In this document: one piece after another, positions 1-64,000 of the stretch | Layout of the letters: each line of letters opens with the position of its first letter | Numbering within the stretch: position 1 is the first letter of the stretch | DNA from: Ignavibacteriota bacterium | GTDB taxonomy: Bacteria > Bacteroidota > Ignavibacteria > UBA10030 > CAVZMI01 | Length of the DNA: 64,000 nucleotides | Assembly (NCBI GenBank): GCA_963776275.1 | Contig: CAVZMI010000007.1 | Coordinates: 1-64,000 of the forward strand | Direction of reading: 5' to 3' | The notes under the pieces: model-generated | Told to the model about the DNA's origin: nothing | Database searches by the model: none | The model's input: the letters and a program-made list of their open reading frames with translations, nothing else | Translations under genes and position numbers: made by a program

Positions 1-9
1 CTTTTCGAA

Positions 10-943
10 TCATTCTTTATTCACAGCGTACTCTATATTCCGCATCAATCCTTTGTGTTTTGCACGTTTTATGGCGCTTTTTGAAAATTTTCTTGAAAAA
101 TCCTCCTTTGTCATTTTCCTCCATTGATCTAACTGCGGGGCCAGATTTTCTTCATGAGGTCGAAAATCATCAATCAATGATGGAATAAAAATCTCTCATT
201 CCACGGGCAGACGTCTGGCAGATATCGCATCCATAGATCCACCCGTTGAATTTATCTCTATACTGCGGATCGATTTCTCCTCGATGTTCAATAGTAAGAT
301 ATGATAAACATTTCGACGAATCAACAACATAGGGTGCAATAATGGCCCGAGTCGGGCATGCCTCAATGCATTTCGAACAGGAACCGCAAAAATCCTGCAT
401 GGGAGTATCCGGAACAAGCTCCAACGAAGTAATGATTTCACCGAGAAAGATCCACGAGCCGGCGTCGCGCGTGATGATGTTTGTATGCTTCCCGAGCCAG
501 CCGATTCCCGCCCTTGCTGCCCAGGCTTTTTCCATTACGGGACCTGTATCCACATACGCTTTCGTTTCAATCCCCGTGAAGTTTTCATGAAGCAAATTAG
601 CGAGGGTGTCGACCATGGATTTAGTAACCTCATGATAATCATTTCCCCATGCATATCGTGAGATTTTTCCTGTTCCAGGTTTATCAAGGTGTGAATATGG
701 ATGATAATAGTTCACGGCACAGCAGATAATCGAGTGTGCAGACGGCAGAATATCGCGTGGATTCTTTCGCTTCTGAGTATCGTTCTTCATCCATTCCATT
801 GACGCATGATAACCGCGCAGGAGCCACTCATCAAGGTAAACGCCTTCTTCTTCCAGTGTTTGCACAGTGGATATGCCGACATGGGTAAATCCGACTTCTC
901 GAGCCCGATTTTTCACCCATATAGCGGCTTCATTAAACGTCAT
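10..943 (-). CDS. queG: tRNA epoxyqueuosine(34) reductase QueG (3' end frameshifted in this sequence)
   Basis: ORF 170..943 has ISRYAWGNDYH, VDTGPVMEK, GIGWLGKH, CGSCSKCIEACPT and WIYGCDICQ. The expected DVCPWN and SAIKRAKHKGLMRN continue in other frames to TGA at 10-12. Confidence 0.88.
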
Positions 944-983
944 GTTGATTCACCCAAATTAAATTCTGAGGTAAAGATAAAAT

Positions 984-1018
984 AAAAAGGTCGGTCGTCA
1001 TAGGTATGAGACCGACCT
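984..1018 (-). terminator. Intrinsic terminator after ferredoxin gene
   Basis: 9-bp stem AGGTCGGTC/GACCGACCT followed by a T-run on the minus strand. Confidence 0.6.
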
Positions 1019-1039
1019 CTGCTGTACATCTTCAAGTAT

Positions 1040-1378
1040 TTATTTCCGGAAATGTGAATTTGCAGCCGATAATTCACCGAAGGATTTCTCCGGATGTATT
1101 TTCTTTGCCCGTTCAAGCAGTACATCTTCGGTCTCGACACGGTTTGGATCGGGAACACAGCAATCGACCGGGCAAACAGCAGCACACTGCTCTGTATCAG
1201 CATGACCGACACATTCTGTGCATTTATCCGGGACGATATAATAAAAATCGTTGGAGAGTGCATCGTTCATCGCGCCATTCAATTCCCATTGTACACCGCC
1301 TGCATATATCGCAGTGTTTGGACACTCAGGCTCGCATGCTCCGCAGTTTATGCACTCCTCAGTGATCATCGTTGCCAT
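1040..1378 (-). CDS. YfhL-family 4Fe-4S dicluster ferredoxin
   Basis: CINCGACEPECPN and KCTECVGH...QCAAVCPVDCC motifs. Confidence 0.9.
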   Translation of the reverse strand: MATMITEECINCGACEPECPNTAIYAGGVQWELNGAMNDALSNDFYYIVPDKCTECVGHADTEQCAAVCPVDCCVPDPNRVETEDVLLERAKKIHPEKSFGELSAANSHFRK

Positions 1379-1491
1379 ATTTATTTCTCCTTAAAATATA
1401 TTCGTAAAGAAACAAACTGAATAATAATAAGAAAAACCCCACCCAAGTTCAAGGTATTTTTTTCAATTCTCTTACGAAAAAGCCTTATTTT

Positions 1492-4400
1492 TTAGGACTT
1501 TTCGGGGCGTATATTAAAATATTTTGCCTGAGGATGATGGACAATTATTGCACTTGTCGATTGTTCCGGAACGATCTGGAATTCCTCCGTCAACGATACA
1601 CCGATCCGTTCCGGACAAAGCAGTTCGAAGAGCTTCGTTTGGTCCCTCAAGATTCGGACAAGCGGGATATCCAAAGCTATACCGCGAGCCCTGATATCCC
1701 TGACTGAATAATTTCTTCATATCTACCGCATCATTTCCGGCGATACCAAGGTCCTGACGTATAACCTTATGCCAGAATTCGGCCAACGCCTCGGCCGACT
1801 CGACACCCAGACCGTGAAAGAACAAGTAGTCACGATAATCTCCCGCATCATAGAGAGTTTTTGCAAACTCGGATGCCTTGCTTCCCATTGTCACGAGCTG
1901 AAACGCAACGACATCGTGTTTTCCGGATTCGACTGGAAGAAAGAAATCCGAAATGCACAGGTATCGATCATCCGACTGCCGCGGGAATGTAAATCGAAGC
2001 CTCTCGTTCACTCCACCCTCATCATAAACAATAAGATCGTTTCCATCGCTGTTGCACGGAAAATAACCGTAGACGACTTTTGGCTGAAGAAGTTTTTCTC
2101 GATCCGCCCGTGTCTTCCATTCGTGCATAGCAGGGCGTACAGAGTCATCCAGGAATTTCTCGAACTCGGAGATCGATAGCTTCCCCCTCCTGAACTGCCA
2201 TTGTCCTTTCACCAGAGCAGTTTCGTTGATGTATCGATATATCTCGTTCAGTGGAATATCATCGACCACACGAACGCCATAAAAAGGAGCATCTGGAATT
2301 TTCTCGAGCACCCTGACATATGTACTGCGTTGTGCAGTGTGTCTCTGCGTGTTTTTATCAGGTATCTCTTTCGATATTTTGTTCTCTGTCGTTTTTCGCG
2401 TGATAGTTCCAATATCACGGGGCGTCTTGTCCAGAGTGCCCTGAACTACACGTTCCATAAATCGCAGGCCGTCGAAGGCATCATTTGCGTATTCAACATA
2501 GCCATTGTAAACCGATCGAAGATTTTCTTCGACATAACGGCGCGTTAATGCCGCTCCTCCGAGGACAACCGGTACTTCTATCCGCCGCTCATTGAGCACT
2601 TCGAGATTTTCCTTCATGATGAGTGTCGATTTAACCAGCAATCCGCTCATTCCGATGGCGTTTGCTTTATGCTCTCCGACGCTTCGCAATATATTCTCAA
2701 CCGGTTGTTTAATACCGAGATTGATAACCTTGTAGCCGTTGTTGGTCAGAATAATATCAACGAGATTCTTACCGATATCATGGACATCGCCTTTCACAGT
2801 GGCAAGGACGAGTGTTCCCTTGTTCATCGATTCGGATTTTTCCATAAATTGTTCGAGATAAGCGACAGCCGTCTTCATTACCTCGGCCGATTGAAGAACG
2901 AAAGGAAGCTGCATTTCACCTCGCCCGAAAAGATCGCCGACCACCTTCATTCCATCGAGGAGAATCGTATTGATGATCTCCAACGGCTTGTACCGACGGA
3001 GCGCGTTATCAAGATCAGCCTGAATATCAACCTTATCGCCGTCGATAATTCGCCGTTTTAATATCTCCTCAATCGTCCCGACTGAACGAACGACCTGTTC
3101 TTTCGGTACAGTAGACTTCCGGGTGTAGAATTCCATTATCGCCTTGAGCGGATCTAATTCCGGAGTGCGTTCATCGAAGATCAATTTCCGACAAAGTTCA
3201 AGTCCCTCCTTTTCAATTTTATAGAGAGGAAGGATTTTCTGCGCGTTCACGATTGCCATATCGAGACCGGCTTCAATGGCATAATGCAGAAAAACACTAT
3301 TGATGATCTGCCGCGCCTGGGGGGCCAGACCGAATGAGATGTTGCTGACTCCAAGAAGAGTCCGCACATTCGGGAATTCCTTTTTGATCAAACGGATCCC
3401 TTCGATGGTCTCGAGACCGGCTTTTCTGAATTCCTCATCGCCCGATCCGAGCGTAAATGTCAGCGTATCGAAGATCAGGTGCCTCTTCCGGCAGGTCATA
3501 TTTTTTCGTAACGATATCATGAATACGCCGTGCAATTGCAAGCTTTTTCGGTGCTGTTTTTGCCATGCCATCTTCATCAATTGTCAGGGCAACAACAGCC
3601 GCACCGTACTTTTTACAGAGCGGGACGATCTTCGCGATCCGTTCCTCGCCGTCTTCACAATTGATTGAATTAACGATTGGCTTGCCGGCAATAAGCTTCA
3701 ACGCCTCTTCGACAACCTGCCATTCGGTAGAGTCGATCATTAGCGGCACTAAAACCTGCGTATTGAACCGTTTGATAATTTCGTGCATATCCCGGACTTC
3801 ATCGCGGCCAGCATAGGCAGCGCAGACGTCAAGGATATGTGCCCCTTCGCGGACCTGTTCCTTCGCCATTGCGACTATGCCGTCGTAGTCCTCGGCCTGC
3901 AATAATTCACGGAATTTCTTGCTGCCGTTGGCATTCGTCCGCTCGCCGACGATCACCGGCGGCGGTTCGATATGTGTCGTTGCGATTGAATACAAACTCG
4001 CTACCGATGGTGCAAAATCAACCGTCCGTTGATACATTGTCGTATCACGTACAGCTTCGACCAGGGCGTGAATATGCTCGGGCGTTGTGCCACAGCACCC
4101 ACCGACAATCTGCACACCGAGATCGCGCACAAAATGTCCGAGCGACGAGGCAAGCTCGGCCGGCGTAAGATTATAGTGAGCTCTTCCTCCAATATTCTCC
4201 GGCATGCCGGCATTTGGCATGACGAACACGGGCTTCGGACTCGCTCCGCATAGATAGCGCACGTTCTCGGACATTTCTTTCGGTCCTGTCGCGCAGTTCA
4301 TTCCTATGATATCAACGGGAAAACTCATGAGCGTTGTCAGCGCAGCGTTGATTTCTGTCCCGAGAAGCATCGTACCCGTCGACTCAATTGTGATAGAGGA

Positions 4401-4967
4401 AATAACAGGTACGGAACGGCCCGCCTGCCGGAAATATTCGAAGATCGCAACAAGTGCCGCTTTTGCTTGAAGAAGATCCTGACAGGTCTCAACAGAAAGA
4501 AGATCCGCTCCTCCTTCCATCAATCCACGAACCTGATCGTAAAACGAATTCTTCATATCCACGAAGGAAATATGTTGAAGTGAGGGGAGCTTTGTCGTCG
4601 GTCCGATCGATCCGGCAACATACCGCGGATACGATTGAGTTGAGTATTGAGCTGCGATTTTTTTTGCGATCTTAGCTGCTTCACGATTTAATTCGTAGGC
4701 ATTGTCTTGAAGTCCGTATTCAGCCAAAACAATGCTCGCGCCGCCGAATGTATCGGTTTCAATAACATCACAGCCGGCTTCAAGAAAATCGACGTGCACT
4801 TTTTCGACAGCGGACGGTTTTGAGAAGACGAGGTTTTCATTACAGCCATTAAGGTGTTCACCGCCGAAATCGGCCGCGTTCAGGTTCTGTCGCTGTATAC
4901 TCGTTCCCGTTGCTCCATCGAACACGATGACGCGATTCTGGAGTCTATGTAAGAAGGATTCAGGCAT
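1492..4967 (-). CDS. metH: Cobalamin-dependent methionine synthase, split over three frames (frameshifts near ~3480 and ~1645)
   Basis: FDGATGT, GMNCATGP, GGCCGT (homocysteine domain); GERTNANGS (pterin domain); KGDVHDIGKN (B12 binding); RYSFGYPACP and PEQSTSAI (reactivation domain). These lie in ORFs 3435..4967, 1514..3580 and 1492..1674. Confidence 0.93.
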
Positions 4968-5350
4968 TAAAATAATGATTTTGTACCAATTTCAGTGTTT
5001 AATACACCATTATAAGGTTACATAATCTTCAATTAATTCAGACTCATGAAGATACAATAAATAACCCAAGAGAGCGTGAAATAATTCCATGATATGATCA
5101 TAAAAATATACAAAAAAACGCAGTGCCTAGCAAAAAGGTCTGGATGATATCAGACCTGTTCAAAATAGCTTTTATAAAAGAACAGTATTAAAGGTGTCAC
5201 TTTCTTTTTGAAAAGCCCCGTGCTTCTTAAAGAACATGTCAGAGTCCTCCACAAAACGAAGACGGGACGATATATCGAAAGTGACAGAAAGAAAACAGGC
5301 ACCTAACGGTACTGCGCACTGGTAATAAAATCGAAGTTCGTTAATATGCG

Positions 5351-5640
5351 CTGACAAAATCGCAACCCGCTTCAGGTGGCATCCCACCCGCTCTGTTGCG
5401 ATGGCAGCCGCGAGTCCGTCGATCTCGGCCTTATTATTCAAGGACAATGCGATAAATATCTTTTTATAAGCCTCGATCTCCGCCAAAGGCGGATCCCCGC
5501 CAGCCTAAACTGATCTATAAAGGCGGGCTGGTGCCTCACCGTATTCTATGGCGTGGCAGAGAAACGCACGAAATTGCGCCAACACACGGCCTCGCTTCTT
5601 CCCGCCGTTCACCAGCGATTTTGTCGTCAAGGATTTATTT
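5351..5640. repeat. MITE-like element, copy 1 (inverted relative to 24370..24575)
   Basis: Near-terminal inverted repeat TGACAAAATCGC/GCGATTTTGTC. The sequence aligns with 24370..24575 except for an extra ~80 bp REP-containing insert (~5479-5560). Confidence 0.7.
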
Positions 5641-6049
5641 ACTATTAGAAAAAGCAATGACTGATCAAGATAGCCGCATTTGACAATTCAAAATTAAAGT
5701 GCTTTAAAAATTATATTTAGTGGAGATTTTCAGCGTTTCTTAAATTATTTTGGACAGTCATGGAATGATATATAATTATAGATCTTTAAAATTTATCCAA
5801 AACAAAAAAGGTCAATTTGTCTTTATGGAAAGAAGGGGATAGACAGTAGCACCAATTGAGAAGAAAGGCTAATGAGGCAGGCACCAACAAACAACACTCT
5901 GCCCTCTCCCGGATGCAGCGATGCTTACAGGAATTCAAAGGTGAGGGCAAAATCGGAATCACTTCTTTTCTGGCTGAGGAGACAGGTCTATACTCCTGAG
6001 GAACAACAGGTAAGAGGCTTACATCTCCCATAGAACCAATCACACTACT

Positions 6050-6074
6050 AAACCGCAGGCGAAAGATCCTGCGG
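6050..6074 (-). terminator. Probable terminator hairpin
   Basis: CCGCAGG/CCTGCGG stem followed by TTT on the minus strand, just downstream of the 6089 stop. Confidence 0.45.
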
Positions 6075-6088
6075 CAAAGAAGTACTTC

Positions 6089-6235
6089 TTAACTTGCTTC
6101 GAATTCTTCTTCGAAGATCTCATCGAGTGTCGGATATCCTACTGTTACTTTTTCTTCCCTTTTAAGATTGCTCATTATTAAAGCAACAGGAATAGCAACA
6201 GCCACGATGATCCCCACCAACTTCAAGATTTTCAT
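6089..6235 (-). CDS. Small single-pass membrane protein
   Basis: MKILKLVGIIVAVAIPVALI hydrophobic stretch with an acidic tail; AGGGG RBS before the ATG at 6235. Confidence 0.6.
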   Translation of the reverse strand: MKILKLVGIIVAVAIPVALIMSNLKREEKVTVGYPTLDEIFEEEFEAS

Positions 6236-6318
6236 AACATCCCCTTTCTGAGGAATCCTCCTCAACACTAAGGTACGAAAGCCGCGGGGATGCCGCAAGT
6301 TAATTCTTGTTAATGAAA

Positions 6319-8211
6319 TCACTTTAATATAAGCTCAATCCCTCCCCGGATCCATCGACCGGGTTGCGGAACGCCGGGAATCTCCTCGTAGGGGGTATCG
6401 AAGACATTCTGCGCCGTGATATACACCCAAACCGGATTGATTTCCTTCCGCATACTGACGTCGATGAGGGCATAAGACTCTCCCGAGGTACGTTCCTTCC
6501 ACGCCCCGAAGATTGAGGCCTTAATTTTTAATGGGAAGCCCATGACTATCATGCCTGAAAGGGTATGACGCGGGTGATTGAGGCTGTATTTGGTCCTGTA
6601 ACTGCTCCCGCGATCAATTCGCGAGGAGAGAAAAAGATAATTGACATTTACGTTTCGGATGGAGACGGGGAATTCATCGTACGACGATTGGTTTCCGGTC
6701 AACCATTCGATACCCAATTCACCTCCACGAGTTTCGGCTCCGGTAAAGTTTACAGCATGGTACTGATCACCGTCGAAGAACTGAACATAGTCGATCAGAT
6801 CTTTCTGGTCTCTAAGAAATATAGCACCGCTGATCATGAAATTTTGGATGGAAGAATTTCTGATACCGAGCTCATATGACCATCCGATCTCCGGCGACAG
6901 ATTTGGATTCCCGACATTTGCCGGATCGTTATAATATAAATCCGTATAACTCGGAGCCCGAAACGATCTGCCTGCCGATGCAAATATTTTTGTCGTTCCC
7001 ATAAAAATATATCCGATGCCGATACCGGGCGAGAATTGCCGTCCGTAATCCGAATGCCAATCCTGCCGCGTTCCGATATCAAAAGAGAAAATGCTGTCGA
7101 TCAAAGTCTGGAAGGTACTGAATATTGCCTGCGTTGAACGGTGATGATTGCCCAGAGAAGTACTCGCGATTCTGTCCCAGTTCCCTTCGACACCAAGAAG
7201 AAGGGATGTGGATTTACTGAAAGTCATCGTGCCGACAATTTCTCCGCCGGCAACATGCGTTGTGTGAGTATTTGTGGCGCTGCCCGGCATATAAATGAAT
7301 TCGTCATCGTGACGCCGGTAACGGACTTTTGGTTGAAGAAGCAGCGATCCCGCGGTAATTTCTGTCCCCAGCGTCATCCAGCCGACGGCTGTTTTTTCCT
7401 TCGATGCCGCATTTCGTCCCGGCGAGTAAAAATCAAATGCTCCGAATTTCTTTTTCGTATATCCGCCGAGAAGGGTATAATTCCCGATCGGAAAATTCAG
7501 CTCGTTGTTCGTAGTCATATTCCAGATAGTAAATTCAGTATCATCCCGGAATCCATCCGACTTTCTTATTTCAAATGTATTTCGCGATTTCACTATCATG
7601 TTATTTGTGGTGAATGATGCCGATCCTGTCAATAATCCGTACTCCCCGCCCCCTAACCGAAGAGTGAGACTTTCATCGGTCGGACGTTTTGTAATAATAT
7701 TAATGACGCCGGCATATGCATCTGCGCCGTATTGAGCCGATGCGTGACCTTTGACAATCTCGACCCGCTCGATTTCATCGATTCCGACAGGGACATCAAA
7801 TGTATGATGACCTGTTTGCGGATCGTTGAGCCGCTGACCGTCAAGAAGGATAAGATTCTGACTGAATGTCGAGCCTCTGATGCTCACATCGGTTTGAACA
7901 CCGAAGACTCCGCGCGATTGAATCCCGCTGACCGATGAGTAACGCAATACTTCTTCGAGTGAAATAGGCGGCGCTGCACTCATCTCTGAGGGATGGAGTA
8001 TTTCGTATGCTCTGTTGACGGCGGTGGTGATCGTCGGAATACGGGTCGCGGTGATCACCGTCGTGGGGAGCGTAACGACGGCTTGCTGTGAAATAGAATC
8101 GGATGTCTGGGAATAGATAAGTGTATTATGAAAGTTGAAAAAAAACACAACTATAAAAATTAATACCAATCCTTTTTCGGAAATCCGTCGATCGGTACTG
8201 TGTCCCTTCAT
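6319..8211 (-). CDS. TonB-dependent receptor (BtuB-like plug plus barrel)
   Basis: VITATRIP TonB-box-like segment, SIRGS, IERVEIVKG..S.YGADA.AGVINIIT plug motif and RAPSYTDLY. Start placed at the internal M (8211) because 8212-8328 is a REP-containing spacer. Confidence 0.85.
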   Translation of the reverse strand: MKGHSTDRRISEKGLVLIFIVVFFFNFHNTLIYSQTSDSISQQAVVTLPTTVITATRIPTITTAVNRAYEILHPSEMSAAPPISLEEVLRYSSVSGIQSRGVFGVQTDVSIRGSTFSQNLILLDGQRLNDPQTGHHTFDVPVGIDEIERVEIVKGHASAQYGADAYAGVINIITKRPTDESLTLRLGGGEYGLLTGSASFTTNNMIVKSRNTFEIRKSDGFRDDTEFTIWNMTTNNELNFPIGNYTLLGGYTKKKFGAFDFYSPGRNAASKEKTAVGWMTLGTEITAGSLLLQPKVRYRRHDDEFIYMPGSATNTHTTHVAGGEIVGTMTFSKSTSLLLGVEGNWDRIASTSLGNHHRSTQAIFSTFQTLIDSIFSFDIGTRQDWHSDYGRQFSPGIGIGYIFMGTTKIFASAGRSFRAPSYTDLYYNDPANVGNPNLSPEIGWSYELGIRNSSIQNFMISGAIFLRDQKDLIDYVQFFDGDQYHAVNFTGAETRGGELGIEWLTGNQSSYDEFPVSIRNVNVNYLFLSSRIDRGSSYRTKYSLNHPRHTLSGMIVMGFPLKIKASIFGAWKERTSGESYALIDVSMRKEINPVWVYITAQNVFDTPYEEIPGVPQPGRWIRGGIELILK

Positions 8212-8254
8212 GAATAAGTAAAAATTATAGTAGGAGCACCGCCACAGAGGACAC

Positions 8255-8284
8255 TGCGCCAAAGGCGCATGCGCCTCCGGCGCA
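8255..8284. repeat. REP-like double hairpin
   Basis: TGCGCC-AAA-GGCGCA-TGCGCC-TCC-GGCGCA. Confidence 0.6.
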
Positions 8285-8327
8285 AGAGAATCGAGAGAGG
8301 ACACAGAGTGTAAGAATCTCCTCATCA

Positions 8328-8921
8328 TTATTCGAGTGTTAATAATATTTCTTTCATTCGAGCGAGGGCTTTTGAGCGGTGGCTTAGAGAGTTTTTCATC
8401 TCGGCGCTCATCTCGGCATAGGTCTGTGTGTATCCATTCGGGATGAAAATAGGATCGTAGCCGAATCCGTTTCTCCCACGGGAATATTCGATGATCACTC
8501 CTTCGACAATTCCTTCGACACTTTTTTCATATCCCGGCCCGACAAGCGTGAGGACAGTCCGAAACTGCGCCTGACGGCGGCGCGGCGGCACTCCTTTTAA
8601 CACTTTCAAAAGCTTCCGGTTATTATCATCGTAGCTGCACCCTTCTCCAGCGAAGCGCGACGAGTGGGCGCCCGGCTGTTTATTCAGGTAAAGCACTTCC
8701 AATCCCGAGTCATCGGCAAGGGCGGGAATTTCTGTCGATTGAAAAACATATCGCGCTTTCTTCAGGGCATTTCCTTCGAGAGTCGGCTGGTCTTCCTCCA
8801 CTTCCAACAGATAAGGAAAATCTTCCAGACTCTTCACGGCAATTCCGCTTCCAGAAAGCATCGCCTGCAGTTCCTTGATTTTGTGGAGATTTCGCGTTGC
8901 AAGGATTATTTGGTTGAGCAT
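8328..8921 (-). CDS. rdgB: XTP/dITP diphosphatase (HAM1 family)
   Basis: ATRNLHKIKE, NALKKA, ADDSGLEV, GFGYDPIF and SHR motifs. Confidence 0.93.
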   Translation of the reverse strand: MLNQIILATRNLHKIKELQAMLSGSGIAVKSLEDFPYLLEVEEDQPTLEGNALKKARYVFQSTEIPALADDSGLEVLYLNKQPGAHSSRFAGEGCSYDDNNRKLLKVLKGVPPRRRQAQFRTVLTLVGPGYEKSVEGIVEGVIIEYSRGRNGFGYDPIFIPNGYTQTYAEMSAEMKNSLSHRSKALARMKEILLTLE

Positions 8922-9148
8922 AGATGTCTTTTGTTAATTAAACGACACTCCGTGTTCTCAGGAGAGATATTTTAGAAGATCTCCGTGTACTCCGTGGTTA
9001 TTTTTTTCATTGATAAATATAACACCACAAAGATAAAAGATTTTTAATGGTGCTGTGACCCTTTATTAAGAAAAATAGTTGAACGGTCACCGCCACAGAG
9101 TCCCCAGAGAATTTAAAATTCCTATCATGAGGACACAGAGTTGCAGGC

Positions 9149-10504
9149 TTAACTAAGAATTGATTTAATTGCTTCTTCCACACTTTCAACGGGAATGATT
9201 TCGATTTCGCCGTTCATCTTCATTCCCTTCACATTATTTTTCGGAATGACGATCCGCTTGAAACCTAGCTTTCCGGCCTCCTGCACACGTTTTTCGATCT
9301 GGCTGATGGTGCGGATTTCGCCGCCAAGCCCCACCTCCCCCACCACCACCGATGACGAATCAGTGGGGATATCGCGGAGACTCGATACAATAGCAACGGC
9401 AATTCCAAGATCGACAGCCGGCTCATCGACTTTGACACCCCCCGCAATATTCACAAAAACGTCATAACTGCCGATATTGAGGCCGACACGCTTTTCGAGC
9501 ACTGCCAGCAGCAATTGAAGGCGTTTTGTATCGAATCCGGCCGATGTCCGTTGGGGCATCCCGTAACTTGTCGGTGAGACGAGGGCTTGAACTTCCAGCA
9601 AAATCGGGCGCGTTCCTTCGATACTGGCTACGACAGTAGAGCCTGACACGCCATAATTCCGCTCTGCAAGAAGCACTTCCGATGGGTTTTTTACCTCACG
9701 CAGTCCGCTATCGCGCATCTCAAAAATACCGATTTCGTTCGTGGATCCAAATCGATTTTTCATGAGCCTCAGAATCCGGTATGAATAATGATGTTCTCCT
9801 TCGAATTGCAGGACGGTATCGACCATATGCTCGACGACCCGCGAACCGGCAATTACGCCTTCTTTTGTGACATGGCCGACCAGAAATACCGGAATTTCTT
9901 CTGTTTTGGCTATTCGCATGATCATTGCAGTCGATTCACGAACCTGACTGATCGAGCCGGGCGAGCTTTCGAGCTCCGGCCGGTACATTGTCTGTATCGA
10001 ATCTATAACAATAAGATTTGGCTTCAATTTTAGTATACATTCCGAAACGACATCGAGATTTGTTTCTGCAAGCAGTTGGATCGTCTGGACTGATGAAATT
10101 TTCAACCGTTCAGCCCGAAGCTTAATCTGTTTTGCCGATTCTTCACCCGTTACATAAAGTACCGTACCAGGAATTTTCGCAGCGACTTGCATCATGAGCG
10201 TCGATTTCCCTATTCCGGGATCGCCTCCCACCAATATCACAGATCCGCGGACAATTCCTCCGCCCAACACGCGGTCGAATTCTTCAAGGCGGGTCAGGAT
10301 TCTTTTTTCTTCAACGGTATCTACATCACTCAACGGAACAGGCTTTCCACCGCTGCTTGAGAGACTTCCCTTTTTACTTTTACCTTCGTGATAGATTGGT
10401 TCTTCGACGTACGTATTCCATTCACCGCATGCGGGACATCGTCCGAGCCATCGGGGTGATGAAGAGCCGCAAGACTGGCAAACATATTTCGATTTTGGCT
10501 TCAT
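9149..10504 (-). CDS. radA: DNA repair protein RadA/Sms
   Basis: CQSCG...CPACGEW zinc finger, GGDPGIGKST Walker A, KNRFG motif, Lon-like C-terminus. Confidence 0.96.
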   Translation of the reverse strand: MKPKSKYVCQSCGSSSPRWLGRCPACGEWNTYVEEPIYHEGKSKKGSLSSSGGKPVPLSDVDTVEEKRILTRLEEFDRVLGGGIVRGSVILVGGDPGIGKSTLMMQVAAKIPGTVLYVTGEESAKQIKLRAERLKISSVQTIQLLAETNLDVVSECILKLKPNLIVIDSIQTMYRPELESSPGSISQVRESTAMIMRIAKTEEIPVFLVGHVTKEGVIAGSRVVEHMVDTVLQFEGEHHYSYRILRLMKNRFGSTNEIGIFEMRDSGLREVKNPSEVLLAERNYGVSGSTVVASIEGTRPILLEVQALVSPTSYGMPQRTSAGFDTKRLQLLLAVLEKRVGLNIGSYDVFVNIAGGVKVDEPAVDLGIAVAIVSSLRDIPTDSSSVVVGEVGLGGEIRTISQIEKRVQEAGKLGFKRIVIPKNNVKGMKMNGEIEIIPVESVEEAIKSILS

Positions 10505-10554
10505 AGGTTGGGATAATATAGGCATAGGGTTATTATGATTCAAGTGGCAAAAGA

Positions 10555-10588
10555 AAAGGTAGAGGTAAAGGTTAAGGTAAAGGTTGAG
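10555..10588. repeat. Degenerate hexanucleotide tandem repeat (AGGTWR)
   Basis: AAAGGT AGAGGT AAAGGT TAAGGT AAAGGT TGAG upstream of radA. Confidence 0.6.
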
Positions 10589-10627
10589 GGATTTTTAAAG
10601 CATGCTCTTTTTACCTGCATATCATAA

Positions 10628-10656
10628 TTGCATTTTCCAATGTAATTCCTTACGTT
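10628..10656 (+). promoter_or_regulatory. Repeated sigma70-type promoter, copy 1
   Basis: TTGCAT-N17-TACGTT; the same element recurs at 24738, 36548, 42354 and 45002. Confidence 0.75.
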
Positions 10657-10751
10657 CTGATGTATTGAAAAGAGCATACATGCAACATTCATTGGGATTC
10701 TTTCACAACTGTAATGCAATAATATATTGCAGCCATGATCGAGTTCATTAA

Positions 10752-10804
10752 TAGTACAACGAAGTAAATCGTCGAGACAAAGTGCGTTGTTATGCGAATT
10801 AAAT
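10752..10804 (+). repeat. attI-like site, type A copy 1
   Basis: 42/49 identical to 17527..17575. Similarity ends exactly at the (A/G)TT where the cassette terminal repeat begins. Confidence 0.55.
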
Positions 10805-10963
10805 GAAATTTCGGGCATGAGAAGGAATAGAAAATTGAAGACATTTGAACAACCGTCCCCTTTTAACAGCCTTAAAACTATCAGAACCCTTTGGCGACAG
10901 AGGACTCAAACTTGACGAACAAGAACGAAAGGCAGTCATCAAAGCAGTTGTACTGACAGAATT

Positions 10964-13822
10964 ATGAGAAACAGAAAGCCAATCCCTCAAAAAATCAAAA
11001 CTGTCCTTCAAAAGGAAATTGGCTCAGTTTGTCCTTTTTGTCAAAGCAAAGATGTTGACCATTTTGAATTTCATCACATTGACGAGCATCCCGAGAATAA
11101 TCAAATCACAAACCTATTGATGCTTTGCCCAACTTGTCACTCCAAGATTACAAAAGATGATATTTCATATGAGGAAGTAATCAAAACCAAGCGGCGTGTT
11201 AGTGGTGAATTAAAACCAAAACTTACAAAAGAAGTTGAGGAACTCTTAACCAAGGGTAAAGTTTCTAGAAACGAAGGTAAGCTTAATGAAGCGGCTTCAA
11301 TTTATACTGAGGCATTGGCATTGTCAGAAAAGCTAAATGATCATTTTGCAATCGCTAAATGCAAACTTGCACTTGCAAGTATCTTGAATGATAAGTATGA
11401 ATTTCCATGTGAAGCTCTTAAATATATCAAGGAAAGCGAAGAATATTTTAGAGATAACAACCTTGATGATAATATTGCAGATGCATTATATGAAGCCTCA
11501 ATAGCTGAACTGGCAACAGAGGAATTTGACAATGCGAGAATGCATCTCCTTGAAGCTGTCGAAATAAACAAAAGACAAAACGATAAGTATGGAGAAGCTG
11601 AGTGTTACCACCAAATGGGTTGGCTGGAGCATGGCCAAGGGCATCTTGATAAATCAAAAGAGTTTTACCGCAAAGCAATTGAAATTTGTGAGCAAGAATA
11701 TACTAAGCAAGACAAGAAATTAATTTCATCAAGAATAGGAGCATGTTATACACATATAGCTTTAGTAAATAAAGCTGAGGGGAACATTTCAGAAGCAGAA
11801 TCGCATTTAACCAAAGGGCTCGACTACTTTCGACAGTCTGAACTGCCAATCTCTATTGGTCAAACTCTCTTTTTTCTAGCTGAGCTTAAGCTGAAAACAC
11901 AGCAATTAGGAATTGGTCAGAAGTATTTGCAAGAAGCCCTACAAATATTCTATGAAATTAAAGAATTCAGATGGCTTGCCGAAGCACTCGACTTGTTGAG
12001 TTTGCTTCACTACAACTTTGGAGATAAGCAAAAAGGTATCGAAATATTTCACGCTGCAATCAAAGCAATTGAAGAAACTAACGATACTAAAAATAAATTA
12101 AAGTATTACAGAAAGCTTGCTGAACTCTATAAGATTGAAAAAAAATATGAAGAGGCAGAGAACCTTTATCTCCAAGTTATTGATCTTTCTGACAAAGAAA
12201 ACATAGATGATGAGTACTTCCGTGCTATTATGGGAATAGTAATGCTAAAGAAAATACAGGATAAGCCAAAAGAAAGAAATGAATTTGCAAGAAAGGGCAT
12301 TGATAGACTAAAGCAAGTGCTAATCAATACTCAAAGAGAATTCAAGAAAGCCGAAACTTTAGGCGACATTGCAGCTTTATACACAGAATCTGAAAATTAT
12401 ATTGAAGCCAAAAAGTATTTATTAATATCAAAAGATGCCTTTATTAACTTGGCTAATAAAAATGGCATTGCACAATGTATCGGTGCATTGGCATACATTT
12501 ATCACCTTGAAGGTGATTATAAGAAAGAAGGCGAAACTAACAAAGAACTAAAAGAACTGACAGAGGGAACCTATAACTATTTTGCACAGGCGTCTGCCGC
12601 TTTTAATCTATGTGTTTATGAAATAGAAAATAAAAAATTTGACCTTGCAAAGAAATATTTCGACGAAGCTGAGTACTTAAATTATTCATATGATTTAGAC
12701 CTATATGAAAAACTAGATGAGTTGGAATACGGACTTAATAAAGCCAAAGATTCTTACTCTACACCGGAGTTTGGGATAAAAGAGCTAATTTATGATTTAT
12801 ACGAGTTATTAAAGTATTATCCTGAAGAAGCTGAAGATCTTCTCAGGTTTTGGCTTTATTATAATGGCAATGAATTATTTTCTAACTTCCGTCTACTTGA
12901 CGGACTAAAATTTCTTGTAGTAACTAATAATACAAACCACTTTCTTAAGTGGGCTGATTTATTTTATCCGTACTCAGAACTGTTCATTCAATCTTTTTAT
13001 GATGGTTTTGAACAAGGAGAGACAACTTATTTCCATTATCCCCATGAACGACTTATTCCTAAAGGTGTTAGTTTTTTAGCCGTCCCAGCAGACCAAGAAA
13101 TGCCGAAAGATGTTTCAAATGTCAAATTTACCATTTCAAAACTTTCAAAGGAAGAATACTTTAAAGAAAGAGCCAACAAGTCATCTATCATACGGAGACG
13201 GAGTGCAAAACTCGGGCCGTATACTCTTTTCTTTGTCGATGATAAGGATATTAAGCACCCAAACCATAAGAGCAAATGGGAATATGAGTTTAAGAAACAT
13301 GGCATCAAATTGAAACCCTACAAGGGTAATATCATCCTTGGATTTCCGATGCATTTCCCAAAGCAATTTGAATCATTGTTGTTGAAGTCAGCAGCCGATG
13401 AAATTTTAAGAAAAAAGATTTTCTTTGATTTAAACGATAGAGGCGATTATAAAGACAGATTCTTTTCCGATCTTACTATGTCCGACCAGCTTGGGTTTAT
13501 TCCAGTTTATGAATATAGGTTACCCAAATCTGAACGGGTAATTATTACAGAACATACCACAATAAATATACCTATTTTCGTCAGCTCTGATTGCGTAAAA
13601 TATGATGCTCAAATAAGATCGATCAAGAATCTAATTTTAAAATTCTCCTTAAAAGTCAAGACGGAAAATATTCAATCGAAAAATCTAAAACTTGACATTG
13701 AAGAGTATTCATACTTTTCAAATAATGACAACACAAAACTTGAACTTTATATTACTCAATTCGAAACCTATAATAAACTTGAAAAGCAGGTTGCATTGGT
13801 TTATCAACCTGAGAACAAGTGA
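10964..13822 (+). CDS. HNH endonuclease-TPR repeat protein (candidate defence protein)
   Basis: N-terminal CPFC...HHID...NLLMLCPTCH HNH/Zn motif, then many TPR-like helical repeats and an unassigned C-terminal domain. Confidence 0.8.
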   Translation: MRNRKPIPQKIKTVLQKEIGSVCPFCQSKDVDHFEFHHIDEHPENNQITNLLMLCPTCHSKITKDDISYEEVIKTKRRVSGELKPKLTKEVEELLTKGKVSRNEGKLNEAASIYTEALALSEKLNDHFAIAKCKLALASILNDKYEFPCEALKYIKESEEYFRDNNLDDNIADALYEASIAELATEEFDNARMHLLEAVEINKRQNDKYGEAECYHQMGWLEHGQGHLDKSKEFYRKAIEICEQEYTKQDKKLISSRIGACYTHIALVNKAEGNISEAESHLTKGLDYFRQSELPISIGQTLFFLAELKLKTQQLGIGQKYLQEALQIFYEIKEFRWLAEALDLLSLLHYNFGDKQKGIEIFHAAIKAIEETNDTKNKLKYYRKLAELYKIEKKYEEAENLYLQVIDLSDKENIDDEYFRAIMGIVMLKKIQDKPKERNEFARKGIDRLKQVLINTQREFKKAETLGDIAALYTESENYIEAKKYLLISKDAFINLANKNGIAQCIGALAYIYHLEGDYKKEGETNKELKELTEGTYNYFAQASAAFNLCVYEIENKKFDLAKKYFDEAEYLNYSYDLDLYEKLDELEYGLNKAKDSYSTPEFGIKELIYDLYELLKYYPEEAEDLLRFWLYYNGNELFSNFRLLDGLKFLVVTNNTNHFLKWADLFYPYSELFIQSFYDGFEQGETTYFHYPHERLIPKGVSFLAVPADQEMPKDVSNVKFTISKLSKEEYFKERANKSSIIRRRSAKLGPYTLFFVDDKDIKHPNHKSKWEYEFKKHGIKLKPYKGNIILGFPMHFPKQFESLLLKSAADEILRKKIFFDLNDRGDYKDRFFSDLTMSDQLGFIPVYEYRLPKSERVIITEHTTINIPIFVSSDCVKYDAQIRSIKNLILKFSLKVKTENIQSKNLKLDIEEYSYFSNNDNTKLELYITQFETYNKLEKQVALVYQPENK

Positions 13823-13870
13823 AAAAGGAAAAAGGAGACGGTTATTTTCATTTGAAATGCCCGAAACATC

Positions 13871-14002
13871 ATTTAATAATTGTAAAAAAATCATTCGCGT
13901 TATCACATGAAAAATTATGGTGCTAATTACATGTCCAGCCTCACGGAAAATATTTCTACTATTGTTCGACGGTACACGTCTCTTTTACAAAGCACGTTAG
14001 TT
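13871..14002 (+). repeat. attC-like site
   Basis: ATTTAAT-A-ATTGTAAAA ... TTTTACAAA-GCAC-GTTAGTT. Confidence 0.6.
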
Positions 14003-14103
14003 GCAATTGCACACACAATGATTATGACGTTAAACAGATAGAACAAAGTGCATTCCCTTTTCAACTGGTCTCTTTCAAACTTAGAGTCAGACATGGAGGG
14101 CTC

Positions 14104-14655
14104 ATGAAGCCATATAATTGTTGCAGAGTCTCAGTACTTATTCTGTTTCTTGTCGGATTCAGTACAAATCTTCTCACGAGTCAGATCATTCATCAGAGTA
14201 ACTTTCCTGAAACGCAAATGGATAAAACATTGCTGATCAAGTCATCAGGAATTGTGCAAAAAGAATGGGTTAACCAGGCCCGCTATGAGATACGACGCCG
14301 AGCAGTTGAAATAAATCGTATGATAATATCAACTACAACCGTTGACATTGGCAATAGATTAGAAATTGACCTCTTTGATGGAGCAGCATGCTTAGTTAAA
14401 TTGAATCGCGTCGTAGTTGATGTTAACAATGTTCTTTCGATGTCGGGAAGGATTGAAGGTACTCAGTATGGTTATTTTTACCTATCCACGAAAGACGGAA
14501 TATGCCTTGGGACTATAGAGGTAATCGAAAAACAAAAAAAGTATTTCATTACCTACGACAGGTCGTCATGTTCACATTACCTAACGGAGGTCGATCCGTT
14601 ACGTATCCAACATTTCGAGCATGCACCAACTTTAGTATCGCCAGATGGCGACTAA
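14104..14655 (+). CDS. Secreted protein resembling the pro-domain of reprolysin (M12-like) metalloproteases
   Basis: Signal peptide; RRRAVEIN...LEIDLFDG...SMSGRIEG pattern recalled from bacterial reprolysin N-termini (unverified family call). Confidence 0.5.
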   Translation: MKPYNCCRVSVLILFLVGFSTNLLTSQIIHQSNFPETQMDKTLLIKSSGIVQKEWVNQARYEIRRRAVEINRMIISTTTVDIGNRLEIDLFDGAACLVKLNRVVVDVNNVLSMSGRIEGTQYGYFYLSTKDGICLGTIEVIEKQKKYFITYDRSSCSHYLTEVDPLRIQHFEHAPTLVSPDGD

Positions 14656-17365
14656 GAAATCAATAGGAGTGATATTTACAAGAACAACAACATTAACTGG
14701 TATGATCTCGGTCATCGGGAAGCACATAATCATTATTGCCTTTTTGGTGTCCATAATTATAATTTCCTTCTTGATTGTTCTATTAAGGAGTATTGAAGAT
14801 CCATCAACCGAGATTCAGCAGCGCAGTAATATTTATCAAAATGCGGAACTGCGCGTTGAAATTATCCCATCTATTAGCAATACGTTTGGATATGACATAT
14901 GGCTTAATGGGAAGATACTCATCCATCAAACACACCCACCTGCACTGTCCGGGAGAGAAGGATTCAAGACAGAAGAAGATGCAAAAAGGATCGCTGAGTT
15001 TGTGGTGGAAAGAATTCGAAGAAATATGTTTCCGCCAACTGTTACAGTCGAGGAATTGGATTCATTAGAAGTTCATCTACCACTGAAAGGAGCAACATTC
15101 AAAATGACACTTAAGAGTGTTGTATTCACGCTCACGGTCTTATGTCTGTCTCATGATATCGTGGATGGTCAGGCAGCTTGGACACGAAAAGCAGATTTCG
15201 GAGGCAATTCAGGAAGTGGTATTGGTTTTTCCATCGGCAATAAGGGATACATTGCTGTTAGCCATCAAAAGGATTTTTGGGAATATGATCCATCTTCAAA
15301 TATCTGGACACAAAAAGCCGATTTCGGAGGCACCGCAAGATATGGGGCTGTCGGTTTTTCGATTGGCGATAAGGGATACATTGGAACTGGAAACGATGGA
15401 GCAGATCGAAAAGATTTTTGGGAATATGATCCGTCTTTAAATACCTGGACACAAAAAGCCGATTTCGGAGGCATCGCAAGACATGGGGCTGTCGGTTTTT
15501 CGATTGGCGATAAGGGATACATTGGAACTGGAAACGATGGATCATACTGCGAGGATTTTTGGGAATATGATCCAATAAATAATAACTGGTCAAAGAAACA
15601 CTCCTTCGGCGGCAGTATAAAAACTAGGGCTGTTGGTTTTTCCATCGGCAATAAGGGATACATTGGTACGGGCTTTGGTGATAGCGGAGATCAAAAGGAC
15701 TTTTGGGAATATGATCCGTCTTCAAATACCTGGACGCGAAAAGCAGATTTTGGAGGCACTGCAAGAGATGCTGCTGTTGGTTTTTCCATTGGCGATAAGG
15801 GATATATCGGTACAGGAATATATTCAACCGATTTCCACAACGTTGGTCAACAGAACGTATATGAAAAGGATTTTTGGGAATATGATCCAATAAATAATAA
15901 CTGGTCACAGAATCACCCCTTCGGAGGCAGTCCAAGAACTGGGGCTGTTGGTTTTTCGATTGGCGATAAGGGATACATAGGAATGGGTTTTGGAAGTGGT
16001 GTAGAGCAAAAGGATTTCTGGGAATATGTGCAGAGCAAACTGCCTGTACCAGAACAGGTTGAGCTTCTATATCCTCTGGATTCAGCTGATGTTGAAGTAG
16101 ATGCTCAAGAAACAAAGGTTCTCTTTAATTGGAATGAGACACATCCGGTGGTTATTAACTATGCGCTTGATATTTCCTCGGATTCTAATTTCAGTCCGAT
16201 TATCTTTAGCGATACATCGGTCCTTGGTACTTACCATGTGTCCGAAACTCTTGAAAACAACCAAAAATACTGGTGGAGAGTAAAGGCAAGAAATTTCGTT
16301 GGCTGGGGGCCTTATAGTGAGTCGCGTTCGTTTAACACCCTATTTGGAAATTATCCAGGCATTGATATTATGGTTGTCTATACCCCGGCTGAAGAAGTTT
16401 CGGCAGATTTCTGGGGCGGGATCGACCTCGTTATTGCGCAAGCAATGATGACGGCGCAAGAGGTAATCTATGGGAGCGGTGTAAACACGTCCATTCGTCT
16501 TGTTCACTCTGGCCTGATTAGTTACACCGAGAGCGGAGATGGACTATTAGATATAGATCGACTAACCAACACAAACGACGGATACATGGATGAGGTGCAT
16601 CAATGGCGGTATTCCTATGCTGCTGACCTTGTTGTCCTGCTTTGTAATACAGGCGGAATGGGATGGCTTCTGACAGATGTGAATGGTAGACCTGATCTTG
16701 GATTTTCTACCAGTGATGTTAATGGTGCATATCTAGATTACTCATTCATTCACGAACTTGGTCACAACATGGGTATGGAACATAGTCGCAACCAAAAGAT
16801 AAGACCAGCCCCCGCCCGGGGCGGATTATTTGAATTCTCCACAGGTTGGCGATGGATAGACAAGGATGGAGTAAAGTATGCTTCTGTGATGACCTACCCA
16901 GAGGATGCATTATGGGTACCAGTTTTTTCGAACCCAAGTATTTTGTGGGGAGAGGGTACTCCCGCGGGATCGTACGATCCCAATGACCCTTATGCTCCTG
17001 CAGATAACGCCCGCACCCTGAGAGAGATAAAGGATGTTATTGCAGGTTACAGTTCGAGACTCGCCCCAACGTTTGTTGAGCGTGACCCAACGCAAACTCC
17101 TGTAGAGTTTTCATTAGGCCAGAACTTTCCGAATCCGTTTAACGCATCGACGACCATTTCATTTAGTCTTCCATCGAAATCGTTTGCATCACTGAAAGTA
17201 TTTGATGTGATTGGAAGAGAGGTCGCAACAATTGTCTCGGAAGAATTGCCAGCAGGGAATTACTCGCGACAATGGAATGCGGTAAATATGACGAGCGGAA
17301 TTTATTTTTATCGTTTGCAGGCTGGTTCTTTTACTGAAACGAAGAAACTTATATTGCTGAGGTGA
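14645..17365 (+). CDS. Multidomain T9SS cargo: DUF4907-like, Kelch repeats, Fn3-like, M12-like zinc metalloprotease, T9SS CTD
   Basis: FGYDI...IHQ..P..G..GF.TEEDA; six W..KA.FGG..R.GAVGFSIG.KGYIG repeats; YWWRVKARN; HELGHNMGMEH metzincin motif; QNFPNPFN...YFYRLQAG. Confidence 0.82.
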   Translation: MATKKSIGVIFTRTTTLTGMISVIGKHIIIIAFLVSIIIISFLIVLLRSIEDPSTEIQQRSNIYQNAELRVEIIPSISNTFGYDIWLNGKILIHQTHPPALSGREGFKTEEDAKRIAEFVVERIRRNMFPPTVTVEELDSLEVHLPLKGATFKMTLKSVVFTLTVLCLSHDIVDGQAAWTRKADFGGNSGSGIGFSIGNKGYIAVSHQKDFWEYDPSSNIWTQKADFGGTARYGAVGFSIGDKGYIGTGNDGADRKDFWEYDPSLNTWTQKADFGGIARHGAVGFSIGDKGYIGTGNDGSYCEDFWEYDPINNNWSKKHSFGGSIKTRAVGFSIGNKGYIGTGFGDSGDQKDFWEYDPSSNTWTRKADFGGTARDAAVGFSIGDKGYIGTGIYSTDFHNVGQQNVYEKDFWEYDPINNNWSQNHPFGGSPRTGAVGFSIGDKGYIGMGFGSGVEQKDFWEYVQSKLPVPEQVELLYPLDSADVEVDAQETKVLFNWNETHPVVINYALDISSDSNFSPIIFSDTSVLGTYHVSETLENNQKYWWRVKARNFVGWGPYSESRSFNTLFGNYPGIDIMVVYTPAEEVSADFWGGIDLVIAQAMMTAQEVIYGSGVNTSIRLVHSGLISYTESGDGLLDIDRLTNTNDGYMDEVHQWRYSYAADLVVLLCNTGGMGWLLTDVNGRPDLGFSTSDVNGAYLDYSFIHELGHNMGMEHSRNQKIRPAPARGGLFEFSTGWRWIDKDGVKYASVMTYPEDALWVPVFSNPSILWGEGTPAGSYDPNDPYAPADNARTLREIKDVIAGYSSRLAPTFVERDPTQTPVEFSLGQNFPNPFNASTTISFSLPSKSFASLKVFDVIGREVATIVSEELPAGNYSRQWNAVNMTSGIYFYRLQAGSFTETKKLILLR
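15178..16030 (+). repeat. Intragenic tandem repeat (~141 bp Kelch units, six copies)
   Basis: Units starting ~15305 and ~15446 are nearly identical at the DNA level. Confidence 0.85.
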
Positions 17366-17526
17366 CGGGCAACTACAACTAAGAGCAGGTATTACGACGC
17401 TCACTTAATTGATAAAAATAAAAAAAGGTGCTCTCTCCATCCTTTTACTCATGTGAAATAAATTCTTGATAGTTTGCAAAAGTACGGCGTAGCAGTACCC
17501 TTCGACAAGCTCAGGGTCTTCGACTT

Positions 17527-17579
17527 TAGTGCAATGAAGTAAATCGCCGAGACAAAGTAGATTGTTATGCGAGTTATGC
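17527..17579 (+). repeat. attI-like site, type A copy 2
   Basis: 42/49 identity with 10752..10800, ending in GTTATGC at 17573. Confidence 0.55.
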
Positions 17580-17796
17580 GCCATGCCGCGCAGAAAATAG
17601 ATGGTGTAAACCAGCCATCCATGGCTGGTTTAGGAGATTAAAGTATCTGCAAGAAGAAGAAATCCAAATAGAACTGTGCCAATTTGCAAAAGAATCAAAT
17701 TCTAATTCATTATTTAAGGATTACATTTTTAAGAAAGTTGGAGAATTAGATCAAAAGTATGGTCAAAATAAATATTATTCTCAAGTAATAGATGGA

Positions 17797-19176
17797 TTGC
17801 TCTGTAATATTGGTAAAGAACAAAAGCATAAAGAGGTTTTAACATATGCAATATGTCGCTTAACAAAAAAAGAGAATGAACTTGATAAAGATAAATATTA
17901 TTATGATTTGGCAACGATGAAATATTCTTTAGCTGATCTTTTATATGAAAACAAAATTATGGATTTTATTGACAATAAAGAATATGCTGATATTAGAAAG
18001 AATTATGAAAAAGTTACTACAAATGATTTGAATCATTTCTTATGTGCAAGGACAAATACTGCAAATTTATTTGAAAAATATGGAAGAAATTTTGAAGCAA
18101 TTTTTGCTTATGATTCAGTGCTAAAACATGACCCCAATTTTGGTATGGCTTTAGGAAATAAAGCCAAAGCTCTCATCTATTATTTTAGATTATCACCATA
18201 TAAATCTTTAAGGCTTTTGAATTTTGCGAAAGAACTGCTTAAAAAAGCAGTTAAAGACCAAAGAATAATCGAGATTGTAGGTCAAGCCGCACTAGATATT
18301 TTTAAATATGAACTTGAAAAGATAAGGAAATACCTAAAAAAGAATAACTATAATGAAAAAAAGCATCAGCCTCATTCAATAAATGCATACTATAAATTTG
18401 TTTTAGAAAACAATTTGTTCCTGAATTATGATTTTGGATTTTATTATGATGACTTAAGTTTAGAGGATAGCTTTTTTCCAAATCTCATTGAGAATATTCA
18501 TGACGAAAAGCATCCAAATAATCCATGGATTTCAAATAAAATATATATTTGTTTTCAAACTTTTAATCAGATTTTAGAAGATTATGTTTCATCTCGTTTT
18601 CTGTTTTATCAATCCCTATCATTGAATTACTCAAAATTAGATCGTAGAGTTGCTTTCATCTATTTGCTTGATTATACAAAGAATTCAACTAAATTTGGTA
18701 TTCTTAAAAAAGTATTCGCTAATATTTATAATTGTTTGGATAAATTGGCACAGATAGTTTTATTTTATTTTGATATAATTAAAACTGATCAAAATGACAT
18801 TTATTTCCATTCATTAATAAATGAACAATTAAAAAAAATTATAATTTCCGAAAATAACTATCAATTATTAGCGTTATTAAATTTAGCTTATGATTTTCAA
18901 GAAAGCTATCCGTATTATAAATATAGGTTGCTAAGAAACAGAATTACACATTCTTTTATGAATATTAATTCAGGCATATTATATAATAATGTAAACTGCG
19001 AGTATGAATTCTTAGAAGAAGAATTAATTAAATACTGTAAAGAATTGTTTCTAATAACCAAGGCTGCGATAATGTATTTTATTTTATACTTTATACACAA
19101 TAAGCGTAATGATGACGGAGATGATAAGAAATTAATTATAAGCATGGAAGCTACTATGCAAAGAGATGTTTATTAA
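17797..19176 (+). CDS. TPR plus LA2681-like HEPN domain protein (candidate RNase defence/Abi effector)
   Basis: TPR segment (YGRNFEAIFAYD...ALGNKA), LKKVFANIYNCLDKLA and the Rx4H motif RNRITH. Very AT-rich. The frame stays open upstream to an AGGAG at 17632, so the real start may be ~17638-17647. Confidence 0.75.
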   Translation: MLCNIGKEQKHKEVLTYAICRLTKKENELDKDKYYYDLATMKYSLADLLYENKIMDFIDNKEYADIRKNYEKVTTNDLNHFLCARTNTANLFEKYGRNFEAIFAYDSVLKHDPNFGMALGNKAKALIYYFRLSPYKSLRLLNFAKELLKKAVKDQRIIEIVGQAALDIFKYELEKIRKYLKKNNYNEKKHQPHSINAYYKFVLENNLFLNYDFGFYYDDLSLEDSFFPNLIENIHDEKHPNNPWISNKIYICFQTFNQILEDYVSSRFLFYQSLSLNYSKLDRRVAFIYLLDYTKNSTKFGILKKVFANIYNCLDKLAQIVLFYFDIIKTDQNDIYFHSLINEQLKKIIISENNYQLLALLNLAYDFQESYPYYKYRLLRNRITHSFMNINSGILYNNVNCEYEFLEEELIKYCKELFLITKAAIMYFILYFIHNKRNDDGDDKKLIISMEATMQRDVY

Positions 19177-19277
19177 CAATAGCCCCTTCAAAGCCATCCT
19201 TGGCTTTGAAGAGCGAGAATTGTATTGCGCTTATATAATACTCATTTCTCTTGACTCTTAGGGGAACTTTTAGAAAA

Positions 19278-19434
19278 TATCGACACAAACTACGTCACTC
19301 ACAAATTTGCTAAGCTAGGTAAAACCTATTGGATAAAATAATAGGGTTCGTTACATCCCGCGCCGGTGCGGGTATTAAATAAGTCATTTACTAAATCCCG
19401 GCGCGGGCCGTCGTAGTTTGCGCACATGGTATGC
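19278..19434 (+). repeat. Degenerate attC-like site (family B)
   Basis: CAAACTACG/CGTAGTTTG arms; core degenerated to GGTATGC; homologous to the IS-split site at 20407/22006. Confidence 0.6.
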
Positions 19435-19476
19435 GTCATTGGTTTGCATCCCATTACAACTCTGGGAAGGATAAAT

Positions 19477-20373
19477 ATGGATACAACGGTTGAGTTTAAA
19501 ATGGATTTTCACTCTGATTGGACTGCAATGTTGAAGTCCGCTTTGCAGGAATTGGGCTATGTTGTCGATCCGAATCTCGATCCCAGTAACATTTCAATAA
19601 CATATTTCAACCTACAAAGACGACGTATTTCTGCATCTCCGAGAAAATTGTTCGTATCAAGAGAATTCACTTGCCCTACAAATCTTGACACGGGGCTCGA
19701 CCTAATCAAGAATAAGATAAAGATAGGTGACGATCTATTCCCCCATCAGAGTACTCGTCTTAATGATCCTAACTATAATGATCCCTTGTTAAATGATTGG
19801 GACATTCACCACTTGCATCTAGGAACAGTAGTCCAAACCAGTGGATTTGTTGAACGAACAGGACCTGTACTTTTTGCAAGGATTACCGAGGATTCCTTTT
19901 ATATGATTGATGTATTAGATCATGGATCCGGACTTCAACCATGGGTTAAAAGGAGATTGATTGAGATCATTCATTCGAATTGGCCGGAGTCTATCGCTCA
20001 ATATCGTATCAAAGGGATCCTTAGTGTGGAATTTAATCCGTCAGACGAAGAGATTGGGAAATTGAGAAAATCTAACCTAAACTCGACGCTGCAAATGGAT
20101 GATGGTACAATCTATGCTCCTCCAGGGGGAGGTTTTACGACTTCTGGATCTAGTGTCGAAGCCGTATTAACTACAAACAAATACACTCATCTTATTCGAA
20201 ACATCGAAAAATTTATACGGGACAACGTCGATAACCTAATCTTAGATGCCGCAAAAGCTGGAGTGACAATAGGCCCGAGACTTGATTTCAAGATGATCGA
20301 ACTTAGAAATGAATCTGTGACGATCGTGGACACTAATACGGGATTTGCGTTCAGATTCCCGATTCAGAATTGA
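19477..20373 (+). CDS. Hypothetical cassette protein with DWDIHHLHLG motif
   Basis: Long ORF with a GGAAGG RBS before ATG 19477; His-rich motif; bounded by a 23-bp inverted repeat. Confidence 0.7.
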   Translation: MDTTVEFKMDFHSDWTAMLKSALQELGYVVDPNLDPSNISITYFNLQRRRISASPRKLFVSREFTCPTNLDTGLDLIKNKIKIGDDLFPHQSTRLNDPNYNDPLLNDWDIHHLHLGTVVQTSGFVERTGPVLFARITEDSFYMIDVLDHGSGLQPWVKRRLIEIIHSNWPESIAQYRIKGILSVEFNPSDEEIGKLRKSNLNSTLQMDDGTIYAPPGGGFTTSGSSVEAVLTTNKYTHLIRNIEKFIRDNVDNLILDAAKAGVTIGPRLDFKMIELRNESVTIVDTNTGFAFRFPIQN

Positions 20374-20574
20374 TTTTCTGATTGGCCTTAGGTGCAAACC
20401 AACGGCGCATAATACGCGTGGTTACATCGCTTATACGTTTGCCGAGCTAAATTGAACCAAAACGAATATATAATAGTGTTCGCTTTTATGTAAAAAAGCA
20501 AATTAATGATATAGATTTTGGGAGCATATTTACCTTTTCAAAGATTACATAATTGACAGCAGACTCAATCGTTT

Positions 20575-20775
20575 AAATCAAGCTTTTATCAGCAGGCAGT
20601 GCTGCACCAGGCTTGAGTGCGAGACGCTGCATTTCTTTTATCAGATTATAAATATATGTGGGCACGCAGTCTCAATTAGAGCAGATATTCCACGATGAGC
20701 GGAAACTGCAGCGAACTCTAAGCGTTGCCCACTAATTATTATATTATCACGATTGAATGCTGTTGATGTCGTGTA
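20575..20775 (-). ncRNA. Predicted bridge/seek RNA of the IS1111-type element
   Basis: Hairpin 20660-20730 has an internal loop carrying UAGAGUUCGCU and AUUGAG, which match the two sides of the insertion site. A second hairpin ~20578-20616 carries AUAAAAG, matching the element end. RNA limits are approximate. Confidence 0.65.
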
Positions 20776-21840
20776 TTATTGGACTACAGATACCACGTAT
20801 GGCTGTTGATTTTTCAACACAAAGCGTATACGATTTAACAGTTTTCGAGCAATACGGATAATTGCTTGATTCTTCGGCATACGCTTCGCTAATGTCGTAA
20901 ATGCCAGAAGCAGTGCCGGGTCTTTTCTGACAGCGATCCAGGCACTTTCAATCAATGCCGAGCGCAGTATCGCGTTCTGACGACGGGTTATTCCAGTAGT
21001 GATCTCCCGATCTCCGCTGGAATGTTCGCCTGGAATCATGCCGACGTACGATGCCAATTGATCAAGGTTTTTGAAACGATCGAGCGTTACAAGTTCTGTT
21101 AAAAATGTCATTGCCGTCAATATACTGATGCCGGGGATGGTAATGAGATTGCAGACATGAACATGATATCGTTCTTCACGTGCTAATGATCGGATTGAAT
21201 TTGTCAGCTGAAGTATACATTGTCGAAGGTGGAAGAGCTCATCGAGCAATATCCTTAGCGATTGATTCCCGCTGTCATGCTCTAATGAAATACTCTGAAG
21301 CCATGTGATAAATCTTCGGGTCCAGTTGTAAGCGTTTAGATTCTCTGGAATCGTGATTCCATAAAAACTTAGAAGTGCTTTTATCTGATTCTTACAGCGC
21401 GTTTGCTTGTTGACCAGGAATTGACGCGTTCGAACCAGTGAACGATCTTCGAGAGCGATGCGAGAAGGGATATAAATTGAATGCAGGTCGCACGAGCGCA
21501 GACTTCGTGCAAGTTTACGAGCGTCAATGCGATCGGTTTTGTGACTCGATTCTTTATTGGTTGTCGGAACATCAGCAGGATTAACGACCAGACAATCGAT
21601 GCCCTGGTTTGCGAGTTGATCGTGGATCCAAAAACCCCAACGACCGGCTTCGTAAACACAGTGGTAGTGAGCACCAGGAAAATTGCGCTTCAAGTAGCTG
21701 ACCAGCACATGAACCAAGGGTGGCTGGGTGAATGTTTTGTGTTCGACATGTTCTGTGAAGATCGAAACCTTCCAGCTGGTTTTACCGGTGTCGAGACCGA
21801 TATAGATGTGCTGATTGGCGAAATTAGGCGTAGTATTCAT
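20776..21840 (-). CDS. IS110-family DEDD transposase/recombinase
   Basis: IGLD, YEAG and KTDRIDA catalytic residues; IPGI, LASYVG..P.EHSSG and IARKL motifs. Confidence 0.95.
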   Translation of the reverse strand: MNTTPNFANQHIYIGLDTGKTSWKVSIFTEHVEHKTFTQPPLVHVLVSYLKRNFPGAHYHCVYEAGRWGFWIHDQLANQGIDCLVVNPADVPTTNKESSHKTDRIDARKLARSLRSCDLHSIYIPSRIALEDRSLVRTRQFLVNKQTRCKNQIKALLSFYGITIPENLNAYNWTRRFITWLQSISLEHDSGNQSLRILLDELFHLRQCILQLTNSIRSLAREERYHVHVCNLITIPGISILTAMTFLTELVTLDRFKNLDQLASYVGMIPGEHSSGDREITTGITRRQNAILRSALIESAWIAVRKDPALLLAFTTLAKRMPKNQAIIRIARKLLNRIRFVLKNQQPYVVSVVQ

Positions 21841-22027
21841 TTGAGACCTCGTGTTGTGGCTATATGTTACTTTCACTAAATTATACACAGATTATTTTCA
21901 CTGTGCTTTTTTAACATAAGGTCTCAATACCGCCACGGTGCAGGTATTGAATGAGTCATTTGCAATATCCCGTAGCGGTACTGCGTAACCACGCGACACG
22001 TTATGTGAAAATGGCCGCACACATCAT

Positions 22028-22056
22028 TTGATTTAAACCCGATACAATCGTAACTT
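22028..22056 (+). promoter_or_regulatory. Putative promoter of the restriction endonuclease gene
   Basis: TTGATT-N17-TAACTT inside the cassette. Confidence 0.4.
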
Positions 22057-22103
22057 GGAAACCGAACGATGCAGTCAGAATCCCCAACCAAACAAAGGAT
22101 GAT

Positions 22104-22748
22104 ATGAAAAGATCAACCCTGCTTGATCAAAAGTATGTCAACCCTAAAGTTAAACTCCCTTATAATCTCACGGTTGACGAGGTAAAAAAAGCTGTATCTG
22201 AAACATATCGATTATTCAATGGTGTTAACAATTTTCTCAAGACAAGCGGTTTCCGCCCGCTCGAAGAATTGCTACTTGGAAACTCGCTTTCTGGAATACT
22301 ATCAGAGTTTCTCGTGAAGAACATCGCAAAGGTATCCCACTCGCTCGTTGCGAATCTCAAGGTAGGCGGTCATCCAGATTTGTTGCCCGAAGGGTATTAT
22401 TCCTCGAACCTTATTCTCAAAGGCGAGGAAGGTATCGAAGTAAAGTCTTCAATTCAAAGAGGAGGCTGGCAGGGACATAACCCAGAAAAATGCTGGTTAA
22501 TGGTTTTCCGTTACGTAGTCGGAAAGCAAGATGACGAGGAAATTGTTCCGTTGAAATTCGTAGAGATTCTGTGTGCTAAGCTAACGAAGAAAGATTGGTC
22601 ATTTTCTGGTCGCAAAGGCGCATCGAGACGAACTCCAACCGCATCAATCACGACATCTGGTGTAGAAAAGCTGCGAAGTAATTTTCTTTACAGATTGCCG
22701 GACTATGGGATCGGCAAGCACCAAAATATTTTAGCTCAACACAAATAG
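22104..22748 (+). CDS. Putative type II restriction endonuclease (PD-(D/E)xK)
   Basis: HPDLL...IEVKSS motif; convergent with and overlapping a DNA methyltransferase gene. Confidence 0.7.
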   Translation: MKRSTLLDQKYVNPKVKLPYNLTVDEVKKAVSETYRLFNGVNNFLKTSGFRPLEELLLGNSLSGILSEFLVKNIAKVSHSLVANLKVGGHPDLLPEGYYSSNLILKGEEGIEVKSSIQRGGWQGHNPEKCWLMVFRYVVGKQDDEEIVPLKFVEILCAKLTKKDWSFSGRKGASRRTPTASITTSGVEKLRSNFLYRLPDYGIGKHQNILAQHK

Positions 22749-23978
22749 GTCTTCTTGCGATTCGACCAATGCCTCTGGAATTGATACACTGCCACCGTTG
22801 GTTGTTGGCAAGACTGCGAGTCGCGGAATTGCTTTCACCGCAATTCGATAAAACTCAGGATCTGATTCGATCCCAATACTCCTGTAACCGACAGCGCAAG
22901 CAGCAGCAATCGTTGAGCCTGCTCCCATGAACGGATCAAGAATGATACCTTGACCAAGCGGCAAGGCTGCCCTTACAATCTGGCGCATAAAAGCTTGTGG
23001 TTTCAATGAAGGATGCGGAGCGATCTCTCGCTCGCCTGTTCTCGTCGGAGAACTTTTAATTACATCGCAGAACGGCTGATTGTCTGAAACCCGATGTAGT
23101 CCGCCTGTTTTCCATTTGCGCAGGTTATCTTGAACTCGACCTTCACACGGCTTTCTAAAAAGGCCCCAAGGTTCCCAACAGGAACGGGGCATAACAGTTA
23201 CATCACTGAATTCTTTGTGTGCGTTCTTTGGCCTGTCTCCACCACGAAGCGTTTGAACCAAGCGAATAATTTCTCCACGCTTCTCAAATCCAGCTTGCTC
23301 GATCGCGTCATACACTATATGAGAGAGCAATGGATTGGTGGCAATGAAAATGTGCCCACCGGGGACAAGAACTTTGTGGGCCTTTTTTGCCCAGTCCAAA
23401 AAGAATCGTTTCAACTCATTCTTCTCTTCTTGGTTGAGCACTGTGAATCTCGGTAAGGGTTGTCGTTCATATCCATCAAGTTTCGGTGGAATTCGCCAGA
23501 CTCCACCATTACCGTTTCGGAGTTTGGCCTTTTCAGTCGATGTGTATTCCTTCAACCCATAAGGTGGATCGGTCACAATTGCGTGGATGCTATTGCTCTT
23601 TCGTTCATCGAGCCATTTAAAACAATCTTTTTGCTCCAATTCATAGTGAGCCTTGTGTGCGGTTGAGACGGCTTTACCGTACTCTCTGAAGGTCTCTCGG
23701 AGAACGGCTGGCGCCGTTACGGGATTTGTATACAATATCTTTTCAATGTCTGAGGGAAGATACCCGGCAAGTATGCCAAGTTTCGTTGAATCCAGTTTGA
23801 GCAACTTTGCAAGTTTCTTAACCATTGTCACTGACGGGACGGTTTTACCGGACTCAATACGAGACATATAGCCTTTTGTGACTTTCAGCCGGGAACTTAG
23901 TTGAGACATAGGTAAATTCAGGTGTTTTCGTTGTTGTCTTACCGCTTCACCGAATTCGATTGTATGAATGGATTTCAT
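22731..23978 (-). CDS. XRE-HTH-fused N4/N6 DNA methyltransferase (beta class)
   Basis: N-terminal HTH (MSQLSSRLKVTKGYMSRIESG); TDPPY precedes HPSLKP and LDPFMGAGST. Confidence 0.88.
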   Translation of the reverse strand: MKSIHTIEFGEAVRQQRKHLNLPMSQLSSRLKVTKGYMSRIESGKTVPSVTMVKKLAKLLKLDSTKLGILAGYLPSDIEKILYTNPVTAPAVLRETFREYGKAVSTAHKAHYELEQKDCFKWLDERKSNSIHAIVTDPPYGLKEYTSTEKAKLRNGNGGVWRIPPKLDGYERQPLPRFTVLNQEEKNELKRFFLDWAKKAHKVLVPGGHIFIATNPLLSHIVYDAIEQAGFEKRGEIIRLVQTLRGGDRPKNAHKEFSDVTVMPRSCWEPWGLFRKPCEGRVQDNLRKWKTGGLHRVSDNQPFCDVIKSSPTRTGEREIAPHPSLKPQAFMRQIVRAALPLGQGIILDPFMGAGSTIAAACAVGYRSIGIESDPEFYRIAVKAIPRLAVLPTTNGGSVSIPEALVESQEDLFVLS

Positions 23979-24006
23979 AGCTAGATTCCTTTCGATTCCG
24001 ATGGAT

Positions 24007-24037
24007 AATATAATACAGTTTACCAAATTAGTCAACT
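24007..24037 (-). promoter_or_regulatory. Methyltransferase promoter with overlapping palindromic operator
   Basis: TTGACT-N17-TATATT on the minus strand, overlapped by the AGTTTAC-N7-GTCAACT inverted repeat. Confidence 0.55.
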
Positions 24038-24071
24038 ATGCAGCGCAAATGAGAATGCGTGCCGCCACATC

Positions 24072-24162
24072 ATATAACACAGCATAAAATGTCGTGATTA
24101 ACAGCACTCACCCAAATCCTTCGCTAACACGCAGGACTTCTTTTATGCTGGGAACGTTACCT
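24072..24162 (+). repeat. attC-like site
   Basis: ATATAAC-A-CAGCATAAAA ... TTTTATGCTG-GGAAC-GTTACCT (perfect 10-bp arms). Confidence 0.75.
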
Positions 24163-24369
24163 GAAATGTTCAAGTAAAAAAAAGCCATAAAAGCGATACC
24201 AAAAATAAATATTCAAACAAAATTATCAATGTATACAAATTGGAATGAAATCAGTGCTGTCCAAAATAGATTATTATAAGTTGATAATCCCTTCAAATAT
24301 GTTGCTTAAGGTATAAGTATTTCGATCTATAAATTGGGGCCATAGAACAAAAATGGCCATTTCCATAAT

Positions 24370-24575
24370 AAATAATTCCTTGATGACAAAATCGCTGGCG
24401 TGTAGCGGGAAGAAGGGAGGCCGTGTGTTGGCGCAATTTCGTGTGTTTCGATCGAGGCTTATAAAAGCTATCGACTGAATATCTCTTAGATTAAAGGCCG
24501 AGATCGACGGACTCGAATGTGCCATCTCAACAGCGCGTGCTGGTGGCCATCTCACGTGGGTTGCGATTTTGTCAG
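24370..24575. repeat. MITE-like element, copy 2
   Basis: Reverse-complement homolog of 5351..5640 with TGACAAAATCGC/GCGATTTTGTCA ends. Confidence 0.7.
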
Positions 24576-24737
24576 GCTTTCTTTCTGTCCCTTTCTTTCC
24601 AGAAAGAAAGGGACAAAATACTCTTGCTCTTTCTGCGATGTATTATGGACAAGTCTGAAATGAAATAATATATAAGAAGAATTTTAGCAGGAAAAGAAGG
24701 TTGTAAAAAGCATACTAAACTTACCAGCTGTCGAAAC

Positions 24738-24766
24738 TTGCATTTTCTCCAGTACTTCCTTACGTT
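24738..24766 (+). promoter_or_regulatory. Repeated sigma70-type promoter, copy 2
   Basis: TTGCAT-N17-TACGTT, 45 bp upstream of the CotH gene. Confidence 0.75.
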
Positions 24767-24811
24767 CCTACATATTGAGAGGCAACCGATATACAAATTG
24801 AGGGAGATTGT

Positions 24812-27800
24812 ATGTATCATCGAGGTATGACATTTCTGTATTCGGCCATTTTATTAATTGCATCATGTTCGATTGTCTTATCACAACAAGTTTTGGACGA
24901 GCCGACTTTTTCTTCAGAGAGGGGATTTTACGCAAATAAATTTACATTGGAGATCGCATACAATTCCCCCGGAGCAACCATTAAATATACCAGAGATGGA
25001 ACAAACCCATATACATCATCGACAGCTAAAAATCAATCTTCACCGGCTATTCTCACCATCGATCCGACAGATACACTGGATAGGGATCGGGCACCGGGTG
25101 TTGTAATAAGGGCCTGTGCCGTGAAGGATGGAATACTGTTGACGAAAGTAGCGACTCATACATTTTTATTCATTGATAAGATAGAAGAACTTTCTCCTGA
25201 TAGCAAAAAGCCGGGGCCCTCCTGGCCTAACCCGAATCCCGGCACACAATTTACACAACAGGGGATGGACTACGGTATGGATCCCGACGTCCTGCATGAC
25301 CTTCGATACCGGAATAAAATTAAAGATGCATTGTTATCCATTCCGACCATTTCGCTGGTCACCGATCTGAAGAATCTATTTGATCCGGACTCGGGGATTT
25401 ATATGAACGCGCTTCCTCACGGTCGTGAGTGGGAAAGGCAAACATCCGTCGAGTTATTGAATCCGGACGGGACCACCGGTTTTCAAATTGATGCCGGCCT
25501 GCGCATCCGTGGGGCATGGGGAAGAACCGGAATTAATTTTAAACATGCCTTCCGTCTTTTTTTCAGAAAAGAATATGGTGAAGCAAAATTACGCTATCCC
25601 TTGTTCGGAGATGAAGGAGTGACGGAATTCGACAATGTCGATCTCAGAACAAGCCAGAATTATTCCTGGGCTTTCTACGGCGACCCTGAAGGTCGGAAAA
25701 ATACAGAACTCCGGGAAGTTTTTTCCAGGGATACACAAAGAGATATGGGACAGCCTTACACGCGAAGCCGCTATTATCATTTATATATCAACGGCACCTA
25801 TTGGGGACTCTATCAGACTCAGGAAAGATCTGAAGCCTCTTTTGGTGCATCATATTTAGGCGGTTCCAGTGCAGACTATGATGTCATAAAAGTCAACGTC
25901 ACAGACAGCCTGAGTATTCCCAATTATCATATTGAAGCCACCGATGGTAATTTAGATACCTATCAACGACTCTGGGAAATGGCCACAGCCGGTTTTAATA
26001 CCGATGAATCCTATTACAGCGTACAGGGCCTGAATCCCGACGGCTCAAGAAATCCTGAATACCCCATCCTGGTAGATATAGATAATCTGATCGATTTCAT
26101 GCTCTGTACCATCTATGTTTGTGACCCCGATCGTTCGTACAGCCGGTGGAATCCCAAACAATTTCTACGGGTTATACGACAGAAATGGGGATCGGGGTTT
26201 CGTTTTTTTCAGGCACGATGCGGAACACAGTCTCATGTACCCCGAGGTCGACAATACTGTTCAGACGAGCATCGGTATGGAGTTCAGACATTTCAATCCT
26301 CGATGGCTGCATCAACGACTCAGTTATCATCCCGATTACCGTCTTAAATTTTTCGACCGTGTATACAAACATTTATTCAACAACGGTGCTCTGACGCTCC
26401 AGGCTTGCCGGAACCGGTTTCTGGATAGAAAACAACAAATGGACGAAGCTATTATTGCCGAATCGGCCCGTTGGGGAGATGCACATTCCGATATTCCCAG
26501 AACAAGAGACGACGACTGGCTGCCTGAAGTAAATTGGGTTGTCGATCAATTCTTTCCCACGCGCGTAGATAATATGCTGAAGCAATTAAGAGCTCAGAAA
26601 TTGTATCCCGATTTCAATCCGCCTGTTTTTAATCTGACGGGCGGCAAAGTCTCAAAGGGAACAGTCCTTACCATAGATACAACAGAAGGCCCCGTCTATT
26701 ATACGGTGGATGGGAATGATACCCGCATGCCTTCGTCGCTGCAGAAATCATATCAAACAATAGTGGTTCCACGAAATGCGGAAAAACGCGTTCTTGTTCC
26801 TGTTGCTAAAGTAGACATTAAATGGAGATATGATCTCAAATTCAACGATGCTTCATGGACGTTGTGCAACAATTCTCCGGGTGGTATCGGATATGATCTT
26901 GGATCTAAATATGACGATCTGATATCGTTCGACATTAAAAAACAAATGTATAATGTGAACAGCACGTGTATGATTCGAATCCCTTTCGAAGTGACCCAGG
27001 AACAACTGAATGATTTTAGTTATATGACGCTACGAGTGCAGTACGATGATGGATTTATTGCATATCTCAATAATAGTAGCCCGATACTGATTCGAAATTT
27101 TTCCGGTGGCGTCAACTGGAATTCTACTGCCAACAAGACGAATGACGGTAAATTCATCGAGTCTATTGACATCACCCCATATTTATCGAAACTCGTTCCA
27201 GGTAAGAATCTGCTCGGGATTCAAGCCGTGAATATTGCTCCCGCAGACTCTGATTTTCTTATATCCGTCGAATTGATTGCGGGAAATCCCGTGAAATCCA
27301 GCAGTCCCATTTCACCCAGTGCAATTGCCTATAAGGGACCTATAACGATAGACCATACAACCAAAATTAAAGCTAGGGTCTATAAGGATGAGAAGTGGAG
27401 TGCACTCAACGAGGTTGCCTTATGGGTACCTGAAGGAAATGACAATCTGAAAATATCGGAGATCCATTACCACCCGCTGGGCGAAGAAGGGATCGATGAA
27501 AAGGAGTTCGAATTTATAGAACTTAAAAATGCGGGTACGGCATCGCTCAATTTGAGCGGAATGACATTTTCAAAGGGAATAGAATATACGTTCCCCTCAG
27601 GGACAATCATCGAGCCCGACTCTTTTCTCGTTCTGGCATCCAATGCCCAAGTATTTGAGACCCGTTATCCATTTGCTCCCGATGGCGAATATAACGGACA
27701 ACTGGATAATGGAGGAGAAACCATTATTTTACAGACGAGCAAAGGTGATACAATTATTAATCTGACATACGACAATAATTATCCATGGCCTCACTCACCG

Positions 27801-28214
27801 GATGGATCGGGGTATTCTCTTGTCCGTAAGCCGGAGAGATTATACGACGATGAGAATGATCCTTCCGGCTGGTGCAGCTCTGTCTATATACACGGGAATC
27901 CGGGCTTTAATAACGACGCCGATTCGGTCTTTCGAAAAGAAATAATCCCCGGTAAATTCCGTCTTCTTCAAAATTATCCCAATCCATTCAATCTATTGAC
28001 GATAATTTCATTCAGTCTTCCATCACGGTGTTTTGTGACTTTGAAAGTATTTGATCTGATTGGAAGAGAAGTGGCAACTATCGTCTCGGAAGAACTGTCA
28101 CCCAATACCTATATACGACAATGGAATGCGAAAGGTTTGGCAAGCGGAATCTATTTCTATCAGCTTCGAGCGGGGAATTATATTGAAACCAGGAAATTAG
28201 TTTTACTAAAGTAA
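24812..28214 (+). CDS. CotH-kinase family protein with Fn3-like and lamin-tail domains and T9SS CTD (frameshift near 26125-26140)
   Basis: IKYTRDGTNP, GLRIRG, HLYINGTYWGLY...ER, AESARWGD, ISEIHYHP...EFIELKN and QNYPNPFN, across ORFs 24812..26347 and 26115..28214. Confidence 0.8.
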
Positions 28215-28252
28215 CACGTACGACTTTATAAGTCTCTTTTCCAACGAATTTA

Positions 28253-28281
28253 TTGCTTTTTTTCTACCAATTTCGTACAAT
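28253..28281 (+). promoter_or_regulatory. Putative sigma70 promoter
   Basis: TTGCTT-N17-TACAAT. Confidence 0.5.
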
Positions 28282-28544
28282 TATCAAACAGATCTAGTCT
28301 ACACTGTCAGCAACTCTAACTACTATCAGAAAAAGTTCAAAAAATATACAAAAGTAAAATCAAAAAGTCTTTTGAATACGATGTGGATTATTTCTCACAG
28401 TTCTTGATGTAAGAACTGTAACCTTTCCCGGCCACTTCGCCCGATACTATGTAAAAAGATCAGCATAGTGTAAACCGGACACCTGTATATCGAAATCGAG
28501 ATATGTAATGTAGTGCCATAAACCAATAACTAAGGGAGGCCGTT

Positions 28545-29132
28545 ATGAATTCAATTACAAGATTTAACTCCGTGCTCTTAACTCTTCTGACAATTGCCTT
28601 ATTTCTCTCTTTCACATCATCTTCGACTGCTCAAGAGTCAAAGAGATTTGCTTTAAAGGGAACAACGGAGCTGGGCGGCAGTATTTCATTCGTAAGTAGT
28701 ACGTCTGTCACTAATGGTAATACCGCCAGCAATGCCAGCACAGTCTTTTCTGTTGCTCCATTCATAGGGTACTTTGTCGCCGACGGATTTGAGATTGGCC
28801 TGAATCCGTTTGGTATCACCTCGATCAGTTACGCTGGCAGCTCTGTTACTCAGATTACGATTCTTGGTGCCCTATCTTACAACTTTAAAACCGAAGGAAT
28901 TACATACCCATTTATCGAGGCCTTGTTTGGATATACTTCACAAACCGATGGCTCATCGAGAAGCGGCTTCAGTTGGGGAGGACGTGCCGGAGTCAAGCTT
29001 GCCGTAACGGATAAGTGCCTTTTAAACCTCGGCGTTCAGTATTTGCTGATAACGCTTAATCCAAGCGGTGCATCGAATCGCTATGGAAGCAATCAACTTG
29101 CTATCTCTGCGGGATTTACAGTATGGTTTTGA
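28545..29132 (+). CDS. Outer-membrane beta-barrel protein
   Basis: Signal peptide, amphipathic strands, C-terminal GFTVWF; GGAGG RBS. Confidence 0.8.
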   Translation: MNSITRFNSVLLTLLTIALFLSFTSSSTAQESKRFALKGTTELGGSISFVSSTSVTNGNTASNASTVFSVAPFIGYFVADGFEIGLNPFGITSISYAGSSVTQITILGALSYNFKTEGITYPFIEALFGYTSQTDGSSRSGFSWGGRAGVKLAVTDKCLLNLGVQYLLITLNPSGASNRYGSNQLAISAGFTVWF

Positions 29133-29192
29133 TGAATGAATCTCCCGCAATAGTCTGATGCTGACATTTGTTACCCAAGCATGCTGCATAGC

Positions 29193-29364
29193 ACATAACG
29201 CCGAAAAAATTCAACGTACACTAATTTTTTTCCGGGGGCACGCAGCAAATTCAATGACAAAAATGCGTTTCCTTTTATCTTGAGGTTTAAATATCGGGTG
29301 TGGTTGCTATAACTACCGTGCCGATATTACCAAGGGGAGTGCGTAACCACAGCGGACGTTATAA
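29193..29364 (+). repeat. Degenerate or hybrid attC-like site
   Basis: ACATAAC at 29193. GCGTAACCACAGCGGAC-GTTATAA at 29341-29364 resembles the right arm at 21983-22006. The two arms do not pair well. Confidence 0.45.
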
Positions 29365-29391
29365 TTATAGCATAACAAGAAATCATATTTT

Positions 29392-29979
29392 ATGTCGTTC
29401 CGTTGGAAATCAAAATCATCCATGATTATTAAACGATTAATGATCATTTTAATTCTATGGCTCTTCATTCACTTTTGTTTTCTTATGTATTTCGGTCTTA
29501 ACGATAAAATAAATTATTCAGACGCAGCGGTAATTTATGGACATCAAGTCGAAAACGATGGGTCTCCTTCCAGGAGATTAAAAAGCAGATTGGATCGTGC
29601 AATTGAACTATACAACAAAGGATTTTATAAGTACATAATAGTAAGCGGCCGCATCGATATTAACAGACATGATGAAGCAAAAGTCATGGCTGAGTACCTG
29701 GTCTCAAATGGCATTCCAAAAGATGTAATCGTTGAAGACAATACCGGATTTAACTCTTACTTAACGGCATTAAATGTCCAAAAAATATCCCGACGTTATG
29801 ATATCAAGAGTGTACTGGTAATTTCTCAGTATTATCATATTTTACGCATTAAATTATCGTTCTATAAAATTGGAATGACAAATGTAAACCATGCTCATGC
29901 CATAATGTTTCCCGAAAGCCGTGATTTTTATTACATACCGAGAGAAATTATTGGATTCTACGCTTACTTGATTAAGTGA
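29392..29979 (+). CDS. YdcF/DUF218 family protein
   Basis: AAVIYG...RLDRAIELY, IIVSG, EAKVMAEYL and SQYYHILR motifs. Confidence 0.85.
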   Translation: MSFRWKSKSSMIIKRLMIILILWLFIHFCFLMYFGLNDKINYSDAAVIYGHQVENDGSPSRRLKSRLDRAIELYNKGFYKYIIVSGRIDINRHDEAKVMAEYLVSNGIPKDVIVEDNTGFNSYLTALNVQKISRRYDIKSVLVISQYYHILRIKLSFYKIGMTNVNHAHAIMFPESRDFYYIPREIIGFYAYLIK

Positions 29980-30047
29980 AAGGGCAAGACCATGAAGAAA
30001 TGTAGTTGGATTATTGCTGCAGCTCTTCTCATTGGATTTGTGCAACT

Positions 30048-30239
30048 AAAGAGTCCCTCGTAAAATTAAGTGTGTACGATATCCTCGGAAGGAAAATAAA
30101 AGTAATTCTAGAGGAAAAGAAACCGATGGGAATTTATCATTACACTTTTGACGGCTCTCAATTATCTAGCGGCGTTTATTTCTATCGCCTTCAAGCCGGG
30201 AATTTAAATGAGACGAGAAAAATGGTTTTAATGAAATAA
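30048..30239 (+). pseudogene. Orphan T9SS C-terminal domain fragment
   Basis: VKLSVYDILGRKI...LSSGVYFYRLQAG..ETRKMVLMK, lacking the YPNPFN start and any cargo. Confidence 0.7.
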
Positions 30240-30406
30240 CTCTGCCGAAATTCTAATATCATTCTATAAATGAAAAAATAGTCGATTACCCATCGACACA
30301 GTAATCAAGTCATTGAAGATTTGAAGAATAATTTGTATGTTGAAAGAGTAAAATTACGATCGTTTGGATTTTCATACAGGATCGGTACCATGAAAGGAAG
30401 GCTGAA

Positions 30407-32125
30407 ATGTCGAAGCGAACTTGGATTTTATTGACTTATGGATTGATCATTGCTGCTGTCGAATTTCCAGCGGCATTTGTTCAGGCTCAGACTGACACAA
30501 TTCGGGTGGTATGTGTCGGCAACAGCATCACAGAAGGATACACCACCGCAAATACACTGACCGACAGCTATACTGCCCAGCTTGGAGTATTGCTCGGAAG
30601 CGGGTGGAACGTGAAAAATTCCGGAGTATCCGGACGCACAATGCTTAAAAACGGCGACTTCCCGATCTGGAATGAACAAAAATTCAAGGACGGCCTCGCC
30701 TTCAATCCCAATATTGTGACCATATGTCTGGGAACAAACGACACCAAACCATGGAACTGGGATGATCATAAAGGTGAATTCATCGGCGACTATAACGCGA
30801 TGATCGATACGTTCAGGTCGCTCCCAAGTCATCCGGTCATCTGGCTCTGTCTTCCTCCTCCATCCTTCAGCGATGCATTCAGTATCCGGGATTCGGTTAT
30901 CAATGCCGACATCATTCCGATGATCCAACAAATTGCAGCCAATAAAGAATGCCAGATTATCGATTTCAACACGCTGTTGAAGAGTCGCTCCGACATCGTC
31001 CCCGATGGAATTCATCCCAACGCTGCCGGATTGACGATGATGGCTAAATTACTCTATGAAAAACTCACCGGCAATACAATCACAACTGTGAATGACGAGA
31101 ATTGCGCCGCAGGAAAAACCGTAAGCGTAAGCGGATCGATCGATTCGCTCGTGTACGGCGGAGCGAACCTGGTCGACGGTAAAAGTACGACGCAATGGAT
31201 TACACTTGGATTCCCCGCAGAGGCGACCATCGATCTCGGCTCGACTCAGATCGTGGATCTATTCAGGGTCGATTTCACCGGAACGCGCGAATCAAATGCG
31301 GGTTATCAATTTCGCATTGAAACTGAGTCGGCAACAGCCGGATGGATAACGGCGCTCGATCGCACAACACGTACCGACTCGGCGGCTACAATACTTGAAA
31401 AGACAGATTCCATCCTAGCGCGGTTCGTGCGTCTCACAGTCACAGGCGCCGCCCGGCCAAGAGGCGATACAGTAAGCATAGCCGAAATCCGCGTACTGAA
31501 AGCAAACGGAGGGGCACACTCACCTGTAATTTCATTCAAAAAGACAGGTGCCTCGGGTTCGAATATAAAATATGACATCAAATTCCAGTGGCCAAACGGC
31601 GCCGTAGGAAAAGTAATTCCGTATCGTCATAAAAATGTGGGGGGACTCGATGCTGTCAGAGGTTTCATGGATGGAAGTACGTACACAATAACCAGTGAAT
31701 ACATCAAAACGGTAAATTACAATGTCTATTACGCCGAGACATTTCTTAATGGAATTGAGGTAATCTCAGATACAACGGTAATCGGTGCCCTTCCGACTGG
31801 AATCAAAGAAATAGAATCGCCCGAAATGCCGTCGGAAATCCAGCTCCTGCCATCCTATCCCAATCCATTCAATCCGTCAACGACGATTTCATTTATACTT
31901 CCATCAAAATCATTTATTACGCTTAAGATTTTTGATGCACTAGGAAGAGAAATTACGACACTATTTTCGGGACAGCTGCAGGCAGGATTTCATTCACGGC
32001 AGTGGAATGCGGTGAATATGGCGAGCGGCGTTTATTTCTATCGTTTATCCGCCTTTCCTTTGGAAAGTAGAGACAGGCAGTCTGGCAATTATATCGATAC
32101 AAAAAAACTCGTTTTATTACGATGA
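30407..32125 (+). CDS. SGNH/GDSL esterase with F5/8-type (discoidin) domain and T9SS CTD
   Basis: VGNSITEG, GVSG, LGTND and DGIHPN blocks; ARFVRLTV; YPNPFNP. Confidence 0.85.
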   Translation: MSKRTWILLTYGLIIAAVEFPAAFVQAQTDTIRVVCVGNSITEGYTTANTLTDSYTAQLGVLLGSGWNVKNSGVSGRTMLKNGDFPIWNEQKFKDGLAFNPNIVTICLGTNDTKPWNWDDHKGEFIGDYNAMIDTFRSLPSHPVIWLCLPPPSFSDAFSIRDSVINADIIPMIQQIAANKECQIIDFNTLLKSRSDIVPDGIHPNAAGLTMMAKLLYEKLTGNTITTVNDENCAAGKTVSVSGSIDSLVYGGANLVDGKSTTQWITLGFPAEATIDLGSTQIVDLFRVDFTGTRESNAGYQFRIETESATAGWITALDRTTRTDSAATILEKTDSILARFVRLTVTGAARPRGDTVSIAEIRVLKANGGAHSPVISFKKTGASGSNIKYDIKFQWPNGAVGKVIPYRHKNVGGLDAVRGFMDGSTYTITSEYIKTVNYNVYYAETFLNGIEVISDTTVIGALPTGIKEIESPEMPSEIQLLPSYPNPFNPSTTISFILPSKSFITLKIFDALGREITTLFSGQLQAGFHSRQWNAVNMASGVYFYRLSAFPLESRDRQSGNYIDTKKLVLLR

Positions 32126-32189
32126 ACGGGGCGAAATGGGGTGACCATTCATAGGTCACCTCCCCCCTTTTTATTGAAAACAGCAAAAC

Positions 32190-32335
32190 AGTGCCGCCCT
32201 GCGGCAGTCCCGACATCCGCTTTCGATCCACTTCCGCCTACGTTCCACTTCGGCGGACAAGCTCGCCTCGCTCCGACGAGCGGAGCGAGGCGGAGCGGGC
32301 CACCGGGCAGGCCACTCCAGCGGACAAGCAGTCGG
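32190..32335. repeat. REP-like hairpin cluster
   Basis: TCCGCC..GTTCCACT..GGCGGA unit (also at 36023, 36479, 42285) and CTCGCTCCG/CGGAGCGAG. Confidence 0.6.
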
Positions 32336-32356
32336 GATTGAAAGGAGAGGGCAATT

Positions 32357-33058
32357 ATGAACTTGATTAGAATCCTTCAATCTGTTGAAGAACTCTTGTA
32401 TGAACTGGCTCTGTGGATTGTTCTTATTCCAAAGACATTTGTAAAAGTTGTCTTTCAACCCGGATGGGCTCAGAGCTACATTACCGCAGAATTCGACAAA
32501 GAACCCGGCGAGAGATTTGACGAGTACGTTTCTCCAATGCTCTTCTGGGCAATCGTCTGTGTAATTCCTTATTTGATTACAGTGGATACCTTTTCTATCC
32601 TTTTCTTAAAAAGTGGACACATTCAGAAGTTCGCTTCTTTGCCGCTTGAAGCTAAATTCCTCTCCATTGCCGTGTTTCTTATATGTGAACCGTTAGGGGT
32701 TTCTATTGGCATCCTTAAAGCTATCAAGAAATCCATCGGCCGAAAAAGCATGCGGCGTATCTTTTCTACTCAGTGCTTATGTTTTTCTCCTGCATATCTT
32801 TTTCTGCTTCCATTTGTGACAATAGAATTGGCGGCGGGTCTCCATTTAGATTTCAAACTTACCGAACCTGCATCAATGATCGAGATGATTTCCGCAAGCA
32901 TGTTCTTCTGGTGGCTTCTGTATGCTGAGATCAGGATCATTACCGCAGAACTGAAAATTGGATGGATAAAAGCCGCAGGACGGCTTATTGCGTACCTTTT
33001 TTTGTCATTATTATTGATGTTCTTAATGGAGTTTATATTAATATGGATAATCTTCTGA
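32357..33058 (+). CDS. Hypothetical multi-pass membrane protein
   Basis: 233-aa ORF with about six hydrophobic segments and a GGAG RBS. Confidence 0.7.
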   Translation: MNLIRILQSVEELLYELALWIVLIPKTFVKVVFQPGWAQSYITAEFDKEPGERFDEYVSPMLFWAIVCVIPYLITVDTFSILFLKSGHIQKFASLPLEAKFLSIAVFLICEPLGVSIGILKAIKKSIGRKSMRRIFSTQCLCFSPAYLFLLPFVTIELAAGLHLDFKLTEPASMIEMISASMFFWWLLYAEIRIITAELKIGWIKAAGRLIAYLFLSLLLMFLMEFILIWIIF

Positions 33059-33085
33059 CTTGGTCAAAATCAAGAGAGGTAAGAA

Positions 33086-35962
33086 ATGTGCCGGGAAAAT
33101 AACGATCACAAAACCCTGAAATATCAGATGCTGATTGTATTTGCAGCAGTAATAATATTCTCACCGGGAAATAGCAATGGCCAGACGTACCTGGATTCTA
33201 CAGCTGCAATCGATTCAAGAGTCGATGATCTCCTCGGCAGAATGACATTGGACGAGAAAATCGGACAGATGATACAAATGGATTACACCAATCTTCCATC
33301 AACATCAGACATTACGACCTACTATCTCGGATCACTTCTTGCTGCAGCCGACGAGGGACCTGCAGGAAGAACACCGGAGGCATGGGCAGACCTCTACGAC
33401 ACGCTTCAATCATATGCTTTACAGACTCGTCTTAAGATTCCTTTGATTTTTGCTCTTGATGCAATCCATGGTTTCGGTGCGATGTACGGCGCAACAGTTT
33501 TTCCTCACAACATCGGTATGGGATGCATGCGGAATGCCGAACTTGTAAAACAAGCCGCTCAAATCACGGCTGAAGAAATGTCAGCAACGGGAATCGACTG
33601 GACCCTCGGGCCTGTAGTCGCAGTGGCAAGAAATGAAAAGTGGGGCCGCACATACGAATCCTTCGGAGAATATCCGGACCTGGTAAAAGAAATGTCTGCG
33701 GCTGCTGTGGTTGGATTCCAGGGAGATACATCGGCTAAAAATATAAACATATTGGCTTGTGCGAAACATTTCATCGGAGATGGGGGCACCACAAACGGAG
33801 TGACCAACGGGAATACTCAAGTCGACGAGGCGACACTGCGAGCAATTCATCTGCCGGGATATATATCCGCGATTGAACAAAATGTCGGCTCTATCATGGT
33901 TGCTCAAAATCAATGGAACGGTATCCATTGCCATGGAAATCACTATCTGTTGACGGATCTTTTGAAAGAAGAATTGGGATTCAAAGGCATTGTCATTTCA
34001 GATTGGAACAGCTTTTTATACGCCGGCGATCCCTCTGCCCCTTTTCCTTCCCCTGTATTATATGGACCTGCCATTAAAAATTCCATCAACGCAGGAATAG
34101 ATATGGCAATGATGTCAAACTACTCTGTCTATAATCATCGCACGTATATTGATACCCTCAAGTATCTGATTAATCTTGATACAATTACTATCGAACGTAT
34201 TAACGATGCCGTGAGAAGAATACTCACGCAAAAGTTTCGATTAGGTCTTTTTGAACATCCCTATGCGAACAGGTCTCTCTTGAGTCAGGTAGGTTCAACT
34301 GCACACAGAGAAACCGCCCGAGAATGCGTCCGTCAATCATTGGTGGTATTGAAAAAGAAAGACGGCATTCTCCCCATTTCAAGGAACATTAAGCATATTC
34401 ATCTTGCAGGACGGCATGCAGACAACATGGGTTATCAATGCGGCGGCTGGACGATTACCTGGCAAGGATCAAGCGGCGACATTACTCCGGGAACTACAAT
34501 CAGAGAAGCAATTCAGCAAGTGGTACCGGACGCGGCCATTACCGTTTCCAGTGACGGCCTTGGTGCTGAAGAAGCCGATATCGGTATTGCCGTCATTGGA
34601 GAGCTGCCCTATGCAGAAGGAAACGGTGATGGAAGAGTGAATCTTGATGGAGTAGATATTGAAGCAGTTCGAAATTTAAAAAGTTACGGAATCCCCGTTG
34701 TTGTTATTCTTATCTCGGGACGCCCGATCATTCTCGATCCTATTCTTCATCACTGCGATGCTCTCATTGCCGCCTGGCTGCCCGGCACAGAAGGCGAAGG
34801 AATTGCCGATGTGCTCTTTGGCGATTATCAACCTGTCGGAAAACTCTCTCAAAGCTGGCCAAGAGATGTATCTCAAATCCCTATCAATATCGGGGATTCA
34901 GTGTATAATCCGCTCTTCAAATACGGAGATGGAATTACTTCCCTGGCTGATTCTCCTGTGGGCTCACCACCTGAAGTGTATTCGGCAAGTATCGTTGCAA
35001 CCCAGAATATGGAAATTTCCTTCAATAAAAAAATGGATGCTCCACCCGCGGCGCCTGCAGGCTTTTCGGTAATCGATAATACCGGCAATCCAACCAACAT
35101 TTCTTCTCTGAGTCTTAAGGATTCCGATTCAACTTCTTTTATTATTACTTTTGAAGACAGCATTCGGAAAGCAAATACGTATACTATTTCGTACACTGCC
35201 GGAACTATTCAGTCCCATGATCAGGGACAATTAACTGCCTTCGAGGGTGTATCCGTACACAATCTGTTGACAGATTATAAGTATCTGCATTCAGCACCGG
35301 GTAAAATTGAAGCGGAAGATTACTATAGAGGTCAGGGTATAGGAACCACTTCCTGTTCAGATGTGGGAAGCGGGAAAATGCTTTATAGCATTGATACAAA
35401 CGATTGGGTGGATTACTATGTGTACGTTTCTCAATCCGGTACATATACATTAGAATATCGCATCGCAAGCGCTGCCGATTCAGGGCAAATTGAACTGATT
35501 ACCAAAGGTGATACCTTGTCCGTTTTAAATCTTCCAGTCACCGGATCCTGGGATATATGGCAGAGCGTTCAGACTGCTGTACAACTTTCCGAAGGACCTC
35601 AGATTATCAGAATATATGCTTCGCGAGGAGGGTTCCGATTAAATTGGATACAATTATCGCCGACAACCGGCATGGATAATAACGGCGAAAACATAGTCGA
35701 GGAATTCCGGTTATCACAAAACTATCCAAATCCGTTCAATCCTTCGACAATAATCACATATCAAATTCCAAAATCGAGACATGTGAGATTGACAGTATAC
35801 GATCTCCTAGGAAGAGAAATCATGACGTTGGTAAATGAAGAGATGAGACCGGGAAGTTATCAAGCTACTTTTAATGGCACAAATTTAGCAAGTGGTGTTT
35901 ATTTTTATCGCCTCCAGGCTGGTGAATTTGTTCAAACGAGAAAGTTAATCTTGATGAAATAA
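33086..35962 (+). CDS. GH3 beta-glucosidase with CBM6-like module and T9SS CTD
   Basis: MTLDEKIGQM, DAIHG, WGRTYESFGE, ACAKHFIGDG and ISDW (nucleophile); KIEAEDY...TGSWDIWQ; QNYPNPFNP. Confidence 0.9.
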   Translation: MCRENNDHKTLKYQMLIVFAAVIIFSPGNSNGQTYLDSTAAIDSRVDDLLGRMTLDEKIGQMIQMDYTNLPSTSDITTYYLGSLLAAADEGPAGRTPEAWADLYDTLQSYALQTRLKIPLIFALDAIHGFGAMYGATVFPHNIGMGCMRNAELVKQAAQITAEEMSATGIDWTLGPVVAVARNEKWGRTYESFGEYPDLVKEMSAAAVVGFQGDTSAKNINILACAKHFIGDGGTTNGVTNGNTQVDEATLRAIHLPGYISAIEQNVGSIMVAQNQWNGIHCHGNHYLLTDLLKEELGFKGIVISDWNSFLYAGDPSAPFPSPVLYGPAIKNSINAGIDMAMMSNYSVYNHRTYIDTLKYLINLDTITIERINDAVRRILTQKFRLGLFEHPYANRSLLSQVGSTAHRETARECVRQSLVVLKKKDGILPISRNIKHIHLAGRHADNMGYQCGGWTITWQGSSGDITPGTTIREAIQQVVPDAAITVSSDGLGAEEADIGIAVIGELPYAEGNGDGRVNLDGVDIEAVRNLKSYGIPVVVILISGRPIILDPILHHCDALIAAWLPGTEGEGIADVLFGDYQPVGKLSQSWPRDVSQIPINIGDSVYNPLFKYGDGITSLADSPVGSPPEVYSASIVATQNMEISFNKKMDAPPAAPAGFSVIDNTGNPTNISSLSLKDSDSTSFIITFEDSIRKANTYTISYTAGTIQSHDQGQLTAFEGVSVHNLLTDYKYLHSAPGKIEAEDYYRGQGIGTTSCSDVGSGKMLYSIDTNDWVDYYVYVSQSGTYTLEYRIASAADSGQIELITKGDTLSVLNLPVTGSWDIWQSVQTAVQLSEGPQIIRIYASRGGFRLNWIQLSPTTGMDNNGENIVEEFRLSQNYPNPFNPSTIITYQIPKSRHVRLTVYDLLGREIMTLVNEEMRPGSYQATFNGTNLASGVYFYRLQAGEFVQTRKLILMK

Positions 35963-36007
35963 CGAGCAAGAAGAACATATATTTCAAAAAATACATAGCC
36001 AACTAGA

Positions 36008-36380
36008 CTCATAAATCATCAATCCGCCTTCGTTCCACTTCCGCCTTCGTTTCACTCCGGCGCCTGCCTGCCGGAGTGCCCGCCTTCGCTGAAGCCTTCG
36101 GTGGGCGAAGGCCTCCGGCATGCAGGCAGGGACAAGCCGGCGGATAGACCGGCTGAATAACATATCCAGACAGAGAAAAATGAATACCGAATGAATGGCC
36201 ACGACCTTAAGGTCGTGGATTTCTAATCCAAAAAATCTTTGTGGGCTTTAGCCCTACATCAATTTAATGTGGGGTTAAAAACCCTCATTTTTCTCCTCTT
36301 ATTTCCCACAAGCTACTCGCCTCGCTCCCCGTCTCGCCTTCGGCTCGCCAAGGTGTACGCTTCGGCGGAGCGGGAAGCTC
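36008..36380. repeat. Dense cluster of REP-like palindromes
   Basis: GCCTTCGC..GCGAAGGC, CCTGCC..GGCAGG, CCACGACCTTAAGGTCGTGG, GGGCTTTAGCCC and others. Confidence 0.65.
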
Positions 36381-36465
36381 GTGGCAATTCAGAAAATACA
36401 GAATGTTTTAGACCACCGGCTCAAGTGTGTCCATAGAAAACAGATAAACAGATTTTTTCAAACGT

Positions 36466-36803
36466 CTCAAATCATCAATCCGCCTTCGTTCCACTCCGGC
36501 GGACAGGTCATAGATCATCAATATCAATGGCCGTTTCATAGTTCGGTTTGCATTTCCCCTTGTAATTCCTTACGTTCTGACAAACCACGGACAATAACGA
36601 TTCTACTTCCGAATAGACAATTCAATCGGCATCAAAGGGGCTTCGGTTACAAAGTTATCCGTCGCGCGTGAAGATGCGCGGGAAAAATAAGTCGAAGAAC
36701 ATTAAAGCATACAGGGCTGAGGCAGGTGCGTCCAAAAGAAATAAATACGCTATACGACGAAGTGGTCCTGTTTCACCGTATAGCGTCTTTACAGATGTTA
36801 TGT
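36466..36803 (+). promoter_or_regulatory. Promoter plus attI-like module, type B copy 1 (promoter 36548-36576, GTT at 36797)
   Basis: Homologous to 42268..42540 and 45002..45328; ends TATAGCGTCTTTACAGAT-GTTATGT. Confidence 0.68.
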
Positions 36804-36922
36804 GCCATGCACCTGCCTGAGGCCTATATGGCAGACGATTGTTTTGAATTGTTTATGGGTTTTTCTGCTTAAGTCGAGATTATTAAATCAAACTTTACAA
36901 ACTACACGAAAGGAATATATTC

Positions 36923-37570
36923 ATGTTAACAAGATTGAAAATCAACTCATCGCAAGGGATTATTCTTGCTGTGATTGCTCTTCTTGCGTCTATTGACTTC
37001 GCATGCACCTCTTCTCGTCTGACAAATGTGTGGAAAGACCCGGAGTTCAAGAATTCCCCGATGACCAATATGCTTATCGTCGCGGCGAAAAAAAGTCCTG
37101 TGAACCGGCGTATATGGGAAGACGTAATCGTTGCAGAACTGTCTGCTCATGGTGTTACGACCACCCCTTCGTACCGATTATTTGAAGATTCTATTCCTGA
37201 TCCCGACCAGGTAGGAGCCGCTGTTCGAGAGAAGAAATTCGACGGAGTGCTTTTCATCAGGAGACTACCGACCGAGATCTCTACCAATTATGTACCACCA
37301 TCTATAAAGCGCGAGGCGGTTACACGGTATAATGAGCGTAAACAGACATACTCTACTTACTATCGAGATGTACAGCAGCCCGGCTATACTGACACTACCA
37401 AGATCGTACGTCATGAGGTTAGCGTTTTTACTACACAAGAAGGCGGCCATCTAGTGTGGTCTGGCACGGGTGAGATGATTGATCCAAGCTCCAGGGAAGC
37501 AGTCAGAAATGAAATCACTGGTTTGGTTATTCCAGAATTGGCACGACAGGGAATCATCCCTGCAAAGTAG
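36923..37570 (+). CDS. Hypothetical lipoprotein
   Basis: Hydrophobic leader with lipobox-like FAC; W.DP, RRIWED and LVWSG motifs. Confidence 0.72.
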   Translation: MLTRLKINSSQGIILAVIALLASIDFACTSSRLTNVWKDPEFKNSPMTNMLIVAAKKSPVNRRIWEDVIVAELSAHGVTTTPSYRLFEDSIPDPDQVGAAVREKKFDGVLFIRRLPTEISTNYVPPSIKREAVTRYNERKQTYSTYYRDVQQPGYTDTTKIVRHEVSVFTTQEGGHLVWSGTGEMIDPSSREAVRNEITGLVIPELARQGIIPAK

Positions 37571-37682
37571 TTCTTTTTTGATCTTTGGAGACCGTCCTTC
37601 TATCGCAGTGTATCCAATTGCAAGTTGAACATTTACATAGATAGAATCCAGATTACCATCAAATACGATGCAGGTGCACATC

Positions 37683-37781
37683 AGATAAAAGCAATAAAAA
37701 TATAGAATGAGCCATTCTGTTGTTCATCCTGCACTGAAAGTACGGGACAACGGTACGGCATTTTTGTTGCACACGTCAGTT
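37683..37781 (+). repeat. Degenerate attC-like site
   Basis: AGATAAA-A-GCAATAAAAAT ... ATTTTTGTTGC-ACAC-GTCAGTT. Confidence 0.6.
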
Positions 37782-37821
37782 GGCATTATCCTTTTAAACA
37801 TAAATGAAAGGAGACATTACT

Positions 37822-39903
37822 ATGCGTGTCAATTCTCACTTTTTATTTCTCATTGGATTTTTCATACTTGGTCAGGCCACTTTGAAGGCGCAGTGGAGTC
37901 AGACGAACGGACCAACAAGCGGTTACATAAATGCACTCACGACACTTGGGTCTACGATTATTGCTGGAACGGAAGCAGGAGCATTCCGATCCACCGATAA
38001 TGGCGCGCACTGGACAGCGGCGAACACAGGACTTACTAATTACGAAATTCTCGCACTCACATCAGGTGAGCGCATCTTCATGGGAACAGGTTCCGATTTG
38101 GTATCATCGACAGATCAGGGTGCGACTTGGTCATCATCTCTTATGAACGATTATGTTCTTTCTATTGCCACAAACGGTACATATCTCCTTGTCGGAACAT
38201 ACAGCGGTGTTTCACTCTCAACCGATAATGGTGCAAACTGGACGCAGTCGAACAACGGATTGACGAATACTACCGTTCAGGCACTCGCCATCGTTGGATC
38301 TACGTTTTTTGCCGGAACCGGAAATGGATTATTCCTCTCGACTGATTACGGTGTAAGTTGGCATGCTCCTACAACAGGCCCGACAAATTTGAATATCAGA
38401 TGCTTTACGGTAAAAGACACGAATGTATATGCAGGTACATGGGGCGGCGGTGTGTTTGTCACATCAGACACCGGTGCCCATTGGTCTGAGACGAACAACG
38501 GATTTTCTACGTCAGAGATCGTGATGTCCTTGTACACCTTTGGTACGGTGCTCTGTGTTGGGACAGGAAACGACGGGGCATACGTCTCGACTGATGATGG
38601 CGCGCATTGGAATTCTACGGCATCGCTGCCGGGGGGTGAAGTGCATGCGTTCACATCGAATAACACAACGCTCTTCACAGGGACACGCAGTTCTTTGTAT
38701 ACCTCCGCCGATACAGGAAAGCACTGGACAGAAGCATGTGACGGTATGATTGCTGCATACTGTTCTGCACTAGGGGGTTCTGGTTCGACCATCTATGCTG
38801 CTTCTGGTACTAACGGTGTGTATCTTTCCACAAATGAAGGAACAAGCTGGACAGCATCGAACAATGGATTAGATATCCCTATCGCATATACAATTGCCGT
38901 AGACGGATCGTTTATTTATCTTGGCGACAACGGCGGAGCTCACCGTTCAACGGATGGCGGTGCAAATTGGGTAACAGCTAATACAGGATTCGTGAATTAC
39001 AATCCTGTTAATACATTTTTTGTAGATGGTACAAATCTGTACTCTGGCGGAGATGATGGAGTATATCTATCTACTGATCATGCCGCAAACTGGACACCGG
39101 CAAAAAACGGATTACCTCAAGAGAATCCCAAAAAAATAATCTATGCTCTCGGCAAAATTGGCTCTAAACTCATTGCAGCAGCGTATGATTCCGGCTTCTT
39201 TGTATCGACGAACAATGCAACTAATTGGGCCCCGTCTAGTACAGGCCTTCCGCTCCCTGCAAGGGGAAAAAAATTCGTGACAGTCGGAACAAAAATCTAT
39301 GCGGGATTGCAGGGTAATAGAGGTGTGTATGTTTCGGCAGATAGTTGCAATAGCTGGACAGCCATCAATGCAGGATTAACGAATTTGGACATATATGCAT
39401 TGGCAAGTGACGGAACAAATCTATTTGCCGGCACACTTAATTGTGTATCCATTTTGATGGATGGCAGTACGAGTTGGATACCTATGAGTACCGGGCTTCC
39501 TGTGGTGGGGTCGAATGAAATAGATGCGTTGCTTGTTAATGGTGATTACCTTTACGCCACAGTCGGGAGCTCAGGAGTCTGGCGGCGTCCCTTATCAGAG
39601 ATGACGGATGTGAAGGATTACAATGCTCAGTATCAGACTAATGTATTTACCCTAAAGCAGAACTATCCAAATCCGTTCAATCCAACCACAACAATTTCAT
39701 TTAGTCTTTCGACACCATCCCTGGTGTCTTTGAAAGTATTTGATTTATTGGGAAGAGAGGTTGCGACAATCGTTTCCGAAGAACTATCGGCTGGTGATCA
39801 CTCTCGGCAATGGAATGCAGCGGGTTTTGCGAGTGGTGTATATTATTATAGACTCGAAGCTGGAAGTTTTGTTGGAACAAAGAAACTTGTTCTACTTCGA
39901 TGA
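37822..39903 (+). CDS. BNR/Asp-box beta-propeller protein with T9SS CTD
   Basis: Repeated STDNGAxWT Asp-boxes, GVWRRPLSEM, QNYPNPFNP; AAAGGAG RBS before ATG 37822. Confidence 0.88.
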   Translation: MRVNSHFLFLIGFFILGQATLKAQWSQTNGPTSGYINALTTLGSTIIAGTEAGAFRSTDNGAHWTAANTGLTNYEILALTSGERIFMGTGSDLVSSTDQGATWSSSLMNDYVLSIATNGTYLLVGTYSGVSLSTDNGANWTQSNNGLTNTTVQALAIVGSTFFAGTGNGLFLSTDYGVSWHAPTTGPTNLNIRCFTVKDTNVYAGTWGGGVFVTSDTGAHWSETNNGFSTSEIVMSLYTFGTVLCVGTGNDGAYVSTDDGAHWNSTASLPGGEVHAFTSNNTTLFTGTRSSLYTSADTGKHWTEACDGMIAAYCSALGGSGSTIYAASGTNGVYLSTNEGTSWTASNNGLDIPIAYTIAVDGSFIYLGDNGGAHRSTDGGANWVTANTGFVNYNPVNTFFVDGTNLYSGGDDGVYLSTDHAANWTPAKNGLPQENPKKIIYALGKIGSKLIAAAYDSGFFVSTNNATNWAPSSTGLPLPARGKKFVTVGTKIYAGLQGNRGVYVSADSCNSWTAINAGLTNLDIYALASDGTNLFAGTLNCVSILMDGSTSWIPMSTGLPVVGSNEIDALLVNGDYLYATVGSSGVWRRPLSEMTDVKDYNAQYQTNVFTLKQNYPNPFNPTTTISFSLSTPSLVSLKVFDLLGREVATIVSEELSAGDHSRQWNAAGFASGVYYYRLEAGSFVGTKKLVLLR

Positions 39904-39915
39904 GCGGGCAACTGT

Positions 39916-40038
39916 ACATAACGGCGAAGCAGTACTTTAGTACAGCGGGCACTACGACCCGCCTCCGGCGTGTCAATCCCGCAGTCATTTTTAAAAGTTT
40001 TGGTATGCGGACTTGCGTAATGCCCGTAGATGTTAAGT
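39916..40038 (+). repeat. attC-like site with a ~21-bp insertion
   Basis: ACATAAC-[21 nt]-A-GCGGGCACTACG ... CGTAATGCCCGT-AGAT-GTTAAGT. Confidence 0.6.
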
Positions 40039-40087
40039 GCAGTTGTTTTACATTGACATCAGATATGACAATAAGTGACATTACATC

Positions 40088-40759
40088 ATGAGCTCTGTAT
40101 TTCTCACAATCGTCCGTTTTGTTGGCTTCCTTTTCACGATATACATCTGGCGAATAATTCAATACGGACAATTTTCTGAACTCACGTCATTGATCATAAT
40201 CATCGGGTCAATCCTGCTGGTTTTCCCGGTAGTTTGGATCGGACGGAAAGCGATCGAGGTCAAACCGTCAATCCAACGTCTCGCCTGGATAACAAGCTTT
40301 ATTCACATAATACTGATGATTTTCTTTGGCGCTTCTATCATCGAAGCCATAAAATATTTCCAAGTCTCACGCGGCATAACAATACCGCTGCCGGTTGAAG
40401 CCGGAACGGTACTGCTTTGTATTACGGGTGCATGTTTGTCGTTGACCGTCGTAAATCTTGCATTAAGCGGACTCGGTGCACCCTTTGCTATTGCGTTGAG
40501 CAAACGCCTTGCAGATCGCTGGATGTACAGATTGACAAGAAATCCGATGGTCTTGTGCACTCTCGCTACACTTATTTCTACTGGCCTATACTTACAGTCT
40601 TTTTATTTTATTTTCTGGGTTTTTATGCTTGTAACACCGGCGTGGATTTATTTTCTCAAAGCATATGAAGAACGCGAGCTTGAAATCCGTTTTGGCACAT
40701 CATACCTGGACTACAAAGCCAAGACTTCTTTCTTCTGGCCAAGAAAGCCGAAGAATTAG
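40088..40759 (+). CDS. Isoprenylcysteine carboxylmethyltransferase/PEMT-family membrane protein
   Basis: YRLTRNPM and EEREL..RFG..Y..Y motifs. Confidence 0.82.
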   Translation: MSSVFLTIVRFVGFLFTIYIWRIIQYGQFSELTSLIIIIGSILLVFPVVWIGRKAIEVKPSIQRLAWITSFIHIILMIFFGASIIEAIKYFQVSRGITIPLPVEAGTVLLCITGACLSLTVVNLALSGLGAPFAIALSKRLADRWMYRLTRNPMVLCTLATLISTGLYLQSFYFIFWVFMLVTPAWIYFLKAYEERELEIRFGTSYLDYKAKTSFFWPRKPKN

Positions 40760-40782
40760 AATCAAGCCGCAGTACAACGAAC

Positions 40783-40899
40783 GCACAACAGGAAAAAAAT
40801 TATCCGTCCCGAGCTCCACCTGCGTGCTTCGCACTCCGTTGGACGAGTAATCGGGACGGGCGCTGGAAATGGCGTGCATGTTTTATCCGGACGTTAGAG
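40783..40899 (+). repeat. attC-like site
   Basis: GCACAAC-A-GGAAAAAA ... TTTTATCC-GGAC-GTTAGAG, with an inner CCGTCCCGA/TCGGGACGG stem. Confidence 0.65.
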
Positions 40900-40912
40900 C
40901 TCATTTTAAGAA

Positions 40913-41716
40913 ATGAAAAAATACTATAACTTTAGTTTTGAAATTACACATTTGTGTAATAAATATTGTGACGATTGCAGTCATAGAATAAAATATAGCA
41001 ACTATAAATATCTAACTATTTATGAATACGAAATAATACATCAGGCAATAAAACATCTTCCAATTATTGAAATTAGAATAATTGGAGGAGAACCGTTAAT
41101 GCATCCTCAGTTTAAAGAATTGATGAACAGAATATTTAATGATTTTATTTCTTCTCGAATAATCTTGATAACCAATGGGAAATTGCTTCCAAAACTCAAT
41201 AAATGCGACAGAAATCGTTTTGATAGAATATATATTACCTGGTATAAGGGATTTAATGAAGAAGAAATAAAAGAAGTTATAAACGAAGATAATGTTTTTA
41301 TCAATCGTGATAACTTCATAAAAATAGATGATTCTAAAAAGTTGAAAGATGCGCAAGCAAAAAAAATATTTAAATATTGTTCACAGAAAATATATAGATT
41401 TATTGGCACAAGGCTATATATTTGTTGTAATGCAGAGAGTATTGAAAGGATGTTGTTAAAATATAAGATTCATGTAGATATACTCGAAGATAATAATTGG
41501 CAAAATACCATTAAAAATAATTCTCACTACAAAGCATGTCGATATTGTATATTTGCTAATTCAATATCGAATAGAAAAAGATTGAGATGTTATATCGATT
41601 TGATTAAGCAAAAAATACTGTTAAATAGTCCTCTGGCAAAATACGACTTTAAGATTATTTGGCAAATATGGAGATACATTAAAAATAAGAGAAATTGGTA
41701 TAAGTTTCAAAACTAG
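40913..41716 (+). CDS. Radical SAM protein
   Basis: CNKYCDDC, GGEPLMHP and ITNG motifs; very AT-rich. Confidence 0.85.
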   Translation: MKKYYNFSFEITHLCNKYCDDCSHRIKYSNYKYLTIYEYEIIHQAIKHLPIIEIRIIGGEPLMHPQFKELMNRIFNDFISSRIILITNGKLLPKLNKCDRNRFDRIYITWYKGFNEEEIKEVINEDNVFINRDNFIKIDDSKKLKDAQAKKIFKYCSQKIYRFIGTRLYICCNAESIERMLLKYKIHVDILEDNNWQNTIKNNSHYKACRYCIFANSISNRKRLRCYIDLIKQKILLNSPLAKYDFKIIWQIWRYIKNKRNWYKFQN

Positions 41717-41770
41717 TCCTAACCGCCACTATTCATAGCGGCAAACCATTATGTGCAATATGCGTTAGAA
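41717..41770 (+). repeat. Possible short or degenerate attC-like site
   Basis: TCCTAAC right after the stop codon and GTTAGAA 47 bp later; inner arms are poorly formed. Confidence 0.35.
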
Positions 41771-41800
41771 GGCCAATATGAAGAAAGGTATCGGTATCAA

Positions 41801-42088
41801 ATGACCAAAAAGAGATTTACGCTAATGGCCCGCATAAGCACGGACAATCGTCGGGCGATCAAGCAGGTCTTGGAAGAGCTCGTTGCAAAGAGGTCGATCA
41901 CCTCAACAGAAGAGGGGTTCATTGTGAAGGCGACGATGTACGGGGATAGCGCGCGTGAGCTGAACCGATCGTTACTCTCTGCACTGCGCCGGGTCGAGCG
42001 CAAAACCCGTCTCCGCTCAGAATGGAAGTCAGGCGGTACAACGGAGCGTTTCTTCGACTATGTTCCAAAGGGTTCGCATAAAGCCTGA
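41801..42088 (+). CDS. Small hypothetical protein
   Basis: 95-aa ORF containing ARELNRSLLSALRRVERKTRLRSEW. Confidence 0.65.
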   Translation: MTKKRFTLMARISTDNRRAIKQVLEELVAKRSITSTEEGFIVKATMYGDSARELNRSLLSALRRVERKTRLRSEWKSGGTTERFFDYVPKGSHKA

Positions 42089-42267
42089 TGCAGAATTCGT
42101 GCTTGCATTGGCATACTTCGACCTATGTCATTTCCAACTCATAATGTGACGCGCACACTGCACATGACACTTAACTAAGAAGTGATACTGCCGCGAAGCG
42201 GGCTCGTCTCGCTTCGCTCAGCGAAGCGAGAGATGAGACCATAATTGAAAAAATATAGAGCCACCCG

Positions 42268-42540
42268 GACTCATAAATCATCAATCCGCCTTCGTTCCAC
42301 TCCGGCGGACAGGTCATAAATCATCAATATCAATGGCCATTTTATACTTTGGTTTGCATTTCCCTTCGTATTTTCTTACGTTCTTACAGAAATTACACAT
42401 ACTTCCTTCAGTCGATAGCAGAGGGGCTTCGATTACGAAATTGTCTGTGCCGCGTAAAGATGCGCGGGACGGATAACCCGAAGACCATTAAAGCATACAG
42501 AGGCTATTCGGGTATATTTAAAAGAAATAAAAATATACCG
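42268..42540 (+). promoter_or_regulatory. Promoter module, type B copy 2 (promoter 42354-42382)
   Basis: Direct repeat of 36466..~36750 including REP, TCATAAATCATCAAT doublet, promoter and CGAAGACCATTAAAGCATACAG block; no intact GTT core. Confidence 0.68.
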
Positions 42541-42732
42541 AAACGCATCTAAGGCGAAGTGCGATGAATTCATCGGATTGCTCTAATGTGTCATGCAGTG
42601 ATTAATTCAAAGAGCCCGGTATGAAAAAACTGCACACAGGTATCTATAGCAAGACTTGAAGGGAACAACTAATTCTATAACTGTGATATTATTTGGTAGC
42701 ATCAATATGAATACAATGGAGGAATGTGAAAC

Positions 42733-43431
42733 ATGAAGAGTAGAGTAGATTTTTTTAGAAATATTGGGCGCATTGGAGCATTTATTGCTCTCTTTATATC
42801 TTCGATAGTGTTAATTTTTTGGTCATATATAGAAGTTTTATTACCGAAATTTTCTGGTATACAGTTATTGGGAATAATTACAACAGCAATAAGTATTCTT
42901 GCAATAGATTTTTATGCTCAACTCAAACGAACACATACTAATGAAGTAGTGCAACTTTCACATCATACAATAAAAGATAGTATTTCTCTAGCGAGTGCGG
43001 CAGAACAAAGGATAAAGATATTACGAATATTTGCGTCTACATCTGAGATGATACTTCCTGTAATAAAAGAGACCGATTTGTACATTGAACAATGTAAATT
43101 ATTACTGCAGGAACTAGATGAAACAACCGGTGATAAAAAAGCTATTGAGATGAACCGAAAGTGTGAAACATTTATCAAAAATTGGGAGGAACTTATTAAT
43201 GTAAATAAAATTGATAAACTGGATATAAAAAGATATAGGTTTGTGCCCAACCATTTTTATATAATATTTGATAATAAACATCTTGTATATGGTTTATATT
43301 ATCCAACAGATTCTGCCGTGCATTCTGTCCGTTTTATTGATCCGATACTTGTTGAATCAAGCACAATATCAGGACAAATGTTGATTGAAAAACATATTGA
43401 ACAATTCGAAAATATTTTTAGGACCTTATAG
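42733..43431 (+). CDS. Hypothetical protein with two N-terminal TM helices
   Basis: GGAGG RBS; two hydrophobic helices then a soluble domain; AT-rich. Confidence 0.72.
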   Translation: MKSRVDFFRNIGRIGAFIALFISSIVLIFWSYIEVLLPKFSGIQLLGIITTAISILAIDFYAQLKRTHTNEVVQLSHHTIKDSISLASAAEQRIKILRIFASTSEMILPVIKETDLYIEQCKLLLQELDETTGDKKAIEMNRKCETFIKNWEELINVNKIDKLDIKRYRFVPNHFYIIFDNKHLVYGLYYPTDSAVHSVRFIDPILVESSTISGQMLIEKHIEQFENIFRTL

Positions 43432-43491
43432 AAACATCTTATTAAAGTACGGGGAAGAAACTATTAATAATTCGAAAAGAAGGATACTGTA

Positions 43492-44244
43492 TTGAGCAAT
43501 AATATTGAGGTTAAATTACTACAGTGGAACATCTGGTATTTAGAAAAGGTTGATGGTATAGTAGATGTTCTTCGTGAATTGGACGCAGATATACTATGCT
43601 TACAGGAGCTTAGTGGGAATACGGAAATTAATAAAAAAATAGAGACTGATTCTTATATCCATAAAAAGTTGGGATTGCACTACTATAGTGCTAAATCACA
43701 AGAATGGATAAACTGGCATAAAGATTATCAAGCTAATGGGATATTCAGCAAATACACAATAAAAAAAGGGAGGAATATATTTATAAAGAAACCTCATTCA
43801 AAGAAAGCGAGAGATTATTCAAACGAAGGGAGAATATACATAGAGGTTGAATTGAATATTAGTGGGAAAACACTTTTTGTAGGGACAGCCCATCTTTCTT
43901 ACATACACAAATTTGAAATAGGCGATAGGCGATGTGCCGAAGAAAATAACTTATTAAAAGCACTAACTAAAAGAAAAAAATTTTTATTTTGCGGCGATCT
44001 TAATGCACCGCCGGATTCAAATATCTATAAAGCATTATCAAAAAAGTACAGACATTGCGGCCCAGAAATTACTCAAAAAACCTGGACAACAAAACCATTC
44101 AGTCATAATGGTTTTATAGAGAATGATTTAAATTGGAGATTAGATTACGTATTTGCTTCAAGAGATATAGAAATAATCGAAACAAGGATAATACAAACAG
44201 ATGTTTCTGATCATCTTCCTATAATGGTAAGAATAAGGTTATGA
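43492..44244 (+). CDS. Endonuclease/exonuclease/phosphatase family protein
   Basis: WNI, DILCLQE, AHL, GDLN, LDYVF and SDHLP motifs. Confidence 0.9.
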   Translation: MSNNIEVKLLQWNIWYLEKVDGIVDVLRELDADILCLQELSGNTEINKKIETDSYIHKKLGLHYYSAKSQEWINWHKDYQANGIFSKYTIKKGRNIFIKKPHSKKARDYSNEGRIYIEVELNISGKTLFVGTAHLSYIHKFEIGDRRCAEENNLLKALTKRKKFLFCGDLNAPPDSNIYKALSKKYRHCGPEITQKTWTTKPFSHNGFIENDLNWRLDYVFASRDIEIIETRIIQTDVSDHLPIMVRIRL

Positions 44245-44915
44245 TAAAAAATAAAATAGACGATTATTTGAAGATAACAATAGAGACGTATGAAAAAAAT
44301 GCAGAAGAATATAAAATACATAGAAAAGACGCTAGTCCTATAGCAGAATTAGAAAAATTAATCTCTTATTGTAATGGTGGTTATATTCTAGATGCTGGAT
44401 GTGGGCCGGGAAGAGATACTATATGGCTCTTAAATAAAGGAATTAAAGCCTTTGGAATAGACCTTTGTGATTCTTTTTTACGAATTGCGAGAGAAGATTC
44501 AGGGATTAATGTTTTTGCTAAAATGAATCTTTTAGAAATGTCATTTCTACAAGAAACGTTTGATGGCATTTGGTGTTGTGTAGTTTTATCTCATTTAAAA
44601 AAATCACTGTTAATAAATGCATTGATAGAACTCAATAGAGTATTGAAACGAGGTGGCGTTTTATTTATTGCTGTGAAAAAAGGTAGTGGAGAAGGTTTTC
44701 AGGTTGAAAAGGAATTTGCCGATAGTCCGAGATATGTATCATATTTTTCAGATGAAGAAGTATTAATTGCCATAGAAAAATCAGGATTTAAAACCCTAGA
44801 GCAATACTATTATAATGAGTATAAACGACATAGAGGAACTCATAGGGATATTGACTATATATTTAATTTTTCTAAAAAAGTAAAACAGCAATTGACAGCT
44901 GATATTGCTGCATAA
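44241..44915 (+). CDS. Class I SAM-dependent methyltransferase
   Basis: ILDAGCGPGRD, FDGIW and RVLKRGG motifs; ATGA overlap with the upstream gene. Confidence 0.9.
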   Translation: MIKNKIDDYLKITIETYEKNAEEYKIHRKDASPIAELEKLISYCNGGYILDAGCGPGRDTIWLLNKGIKAFGIDLCDSFLRIAREDSGINVFAKMNLLEMSFLQETFDGIWCCVVLSHLKKSLLINALIELNRVLKRGGVLFIAVKKGSGEGFQVEKEFADSPRYVSYFSDEEVLIAIEKSGFKTLEQYYYNEYKRHRGTHRDIDYIFNFSKKVKQQLTADIAA

Positions 44916-45001
44916 AAAGGTCATAGCCTTCTCCTCCTTATTTAAGGAGGGGATACCGGGGAGGTTCTAAACAGCCCTCGAAACTCATGAGCTATCGAAA
45001 C

Positions 45002-45328
45002 TTGCATTTCCCCTCGTAATTTCTTACGTTCTGACAGAAATTACACATACTTCCTTCAGTCGATACCAGTGTCAAGTACCAAAAATAACTTGAAGAATTC
45101 AATTGAGTGAATTCAGTCGATTCCGCTCGGAAATGCAAATTATTACGCTCCGACTTATTCAAGTTATTTTTGAATCGAGACACCAGAGGAACTTCAGTTG
45201 CGAAATTATCTGTCCCGCGTAAAGATGTGCGGCACGGATAAGTCGAAGACCATTAAAGCATACAGAGGCTGTACAGGTACATTTAAAAGAAATAATTACG
45301 CAATATAGCGTCTATACAGATGTTATGT
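45002..45328 (+). promoter_or_regulatory. Promoter plus attI-like module, type B copy 3 (promoter 45002-45030, GTT at 45322)
   Basis: Homologous to the other two copies with an extra ~115 bp insert; ends TATAGCGTCTATACAGAT-GTTATGT. Confidence 0.68.
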
Positions 45329-45385
45329 GAAAATGGCGGCACGCCATTTTCCGCCTCAAGGTATCTCAATTCATCGGAGATAGCA

Positions 45386-45835
45386 ATGTACGAACAATTT
45401 ATAAACTGGCTTAAGACCAACTGGATCACGGCCGTTCTTCTTCTAGCTGCTGCTGGCCTCATTGCACTTCCGAAAGTCAGGGATGGCGCGGTGCTTTTAT
45501 ACTCCTGGGCCAAACGGCCTTTTAAAAAGGGAAGTCAATCACGTGAAGAAGGACCAATCGCTTACGAGGTCTCAGGTGAGAAAGTTAGCTTCACGGAGTT
45601 GATCCGTAGCATTGATTTTGATGCTGTAAAGGTTCATGCAATTACACATCGTGTTGGCATTAGTGCGGAATACGAGTGGCTGAAGCGGAGGTATCCTGGC
45701 TACAAACTCATCACACAGCAACTCACATCGCTTCAAGCACTGGCTGGTGACGTTAACTTTTCCCTTGATCAGATACCTTTTGATCTTCTCACAATAAATC
45801 TGCCAGACGGAAGGGCCGAAAGAGATATACTTTGA
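45386..45835 (+). CDS. Hypothetical membrane-anchored cassette protein, probably frameshifted near 45815
   Basis: GGAG RBS; GISAEYEWL motif; a plausible continuation KEIYFDISSFF lies in another frame. Confidence 0.6.
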   Translation: MYEQFINWLKTNWITAVLLLAAAGLIALPKVRDGAVLLYSWAKRPFKKGSQSREEGPIAYEVSGEKVSFTELIRSIDFDAVKVHAITHRVGISAEYEWLKRRYPGYKLITQQLTSLQALAGDVNFSLDQIPFDLLTINLPDGRAERDIL

Positions 45836-45946
45836 TATTTCAAGTTTCTTTCATGGCTTGGCTCTTACTCAAATCGACTCGAAAAGTGTCATTGCGTATA
45901 AAATTTCGACTTTCTATGAAGAACAACTTGGGCGTGCCGCCACTTC

Positions 45947-46066
45947 ACATAACACGCGTAAAAATGATGGCGATGTAGGAGGCGGTTGAACATTGCGCCG
46001 CTCACAAAAATAAATGGATCATTAATAGTTCGCGTCGCAACGTCATTTTTACGCGGGACGTTATGC
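45947..46066 (+). repeat. attC-like site (best preserved)
   Basis: ACATAAC-A-CGCGTAAAAATGA ... TCATTTTTACGCG-GGAC-GTTATGC (perfect 13-bp arms). Confidence 0.82.
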
Positions 46067-46153
46067 GCCACGTGGCTTGTTATCTAGTCGACCAAATTCG
46101 TCATACCGACAAATGGCGCGTAGCTTGCCCCTAGAAATAAAAGGAGGAAAACC

Positions 46154-47101
46154 ATGAAGAGCTACATGAAGCTCGGAATTCTTGCGCTCGCACTTGCGTG
46201 CTCAGTGCGAGCTCAATCGGTGCAAGGATCAGCAGAGGGAAAGCAAGCATTGGAAGTACTCCCCCGTGCCACAGTCACCGTGCTGGTGGACAACATGGTA
46301 GGTCGCGGAGATGTGCTCGGCGAATGGGGTGCCGCATTTCTGATCAACACAGACCAGCACCAGATTCTCTTCGATACTGGTGGGGGACAAGTCCTCAGCG
46401 GAAATTCCCGAGCCCTTGGTGTGGATCTCGCCAAAACTGAAGCCATTGTCATCAGCCATGGGCATCCGGATCACACAGGGGGACTCGATGCTGCTTTGAA
46501 TGTCTGCAAGTCTGTGGATTTATTTGTTCACCCAGCCGTTTTCGAGACTAGATATTATAAGGGAGATTCCGGCGCGGTGGCTTATAGCTTCGTTTTCACC
46601 AGACAACAACTGCTTCAACGAGTTCGCAATCTGGTTGAGACGAAGGGACCGACTCTCATTCGTGAAGGAGTAATGGTCACGGGCCAGGTTCCCCGACTAA
46701 ACGATTTTGAAGATACTGGTTTGCGCGGGGACGTTTTCCTTGACAGCAGTTTGACAATAGAAGATCCAATCCCGGATGATCAAGCCGTGTTCTTCCGTGT
46801 TCCAGAGGGAGTCGTTATACTGCTCGGATGCGGCCACGCCGGGCTGGTCAATACAATGGAGTATGTAAGCAAGCTAACGGGTGAGCAGCACATCTACGCG
46901 GTCATTGGCGGCACTCATTTGCTTAATGCTTCTCCCTCGCGAATGCAAAAGACCATCGAAGCATTGCGGATGTACGACATACAGAAGATCATGCTGTCGC
47001 ATTGTACCGGCCTTCGCGCATACGCACAGCTGGCAAATGCTTTTCCAGGTCGTTGCAGCTGGCCGGCTAGTGGAACCACATTGAAGTTCGGCTCTCAGTA
47101 A
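46154..47101 (+). CDS. Secreted MBL-fold metallo-hydrolase
   Basis: LFDTG, SHGHPDHTGG, GCGHAG, GGTHL and HCTG motifs; signal peptide; AGGAGG RBS. Confidence 0.88.
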   Translation: MKSYMKLGILALALACSVRAQSVQGSAEGKQALEVLPRATVTVLVDNMVGRGDVLGEWGAAFLINTDQHQILFDTGGGQVLSGNSRALGVDLAKTEAIVISHGHPDHTGGLDAALNVCKSVDLFVHPAVFETRYYKGDSGAVAYSFVFTRQQLLQRVRNLVETKGPTLIREGVMVTGQVPRLNDFEDTGLRGDVFLDSSLTIEDPIPDDQAVFFRVPEGVVILLGCGHAGLVNTMEYVSKLTGEQHIYAVIGGTHLLNASPSRMQKTIEALRMYDIQKIMLSHCTGLRAYAQLANAFPGRCSWPASGTTLKFGSQ

Positions 47102-47258
47102 TCTGCGACGTGAAATGCTGGAAGATATGATGCAATTGTCCATCATTGAATGGTTATTATGGTCAGACTAATTCGTTGGCAAAAATATTTTGCCGTCATA
47201 GTTATCAGAATAAACTAGAAAACAGGAAAAATATTTACTGAGAGGCAAGTCGACTCTA

Positions 47259-47287
47259 TGTAGGTCGACTCGGCGAGTCGACCTACA
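47259..47287. repeat. Perfect 13-bp hairpin (GTAG-type REP-like)
   Basis: TGTAGGTCGACTC-GGC-GAGTCGACCTACA. Confidence 0.6.
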
Positions 47288-47579
47288 GGTGGTCATTCCT
47301 ATCGCAACCCTAACATTTTCACAGATGCAACTGCAGCATTGACGATCGGCGAGAAATACAAACCGAATCCCAATGTCGGGATTACAAGCAGCATAACGAT
47401 CGCAATCTGCCACACACTGAAATAAATAGGTTCTTTTGATTCTTCGGCTTCTCGCAGAAAGAGATTACGCAATATTCTGACATAATAATAAAGCGAGATT
47501 ACACTTGAGATTTAAGAAGATAAGTATAAAAGAGCATCTTTTAGTTCGATGAAGATTGCACAAGATTTTTTTAAAAATG

Positions 47580-49565
47580 CTACTGAAGTCCTGAGGCAAC
47601 GATCTCGGCAATATCTTTAACGCGAATTATCTTTGCCTTCTCATCCTTCAGCCCATCCTCGAACATGGTCAGACAATAGGGACAGGTGACACACACCGTA
47701 TCAGGGTTTTGGACAAGAGCTTCTTTAATCCGGGTGAGGTTGATCCGGGAACCTAAGCTTTCTTCCATCCACATCCTGCCTCCACCAGCTCCGCAGCAGA
47801 ATGAGTTTTTCCTGTTTCTTTTCATCTCGGCAGGAGCCATACCTGTGGTGATTTTTATCGCCTGGCGCGGTGCATCATAAATTTCATTGTGCCGCCCCAA
47901 GTAGCAGGAGTCATGAAAAATAACTTTTCCAAGTTGTGTCACTTTTTCATTGACCCTTAATTTCCCTTCCTTAAGAAGAATGTTAATCAACTCGCTGTGG
48001 TGGACAACTTCGAGATTTAGGCCATACTGCTTGTAATCGTTTTTCAGAGTACTGAAACAGTGGGGACATTGGGTGATAATTTTCTTGACTCCTTTTTCCT
48101 GGAAGAGTCTGACATTCTCTTTGGCTATTCTATCAAAAATGAATTCATTGCCGAGCCTTCTAAGGCTGTCCCCGCAGCATTTCTCGTCTTTGCCTAAAAT
48201 TCCCCATGAGATACCGGCTGCATTAAGGATTGTGGCCAGGGCCAGGGTCACTTGTTTGTTACGGGAATCAAAAGCGCCCGCGCATCCTACATAAAAAAGG
48301 TATTCTGTATCGCCGGCCGAAAACTGCTTGACATTATGTCCGGATGTCCATTTCGAGCGCTCCGCCGGGGCAATGCCCCAAGGATTACTCCGCTGTTCCA
48401 TGTTTTCAAAGAGATTGAGAAGCTCCTCAGGAAATTTTGCCTCCAATTCCACCAGATGGCGTCTCATCTTGACGATTTTAGGCATGTGCTCGATGAAAAC
48501 AGGGCAGACCTCCATGCAGGCACCACAAGTCGTGCAAGACCAGATCGCGCTCTCCTGATTGATGCCTTCGCCGCCGCTTCCGATAAGAGGGAGTGTGGGA
48601 GTTCCGTCTTTTTTCAAAATCGGACCGTTTCTCAAGAGATTAATCTTAATATCATGAATAACCTGCCGTGGATTGAGAGGCTTTTCCGTATTCGTTGCAG
48701 GGCAGACATCCTGGCATCTACCACATTCTGTGCAGGAGTAAGAGTCGAAGAGGTCTTTCCATGTGAAGAGGTTCACCCTTCCCACACCAAAAGTATTCCC
48801 TTTTTTAAATTCCTCCCTGGGCTGAGTATTCGGCTTTTCAAGGCTTTTGAAATAGCAATTAGGAATTGATGTCATGATGTGCATATGTTTGCTGAGGGGG
48901 AGAACATTGATAAAAGTCAGAAGCACGAGAGCATGGAGCCACCAGAAGATATCCTCCAAGAATTCTAGCCTGGAAGGAAAAACGCCAGCCAAGTATCCCG
49001 CAGCAAAAGAAGAGATAGGTCTGTAATTGCCGGCAGCTTCTTTGCCTGAAGCAATTTCAACCGTATGCATCCCGAAGAAAGCAATCATCAGCAGGGCTAT
49101 GAAGGTCAGAATAAGAAAAGCCTCGAAGCTCTTGGCCTTTACATAGGGAGTGCTCAAGTAAGCAGGAGCAAAGAAGATCCGTCTGCTAAACGCGATGAGG
49201 ATGCTGATGAGAGTCGTGAGGGAAATGATCTCGAAGATAAATGAAATAGGATAATAGACATCTACAGGGAGATGGGAGAGACTGATTGACGGGAAAAGGC
49301 CATGCATGAGGAACTCACCATTGGCGATGATCAGTATGATGAACGACCAGAAAATGACAAAATGGTTGAGACCGAAAACACGGCTCACGACCCTTTTTTG
49401 ACCAAAGGCATAGAAGAGCATAGCCCAGATTCTTTTGAAGAAATGACTAAAACGGTCTTCGGGTTTCCCGAAGGTGATCAAACTGAAGCGTCTATAGCAG
49501 CTCCATACAAATAAAGCCATAGAAGTTGCAAACAATAAGCCGAAAATAGTCGTATTATGTGACAT
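47580..49565 (-). CDS. Membrane-bound Fe-S oxidoreductase (FadF/HdrD-like, CCG domains)
   Basis: N-terminal TM region, CTECGRCQDVCP, CTTCGACMEVCP, two CCG motifs, HDSCYLGR. Confidence 0.9.
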   Translation of the reverse strand: MSHNTTIFGLLFATSMALFVWSCYRRFSLITFGKPEDRFSHFFKRIWAMLFYAFGQKRVVSRVFGLNHFVIFWSFIILIIANGEFLMHGLFPSISLSHLPVDVYYPISFIFEIISLTTLISILIAFSRRIFFAPAYLSTPYVKAKSFEAFLILTFIALLMIAFFGMHTVEIASGKEAAGNYRPISSFAAGYLAGVFPSRLEFLEDIFWWLHALVLLTFINVLPLSKHMHIMTSIPNCYFKSLEKPNTQPREEFKKGNTFGVGRVNLFTWKDLFDSYSCTECGRCQDVCPATNTEKPLNPRQVIHDIKINLLRNGPILKKDGTPTLPLIGSGGEGINQESAIWSCTTCGACMEVCPVFIEHMPKIVKMRRHLVELEAKFPEELLNLFENMEQRSNPWGIAPAERSKWTSGHNVKQFSAGDTEYLFYVGCAGAFDSRNKQVTLALATILNAAGISWGILGKDEKCCGDSLRRLGNEFIFDRIAKENVRLFQEKGVKKIITQCPHCFSTLKNDYKQYGLNLEVVHHSELINILLKEGKLRVNEKVTQLGKVIFHDSCYLGRHNEIYDAPRQAIKITTGMAPAEMKRNRKNSFCCGAGGGRMWMEESLGSRINLTRIKEALVQNPDTVCVTCPYCLTMFEDGLKDEKAKIIRVKDIAEIVASGLQ

Positions 49566-49601
49566 GTGTTTTTCTATCTACAAAATTCAATGGTCTCTTA
49601 A

Positions 49602-50924
49602 CTAGCGATTCCTTTTAAGTTCTCGAATGCGGTTCGTAAGAGCAGGGACAACTTCAAAAAGGTTTCCCACGATTCCGTAATGGGCGATCTGAAAAATGGG
49701 CGCGTCTTTATCACGGTTAATAGCGATTATTGTGTCGGAGTTTTGCATCCCAACTAGATGCTGGATGGCTCCGGAAATTCCGCATGCGATGTACACCTTT
49801 GGTCTTACCGTCTTTCCAGTCTGGCCGACCTGGCGTTCCAGAGGCATCCAGCCCGCATCCACAGCGCTGCGTGAAGCTCCAACAACTCCTCCCAGCTCAT
49901 CCGCCAATTCCTGGAGGAGCGCAAAGTTATCCTTGGCCATCATCCCTCGGCCGCCAGAGATGATGAAATCAGCGCTGGCAATGTCGACGAGCTCTTTATG
50001 TTTGGCATCAGAGAGAATCTCGAGGACTTGGGCCAAAACATTCTCCTCTTGAATGGGGCAGGTCTCTCTGATTATTTCCCCCTGCTTTCCAGTTTTATAT
50101 TCTGGCATTGGCATAACGTGGGGACGTACTGTTGCCATCTGCGGTCGAAACTTTTCGCAGAGAATGCTGGCCATTATGTTGCCGCCGAAGGCCGGTCGGG
50201 TTTGAAGCAAATGTCCCTTATCCGTTATGGAGAGGCCGGTACAGTCTGCCGTCAGACCAGTTTTTAGCCTGGTTGCCACAGCCCCAGCCAAATCTCTTCC
50301 TAACCCTGTGGCTCCCATAAGCAGGATTTCGGGTTTATATTTCTCCACAAGATAGACAACACCTTCGAGATAAGATACCGTGCGGTAATTCTTAAAAATC
50401 GGTGCATCAAGGAGATAAGCCTGCTGTACGCCATAGGCGAATGCTTCCTGACAGAGGTGTTCGACTCCATGACCGATGACAACCGCGGCAAGCCCCACAT
50501 TCAGACTCTTGGCCAGGTTGGCACCCACTCCAAGCAGCTCCCAGGATACCTTAGCCGACTCCCCTTCTGTCTGTTCGACGAAAATCCACACTCCCTTATA
50601 GGGAGCAATTCTCTGAGCTACAGTCGCTTGCTCTTCATCAACTTCTTCGACAGTCGCGGCAGGCTTGGCTTTCTTTTTGAACTCTTCTAGAATTTTCAAT
50701 TCTTCAGGAGTGAAGAACATTTCCAAGGCATCAACAGGGCAAACTTTCAGACACTTGATGCATCCGATACAATTGGGGATAATAATGATAGGCTCGCCCC
50801 GATCATTCATCTCGATAGCATCTGTAGGGCAAACAACCTGGCAGCGCGCTCCGCAGGCGATACATTTACCCTCAATTAACCTGGCTTTGCCTCGAGGTTT
50901 TTTAATCGGTTTCTCCACCGTCAA
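49602..50924 (-). CDS. etfA: Electron transfer flavoprotein alpha subunit with N-terminal 2x[4Fe-4S] domain
   Basis: CIACGARCQVVCP/CIGCIKCLKVCP, GLTADCT, QVGQTG and GISGAIQH motifs. Confidence 0.92.
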   Translation of the reverse strand: MTVEKPIKKPRGKARLIEGKCIACGARCQVVCPTDAIEMNDRGEPIIIIPNCIGCIKCLKVCPVDALEMFFTPEELKILEEFKKKAKPAATVEEVDEEQATVAQRIAPYKGVWIFVEQTEGESAKVSWELLGVGANLAKSLNVGLAAVVIGHGVEHLCQEAFAYGVQQAYLLDAPIFKNYRTVSYLEGVVYLVEKYKPEILLMGATGLGRDLAGAVATRLKTGLTADCTGLSITDKGHLLQTRPAFGGNIMASILCEKFRPQMATVRPHVMPMPEYKTGKQGEIIRETCPIQEENVLAQVLEILSDAKHKELVDIASADFIISGGRGMMAKDNFALLQELADELGGVVGASRSAVDAGWMPLERQVGQTGKTVRPKVYIACGISGAIQHLVGMQNSDTIIAINRDKDAPIFQIAHYGIVGNLFEVVPALTNRIRELKRNR

Positions 50925-50939
50925 TCCTCAACATAAAAG

Positions 50940-51752
50940 TCAAAAATTAAGAATTTCCTTCTGAATGAGCTTCTGAACCAGAAGCTCAACCGCTCCTTCA
51001 GGGTCTTTGATTCCATCTCCGAGAATTTCCCCCTTCTCGCGCTCGGGGGAAAATATTTTCGTGACCCACGTGGGTGATCCCCTTAGGCCGACAGAGAATG
51101 TATCCAGATTCAACACCCTATTATCCCAGATTTTAACTTCTGCTTCCTCTGAGAGAAGTCGTCTTGGAACGTTAGGATAGCGGGGGCGGTTTATTTCTCT
51201 GACGACTGTGAGCAGTACCGGGAGTGGGGCTTCGACGATCTCATGCCTTCCTTCGAGTTTCCTTCTTACCCTGATCTTCTTGGCTTCAGAATCGAGATGC
51301 TCAATCCTGTCTACAAGGGTGAGCTGGATATAATTGAGGCGGGTAGCGATTCCAGGCCCAACCTGGGCGGTATCCCCGTCTATCGTCTGTTTACCGCAGA
51401 TGACAAGTCCAACTTCCTCTTTCTGGGAAAGTTTTTGGATGGTTGCAGAGAGGACGTGACTTGTGGCCAGGGTATCCGCTCCAGCAAAAACGCGGTCAGA
51501 AAGGAGAATCGCCTCATCCACTCCGAGGGCAAGGGCTTTTCTCAGAGTTGCCTCCGCATTGGGAGGGCCCATCGAGATCGCTACCACTTTGAATCCAAAC
51601 CTGTCTTTTAGCCTTAGGCTTTCTTCCAGAGCATGAGTGTCATAAGGATTGATGATAAATGGAATTCCCTCGCGCACCAGAGTATTGGTCACAGGATCCA
51701 TTTTCACCTGCGTAGTATCCGGGACTTGTTTGATGCAAGCTACGACTAACAT
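50940..51752 (-). CDS. etfB: Electron transfer flavoprotein beta subunit
   Basis: CIKQVPD, ADTLATS and GKQTIDGDTAQVG motifs. Confidence 0.93.
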   Translation of the reverse strand: MLVVACIKQVPDTTQVKMDPVTNTLVREGIPFIINPYDTHALEESLRLKDRFGFKVVAISMGPPNAEATLRKALALGVDEAILLSDRVFAGADTLATSHVLSATIQKLSQKEEVGLVICGKQTIDGDTAQVGPGIATRLNYIQLTLVDRIEHLDSEAKKIRVRRKLEGRHEIVEAPLPVLLTVVREINRPRYPNVPRRLLSEEAEVKIWDNRVLNLDTFSVGLRGSPTWVTKIFSPEREKGEILGDGIKDPEGAVELLVQKLIQKEILNF

Positions 51753-51865
51753 ACTTCCTTTCTTCCTTTCCCGAAGCTGTCTAAAAAGTAATTTTCCCCC
51801 CGATAACCTGGCAGAAGCAAAATTTCAATGTTACTTTTTCCGAATTGTGCATCAAGTAAACCCAT
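51746..51865 (-). pseudogene. Possible 5' remnant of nuoB
   Basis: MGLLDAQFGKSNI directly after nuoA resembles NuoB N-termini of this lineage (from recall), then the sequence diverges. Confidence 0.35.
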
Positions 51866-51936
51866 ACGGGTGTCCTTCAAATAAAAACGTCCCAAAAAAA
51901 ATAAGGAAGGAGAGCACCGGCTCTCCTTCGCACATT

Positions 51937-52368
51937 TCAAACAGATATTTCTTCTTCGGATGGCGCAACGACACCGACGCCCGGCTCATAATGAGGCAGA
52001 CAAGGGGCCGGTTTGTCCCAGTCCAGATCACCCTTCGTCCATGCATAGACGAAACCGACGCCAAGGATAACAATGAAGACAACCATCTCGAGAAATGCGA
52101 ACATCCCCAACTGTTTGAATACCAACGCCCACGGAAAGAGGAAAACTACTTCCACATCAAAGATGAGGAAGATGAGAGCAACTACATAGAAACGAATGTT
52201 GAAGCGGATCCACGGACTACCCACAGGCGATTCGCCGCATTCATACGTTGTAAGTTTCAGTGTTGACGGCCTTTTAGGCCGCAGTATCCATGTTGCTAAA
52301 AACCCCAGCGCTACAAAAACCCCACCCACGATAAAAAACAGAAGAACTCGCCCAAAGTCGGTAAACAT
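51937..52368 (-). CDS. nuoA: NADH-quinone oxidoreductase subunit A
   Basis: [28 protein letters not shown] and KGDLDW motifs. Confidence 0.93.
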
Positions 52369-52643
52369 CAGGCTTTTTATCTCCAGAGAAAATGGATTGT
52401 CTTGAAATAAAATTTAAGCTATAAAAATGTACGAAGAGATGGAAGAAGAATCAAGATAAAAAAATGATCTATGAAAGCTCTGAACATTTTCGATTTCGGA
52501 TTTATGATTTCCGAGTTTACTGTATAAATGTAATTTTGAAGCTACGTTATACCCTGAATGGATAGAGGATAATCCTTAATACAGAATAGTATCAACAACA
52601 AACACTGATATTTCTCTCTTTATGCATCGGTGTTCTGTCATAA

Positions 52644-53594
52644 TTATTTTTTCTGCATCGTTAAATACTTATCAAAAAAGGCAATAACCCTCACAAAAAA
52701 TTCGGGATAGTTGTACATATCCGGACCATTTCTGCCGCCATGTTCTGCGCCGGGGACAATCCACAATTCTTTCGGTCCTTTGAGCATCTTGAAAATATTT
52801 TCGGACATCCACGCCGGCGTACGAACATCTTTTTCACCGACGATCAAATACGCCGGTTTATTCATGCTTTTTGCACCATTTATCGGCAGTAATTCTTCCG
52901 GATAATCCCCCGGTGCCTTAAATGTTCTTGAAGAATCAAGCTTATTCACTATTGGAATTAAGTCATTGAACAACGTCATTAAGGCCCTACCGCAATAGAC
53001 AGCTATATCGTTTCTTTTCACCGCCATGCCGAATGAAAGATATGCACCCGTGGAAAAGCCAAGGACGCCGATTCTCGAAGTATCGACTTCAGGGCGTCGC
53101 TTTATATAATCGATTGCGGCATCATAATCTTTAAGAAATTCACTGTAACAGAGAAGATCCTGATCGACCGGCCAATCCGAGCTGCCGCCAAATCCGCGCC
53201 AGTCAAAAGTAAAGACATTATATCTTTTCGAAAAAAAATGATATGCATAGAAGATGAAGTAGGTCATATTCCCGCCATCGCCATCGCAAATGATGATGGT
53301 TGCACGTTTTTCTTGATATTTAGCGGCATACTCTCTCGGTTTACATTTTAACTCTTGCGGAACGGGAATAACTCTCCCAATGAGACTGTTGGCAATACCG
53401 CTTGTATCCTGTGCAGGGAAGAACCAGCCTTTTAAGTTTAAGCCGTCTGCAGTTTTGAAAGTAACCTCTTCATAAATTATTCCATAATCAGATGGAATAG
53501 CCTTGTACTCTCTTTCAGGTTTGAGGCTATATGAGATCGATGCAGTCAGGCATATGAGTGCAACTAACACGGGAAAAAGGATTGATAATTTCAT
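52644..53594 (-). CDS. Secreted alpha/beta hydrolase
   Basis: DWRGFGGS, GFSTG nucleophile elbow, GEKD and GAEH motifs. Confidence 0.85.
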   Translation of the reverse strand: MKLSILFPVLVALICLTASISYSLKPEREYKAIPSDYGIIYEEVTFKTADGLNLKGWFFPAQDTSGIANSLIGRVIPVPQELKCKPREYAAKYQEKRATIIICDGDGGNMTYFIFYAYHFFSKRYNVFTFDWRGFGGSSDWPVDQDLLCYSEFLKDYDAAIDYIKRRPEVDTSRIGVLGFSTGAYLSFGMAVKRNDIAVYCGRALMTLFNDLIPIVNKLDSSRTFKAPGDYPEELLPINGAKSMNKPAYLIVGEKDVRTPAWMSENIFKMLKGPKELWIVPGAEHGGRNGPDMYNYPEFFVRVIAFFDKYLTMQKK

Positions 53595-53689
53595 TTTAAT
53601 TTTCTTTCATTAAACTGACTGGAGATGAAAATTATCTCCGGGCTGCATCCCCTTAGATGCGCAGAAGCTCCCGTTACTCTCCTATTCTC

Positions 53690-55750
53690 TTATCTTACCA
53701 GTACAAGTTTCTTCGTTTCCGAAAATGTTCCTGATTCCAGCCGATAGAGATATACTCCACTTGCAGCGTCTTTTGGACTCCACTCGGAAGAATACGAGCC
53801 TGCCTGAAGATGCCGGGAAACCAGCATCTCGATTTCCTGCCCTAACAGGTTGTAGATTTTCAACGTAGTATAACCCGGCTTTGGTATATGAAAGTGAATT
53901 ATCGTAGTCGGGTTGAATGGATTCGGAAAGTTTTGCTCCAGGATGCAGCTCTCTGGCACCGGGGCGCGTAGATCTTCAATAGAAGTTGAAAACTCGGTTA
54001 AGGGTCTGCGCCACACTCCCTGGCCGTTGGTACCAGCAATGAGTTCGGAGCCACTTACAGTTAAGGCGTTCACTTTCTTAAACGTCAAGCCTGAATTTAC
54101 TTCATTCCAGTGACCACCGTTGTCGTCGGTAACGAAGGCACCGCCCATGGTCCCGGTGAAAAGATAGGATCCGCTTATCGCAAAGGAAAGGATGTTTTGA
54201 TTAGTTAAATTTGTATTGACATGTGTCCAGCTGTCACCATCATTGGTGGATAGATAGACACCGCCACTGGAAGTTCCGGAAAAGAGATTGACACCGTTAG
54301 CGATAATAGCAACTACGTCTGGAGGCACCAAACCTGAAGATTTTTGTGTCCAATGAGCGCCATTGTCGGTCGATAGAAAGAGACCACCGCCCCACGTCCC
54401 GGCATAGGTATCCCATCCATTGACAGCAAGAGAATAAATAAGCGTGTTTGTCAAACCGGTATTGACCTGTGTCCAATTGCCACCACTGTTCGTGGTAAGA
54501 TAGACACCACTCATTGTGCCGGCGAAGAGATTCGTCCCGTTGGCGGCGAGGACAGAGACATACATGTTTGTCAAACCTGTACTAACCTGAGTCCAAAAAC
54601 CGCCGCTGTTGGCTGAAAGAAAGACACCGCCGCCAGCTGTCCCGGCAAAGAGATTTGTGCCGCTAACTGCAAGCGCACGAACATCAGTAGCTGTCAGTCC
54701 GGTATTGACTTGAGTCCAACTGGTTCCGTTATCAAGAGAGAGGAAAACGCCGCCTGTTGTCCCGGCAAAGAGATGGGTACCAATCGTCGCAAGAGCATTT
54801 ACATTGGAATTCTTCAATCCTATGCTGACCTGGAGCCAGCTGGTGCCGTTGTTTGTCGAAAGGAAAACACCGCCGTAGGTACCGGCAAAGAGGTTCCAAC
54901 CGCTTACTGCAAGGGCACAAACATAAGTACTTGTCAGTCCTGTAACTACCGGAGTCCAGCTGGTCCCGTTGTTTGTAGATAAATAGACACCGTTGTTGGT
55001 GCCGATGAACGTATTGGTGCCGCTAACCGCAATTGCATAAACAGGATTAATTGGTATTCCTGTGGTTACATTCGTCCAACTGGTTCCGTTATCTGAGGTA
55101 AGATATATTCCAAACCCAGTACCAGCGAAGAGATTTGTACCGCTGACCGCAAAAGATAAAATGGTGGTATGTGTCAAACCCGAATCGACCGGAGACCAGC
55201 TCGTTCCGTTATCAGTTGAAAGGAAGACTCCTTCGAGGGTACCGGCAAAGAGACTTGTGCCGAGAGCCGCAAGAGCATGAACAGAAACACTTGTCAGGCC
55301 TGCACTAGCGGAAGTCCAGCTATCGCCGTTATCGGTCGAAAGGAATACTCCATTCAAAGTTCCGGCATAGAGATTGCCGCCGCTGACCGCAAGCGAGTAC
55401 ACAATACTCGTTGTTATACCTGTACTGACCTTGGTCCAACTGTCCCCGTTATCTGTGGAAAGAAAGACGCCGCCATCAGTCCCGGCAAATATATTCGTGC
55501 CGCTGATTACTAAAGCATTAACATAACTATTTGTTAAACCGGTATTAATAGAAGACCAACTACTCCCATTATCAGTGGAAAGAAAGGCACCGCCTCCTTC
55601 TGTCCCGGCGTATAGATTCGAACCGCTGATTGCCAGGGTATTCACAATACCGCCATACGGTCCGCTGGTTTGTATCCACTGAGCTTTAATTGCGCGTTCG
55701 GGAAATATGAGAATCAGTATGACCGCGAGCAGGGAAATAAAATGTCTCAT
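53690..55750 (-). CDS. BNR/Asp-box repeat protein with T9SS CTD
   Basis: About 14 repeats of LFAGT.GGVFLST.NG.SW; QNFPNPFNP. Confidence 0.9.
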   Translation of the reverse strand: MRHFISLLAVILILIFPERAIKAQWIQTSGPYGGIVNTLAISGSNLYAGTEGGGAFLSTDNGSSWSSINTGLTNSYVNALVISGTNIFAGTDGGVFLSTDNGDSWTKVSTGITTSIVYSLAVSGGNLYAGTLNGVFLSTDNGDSWTSASAGLTSVSVHALAALGTSLFAGTLEGVFLSTDNGTSWSPVDSGLTHTTILSFAVSGTNLFAGTGFGIYLTSDNGTSWTNVTTGIPINPVYAIAVSGTNTFIGTNNGVYLSTNNGTSWTPVVTGLTSTYVCALAVSGWNLFAGTYGGVFLSTNNGTSWLQVSIGLKNSNVNALATIGTHLFAGTTGGVFLSLDNGTSWTQVNTGLTATDVRALAVSGTNLFAGTAGGGVFLSANSGGFWTQVSTGLTNMYVSVLAANGTNLFAGTMSGVYLTTNSGGNWTQVNTGLTNTLIYSLAVNGWDTYAGTWGGGLFLSTDNGAHWTQKSSGLVPPDVVAIIANGVNLFSGTSSGGVYLSTNDGDSWTHVNTNLTNQNILSFAISGSYLFTGTMGGAFVTDDNGGHWNEVNSGLTFKKVNALTVSGSELIAGTNGQGVWRRPLTEFSTSIEDLRAPVPESCILEQNFPNPFNPTTIIHFHIPKPGYTTLKIYNLLGQEIEMLVSRHLQAGSYSSEWSPKDAASGVYLYRLESGTFSETKKLVLVR

Positions 55751-56081
55751 GGTATGGCTCCCTATTTTGTGGGTGAATGAGATAGGCAAATGCAACCGAT
55801 GGATGATAAATTACCCTGCGTCAATCACCCCGATTGAGCACGATATCCGTTTTGAATCGTTTGAATATATATTCCATTTCTATCATCAATTCCCTCGCAT
55901 AAAAAATCATTGAATGCAAAATGTATCGTTTAGTTATTTCATGAGGGGCGGTACCCCTATTTTACTGTAAGTATAAATAGAAAATTATCCATGCAATTTT
56001 AAGGAATTGCTCTTTGAAATGCAATTAATGCTCAGAAAAAGCCGTGAAGATTGCCGATTTTCGGGTCTCGTATCTAAGACT

Positions 56082-56789
56082 TTACTTCTTCTCTCCTATG
56101 GGCATAATATATAACGGCCGCTCTTTCTCCGCCATATTCATAATTCTTCTTACGTCCTCATCATGAAAAGCTCCTATAACGACTGTTCCCAAATTGAGTG
56201 CTACTGCTTGCAAAGAAACATTCTCGGCTGCATGTCCAACTTCAATATGCACATATCGTTCAGTACGTTCTCCGTATTTTACACTGGTGCGTTCGTACAC
56301 TGCAGAGAATACGATGCATGCGGCGGCCTCTTTGATCGAAGACTGGCGAAGTGCAGCATCATAGATTTCGTTTCGTTTATCACCTTCACCGACTTTCACC
56401 AGTTCATGCCCTACAGGTTTATATTTATATATTCCAGTTGGAAGATCTTTGACATTTCCGGCAACAAGATAGACCTCGAGCGGATAGAGAGCTCCGGCAG
56501 ATGGAGCTGTTCTGAGACCATCCTTCGGTTCGGTAATTCCCTGAGCCGCCCAGAGAAGCTGTGATATCTCGGCTATTGTGAGCGGCACATTGTTGAATTC
56601 TCGGACCGATCTTCTATCATGTAAGGCTTTTTCGACCGAGGTTTTACCGTCATATTTCGGCTGTGGTAGTTTTATTATTTCCGGATCGGATTTCGTTTTC
56701 ATATCCTGTGGAATTAATTTGGTAGTTAATAGTATGATTACACACATTAGGAGTACAAATATAATTGATGTGTGTTTCTTTATTTTCAT
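56082..56789 (-). CDS. SagB/ThcOx-family nitroreductase-fold protein
   Basis: RRSVREF, LLWAAQG, RTAPSAGALYPLE and EVGHAAEN motifs. Confidence 0.9.
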   Translation of the reverse strand: MKIKKHTSIIFVLLMCVIILLTTKLIPQDMKTKSDPEIIKLPQPKYDGKTSVEKALHDRRSVREFNNVPLTIAEISQLLWAAQGITEPKDGLRTAPSAGALYPLEVYLVAGNVKDLPTGIYKYKPVGHELVKVGEGDKRNEIYDAALRQSSIKEAAACIVFSAVYERTSVKYGERTERYVHIEVGHAAENVSLQAVALNLGTVVIGAFHDEDVRRIMNMAEKERPLYIMPIGEKK

Positions 56790-56889
56790 GACAGACCTTA
56801 AGAACTACAGCGCGATTGTACGAAATTGTGATTCGAAATGCAACTGTAGGTGATAAACAGCCAATTTTTGGGTTTTATTTGCTTCTGAT

Positions 56890-56918
56890 TTGTACCTATT
56901 CAATCCATTTTGTACATT
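56890..56918 (+). promoter_or_regulatory. Putative argH promoter
   Basis: TTGTAC-N17-TACATT with an extended TG. Confidence 0.45.
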
Positions 56919-57061
56919 GAATATGTAACCTTTGAGGCGACTGAAACGCAGACTGAAACTAGAGTGCCGTCAGCGTAAGGTCTTTGAAGCCTGCGTTTAC
57001 TACAGATCCCTCCTATTCAGAAATCGGAAATATTATAGTCTTTTCATCGAAAGGGCATTGC

Positions 57062-58441
57062 ATGGCACTCTGGAGCGGTCGTTTTAAAGAGCCTCTGTCT
57101 GAAATCGCATTGCGATTCTCTTCTTCGATAGACCTTGACAAGCAGCTCTATCAGGAAGATATAGCCGGCAGCGTTGCGCACATTGAAATGCTTGCCGCTA
57201 CGGGGATCATCCCGGCATCCGACGCAAGGCACATCCGTACCGCTCTTTATCAAATTAAAAAAGAAATCGAAACCGGAAAGCTCCAGCTCTCCTGGGATAA
57301 AGAAGACATTCACATGGCCATCGAGCAGCGGTTAATACAGAAAATCGGACCGATTGGCGGGAAAATCCATACCGCACGAAGCCGAAACGATCAGGTTGGA
57401 CTCGACGAGCGCCTCTATCTCCGGACCGCAATCGGAGAAATTTCAAAGCTACTGGTCAACCTCCAGCGCGTACTAGTTTATAAAGCTAAAAAATATTTCG
57501 GACTTGTGATACCGGGTTATACTCACCTGCAGAGAGCACAGCCGATCCTTTTTTCACATCATCTACTCGCGTATATTTCGATGCTTGAACGCGACCATGA
57601 ACGGCTCAATGACTGCCTGAAACGTATCAACCGGTTACCACTCGGGGCGGCCGCGGTTGCAGGAACATCCCTCCCTATCGATCGTGCCATGGTGGCCAGA
57701 AAGCTGGGGTTCACCTCAGTCCTCGAAAACAGCATTGATGCAACCAGCGACCGTGATTACATCATCGAGTTCCTTGCGGCCGCGAGCATTATTATAATGC
57801 ACCTGAGCCGACTCGGCGAGGAATTGGTATTGTGGAGTTCGCGGGAATTCGACTTTGCGCAGATAAGCGATGCATATACTACCGGCTCAAGCATCATGCC
57901 GCAAAAGAAGAATCCTGATATGGCAGAACTAATGCGCGGGAAAAGCGGACGGGTTTTCGGCAACCTGATAGCTATGCTCACAATCATGAAGGGGCTCCCG
58001 CTGGCATACAACCGCGATTTACAGGAAGATAAAGGTCCGCTGTTCGATACTGTTGCCACAATACGGCAGACGCTCCATATCGCGTCGCACATCCTTGTCC
58101 ATACAAAATTCAATAAGAACCGATTCATAAAAGAAATGGAGACCGATTTTCTTACGGCGACCGACGTTGCCGAGTATCTCGTTACAAAGGGCGTTCCGTT
58201 CCGCGAGTCACATTCAATTACCGGCAAACTTGTTACATACTGCATGGAACACAAGAAACCGATGAGCGCTCTGACTCTCAAAGAGCTTCACCACTATTCA
58301 AAAGAATTTTCGAAAGATGTTTTTGATGCCATCGATCCACAGAAGAGCGTTGAACGAAAGAAATCTGCAGGAAGCACTTCGCCGCAGGAAGTGAAAAAGC
58401 AAATAATACACTGGATGAAGCTGCTTAAAAGCAAAAAATAG
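57062..58441 (+). CDS. argH: Argininosuccinate lyase
   Basis: LWSGRF, HTARSRNDQ, PGYTHLQRAQP, GSSIMPQKKNPD and YNRDLQEDK motifs. Confidence 0.97.
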   Translation: MALWSGRFKEPLSEIALRFSSSIDLDKQLYQEDIAGSVAHIEMLAATGIIPASDARHIRTALYQIKKEIETGKLQLSWDKEDIHMAIEQRLIQKIGPIGGKIHTARSRNDQVGLDERLYLRTAIGEISKLLVNLQRVLVYKAKKYFGLVIPGYTHLQRAQPILFSHHLLAYISMLERDHERLNDCLKRINRLPLGAAAVAGTSLPIDRAMVARKLGFTSVLENSIDATSDRDYIIEFLAAASIIIMHLSRLGEELVLWSSREFDFAQISDAYTTGSSIMPQKKNPDMAELMRGKSGRVFGNLIAMLTIMKGLPLAYNRDLQEDKGPLFDTVATIRQTLHIASHILVHTKFNKNRFIKEMETDFLTATDVAEYLVTKGVPFRESHSITGKLVTYCMEHKKPMSALTLKELHHYSKEFSKDVFDAIDPQKSVERKKSAGSTSPQEVKKQIIHWMKLLKSKK

Positions 58442-58513
58442 TGCGACTCCGTATCTTCTGGATCACGACAAACGAAGGTTCACTGGTATACTAAAACACA
58501 TTATGAATATATT

Positions 58514-59378
58514 ATGACAAAACTCAGAGTTACCCTTATTGCGATATTTTCTTTTATACAAATACTCTATGCAAAACCCGATTCCACTTCAACGACTTGG
58601 ATTGTGAAACCGGAAAAAGTCTCATTTGTTCCCTTTCAGGCCAGTCTCACCGAACCGCGTCTTGGTTTATCGAAAGCCATTACGACAAGCACAATGAAAG
58701 TCGATCTCGGGAATTCAATCGATCTTGCCCGTCTTTACATCAGAAAAGACAATGCAGATGAACAATTATATGCAGCCGGCATTGATTTTTTCACTTTTGT
58801 CCGTGTCACGGGATGGGAAGGACTGCGGCTGCAGGTCGATGCTGCCGATGGCTATTTCGGCGGACATCTAACCCGTACAATACCGACGAGTCATAATGAG
58901 CTGCAGCTCCGTATCCGATTTCTTCATTTGAGTGCGCATTTCATCGACGGACATTTCGATGAGACGTTCGGGGCAGTGGAAGATGAATCGTGAGCCAATT
59001 CCATTCACCCGTGATCTTTCCGATTTCACCATGGCGTATAAATTTGGCGATATACGATTTTATATCCTTCTTGAGCATGCATTCCGGATTCGTCCATTCA
59101 ATCAACGCCGGACATGGTACCAGGCTGGCGGTGAGTGGTTCTTCGGACATTTCAGCAATCAGAATCTTCATCCCTATATCGCACAGGATTTCCGTTTTGT
59201 TGGATTCGAATCTTATAAGACAAATTGTTCATCGATAATCGGAATGAAATGGGGGGAAAAATACGGCGGCGGGATTAATGTTTTTCTTCAGTATTATTCA
59301 GGCATTGGCCCTTTCAGCGAGTATTCCGATATCCCCACCTATGAATGGAATCTCGGTTTTTCAATTGATTACTGGTGA
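58514..59378 (+). CDS. DUF1207-like outer-membrane protein (frameshift near 58960)
   Basis: Signal peptide, EPR and RFLHLSAHFIDG motifs; beta-strand C-terminus ending in W in the second frame. Confidence 0.6.
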
Positions 59379-59409
59379 AAAAGCTTCACAATCTCATTTG
59401 TATAAAAAG

Positions 59410-59448
59410 AAAAAGCGCTGATCGGGCATTTTCTAATCAGCGCTTTTT
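59410..59448. terminator. Bidirectional intrinsic terminator
   Basis: AAAAAGCGCTGAT/ATCAGCGCTTTTT between convergent genes. Confidence 0.75.
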
Positions 59449-59475
59449 ATGAATTTCGGAACAGGTTATCCGACC

Positions 59476-60498
59476 CTATTTAATCCTGATGCTTTCAAGA
59501 ACCTTATCATAAGCCCCCATATAGTCTGCTTCCTGCGGTTTATAATAGCTCAGGGTGAGGCGAATGACACGATCGTTCTTCACGACAAAATAAACACGGC
59601 CGTCGACATTCCCCATCGGGGAATAGACCAGATAGAGAGCTTTCTGACCGTCGATTGTTGTCTGACCTGTTGATCGGGCCCGATATTTTCCCTTATTCTG
59701 TTCGAACACTTTATCGACACTTAATTTCTTTGCATCAAAAACATCAAAATGAATTGCACAATCCTGGCGGGCAGAACTGCGCAGCTCATAGACCATAAGA
59801 TCGTTCCCAATTGGTACGCCTACCGAGTTATAGTTATCAGGATATTTGAACTCGAGATACCTGTCCGAATGTGTAGCAAAATCTGCCGACGGTTTCCCGG
59901 GTTCATTGACAGTTCGCACAAGTTTATGAGCGAGACGAATACTGGTCAGAACCGTATCGATGACAACCTTGTAATCATCAAAAGCTTTCCCGACACCGGT
60001 ATATTCAATATAGGTGGGAACCTCGTCTTTCAACGCAATGATTTGATAGCCATGGAGGGCAATCTTAGACGTTAGTTGAAACATATAACTGATCTTGATT
60101 GCATCCGCGTTTGCAAGCTTGACCGTTTCTTCACCTGTTACTTTGAATTTTTTCGTGGCGATTTTATCCTTTTGAATCGCGGTATACTCCTCAAGGTTCT
60201 TTACTTTTGCCGTATCAATACCGATTTCTATCCATGCACCCGGCTTTTTATTCTTGGCATTCGGATCGAGAAGCCAATCGTATGTATCCTGTGAAGAAAA
60301 AACCGTGAGTTTCGAGCCGGGGGTTGAACTCTTCAACCATTGTTTCGGATAGGTGATGCTGAAATCGAATGCCGGATCCGTATAGGTCTCCAGTTCTCCT
60401 ATAGTAACAGCATCTTTCTTACCGCATCCCTCGATCATCACGAGCATTCCGAGAAACAAAATAATGCATACGGTGACGATTGCTAAACGGTGCTTCAT
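59476..60498 (-). CDS. Lipoprotein with two PsbP-like domains
   Basis: IEGC lipobox; FSITYPKQW and LEFKYPDNY duplicated domain starts; GGAGG RBS. Confidence 0.7.
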   Translation of the reverse strand: MKHRLAIVTVCIILFLGMLVMIEGCGKKDAVTIGELETYTDPAFDFSITYPKQWLKSSTPGSKLTVFSSQDTYDWLLDPNAKNKKPGAWIEIGIDTAKVKNLEEYTAIQKDKIATKKFKVTGEETVKLANADAIKISYMFQLTSKIALHGYQIIALKDEVPTYIEYTGVGKAFDDYKVVIDTVLTSIRLAHKLVRTVNEPGKPSADFATHSDRYLEFKYPDNYNSVGVPIGNDLMVYELRSSARQDCAIHFDVFDAKKLSVDKVFEQNKGKYRARSTGQTTIDGQKALYLVYSPMGNVDGRVYFVVKNDRVIRLTLSYYKPQEADYMGAYDKVLESIRIK

Positions 60499-60535
60499 GT
60501 GATTTCCTCCATGTATATGATAATGTTGAAACAAA

Positions 60536-61087
60536 TTATAAACCCAGATCATCTGCAGTTGATTTCATCGCATCCAGGACAAATTGTATATGTTCATCGA
60601 GGGGGATTTGAAATTCCTGCGCCCCGTTTATGATGTCATCCCGGCTCACATTGCGTGCAAAGGCCTTGTCTTTCATTTTCTTTTTGATGGAACTCAATTC
60701 GACTTCCGCTATTTTTTTATTCGGACGTACAAGTGCAACGGCTGTGATGAATCCTGCAAGTTCATCGCACGCAAACAGCGCCCGTGCAAGCCGTGTATCA
60801 CGCGGAACGTTTGTATAATGAGCGTGTCCGAGTATTGCATTCCGGATTTCCTCCGGATATCCGCGTTCTTTCAGAATCTCCGACCCTTTAATCGGATGCC
60901 CGGGAATGGTCGGATACATCTCATAATCAAAATCATGTAGCAATCCGGTCATACCCCATGTCTCTTCCGACTCACCATATTTCCGTGCATAGGCCCGCAT
61001 CGCCGCTTCGACGGCAAAAGCATGTTTCCGGAGATTTTCGTTCTTTGTATATTCGAAAAGCAAATCCAGTGCATCCTGTCGATTCAT
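60536..61087 (-). CDS. HD-domain (HDIG) phosphohydrolase
   Basis: LRKH..AVE, GLLHDFDYE and ACDELAG motifs. Confidence 0.88.
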   Translation of the reverse strand: MNRQDALDLLFEYTKNENLRKHAFAVEAAMRAYARKYGESEETWGMTGLLHDFDYEMYPTIPGHPIKGSEILKERGYPEEIRNAILGHAHYTNVPRDTRLARALFACDELAGFITAVALVRPNKKIAEVELSSIKKKMKDKAFARNVSRDDIINGAQEFQIPLDEHIQFVLDAMKSTADDLGL

Positions 61088-61092
61088 AGTAA

Positions 61093-61293
61093 TTAATTCT
61101 TCTTGTCTGTAATATCCGTAAACTCGGCGTCCTTGATATCGTCAAACCTCTGCTGTTCTTGCCGGTTCGACGGCGGTTTTGCCTGACGCCGTAACTGATG
61201 CCCTCCAAATGTGGCGATGATACCTCTGAGAATGATATTGACGATAAACCATGCCAGAATAATCCCTACAAGTAAAAATAAAAATCTGAACAT
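61093..61293 (-). CDS. Small membrane protein
   Basis: N-terminal TM helix and IKDAEFTDI tail. Confidence 0.6.
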   Translation of the reverse strand: MFRFLFLLVGIILAWFIVNIILRGIIATFGGHQLRRQAKPPSNRQEQQRFDDIKDAEFTDITDKKN

Positions 61294-61306
61294 TGCAGCC
61301 GCTTCT

Positions 61307-61960
61307 CTATTGTTTGATCGGATTATAGTATTCCACCGGGGCCCTTGTCGGGCGCTGGATTTCCTTAAGGAGATTTTCAAAATCCTCCGGATTATTCACA
61401 AAATCGATCTGTGTCGTGTTTACAATGAGCAAGGGCGAAGATTTGTAACGAAAAAAGAAATAGTTATATGCTTCATTCAGATCGTGAATATACTCCGCCG
61501 AAATGTTCACCTCGATTTTCCGTCCGCGCTTCCTAATATTCGTCATGAGCCGATCGTTGCTGGACTGGAGATAAACCACCAGATCAGGATTCGGGATATT
61601 TTTCTCGATCGAGGACATCAGTGTTTCATAAAGCTTCAACTCTTCATCCTGCAGGTTCAGATATGCAAATATCTTATCCTTTTCGAATATATAATCGGTA
61701 ATCAAATACTTATGGAATAGATCGGCCTGGAACAACTCCTGCTGCTGCCGGTATCTATTTAAAAGAAAAAATATCTGCGTTTGAAAAGCGTATCGCTCGG
61801 GATCTTCATAAAATTTTCCGAGGAATGGATTCTCTTCAAACCGTTCGAGAACAACCTTTGCGTTCAGGCGTTCGCCGAGCATTTGTGCAAGAGTAGTTTT
61901 TCCCGCACCGATGACGCCATCAATGGCAATATACCGTACTTCAGATTCGGCTTTCTGCAA
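61307..61960 (-). CDS. Deoxynucleoside kinase
   Basis: DGVIGAGKTT, NPFL.KFY and FQTQIFFLLNRY motifs. Confidence 0.9.
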   Translation of the reverse strand: MQKAESEVRYIAIDGVIGAGKTTLAQMLGERLNAKVVLERFEENPFLGKFYEDPERYAFQTQIFFLLNRYRQQQELFQADLFHKYLITDYIFEKDKIFAYLNLQDEELKLYETLMSSIEKNIPNPDLVVYLQSSNDRLMTNIRKRGRKIEVNISAEYIHDLNEAYNYFFFRYKSSPLLIVNTTQIDFVNNPEDFENLLKEIQRPTRAPVEYYNPIKQ

Positions 61961-61979
61961 ACATGCTCCACTTAGTGAA

Positions 61980-62483
61980 TCATTCCATGAGAAGTGCCAG
62001 AGGGTATCTCACGATACGTTCCGTCGAAGAACAGCCGGCCAGAATCGCATCCAACGTTTTATGTTCGATGGGATGAACGACCGCCGGATCAAGCTCAACC
62101 AATGGCACCAACACGAACTTACGTTCCATCATGTGCGGATGAGGTATCGTCAGCTCATCCAATATAACTACTACATCATCATACAACAAAATATCAAGAT
62201 CAATCGTCCGCGGAGCCCACCGGGTTGCATCCGTCCGCCCGAGGTCGTTCTCGATTTTTTTCAACTTTTTCAACAATTCCCCGGGATCAAGGGCTGTTGA
62301 TAGTTCCATCACCGCATTCAGGAACTGGGGCTGATCATACATCCCGACGGGCGAGGTTTCATATACCGACGATGATCGTACGACCGTCGTCAGCGTTATC
62401 ATCCGGCATGCATCAAGAGCTTTCTGCAACTGAGAACTTCGATCGCCGAGATTCGAGCCCATGCCTACAAACGCCCGGGCCAT
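61980..62483 (-). CDS. folK: 2-amino-4-hydroxy-6-hydroxymethyldihydropteridine diphosphokinase
   Basis: GSNLG, FLNAV, PRTIDLDIL and PHP..ERKFVL.P motifs. Confidence 0.95.
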   Translation of the reverse strand: MARAFVGMGSNLGDRSSQLQKALDACRMITLTTVVRSSSVYETSPVGMYDQPQFLNAVMELSTALDPGELLKKLKKIENDLGRTDATRWAPRTIDLDILLYDDVVVILDELTIPHPHMMERKFVLVPLVELDPAVVHPIEHKTLDAILAGCSSTERIVRYPLALLME

Positions 62484-62858
62484 TACATACCCCGCTCTTG
62501 AACGATCTCCGCCTCGACAGAATCCACGACACCTTTGACGGGCGGATTATGTTTCCGGACCCGTACCACTACACGCTGGACTTTTAAAAATTCCTGTAAT
62601 ATTCCTTTTGCGATCCGCGTTCCAAGCGCTTCAATCAGATAAAATTTTTGATCGACAACAAGGTCCTTTCATTTTCTGATAGACCTTCGCGTAATCGACG
62701 GTTCGCATCAGACTATCGGTTTCTTCGGCTTCCTGTAAATTACAGTACAAATCAACGTCGACTTCAAATTTGCCACCAAGGTTCTGCTCATCACTCATTA
62801 CACCATGGTATGCATAAAAAACCGCATTTTTTATCCTGATAACATCGAGTTTTCCCAT
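62483..62858 (-). CDS. folB: Dihydroneopterin aldolase (frameshift near 62665)
   Basis: FYAYHGV..EQ..G and TVDYA; the continuation FYLIEAL...RVRKHNPPV lies in another frame. Confidence 0.85.
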
Positions 62859-62952
62859 TGGCTGCCGCTATAATGATACATTATGAAAATATAGAGAATT
62901 CCTTGCGCTGATGCAATATCCTTCTTGCTTCCGGTATTCAAGAACGACCGAT

Positions 62953-64000
62953 TCAGGACTTTTCTATCTTTGCCCAGGTATCCCGCAATGTGACTGCTCG
63001 ATTAAATACAAGTGCGCCTTCCTTCGAATCATCATCCACACAGAAATAGCCGAGCCGCTCGAACTGAAAGCGATCCTGCGGCTTCGCCGACACCAAACCC
63101 GGTTCGACTTTACAGTGTTTTAGAATGTTGAGTGAATCAGAATTGACAAGATCTCTCCAGTTATCACCGCCGGGATCTTCAACACTAAAGAGCCTATCGT
63201 AGACGCGAACTTCCGCATCTGCAGCATGCATCGCAGACACCCAATGAATTGTTCCCTTCACCTTCCGTGCACTCTGGGGGGAACCGCTCCGTGTCTCAGG
63301 ATCATATGTGCATCGCAGTTCGATGATATTGCCCGTTTTGTCATCCCTTATAACACCGACACATTTGATAATGTAGGCGTACCGCAATCGGACTTCGATA
63401 CCGGGTGAAAGCCGGAAGTACTTCTTCGGCGGATTTTCCCTGAAATCGTCCTGTTCGATGTATAGGACTCTGGAGAATGGAATCTTTCGTCTGCCCATTG
63501 CGGGATCTTCCGGATTATTCACCGCATCGAGCTCTTCGACGACTCCATCGGGATAATTCTCAATGACCAGTTTCAGTGGATGCAGAACCGCCATGACCCG
63601 TGCCGCACGTTTGTTCAAATCATCCCGCAAACAATCTTCGAGTAACGCAATATCAATCGTGCTCTCGCTTTTTGAAACTCCGATGCGTTCAGCAAACAAG
63701 CGGACAGATTCAGGCGTATACCCACGACGGCGCAGACCGGAAATCGTCGGCATACGAGGATCATCCCAACCCTGAACATAACCTTCCTCGGCAAGCTGTA
63801 AGAGTTTCCGTTTGCTCATCACGGTATATGTGAGGTTAAGACGCGCGAACTCTATCTGCTGCGGATGATAGATCCCCAATTCATCAATAAACCAATCGTA
63901 CAGCGGCCGATGATCTTCAAACTCAAGCGTACAGATCGAATGAGTTATTCTCTCGATTGAATCAGATTGGCCATGTGCCCAGTCGTACATCGGATAAATA
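62953..64000 (-). CDS. glnS: Glutamine--tRNA ligase (5' end outside the window)
   Basis: [28 protein letters not shown] and QFERLGYF motifs. Confidence 0.96.

What the first reader, a model, noticed from the sequence alone, without database searches (positions are those of the whole stretch)
20483..21924. IS1111-type IS110 element whose bridge-RNA guides can be read directly and match the attC-like site it interrupts
Seen: removing the element (one CT retained) restores TAGTGTTCG-CT-CAATAC and rejoins two perfectly complementary attC arms. The non-coding region 3' of the transposase (minus strand, 20730 to 20660) folds as stem GGGCAACGC/GCGUGCCC, an internal loop and an inner stem. The left loop strand UAGAGUUCGCU matches the left target plus core at 10/11 positions. 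The right loop strand AUUGAG is the reverse complement of core plus right target (CTCAAT). A second hairpin (~20578-20616) carries AUAAAAG, complementary to the element end CTTTTAT. Established: IS110/IS1111 recombinases use bridge/seek RNAs with such loops, and some IS1111 elements target attC sites. Inference: a naturally programmed RNA-guided recombinase that parasitises this cassette system, and a candidate new bridge-recombinase ortholog.
Basis: partly seen in the sequence, partly recalled or inferred. Interest (0 to 1): 0.82.

Follow-up and report, generated by a model that had tools for sequence, protein, structure and literature searches.

The report
RNA-guided IS1111 element inside attC-like site
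This is an intact insertion sequence of the IS1111/IS110 family whose own non-coding RNA carries short guide sequences matching the DNA on both sides of where it sits, inside a gene-cassette recombination site; the mechanism is already known, so this is a well-supported new example and not a new kind of system.

Summary
A 1,440-bp element (20485-21922, with CT at both junctions) encodes a 354-aa DEDD/IS110 transposase on the minus strand. It has sub-terminal inverted repeats and a 291-nt non-coding region 3' of the gene.

That region holds a target-binding internal loop (20733-20659). Its 5' strand equals left flank plus CT at 10/11 positions. Its 3' strand AUUGAGAC is the reverse complement of GT+CT+CAAT.

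In 18 related elements from other genomes and metagenomes, both loop strands covary with their own flanks (0 of 200,000 permutations for each strand). The RNA helices show compensatory changes in 14 of 23 pairs. A second, donor-binding loop matches both element ends and also covaries.

The interrupted site belongs to a family of about 160-nt attC-like sites in this genome. These sites lie in cassette arrays, two of them next to an IntI-like recombinase. The one other, truncated copy and the three closest metagenomic relatives use the same target half-site.

Everything matches published seekRNA/bridge-RNA biology, including known attC-targeting IS1111 elements. RNA expression and mobility remain untested.

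The parts
20483..20484 (.). CT core dinucleotide at the junction next to the transposase-distal end (RE in transposase orientation)
   Evidence: a second CT at 21923-24 and one CT in the restored target
20485..20500 (-). Sub-terminal inverted repeat at the RE (TTTATGTAAAAAAGC on +). On the minus strand it holds a -35-like TTGCTT facing the circle junction.
   Evidence: TTGCTT, 17 nt, TATGTT across the abutted ends; the same layout in 16 of 16 relatives with both ends
20547..20579 (-). 3' strand of a candidate closing helix that encloses both loops (approximate limits)
   Evidence: self duplex mean -20.1 vs non-self -13.5 kcal/mol; 0 of 100,000 permutations; self is best in only 5 of 16 rows
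20576..20650 (-). Donor-binding loop module. The 5' strand (20644-20631) is followed by inner stem GCAG(20630-27)...CUGC(20595-92), then the 3' strand UG-AUAAAAG.
   Evidence: (helix 4: 9 pairs, 6 with compensatory change, 98% paired). The fold alone is not significant.
20583..20589 (-). Right-donor-guide-like AUAAAAG, identical to the RE end plus core (ATAAA+AG in transposase orientation)
   Evidence: 7/7 here; relatives with RE ends ATAGCAG or ATAAGAG carry the matching guide
20631..20644 (-). 5' strand of the donor loop (CUGAUAAAAGAAAU). Its 5-mer AAAGA matches the reverse complement of the first LE bases (AAGGT) at only 3/5.
   Evidence: relatives score 4-5 of 5 in 10 of 16; sum 55 vs permuted mean 39.6; 0 of 100,000
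20659..20733 (-). Target-binding loop module (short seekRNA equivalent, 75 nt): outer stem, internal loop, inner hairpin
   Evidence: (z = -3.38)
20710..20720 (-). 5' guide UAGAGUUCGCU. It has the same sense as window + strand left target plus CT, so it would pair with the minus strand.
   Evidence: 10/11 to its own flank; 11/11 to the flanks of relatives L045 and L047
20669..20677 (-). 3' guide AAUUGAGAC. It is the reverse complement of GT (element end) + CT + CAAT(T), so it would pair with the + strand.
20743..20772 (-). 5' strand of the candidate closing helix. It overlaps a sigma-70-like site, TCAACA-17-TATAAT (20766-20738).
   Evidence: The promoter match is consensus only (6 found vs 3.9 expected in the region).
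20776..21840 (-). Transposase gene, 354 aa (ATG at 21840; stop at 20776-78). The ORF tool's GTG start at 21888 is probably too early.
   Evidence: (closest relatives are 354 aa)
21905..21922 (-). LE sub-terminal inverted repeat (GCTTTTTTAACATAAGGT on +). On the minus strand, TATGTT forms the -10-like half of the junction promoter.
21923..21924 (.). Second CT core copy
20407..20482 (+). Left half of the interrupted attC-like site: GCATAAT, then arm CGCGTGGTTAC, then the conserved centre ending ...ATAGTGTTCG
   Evidence: (nhmmer E = 7e-17)
21925..22006 (+). Right half of the attC-like site: CAATACCGCCACGG...CCGTAGCGGTA inner hairpin, arm GTAACCACGCG, then ACAC-GTTATGT
   Evidence: (E = 1.4e-28)

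Best explanation
The element is an intact IS1111-group member of the IS110 family.

Proposed cycle. The DEDD/serine recombinase excises the element as a circle with RE and LE abutted on a single CT. The abutted ends create a promoter, TTGCTT-17 nt-TATGTT. This promoter would transcribe the transposase gene and the downstream non-coding region.

The RNA. The non-coding region gives a bridge/seekRNA of about 160 nt (possibly about 220 nt with a closing helix), built from two internal loops.
- The target loop pairs its 5' strand (UAGAGUUCGCU) with one DNA strand of left target plus core. It pairs its 3' strand (AUUGAG, continuing AC) with the other DNA strand of core plus right target.
- The donor loop does the same with the two element ends. 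AUAAAAG matches the RE side. A weaker 5-mer matches the LE side.

The target. The programmed sequence, (T/A)AG(A/T)GTTCG-CT-CAAT, is the conserved centre of a family of about 160-nt attC-like sites that separate gene cassettes in this genome. The element therefore lands in cassette recombination sites, antisense to the cassettes, and splits the site.

Shown here: anatomy, family membership, guide-flank and helix covariation, and the nature of the target family.

Inferred from published family members and not tested here: RNA production, RNA binding by the protein, circle formation, and present-day mobility.
For: Family membership.
- Pfam DEDD_Tnp_IS110 (E = 4.6e-17) and Transposase_20 (E = 1.7e-21).
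- NCBIfam NF033542, 218 bits against a cut-off of 140.
- IS621 recombinase 8wt6 at E = 2e-11, with aligned IGLDTGK/IGIDTAK, VYEAG/CIEAT, KTDRIDAR/KTDTVDAR and HSSG/YESG.

This copy's guides. 10/11 and 8/8 matches, on opposite strands of one internal loop.

Position-anchored guide test. 18 related elements were parsed. One representative per target class was permuted.
- 5' guide: own-flank identities sum to 96 of 110 in 10 classes. Permuted mean 51.0, sd 6.3, maximum 88; 0 of 200,000 reach 96.
- 3' guide: 87 of 110 in 11 classes. Permuted mean 52.1, maximum 79; 0 of 200,000.

Natural re-programming among close relatives. The elements with 83-86% identical transposases keep the 5' guide, but the 3' guide changes with the left flank. 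L045 has CCAUGGAGAC against flank CCATGG-AG-AC.

RNA helices. 23 consensus pairs, 14 with compensatory changes. 94.3% of cells are paired against 31-50% when partners are slid. 0 of 500 shuffles reach the observed value.

Donor loop. The RE-side guide tracks RE variants (123 of 126; 44 of 100,000 permutations). The LE-side 5-mer scores 55 of 80 against a permuted mean of 39.6 (0 of 100,000).

Junction promoter layout is present in 16 of 16 relatives that have both ends.

Target family.
- blastn and MAFFT of the restored site found 9 further sites.
- An nhmmer profile gave 26 hits, in arrays on contigs C23, C32 and C22. ORFs are co-oriented and start directly after each site.
- The outer arms and the inner stem differ in sequence but stay complementary.
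- ssDNA fold of the restored site: z = -7.0 (bottom strand) and -4.0 (top strand).

Other insertions.
- The truncated second copy (C18; 91% identity over 196 nt) abuts ...GTGCTCG|CT at the same position of an attC-like left half.
- The own-genome attC profile hits the flanks of 2 of the 3 closest relatives and 0 of the 45 other loci.

Published match.
- NCR downstream of tnp, the top-strand-complementary segment lying 5' of the bottom-strand one, short 70-100 nt and long 145-170 nt RNAs, a junction promoter, and attC-targeting ISKpn4/ISPst6/ISPa25 (PMC11187229: sections 6, 9 and 13, and passages).
[quoted passage not shown] A bridge RNA is predicted in the RE of 93% of IS1111s (PMC11208160 passages).
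Against: - No RNA data were available. No public run on record as RNA holds the element.
- No Rfam family matches, so the RNA call rests on my own alignment.
- In this copy the LE-side donor guide matches only 3 of 5.
- In this copy the 5' target guide has one mismatch to its own site.
- The donor hairpin folds no better than shuffles (z = -0.35).
- There is only one full copy, and the genome has no unoccupied site within 2 mismatches of the guide-encoded 16-mer. Present activity is therefore unproven.
- Several permutation sets include relatives that share element ends, so the donor-loop tests are not independent. Two LE-side guides were mis-parsed and scored 0.
- Boundaries of single-copy relatives were set from the inverted-repeat motif, with a register freedom of 1 nt.
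- The recombinase next to the arrays scores below the integron-integrase cut-off and lacks profile positions 181-234.
Confidence: 0.88

Rival explanations
1. The element is of this family, but this copy is a stranded or decaying one that no longer moves. The guide matches record a past insertion and not a working system.
For: - One full copy plus one 196-nt remnant in 3.7 Mb.
- The best unoccupied sites have at least 3 mismatches in 16 to the guide-encoded target, and the best one inside an attC-like site has TT instead of the CT core.
- The LE-side donor guide matches 3/5, against 4-5 of 5 in most relatives.
- The donor hairpin is thermodynamically unremarkable.
Against: - The 354-aa frame is open and full length, with all aligned catalytic motifs.
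- Both inverted repeats, both CT junctions, the RE-side guide (7/7) and both target guides are intact.
- Published work shows some mismatch tolerance.
Confidence: 0.3
2. The interrupted repeat is not an integron attC. It is another kind of structured intergenic repeat or recombination site, for example the substrate of a Xer-like recombinase or a REP-like element. On this reading 'parasite of a cassette system' overstates the case.
For: - No protein in the genome reaches the TIGR02249 cut-off (best 237.7 against 265).
- The two best candidates lack profile positions 181-234. From recall, that is where the IntI-specific insertion lies.
- The recombinase genes point the same way as the arrays.
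- The sites are long (about 160 nt) with a conserved centre.
- The window's own cluster has no recombinase nearby.
Against: - The sites end in ..ATAAC and GTTA.. boxes, with sequence-variable but complementary arms.
- They lie between short co-oriented ORFs, and the next ORF starts right after each site.
- They form arrays of 8, 5-6 and 2-3 sites. Two arrays begin 2-3 kb from a tyrosine recombinase whose best NCBIfam family is the integron integrase.
- From recall: integrons whose integrase has the same orientation as the cassettes are described in some phyla.
Confidence: 0.2
3. The loop-flank identities are not RNA guides. They are DNA-level features such as protein-recognised repeats or sequence captured from targets, and the non-coding region acts as DNA.
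For: No transcript evidence is available for this element. The same sequences necessarily exist as DNA.
Against: - Compensatory changes keep the helices that frame the loops (14 of 23 pairs). That pattern is expected for an RNA or single-strand structure, not for duplex protein sites.
- The two loop strands match opposite DNA strands in the staggered way solved for IS621 (PMC11208160 passages).
- seekRNAs from the same position co-purify with four IS1111 transposases and are required and re-programmable (PMC11187229 abstract, section 9 and passages).
Confidence: 0.03

Closest known systems
ISKpn4 / ISPst6 / ISPa25 / ISPa21 (IS1111-attC group; Tetu & Holmes 2008 and Post & Hall 2009, known to me only through citations in PMC11187229 and PMC3001079)
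   Same: - IS1111-type layout.
- Inserted in attC sites of cassette arrays, antisense to cassette transcription.
- A seekRNA downstream of tnp with segments matching both target strands.
   Different: - Those elements are proteobacterial. They target 'one end' or 'near the 5' end' of certain attC sites.
- This one sits 76 nt into a roughly 160-nt site, in its conserved centre at the foot of an inner hairpin.
- All plasmid-borne relatives are about 34% identical or less over most of the protein.
- Whether this element belongs to that monophyletic subgroup could not be tested, because no reference sequences were in reach.
ISEc11 (IS1111 family, experimentally re-programmed seekRNA)
   Same: - Size: 1,443 bp against 1,440 bp here.
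- sTIRs, a downstream NCR, a junction promoter, and short and long RNA forms of comparable length (PMC11187229).
   Different: ISEc11 uses a short linear target. No sequence comparison was made here.
IS621 / ISCro4 bridge recombinases (IS110 group; PDB 8wt6, 9t56)
   Same: - DEDD RuvC-like domain plus a serine-bearing C-terminal domain.
- A two-loop RNA. In each loop the 5' side pairs with one strand and the 3' side with the other, and the CT core is included in every pairing.
   Different: - The RNA is encoded 3' of the gene, not 5'.
- The sTIRs are long.
- Relative to the transposase gene, the order of top- and bottom-strand matches is reversed.
- Protein similarity is weak (E = 2e-11, in two stretches).
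ISPa11 / ISPpu9 / ISPpu10 (REP-targeting members)
   Same: They target a repeated, potentially folded intergenic element present in many copies per genome.
   Different: The target class differs (REP against attC-like). This comparison rests only on abstracts and listings.

Membership tests
IS110 family (RNA-guided DEDD transposases) | N-terminal DEDD RuvC-like domain (PF01548) and C-terminal PF02371 domain with a conserved S/T-G | tested here: met
   - both Pfam domains are over their cut-offs.
- NF033542 at 218 bits, cut-off 140.
- the D, E, D..D and SG motifs align to IS621.
- GMIPGEHSSG fits the G(L)-P----S(t)G motif quoted in PMC11187229 section 6, with M in place of L.
IS1111 group | Sub-terminal inverted repeats of 7-17 bp | tested here: met
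   TTATGT-AAAAAAGC and its complement GCTTTTTT-A-ACATAA, 14-15 nt with one indel, set 3-4 nt in from the CT cores. The same motif is found in relatives.
IS1111 group | Longer non-coding region downstream of the transposase gene | tested here: met
   291 nt downstream (20485-20775) against 82 nt upstream (21841-21922).
IS1111 group | In the seekRNA, the top-strand-complementary segment lies 5' of the bottom-strand-complementary one (transposase orientation) | tested here: met
   In transposase orientation, the 5' guide is complementary to AG+CGAAC(A/T)CTA on the top strand. The 3' guide is identical to ATTG+AG and so complementary to the bottom strand.
IS1111 group | Circular intermediate with abutted ends that creates a promoter | not testable with these tools
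   Sequence only. The abutted ends would give TTGCTT-17 nt-TATGTT. 16 of 16 relatives have a TT(G/T)NNN hexamer 16-17 nt from TATG(T/C)T. No read data show a junction.
Bridge RNA / seekRNA | Internal loop whose two strands match the two flanks on opposite DNA strands, and covary with them | tested here: met
   (0 of 200,000 permutations for each strand).
Bridge RNA / seekRNA | Second loop matching both donor (element) ends | tested here: met
   the RE-side guide is 7/7 here and tracks RE variants. The LE-side 5-mer covaries across relatives but is only 3/5 in this copy. Helix covariation is (helix 4).
Bridge RNA / seekRNA | The RNA is made and bound by the transposase | not testable with these tools
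   No RNA holder was listed for the element. No Rfam model matched.
IS1111-attC subgroup | Transposase falls in the monophyletic ISPa21/ISPst6 clade | not tested
   - No reference sequence was obtainable. PMC2447020 is not held.
- Two Klebsiella plasmid hits that I examined are not in integrons.
- All plasmid hits are below 60% identity, and the best full-length ones are about 31-34%.
IS1111-attC subgroup | Inserted near one end of the attC, antisense to cassette transcription | tested here: inconclusive
   The antisense orientation is met: tnp lies on the minus strand and the cassette ORFs on the plus strand. The position is not met: insertion is 76 nt from one end and 82 nt from the other.
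Integron attC site | Imperfect inverted repeats with ..AAC / GTT.. boxes, structure conserved more than sequence, at the 3' end of promoterless cassettes in arrays | tested here: met
Integron attC site | Associated canonical IntI integrase with its family-specific insertion | tested here: not met
   The best TIGR02249 score is 237.7 against a cut-off of 265. Profile positions 181-234 are unmatched. The two copies lie beside the arrays on C22 and C23.

The most novel reading that the evidence does not exclude
A lineage of IS1111 elements from the Ignavibacteria/Bacteroidota-like world, about 34% identical or less to any plasmid-borne relative, has independently been re-programmed onto cassette recombination sites. 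It aims at the conserved, hairpin-flanked centre of unusually long attC-like sites. Those sites belong to a cassette system whose recombinase lacks the integron-integrase signature insertion. Its RNA also has a covarying closing helix that encloses both loops. If so, attC parasitism by RNA-guided IS elements would be convergent, and the clade would supply new compact recombinase/RNA scaffolds with about 20 naturally re-programmed guide sets.
Probability: 0.4. Interest if true: 0.5.

Novelty: new member of a known kind. Interest (0 to 1): 0.35.

Why it matters
- It adds a cleanly delimited natural bridge/seekRNA recombinase from a phylum-level group poorly represented among studied IS110/IS1111 elements. 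It comes with a set of relatives whose guides and targets can be read off directly. That set is useful for ortholog mining and for learning the loop register rules of the IS1111 branch.
- It shows that an apparently non-canonical cassette array system in this genome is a target of such elements. This both marks these repeats as real, recurrent recombination-type sites and shows one way they get inactivated.
- It does not open a new mechanism.

Tried and rejected
Searches that found nothing.
- Rfam found nothing relevant in 19500-23000 at E up to 1. The only match was a chance rliB hit outside the element. It found nothing in the whole window at gathering scores.
- The search for related loci with the single protein found no relative in genome contigs. 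I then used the genome search at order level and metagenome contigs.

Analyses abandoned or corrected.
- A whole-NCR local-match test of flanks against the non-coding region was too noisy, with chance matches of 6-9 nt, and one RE was mis-set. I replaced it with a position-anchored test.
- Several regex parses were wrong. The RE search by ungapped repeat failed. L012's 5' guide was mis-parsed. The outer stem was taken for the inner stem. These were corrected. In one search the LE-side guides of L012 and L053 are still mis-parsed, score 0, and were left in the count.

Loci left out of the guide tests.
- L017: the contig ends before the RE.
- L018-L022 (42-45% identity) and L023-L028 (32-40%): their loops have a different scaffold. 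By eye they also match their flanks, but they were not scored.
- L029-L032 and L037: broken or distant.
- L033-L044: extra copies of the same elements, used only for boundaries.
- L050: the same element as L049.
- L052 and L055: different scaffold.
- L048 was dropped from the 5' guide permutation because its flank is cut by the contig end.

RNA evidence. The look-up of sequencing runs listed no RNA holder and only one DNA run, with a 0.13 share of words. I did not lay reads.

Literature.
- PMC2447020 (Tetu & Holmes) is not held.
Supplementary Figs 6-7 of PMC11187229 (long seekRNA folds; ISKpn4, ISPst6 and ISPa25 RNAs) and Supplementary Table 5 and Extended Data Fig. 10 of PMC11208160 may already show a donor loop or a closing helix for IS1111 members.

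Other.
- To find reference attC-targeting elements I examined two Klebsiella plasmid hits. Both lie next to iutA, not in integrons, so I dropped the phylogeny.
- The sigma-70-like site at 20766-20738 is not claimed as a promoter: 6 sites were found against 3.9 expected, and it is not conserved by eye in L045 and L046.
Full report
**What is there**

Window 20483-21924 holds a compact mobile element. On the + strand the left junction reads ...ATAATAGTGTTCG|CT|TTTATGTAAAAAAGC. The right junction reads GCTTTTTTAACATAAGGT|CT|CAATACCGCC....

The ends carry imperfect sub-terminal inverted repeats, TTATGT(T)AAAAAAGC, set a few bases in from the CT. The only long frame runs on the minus strand. From the ATG at 21840 it gives 354 aa, the length of its closest relatives.

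- The protein matches Pfam DEDD_Tnp_IS110 and Transposase_20.
- It matches NCBIfam NF033542 'IS110 family RNA-guided transposase' at 218 bits against a cut-off of 140.
- It aligns to the solved IS621 and ISCro4 recombinases (E = 2e-11 and 1.7e-9). The Asp, Glu, Asp..Asp and Ser-Gly motifs line up.
- The non-coding stretch is 82 nt upstream of the gene and 291 nt downstream. Together with the inverted repeats, this is the IS1111 layout described in PMC11187229 (section 6) and PMC11208160 (passages).

**The RNA and its guides in this copy**

The minus-strand transcript of 20735-20657 folds into an outer stem, an internal loop and an inner hairpin. Energy is -30.3 kcal/mol, z = -3.38, and 0 of 200 shuffles fold as well.

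- The 5' loop strand UAGAGUUCGCU (20720-20710) has the sense of the + strand left target plus CT and matches it at 10 of 11. It is the only other occurrence of that 11-mer at up to 1 mismatch in the window.
- The 3' loop strand AUUGAGAC (20676-20669) is the reverse complement of GT+CT+CAAT, the right junction. It is the only other exact copy of that 8-mer in the window.

So one loop strand would pair with one DNA strand left of the core, and the other loop strand with the opposite DNA strand right of it. Both include the core. This is the geometry described for IS621 (PMC11208160 passages). Read in transposase orientation, it is also the 'top-strand match 5' of bottom-strand match' order reported for IS1111 seekRNAs (PMC11187229 section 9).

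Downstream lies a second module, about 20650-20576. Its 3' strand AUAAAAG (20589-20583) equals the RE end plus core. Its 5' strand carries a 5-mer that matches the first LE bases at only 3 of 5. Folded alone, this module is no better than shuffles (z = -0.35; 72 of 200).

**Is it more than chance? Relatives**

The transposase family is common.

- 4,832 proteins at E up to 1e-20 among 8,000 scored candidates. The nearest non-self protein is 87% identical. Source names include Ignavibacteriales and Bacteroidota assemblies.
- 25 of 201 genomes of the same order, this one included, have a match at E up to 1e-30.

I fetched 30 loci plus 7 extra copies from those genomes and 12 metagenome loci. Boundaries in four multi-copy elements were fixed by comparing copies. 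They agree with a simple rule: core AG, then 4 nt, then TATGTT at the LE; ACATA, then 1-2 nt, then AG at the RE.

For 18 elements that share this loop scaffold, I extracted the loop strands at homologous positions and compared each with every element's flanks. I then permuted with one representative per target class.

- 5' strand: matches to its own right flank plus core sum to 96 of 110. Permuted mean 51.0, sd 6.3, maximum 88; 0 of 200,000 reach 96.
- 3' strand: matches to its own left flank plus core sum to 87 of 110. Permuted mean 52.1, maximum 79; 0 of 200,000.

Examples:
- The five-copy element of G113 has UAUGUCAUUCCU against flank AG-GAATGACAT (11/11), and UUCGCCAGAC against TTCGCC-AG-AC.
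- L053 has GACAGGCCCU against AG-GGCCTGTC.

The nearest relatives of the window element are L045, L046 and L047, at 86, 83 and 69% protein identity. They keep the 5' guide and the right half-target, CGAAC(A/T)CT. Their left flanks differ, and their 3' guides differ accordingly. Within this group alone the signal is weak: 2 of 24 permutations reach the observed sum.

A 17-sequence alignment gives a consensus structure of 23 pairs, 14 with compensatory changes. On those pairs, 94.3% of cells are standard pairs, against 31-50% when partners are slid by 1-3 columns. 0 of 500 shuffles reach the observed values for four of the five measures; for the fifth, further standard pair types, 4 of 500 do.

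The donor module also covaries.
- Elements whose RE ends in ATAGCAG or ATAAGAG carry that heptamer in the loop. The sum is 123 of 126; 44 of 100,000 permutations reach it.
- The LE-side 5-mer follows the LE: AAAAT, AATAC, ACGAT, ACCGA and so on. The sum is 55 of 80 against a mean of 39.6; 0 of 100,000.
- Caveats: many elements share the same ends, and two parses failed.

The 40 nt before the first module and the 50 nt after the second can form a duplex in every element. Self mean is -20.1 kcal/mol and non-self mean -13.5; 0 of 100,000 permutations reach the observed sum. Self is the best partner in only 5 of 16 rows. A closing helix is therefore likely but only modestly supported.

Abutting the ends gives TTGCTT-17 nt-TATGTT here. 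All 16 relatives with both ends have the same layout, with 16-17 nt spacing. This fits the junction promoter reported for the family (PMC11187229 passages).

**The target**

The restored site is one of a family. blastn of the restored site against the genome found nine further sites. Aligned, they share the following, in order:
- a ..CATAAC box;
- a sequence-variable arm;
- a conserved centre that contains AT(A/T)G(T/A)GTTCG(C/T)TCAAT;
- an inner stem whose two sides change together (for example ACCGCCACGG/CCGTAGCGGT against CCCGCGCCGG/CCGGCGCGGG);
- the complementary variable arm;
- a GTTA.. box, followed by a ribosome-binding site and the next ORF's start.

A profile of these sites gives 26 hits in the genome: eight in a row on C23 (220.5-233.7 kb), five or six on C32, and two or three on C22. 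Short co-oriented ORFs lie between them, and ORFs begin right after each site.

The C23 and C22 arrays each start 2-3 kb downstream of a nearly identical tyrosine recombinase gene. Its best NCBIfam family is the integron integrase, but it scores 237.7 bits against a cut-off of 265, and profile positions 181-234 are unmatched. I therefore call the sites attC-like.

As single-stranded DNA the restored site folds well: z = -7.0 for the bottom strand and -4.0 for the top strand. The insertion point lies at the foot of the inner hairpin, 76 nt from one end and 82 nt from the other.

The element is antisense to the cassettes, as reported for the known IS1111-attC group (PMC3001079 passage). That group, however, inserts near one end of the site (PMC11187229 passage).

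**Other copies**

The genome holds one more piece: 196 nt of the RE at 91% identity, on C18. It abuts ...ATTGTGCTCG|CT. In the alignment this falls at the same position of an attC-like left half.

The own-genome site profile also hits the flanks of L047 (E = 6.5e-5) and L046 (E = 5e-4). It hits none of the other 46 loci searched.

No unoccupied site in the genome lies within 2 mismatches of the guide-encoded 16-mer. The best site inside an attC-like repeat is C32:6868, with 3 mismatches, one of them in the core. This may explain the single copy.

**Comparison with what is known, and verdict**

- seekRNAs downstream of tnp in IS1111 members, including the attC-targeting ISKpn4, ISPst6 and ISPa25 (PMC11187229).
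- Bridge RNAs with target and donor loops, predicted in the RE of 93% of IS1111s (PMC11208160).

What is particular here:
- the host group;
- the distance from studied elements, with all 1,029 plasmid records that match below 60% identity and the best full-length ones at 31-34%;
- the central position of the target in a long attC-like site;
- the non-canonical recombinase beside the arrays.

Whether the lineage reached attC targeting independently could not be tested. I could obtain no reference sequence of the IS1111-attC group.

RNA production, circle formation and mobility are inferred and not shown. No RNA run holds the element, and Rfam has no matching family.

I rate this a new member of a known kind. 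It is of moderate interest as a naturally annotated ortholog set, and low surprise for a specialist.

Noticed in passing
G000 contigs C23:235648-236583 (-) and C22:9512-10336 (+); arrays at C23:220527-233707, C22:13014-14314, C32:244-12099: There are two nearly identical IntI-like tyrosine recombinase genes. TIGR02249 scores 237.7 bits, below the 265 cut-off, and profile positions 181-234 are unmatched. The C22 copy has a different C-end. Each gene is followed, in the same orientation, by an array of the roughly 160-nt attC-like sites with short co-oriented ORFs. This may be a cassette system with a non-canonical integrase.
   Followed up: partly
window 1514-4967 (-): The methionine synthase gene looks split into two overlapping frames. 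Frame 3435-4967 holds S-methyl_trans plus Pterin_bind positions 1-161. Frame 1514-3580 holds Pterin_bind 162-244, the B12-binding domains and the activation domain. This suggests a frameshift or an assembly error near 3435-3580.
   Followed up: no
window 10588-10662, 24698-24772, 36540-36582, 42354-42421, 44962-45069: A conserved motif of about 35-70 nt (TTGCATTT..GTAATT.CTTACGTTCTGA) recurs upstream of several + strand genes. It may be a shared promoter or leader. There is no Rfam match.
   Followed up: no
window 5351-5645 and 24365-24575: Two intergenic stretches form long-range inverted repeats, with 82-85-nt arms that are 82-88% complementary. Their nature is unknown, and no Rfam family matches.
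   Followed up: no
window 22104-24035: The cassette-like unit after the interrupted site holds an unknown 214-aa ORF (+) and a convergent HTH-fused N6/N4 DNA methyltransferase (-). This looks like a restriction-modification pair carried between two attC-like sites. A LA2681-type HEPN protein is at 17797-19176.
   Followed up: no
window 14645-17365, 26115-28214, 30407-32125, 33086-35962, 37804-39903, 53690-55795: Several large secreted proteins share a type IX secretion C-terminal sorting domain. Por_Secre_tail was confirmed for 14645-17365. The others share the same DNA repeat (families D4/D8). This points to a Bacteroidota/Ignavibacteria-like host.
   Followed up: partly
window 20738-20766 (-) and 20465-20494 (-): There are two sigma-70-like consensus sites. 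One (TCAACA-17-TATAAT) ends 5 nt before the target-loop module. The other is a hybrid, with its -35 in the RE end and its -10 in the flanking attC half, reading outward. Both are consensus matches only.
   Followed up: no
L013, L034, L038-L040 (G113) and L054: A five-copy relative in one complete genome, and a 49%-identical metagenomic element, both target the same sequence, TTCGCC-AG-GAATGACA, with matching guides. Distant transposases thus share one target, as reported for ISKpn4 and ISPa25.
   Followed up: partly

Follow-up and report, generated by a model that had tools for sequence, protein, structure and literature searches.

Attachment-site-like modules with a promoter-like block inside a cassette array without its own recombinase

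Introduction

In the textbook integron a single attI and a single Pc lie beside intI, so that only cassettes near the head are expressed and there is one point of entry. The window analysed here (the whole 64,000 nt stretch of DNA) carries a long cassette array in which a non-coding module, comprising a promoter-like sequence and an attI-like end, occurs more than once. This raises the question of whether the array has additional places at which cassettes may enter and be expressed. The original prediction, made from the letters of the window, had answered with a chain of mini-platforms.

Results

The array is bounded by genes on the opposite strand, and its extent follows from Pfam matches and the junction pattern. 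The main features are as follows.

9149–10543, minus strand: radA, on one flank of the array
10628–47135, plus strand: recombinase-less cassette array (CALIN-like)
24066–24159, plus strand: attC, homologous to the attC at 45944–46066 (fold z −2.6)
39914–40035, plus strand: attC-like site, R'' ...CATAAC, R' GTTAAG at 40032 (weak fold, z −1.1)
40778–40896, plus strand: attC-like site ending ...TTTTATCCGGAC|GTTAG, G at 40893 (weak fold, z −0.5)
45944–46066, plus strand: attC of the cassette behind module copy 3; the fold pairs ATAAC with GTTAT and pairs the L boxes
47580–50924, minus strand: Fe-S/ETF genes, on the other flank

Candidate G|TTA junctions lie on the plus strand of the array at 13996, 17573, 22000, 24156, 29358, 36797, 40893 and 46060, and none occurs on the minus strand in the span 10628–47135. 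The attC sites were judged by junction patterns and single folds rather than by an attC covariance model; those at 24066–24159 and 45944–46066 have both R and L boxes paired in the fold and are classed as attC. Constrained folding was also tried as a brute-force way to find attC, but long coding stretches swamped its output and it was dropped. The profile search returned no tyrosine recombinase on contig C7, which carries the array, and with at least two attC sites and no integron integrase nearby the array is of the CALIN type.

The predicted module, 250–330 nt long and non-coding, is present in three copies, with the conserved blocks previously described; the third starts at about 44999. A BLAST search of copy 2 against the whole 3.7 Mb genome returned the query itself (42354–42560), copy 3 in two parts (45184–45295, 87%, E 1.8e-32, and 45002–45069, 94%, E 1.9e-23) and copy 1 (36548–36745, 70%, E 2.2e-19). 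No fourth copy was found in this search, the remaining matches having E ≥ 0.1.

36466–36800, plus strand: module copy 1 (upstream repeat 36466–36547; block 36548–36577; leader hairpin 36638–36700; attI-like end 36747–36800)
36798–37781, plus strand: cassette behind copy 1 (gene 36923–37570; attC-like end 37656–37781 with a degenerate core, GTCAG at 37775)
42268–42590, plus strand: module copy 2 (upstream repeat; block 42354–42383; leader hairpin 42424–42486; diverged end)
44999–45325, plus strand: module copy 3 (block 45002–45031; 115-nt palindromic insertion 45069–45183; leader hairpin 45189–45251; attI-like end)
45323–46060, plus strand: cassette behind copy 3 (gene ~45387–45835; attC 45944–46066)

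Copy 3 begins only at the block. Copies 1 and 3 both finish, over their last ~45 nt, with a 14-nt palindrome, 10 nt and G|TTA. In copy 3 these parts are at 45298–45311, 45312–45321 and 45322–45325; in copy 1 the palindrome is extended to a 40-nt hairpin (36747–36786; −13.5 kcal/mol and z −4.1 when folded as DNA), followed by the 10-nt spacer and GTTA at 36797–36800. The end ...TATAGCGTCTWTACAGAT-GTTATGTG, reported earlier for two copies, is at 36779–36804 and 45304–45329. Copy 2 does not simply lack this end, as had been thought, but has a diverged version with a degenerate core, CTAA at ~42583 replacing GTTA, so that an intact 3' site is confined to copies 1 and 3 among the three modules in the window. 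The first 23 nt of the cassette behind copy 3 are an inverted repeat of 45932–45954. No copy has a G|TT junction or an attC directly upstream, which sets the modules apart from gene-less promoter cassettes.

The 30-nt block TTGCAT-N17-TACGTT is found in all three modules, as predicted, but has five rather than three occurrences in the genome, all on the plus strand and all within the array. The two others are:

10628–10657, plus strand: block at the head of the array, followed by a different att-like end, ...GTGCGTT-GTTATGCG, with the G at 10789
24738–24767, plus strand: block alone, 45 nt upstream of the start of a CotH-family gene (24812)

The block is array-specific and co-oriented in five of five matches here and in four of four in the sister genome G001, with none for the reversed control. 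It agrees with the sigma-70 hexamers (E. coli consensus) at three of six positions in each and is absent from the consensus-scan list. Regions upstream of tRNA genes in the same genome have promoters of the form TTGaca/TTGCAT-N16-18-TATATT, to which the block is similar. Judged by its sequence, it resembles a promoter of the organism's own kind and would probably drive the genes downstream.

The 3' end of the module recurs beside a recombinase gene, so the first check named with the prediction favours it. Positions 105–147 of the copy 3 query (~43 nt) match C22:10732–10773 at 98%, and this site lies directly 3' of a tyrosine recombinase gene and a GIY-YIG ORF. On C23, downstream of an intact gene for an IntI-like tyrosine recombinase, stand a variant of the site and the same first cassette. 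Copy 1 shares the right arm, spacer and GTTA of the recombinase-linked site. What module and site have in common is confined to the last 45–60 nt of the module.

The arrangement recurs in relatives. Thirty recombinase loci were fetched, 28 of them with enough downstream sequence for counting cassette starts, and a cassette-start pattern was found within 130 nt past the recombinase stop codon in 19 of the 28 (chance expectation ~0.002 per locus). The exact 14 + 10 + GTT geometry is present at 14 of the 30 loci (15 script matches minus L081, which was judged false), and the palindrome arms covary (ACGCAATATTGCGT, ACGACATATGTCGT, ACGCTATATAGCGT). Arrays of attC (TAAC...GTTA sites) lie behind the recombinase on C23 and at all five relatives' loci inspected. 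An attI beside an integrase gene, with cassettes starting from G|TT, is thus present on C23, on C22 and at those 19 loci; the window, having no recombinase, holds no such pair. G003:C15 (TTGACA-N17-TATATT) and G001:C5 likewise hold an attI without an integrase gene, preceded by what is left of the recombinase C-terminus and by a promoter-like sequence. By sequence, copies 1 and 3 have junctions of the delta-attI type, a partial attI that replaces attC and ends at the crossover. The proposed attI rather than attC layout is therefore well supported for the module's 3' end.

Different cassettes follow GTTA in copy 1, its G001 orthologue, the metagenome copy L062 and copy 3, so the second check named with the prediction, framed there for different strains, also favours it. 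In G001, the orthologue of copy 1 has that copy's upstream flank but leads into unrelated DNA, and the G001 homologue of copy 1's cassette is placed behind an attC, not a module. L062 is the orthologue of copy 2, with an intact site and another cassette. The left neighbours of an MBL-fold cassette differ, with the break exactly at G|TTATGCGCC; breakpoints between genomes coincide with G|TT. Homologous recombination or deletion, instead of site-specific events, could have produced the differences between genomes, yet two junctions fall exactly at G|TT. Since the module ends match the recombinase-linked site and are followed by differing cassettes, the array contains more than one attI lacking an integrase gene, and it appears to have several entry points. 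The predicted chain is supported to this extent; copy 2, with its degenerate core, is a doubtful platform.

The recombinase itself is unusual. With a TIGR02249 cut-off of 265, the best scores in the genome were 237.7 bits for the gene on C23 and 220.6 bits for that on C22; neither has the additional domain specific to IntI (intI_Cterm), profile positions 181–234 being unmatched. Relative to 2A3V and the canonical IntI of G002, this short recombinase is missing ~40 residues. It is encoded in 56 of the order's 151 sampled genomes, 36 of them without a detected canonical IntI, while canonical IntI is present in 60 of the 151. It heads attC arrays in G124 (six contigs), among others. Loci at which attC arrays are headed by a recombinase without the IntI-defining domain occur in many genomes and would therefore be called integrase-less by standard integron finders. 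G001 has arrays and modules, with no recombinase match at E ≤ 1e-60 and no canonical IntI. In a tree of 27 short recombinases, six canonical IntIs and one Xer-like protein (rows L070, L079, L085 and L086 omitted), the canonical IntIs group together at the end of a very long branch (SH-aLRT 100) and the Xer branch is extremely long; with the root not placed, the tree does not separate an ancestral short form from one that lost the domain secondarily. Messier and Roy (2001, cited in PMC4889954) reportedly found that the IntI-specific domain is necessary for IntI activity, a point against cassette movement by the short recombinase. The latter is a natural variant with which the role of this domain could be tested directly.

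Discussion

On balance, the modules are probably integrase-less copies of the lineage's own integron-type insertion platform, set within an attC array, usable in trans, and with the block as promoter. The module's 3' end would have kept the final ~25 nt of the recombinase ORF plus attI (the 14-nt palindrome, lengthened to a hairpin in copy 1; a 10-nt spacer with TACAGAT at its end; and the crossover G|TTA), and a leader of 150–270 nt with the conserved 30-nt promoter-like block would have taken the place of the recombinase gene. A recombinase from elsewhere in the genome (C23) would act in trans on the internal module sites, inserting or exchanging cassettes there, and the block would transcribe the genes downstream. 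We infer that the short recombinase catalyses the cassette events, that the sites are still active and that the block is a promoter. Alternatively, a canonical IntI, as found in 60 of the order's 151 sampled genomes, could be the real cassette-moving enzyme and be missing from the 96% complete assembly.

A broader suggestion, which we offer tentatively, is that the modules may be spare docking sites of a distinct, unrecognised integron class, characterised by an IntI relative without the IntI-specific domain and an attI abutting the integrase stop codon. If the short integrase recombines attC with attI, the extra domain is dispensable for cassette capture, and arrays could be extended in trans at several promoter-equipped copies of attI.

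It is rather unlikely that the modules are fossils, in which one or a few past events, either recombination of attI x attC or loss of the recombinase gene by deletion, gave rise to delta-attI remnants that were spread by segmental duplication, the sites being disused and the array changing only at attC or by homologous recombination. The degenerate core of copy 2, the degenerate GTCAG core of the attC behind copy 1's cassette, and the arrays and modules of G001 in the presence of neither recombinase match nor canonical IntI would all fit such decay. Against it, the palindrome–spacer–GTTA geometry is almost constant in copies 1 and 3, C22, L062 and G001, four different cassettes stand behind GTTA, and the delta-attI architectures tested elsewhere were functional, according to PMC12901181.

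A module that serves mainly as a cis-regulatory RNA leader or small RNA (promoter plus structured 5' region), its att likeness being secondary, is improbable. Every copy allows a nested hairpin to be drawn, with 89% of cells paired, the 256 nt of copy 1 fold at z −3.0, and the downstream genes are mutually unrelated, as expected of a shared regulatory leader. However, no Rfam family was matched at the gathering threshold, nor at E ≤ 5 over 35900–46200, and among 22 pairs of the leader hairpin, taken as an RNA or ssDNA structure, none is compensatory in five sequences: variable pairs are one-sided or broken, and eight of the 22 are broken in at least one sequence. On these grounds the module was not assigned to a structured regulatory RNA class. 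The spacing also varies freely (the 115-nt insertion in copy 3, a 20-nt difference in copy 1), and the leader core appears restricted to the genus in one scan of species-representative genomes and one of metagenome contigs with a 20-nt pattern: the former gave seven stretches, of which one is related (a G001 contig), and the latter eight, of which two are related (L062, and L066, the G001 copy), the rest being chance matches. An origin of the module as one end of an insertion sequence or MITE is highly improbable, for although it is repeated and non-coding, with a palindromic 115-nt insertion in copy 3 and a multi-copy ~300-nt repeat upstream of copy 1, all copies lie in one array on one strand, the module has no terminal inverted repeats, target duplications or associated transposase, and its end is a recombinase-linked att site.

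Taken as copies of an insertion platform, the modules can be compared with known systems, among which delta-attI cassettes and promoter cassettes come closest. Like attI (for example, attI1 beside intI1), the site is linked to a recombinase gene, receives cassettes from G|TT and has no full attC-like R''/L'' partner. The direct TACAG(A/G)T repeats upstream of the module-type site resemble accessory binding repeats of the attI1 kind. The recombinase-linked site differs from attI in lying 15–70 nt past the stop codon of a recombinase gene with the same orientation and in having a 14-nt palindrome whose arms covary and which can accommodate a 26-nt hairpin extension; in the window it occurs without a recombinase gene and more than once. 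Integrons in which integrase gene and cassettes are co-oriented likewise have the insertion site on the gene's 3' side, and canonical IntI loci of the order have TGTTAG ~170–190 nt past the stop codon in four of six inspected; their integrases, however, carry the IntI-specific domain, which the recombinase tied to the module's site does not.

Delta-attI is described (PMC12901181) as a partial attI of 14–244 nt in the variable region that replaces attC, in the order ORF–delta-attI–cassette. The partial attI of ~45–60 nt in the module similarly takes the place of attC inside the array, but it belongs to an uncultured Bacteroidota/Ignavibacteriales-type MAG, where it lies in a large chromosomal array next to a leader and a repeated promoter-like block, and it derives from a recombinase without the IntI domain. 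The promoter-bearing gene-less cassettes of Vibrio superintegrons (PMC11014356) are also non-coding units of a long array with the potential to turn on cassettes downstream; there they are bounded by attC, whereas the module lacks a 5' G|TT junction and has an attI-type end. Internal attI remnants and promoter-bearing gene-less cassettes are thus already on record for other integrons (PMC12901181, PMC11014356).

The term CALIN denotes attC sites that are clustered without an integron integrase (PMC4889954), and the window's array resembles one in having attC sites and no recombinase on its contig. CALINs that hold copies of attI or repeated promoter blocks were not described in the literature searched; integrons of Ignavibacteria-type genomes that bear on novelty may be listed in the supplementary tables of PMC4889954 and PMC9024848. 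Several integrase-less copies of attI, each with a probable promoter, would let cassettes enter and be expressed at several points along a long chromosomal array.

The modules have some further minor features. By eye, a short ORF runs from an ATG within the leader hairpin, in frame in four of the five copies compared; it spans 15 to ~45 codons, most substitutions change a residue, and in G001 the ATG is lost and an early stop gained. Complementarity of the module to the start of the next cassette, absent in copy 3 and L062 and weaker by eye in G001, reaches 86% in copy 1, where 22 nt of the module (36708–36729) face 36809–36830.

Cassette Array in the Window

Between radA and the Fe-S/ETF genes, the window carries accessory genes on the + strand (~10.6–47.1 kb), among them genes for T9SS-tailed hydrolases, an HNH-TPR protein, a HEPN protein, a methylase, a PEMT-like protein, a radical SAM protein, an EEP nuclease, a methyltransferase and an MBL-fold protein. 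Their intergenic DNA contains attC-type sites, including the following pair.

attC-type sites in the array
45944–46066: ...CACATAAC-ACGCGTAAAAATGA...TCATTTTTACGCG-GGAC-GTTATGCG
24066–24159: homologue of the 45944–46066 site

Eight junction candidates (13996 to 46060) all lie on the same strand, none was found on the opposite strand over that interval, and no tyrosine recombinase was found on the contig (C7, of which the window is nt 1–64000). This makes the region a cassette array without an integrase.

One attC (window 20374–22006) is split by a minus-strand IS110-family transposase gene (20776–21888; Pfam DEDD_Tnp_IS110 and Transposase_20), leaving one half on the left (...GGCGCATAATACGCGTGGTTAC) close to 20400 and one on the right (...GTAACCACGCGACAC|GTTATGTG) that ends at 22000. 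A second type of att-like end, ...GAAGTAAATCGYCGAGACAAAGTR..TT-GTTATGCGA, occurs at the array head 3' of a promoter-like block (10745–10797) and inside the array (17530–17580), and two consecutive GTTATGCG cores are present at 17564–17581. Near the right end, ATTACGCAATAT (47459–47480) equals the attI palindrome's left arm without the remaining site, and may be a remnant or chance.

Anatomy of the Repeated Module

The original prediction described a three-copy non-coding module, and it is real: a BLAST search of the 3.7 Mb assembly (38 contigs) with copy 2 returned exactly the three window copies (36466, 42268 and 44999), with E values of 2e-19 to 2e-32. Alignments also recovered the predicted conserved blocks and the att-like end in two copies.

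Parts of the module, 5' to 3'
Upstream repeat: common to copies 1 and 2 only
30-nt block: TTGCATTTyC..GTAaTTyCTTACGTTC
Variable stretch: after the 30-nt block
Nested hairpin region: conserved, ~65 nt
Conserved block CGAAGAMCATTAAAGCATACAG: after the nested hairpin region
AAAAGAAATAA: 3' of block CGAAGAMCATTAAAGCATACAG
Terminal ...ACGC..GCGT-CTWTACAGAT-GTTATGTG: kept in copies 1 and 3

The genes 3' of the copies are mutually unrelated, and no Pfam family was found for them. Immediately 5' of copy 1 (36153–36466) is a non-coding, multi-copy repeat of ~300 nt with several hairpins, relatives of which (70–88% identity to the version in the sister genome, G001) are found on contigs C23 (two places), C20, C21, C32 and C35. 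In copy 1, nt 36708–36729 are 86% complementary over 22 nt to the cassette start at 36809–36830, with the att site between them. Copy 3 carries a 115-nt insertion (45069–45183) with 32-nt inverted arms (78% complementary); it repeats sequence resembling TTCAGTCGAT and is perhaps a small mobile palindrome.

The 3' End of the Module

Over its final ~43 nt, copy 3 shares 98% identity with C22:10732–10773, a stretch 3' of a tyrosine recombinase gene, which supports the prediction that this end is of the attI and not the attC type. On C23, the variant site AACGCTATATAGCGTT-GTTGCAAAT-GTTAG, followed by C22's first cassette, lies 3' of an uninterrupted recombinase gene, so that for its 3' end the module does have counterparts beside tyrosine recombinases. 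About 25 nt of the module 5' of the palindrome align by eye to the recombinase's last codons, and beyond this remnant the similarity stops.

Among 30 recombinase loci from the order, 28 extend 40 nt or more downstream of the gene, and in 19 of these the cassette-start pattern GTTA[GT]N[CT]G[CT][CA]A begins no more than 130 nt after the stop (estimated chance rate, ~0.002 per locus). A 14-nt palindrome followed by 10 nt and GTT, in exactly that geometry, occurs at 14 of the 30 loci (15 were called, less L081, judged false). The module 3' end is very likely derived from attI. The palindrome arms covary between loci (ACGCAATATTGCGT, ACGACATATGTCGT, ACGCTATATAGCGT), and in copy 1 and on contigs C4 and C5 of G001 the centre has a ~26-nt insertion that lengthens the hairpin. 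For such an arrangement, a folded structure or two half-sites is a better fit than a fixed-spacer duplex core.

Cassette Turnover

In the window and in G001 the MBL-fold cassette has different left neighbours, with the break exactly at G|TTATGCGCC, a comparison that shows apparent cassette shuffling. The G001 module has the same upstream flank as copy 1, followed by DNA without a counterpart in C7; copy 1's cassette pair (36798–39909) is found in G001 3' of an ordinary attC with a decayed core. A metagenome contig (L062), with a flank ~95% identical to G000 (the genome of the window), carries a copy 2 orthologue with its GTTA end intact and then yet another cassette; the copy 2 core in the window is CTAA. 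Thus, as to whether different cassettes follow the GTT in relatives, one conserved site has four different ones behind it across the window, G001 and L062. The module sites have likely been used recently.

Promoter-Like Block and Leader

All five matches to the block (TTGCAT-N17-TACGTT) in G000 and all four in G001 lie inside arrays on the cassette strand, and the reversed control pattern gave none. The copy at 24738 is 45 nt 5' of a start codon. By eye, tRNA upstream regions of G000 show TTGaca or TTGCAT, N16–18 and TATATT, a likeness that makes the block a plausible, if imperfect, putative promoter; it is absent from the listing of an E. coli-type promoter scan. Integrase-less attI sites elsewhere have a diverged block (G001, C5) or the consensus TTGACA-N17-TATATT (genome G003, C15) upstream. 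The chances that the block works as a promoter are about even.

All five sequences accommodate the nested hairpin (89% of cells paired), but not one of its 22 pairs carries compensatory changes, and eight are disrupted in one or more sequences. No Rfam match was found for the leader. As copy 3 shows with its 115-nt insertion, the spacing between leader and block is not critical.

Known Parallels

Passages of PMC12901181 describe cassettes of the delta-attI type within class 1 and class 2 arrays, with recombination demonstrated for some, and passages of PMC11014356 describe gene-less cassettes carrying promoters in Vibrio superintegrons. The module resembles both, merging the two ideas in a new form: a promoter-like block followed by a leader, a remnant of the recombinase gene and an attI, the whole recurring within a chromosomal integrase-less array. 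Integrons with a co-oriented integrase are also on record (PMC4889954, in part), and the arrangement occurs in this order as well.

A Short Integrase Family

A larger surprise than the module is the family of short integrases, lacking the IntI-specific domain, at the head of attC arrays. In NCBIfam the recombinase is matched best by TIGR02249 (integron integrase), at 221–244 bits where the cut-off is 265 and with no match at profile positions 181–234; among solved structures VchIntIA (2A3V) is nearest, relative to which ~40 residues are missing. A canonical IntI from a genome of the same family shares 34% identity with it, with 41 gap positions in the missing-domain region and a common ...IYTH...KSPLD tail. 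Of the 151 genomes sampled from the order, 56 have the short form (E ≤ 1e-60) and 60 a canonical IntI above cut-off, the latter set including neither G000 nor G001. By hand comparison of the lists, 20 genomes have both types and 36 only the short form, presuming one sample behind both lists, as shared handles suggest. Dense textbook attC arrays lie 3' of the short recombinase gene on C23 and at all five further loci inspected (genomes G124, G028, G128, G059 and G072), the first four of these genomes being absent from the canonical-IntI list.

A large protein search returned >5,500 relatives (E ≤ 1e-40), many from Ignavibacteriales/Bacteroidota MAGs, named XerD, 'tyrosine-type recombinase/integrase' or 'site-specific tyrosine recombinase/integron integrase'. 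The recombinases compared from a published data set had <3 co-localised attC sites; the short family looks different from these, with an activity that is putative.

In the C22 gene (C22:9512–10735; loci L038/L070), a GIY-YIG ORF is inserted right after the catalytic-Tyr codon, and the last ~35 codons of the recombinase continue in frame at the ORF's end. The uninterrupted C23 gene (C23:235648–236583; L039) encodes 311 aa with 98% aa identity to C22, and its first cassette is the same. C22 may represent the C23 region in another strain; contamination of the MAG is estimated at 5.3%. At L115 (G124:C2:1188700–1208699), the cassette start GTTAGCCGTCATTGGGTTGC occurs four times (positions 967, 2556, 2877 and 4010), several of the subsequent junctions being 321 nt downstream, a pattern that resembles multiple copies of a short gene-less cassette within a single array.
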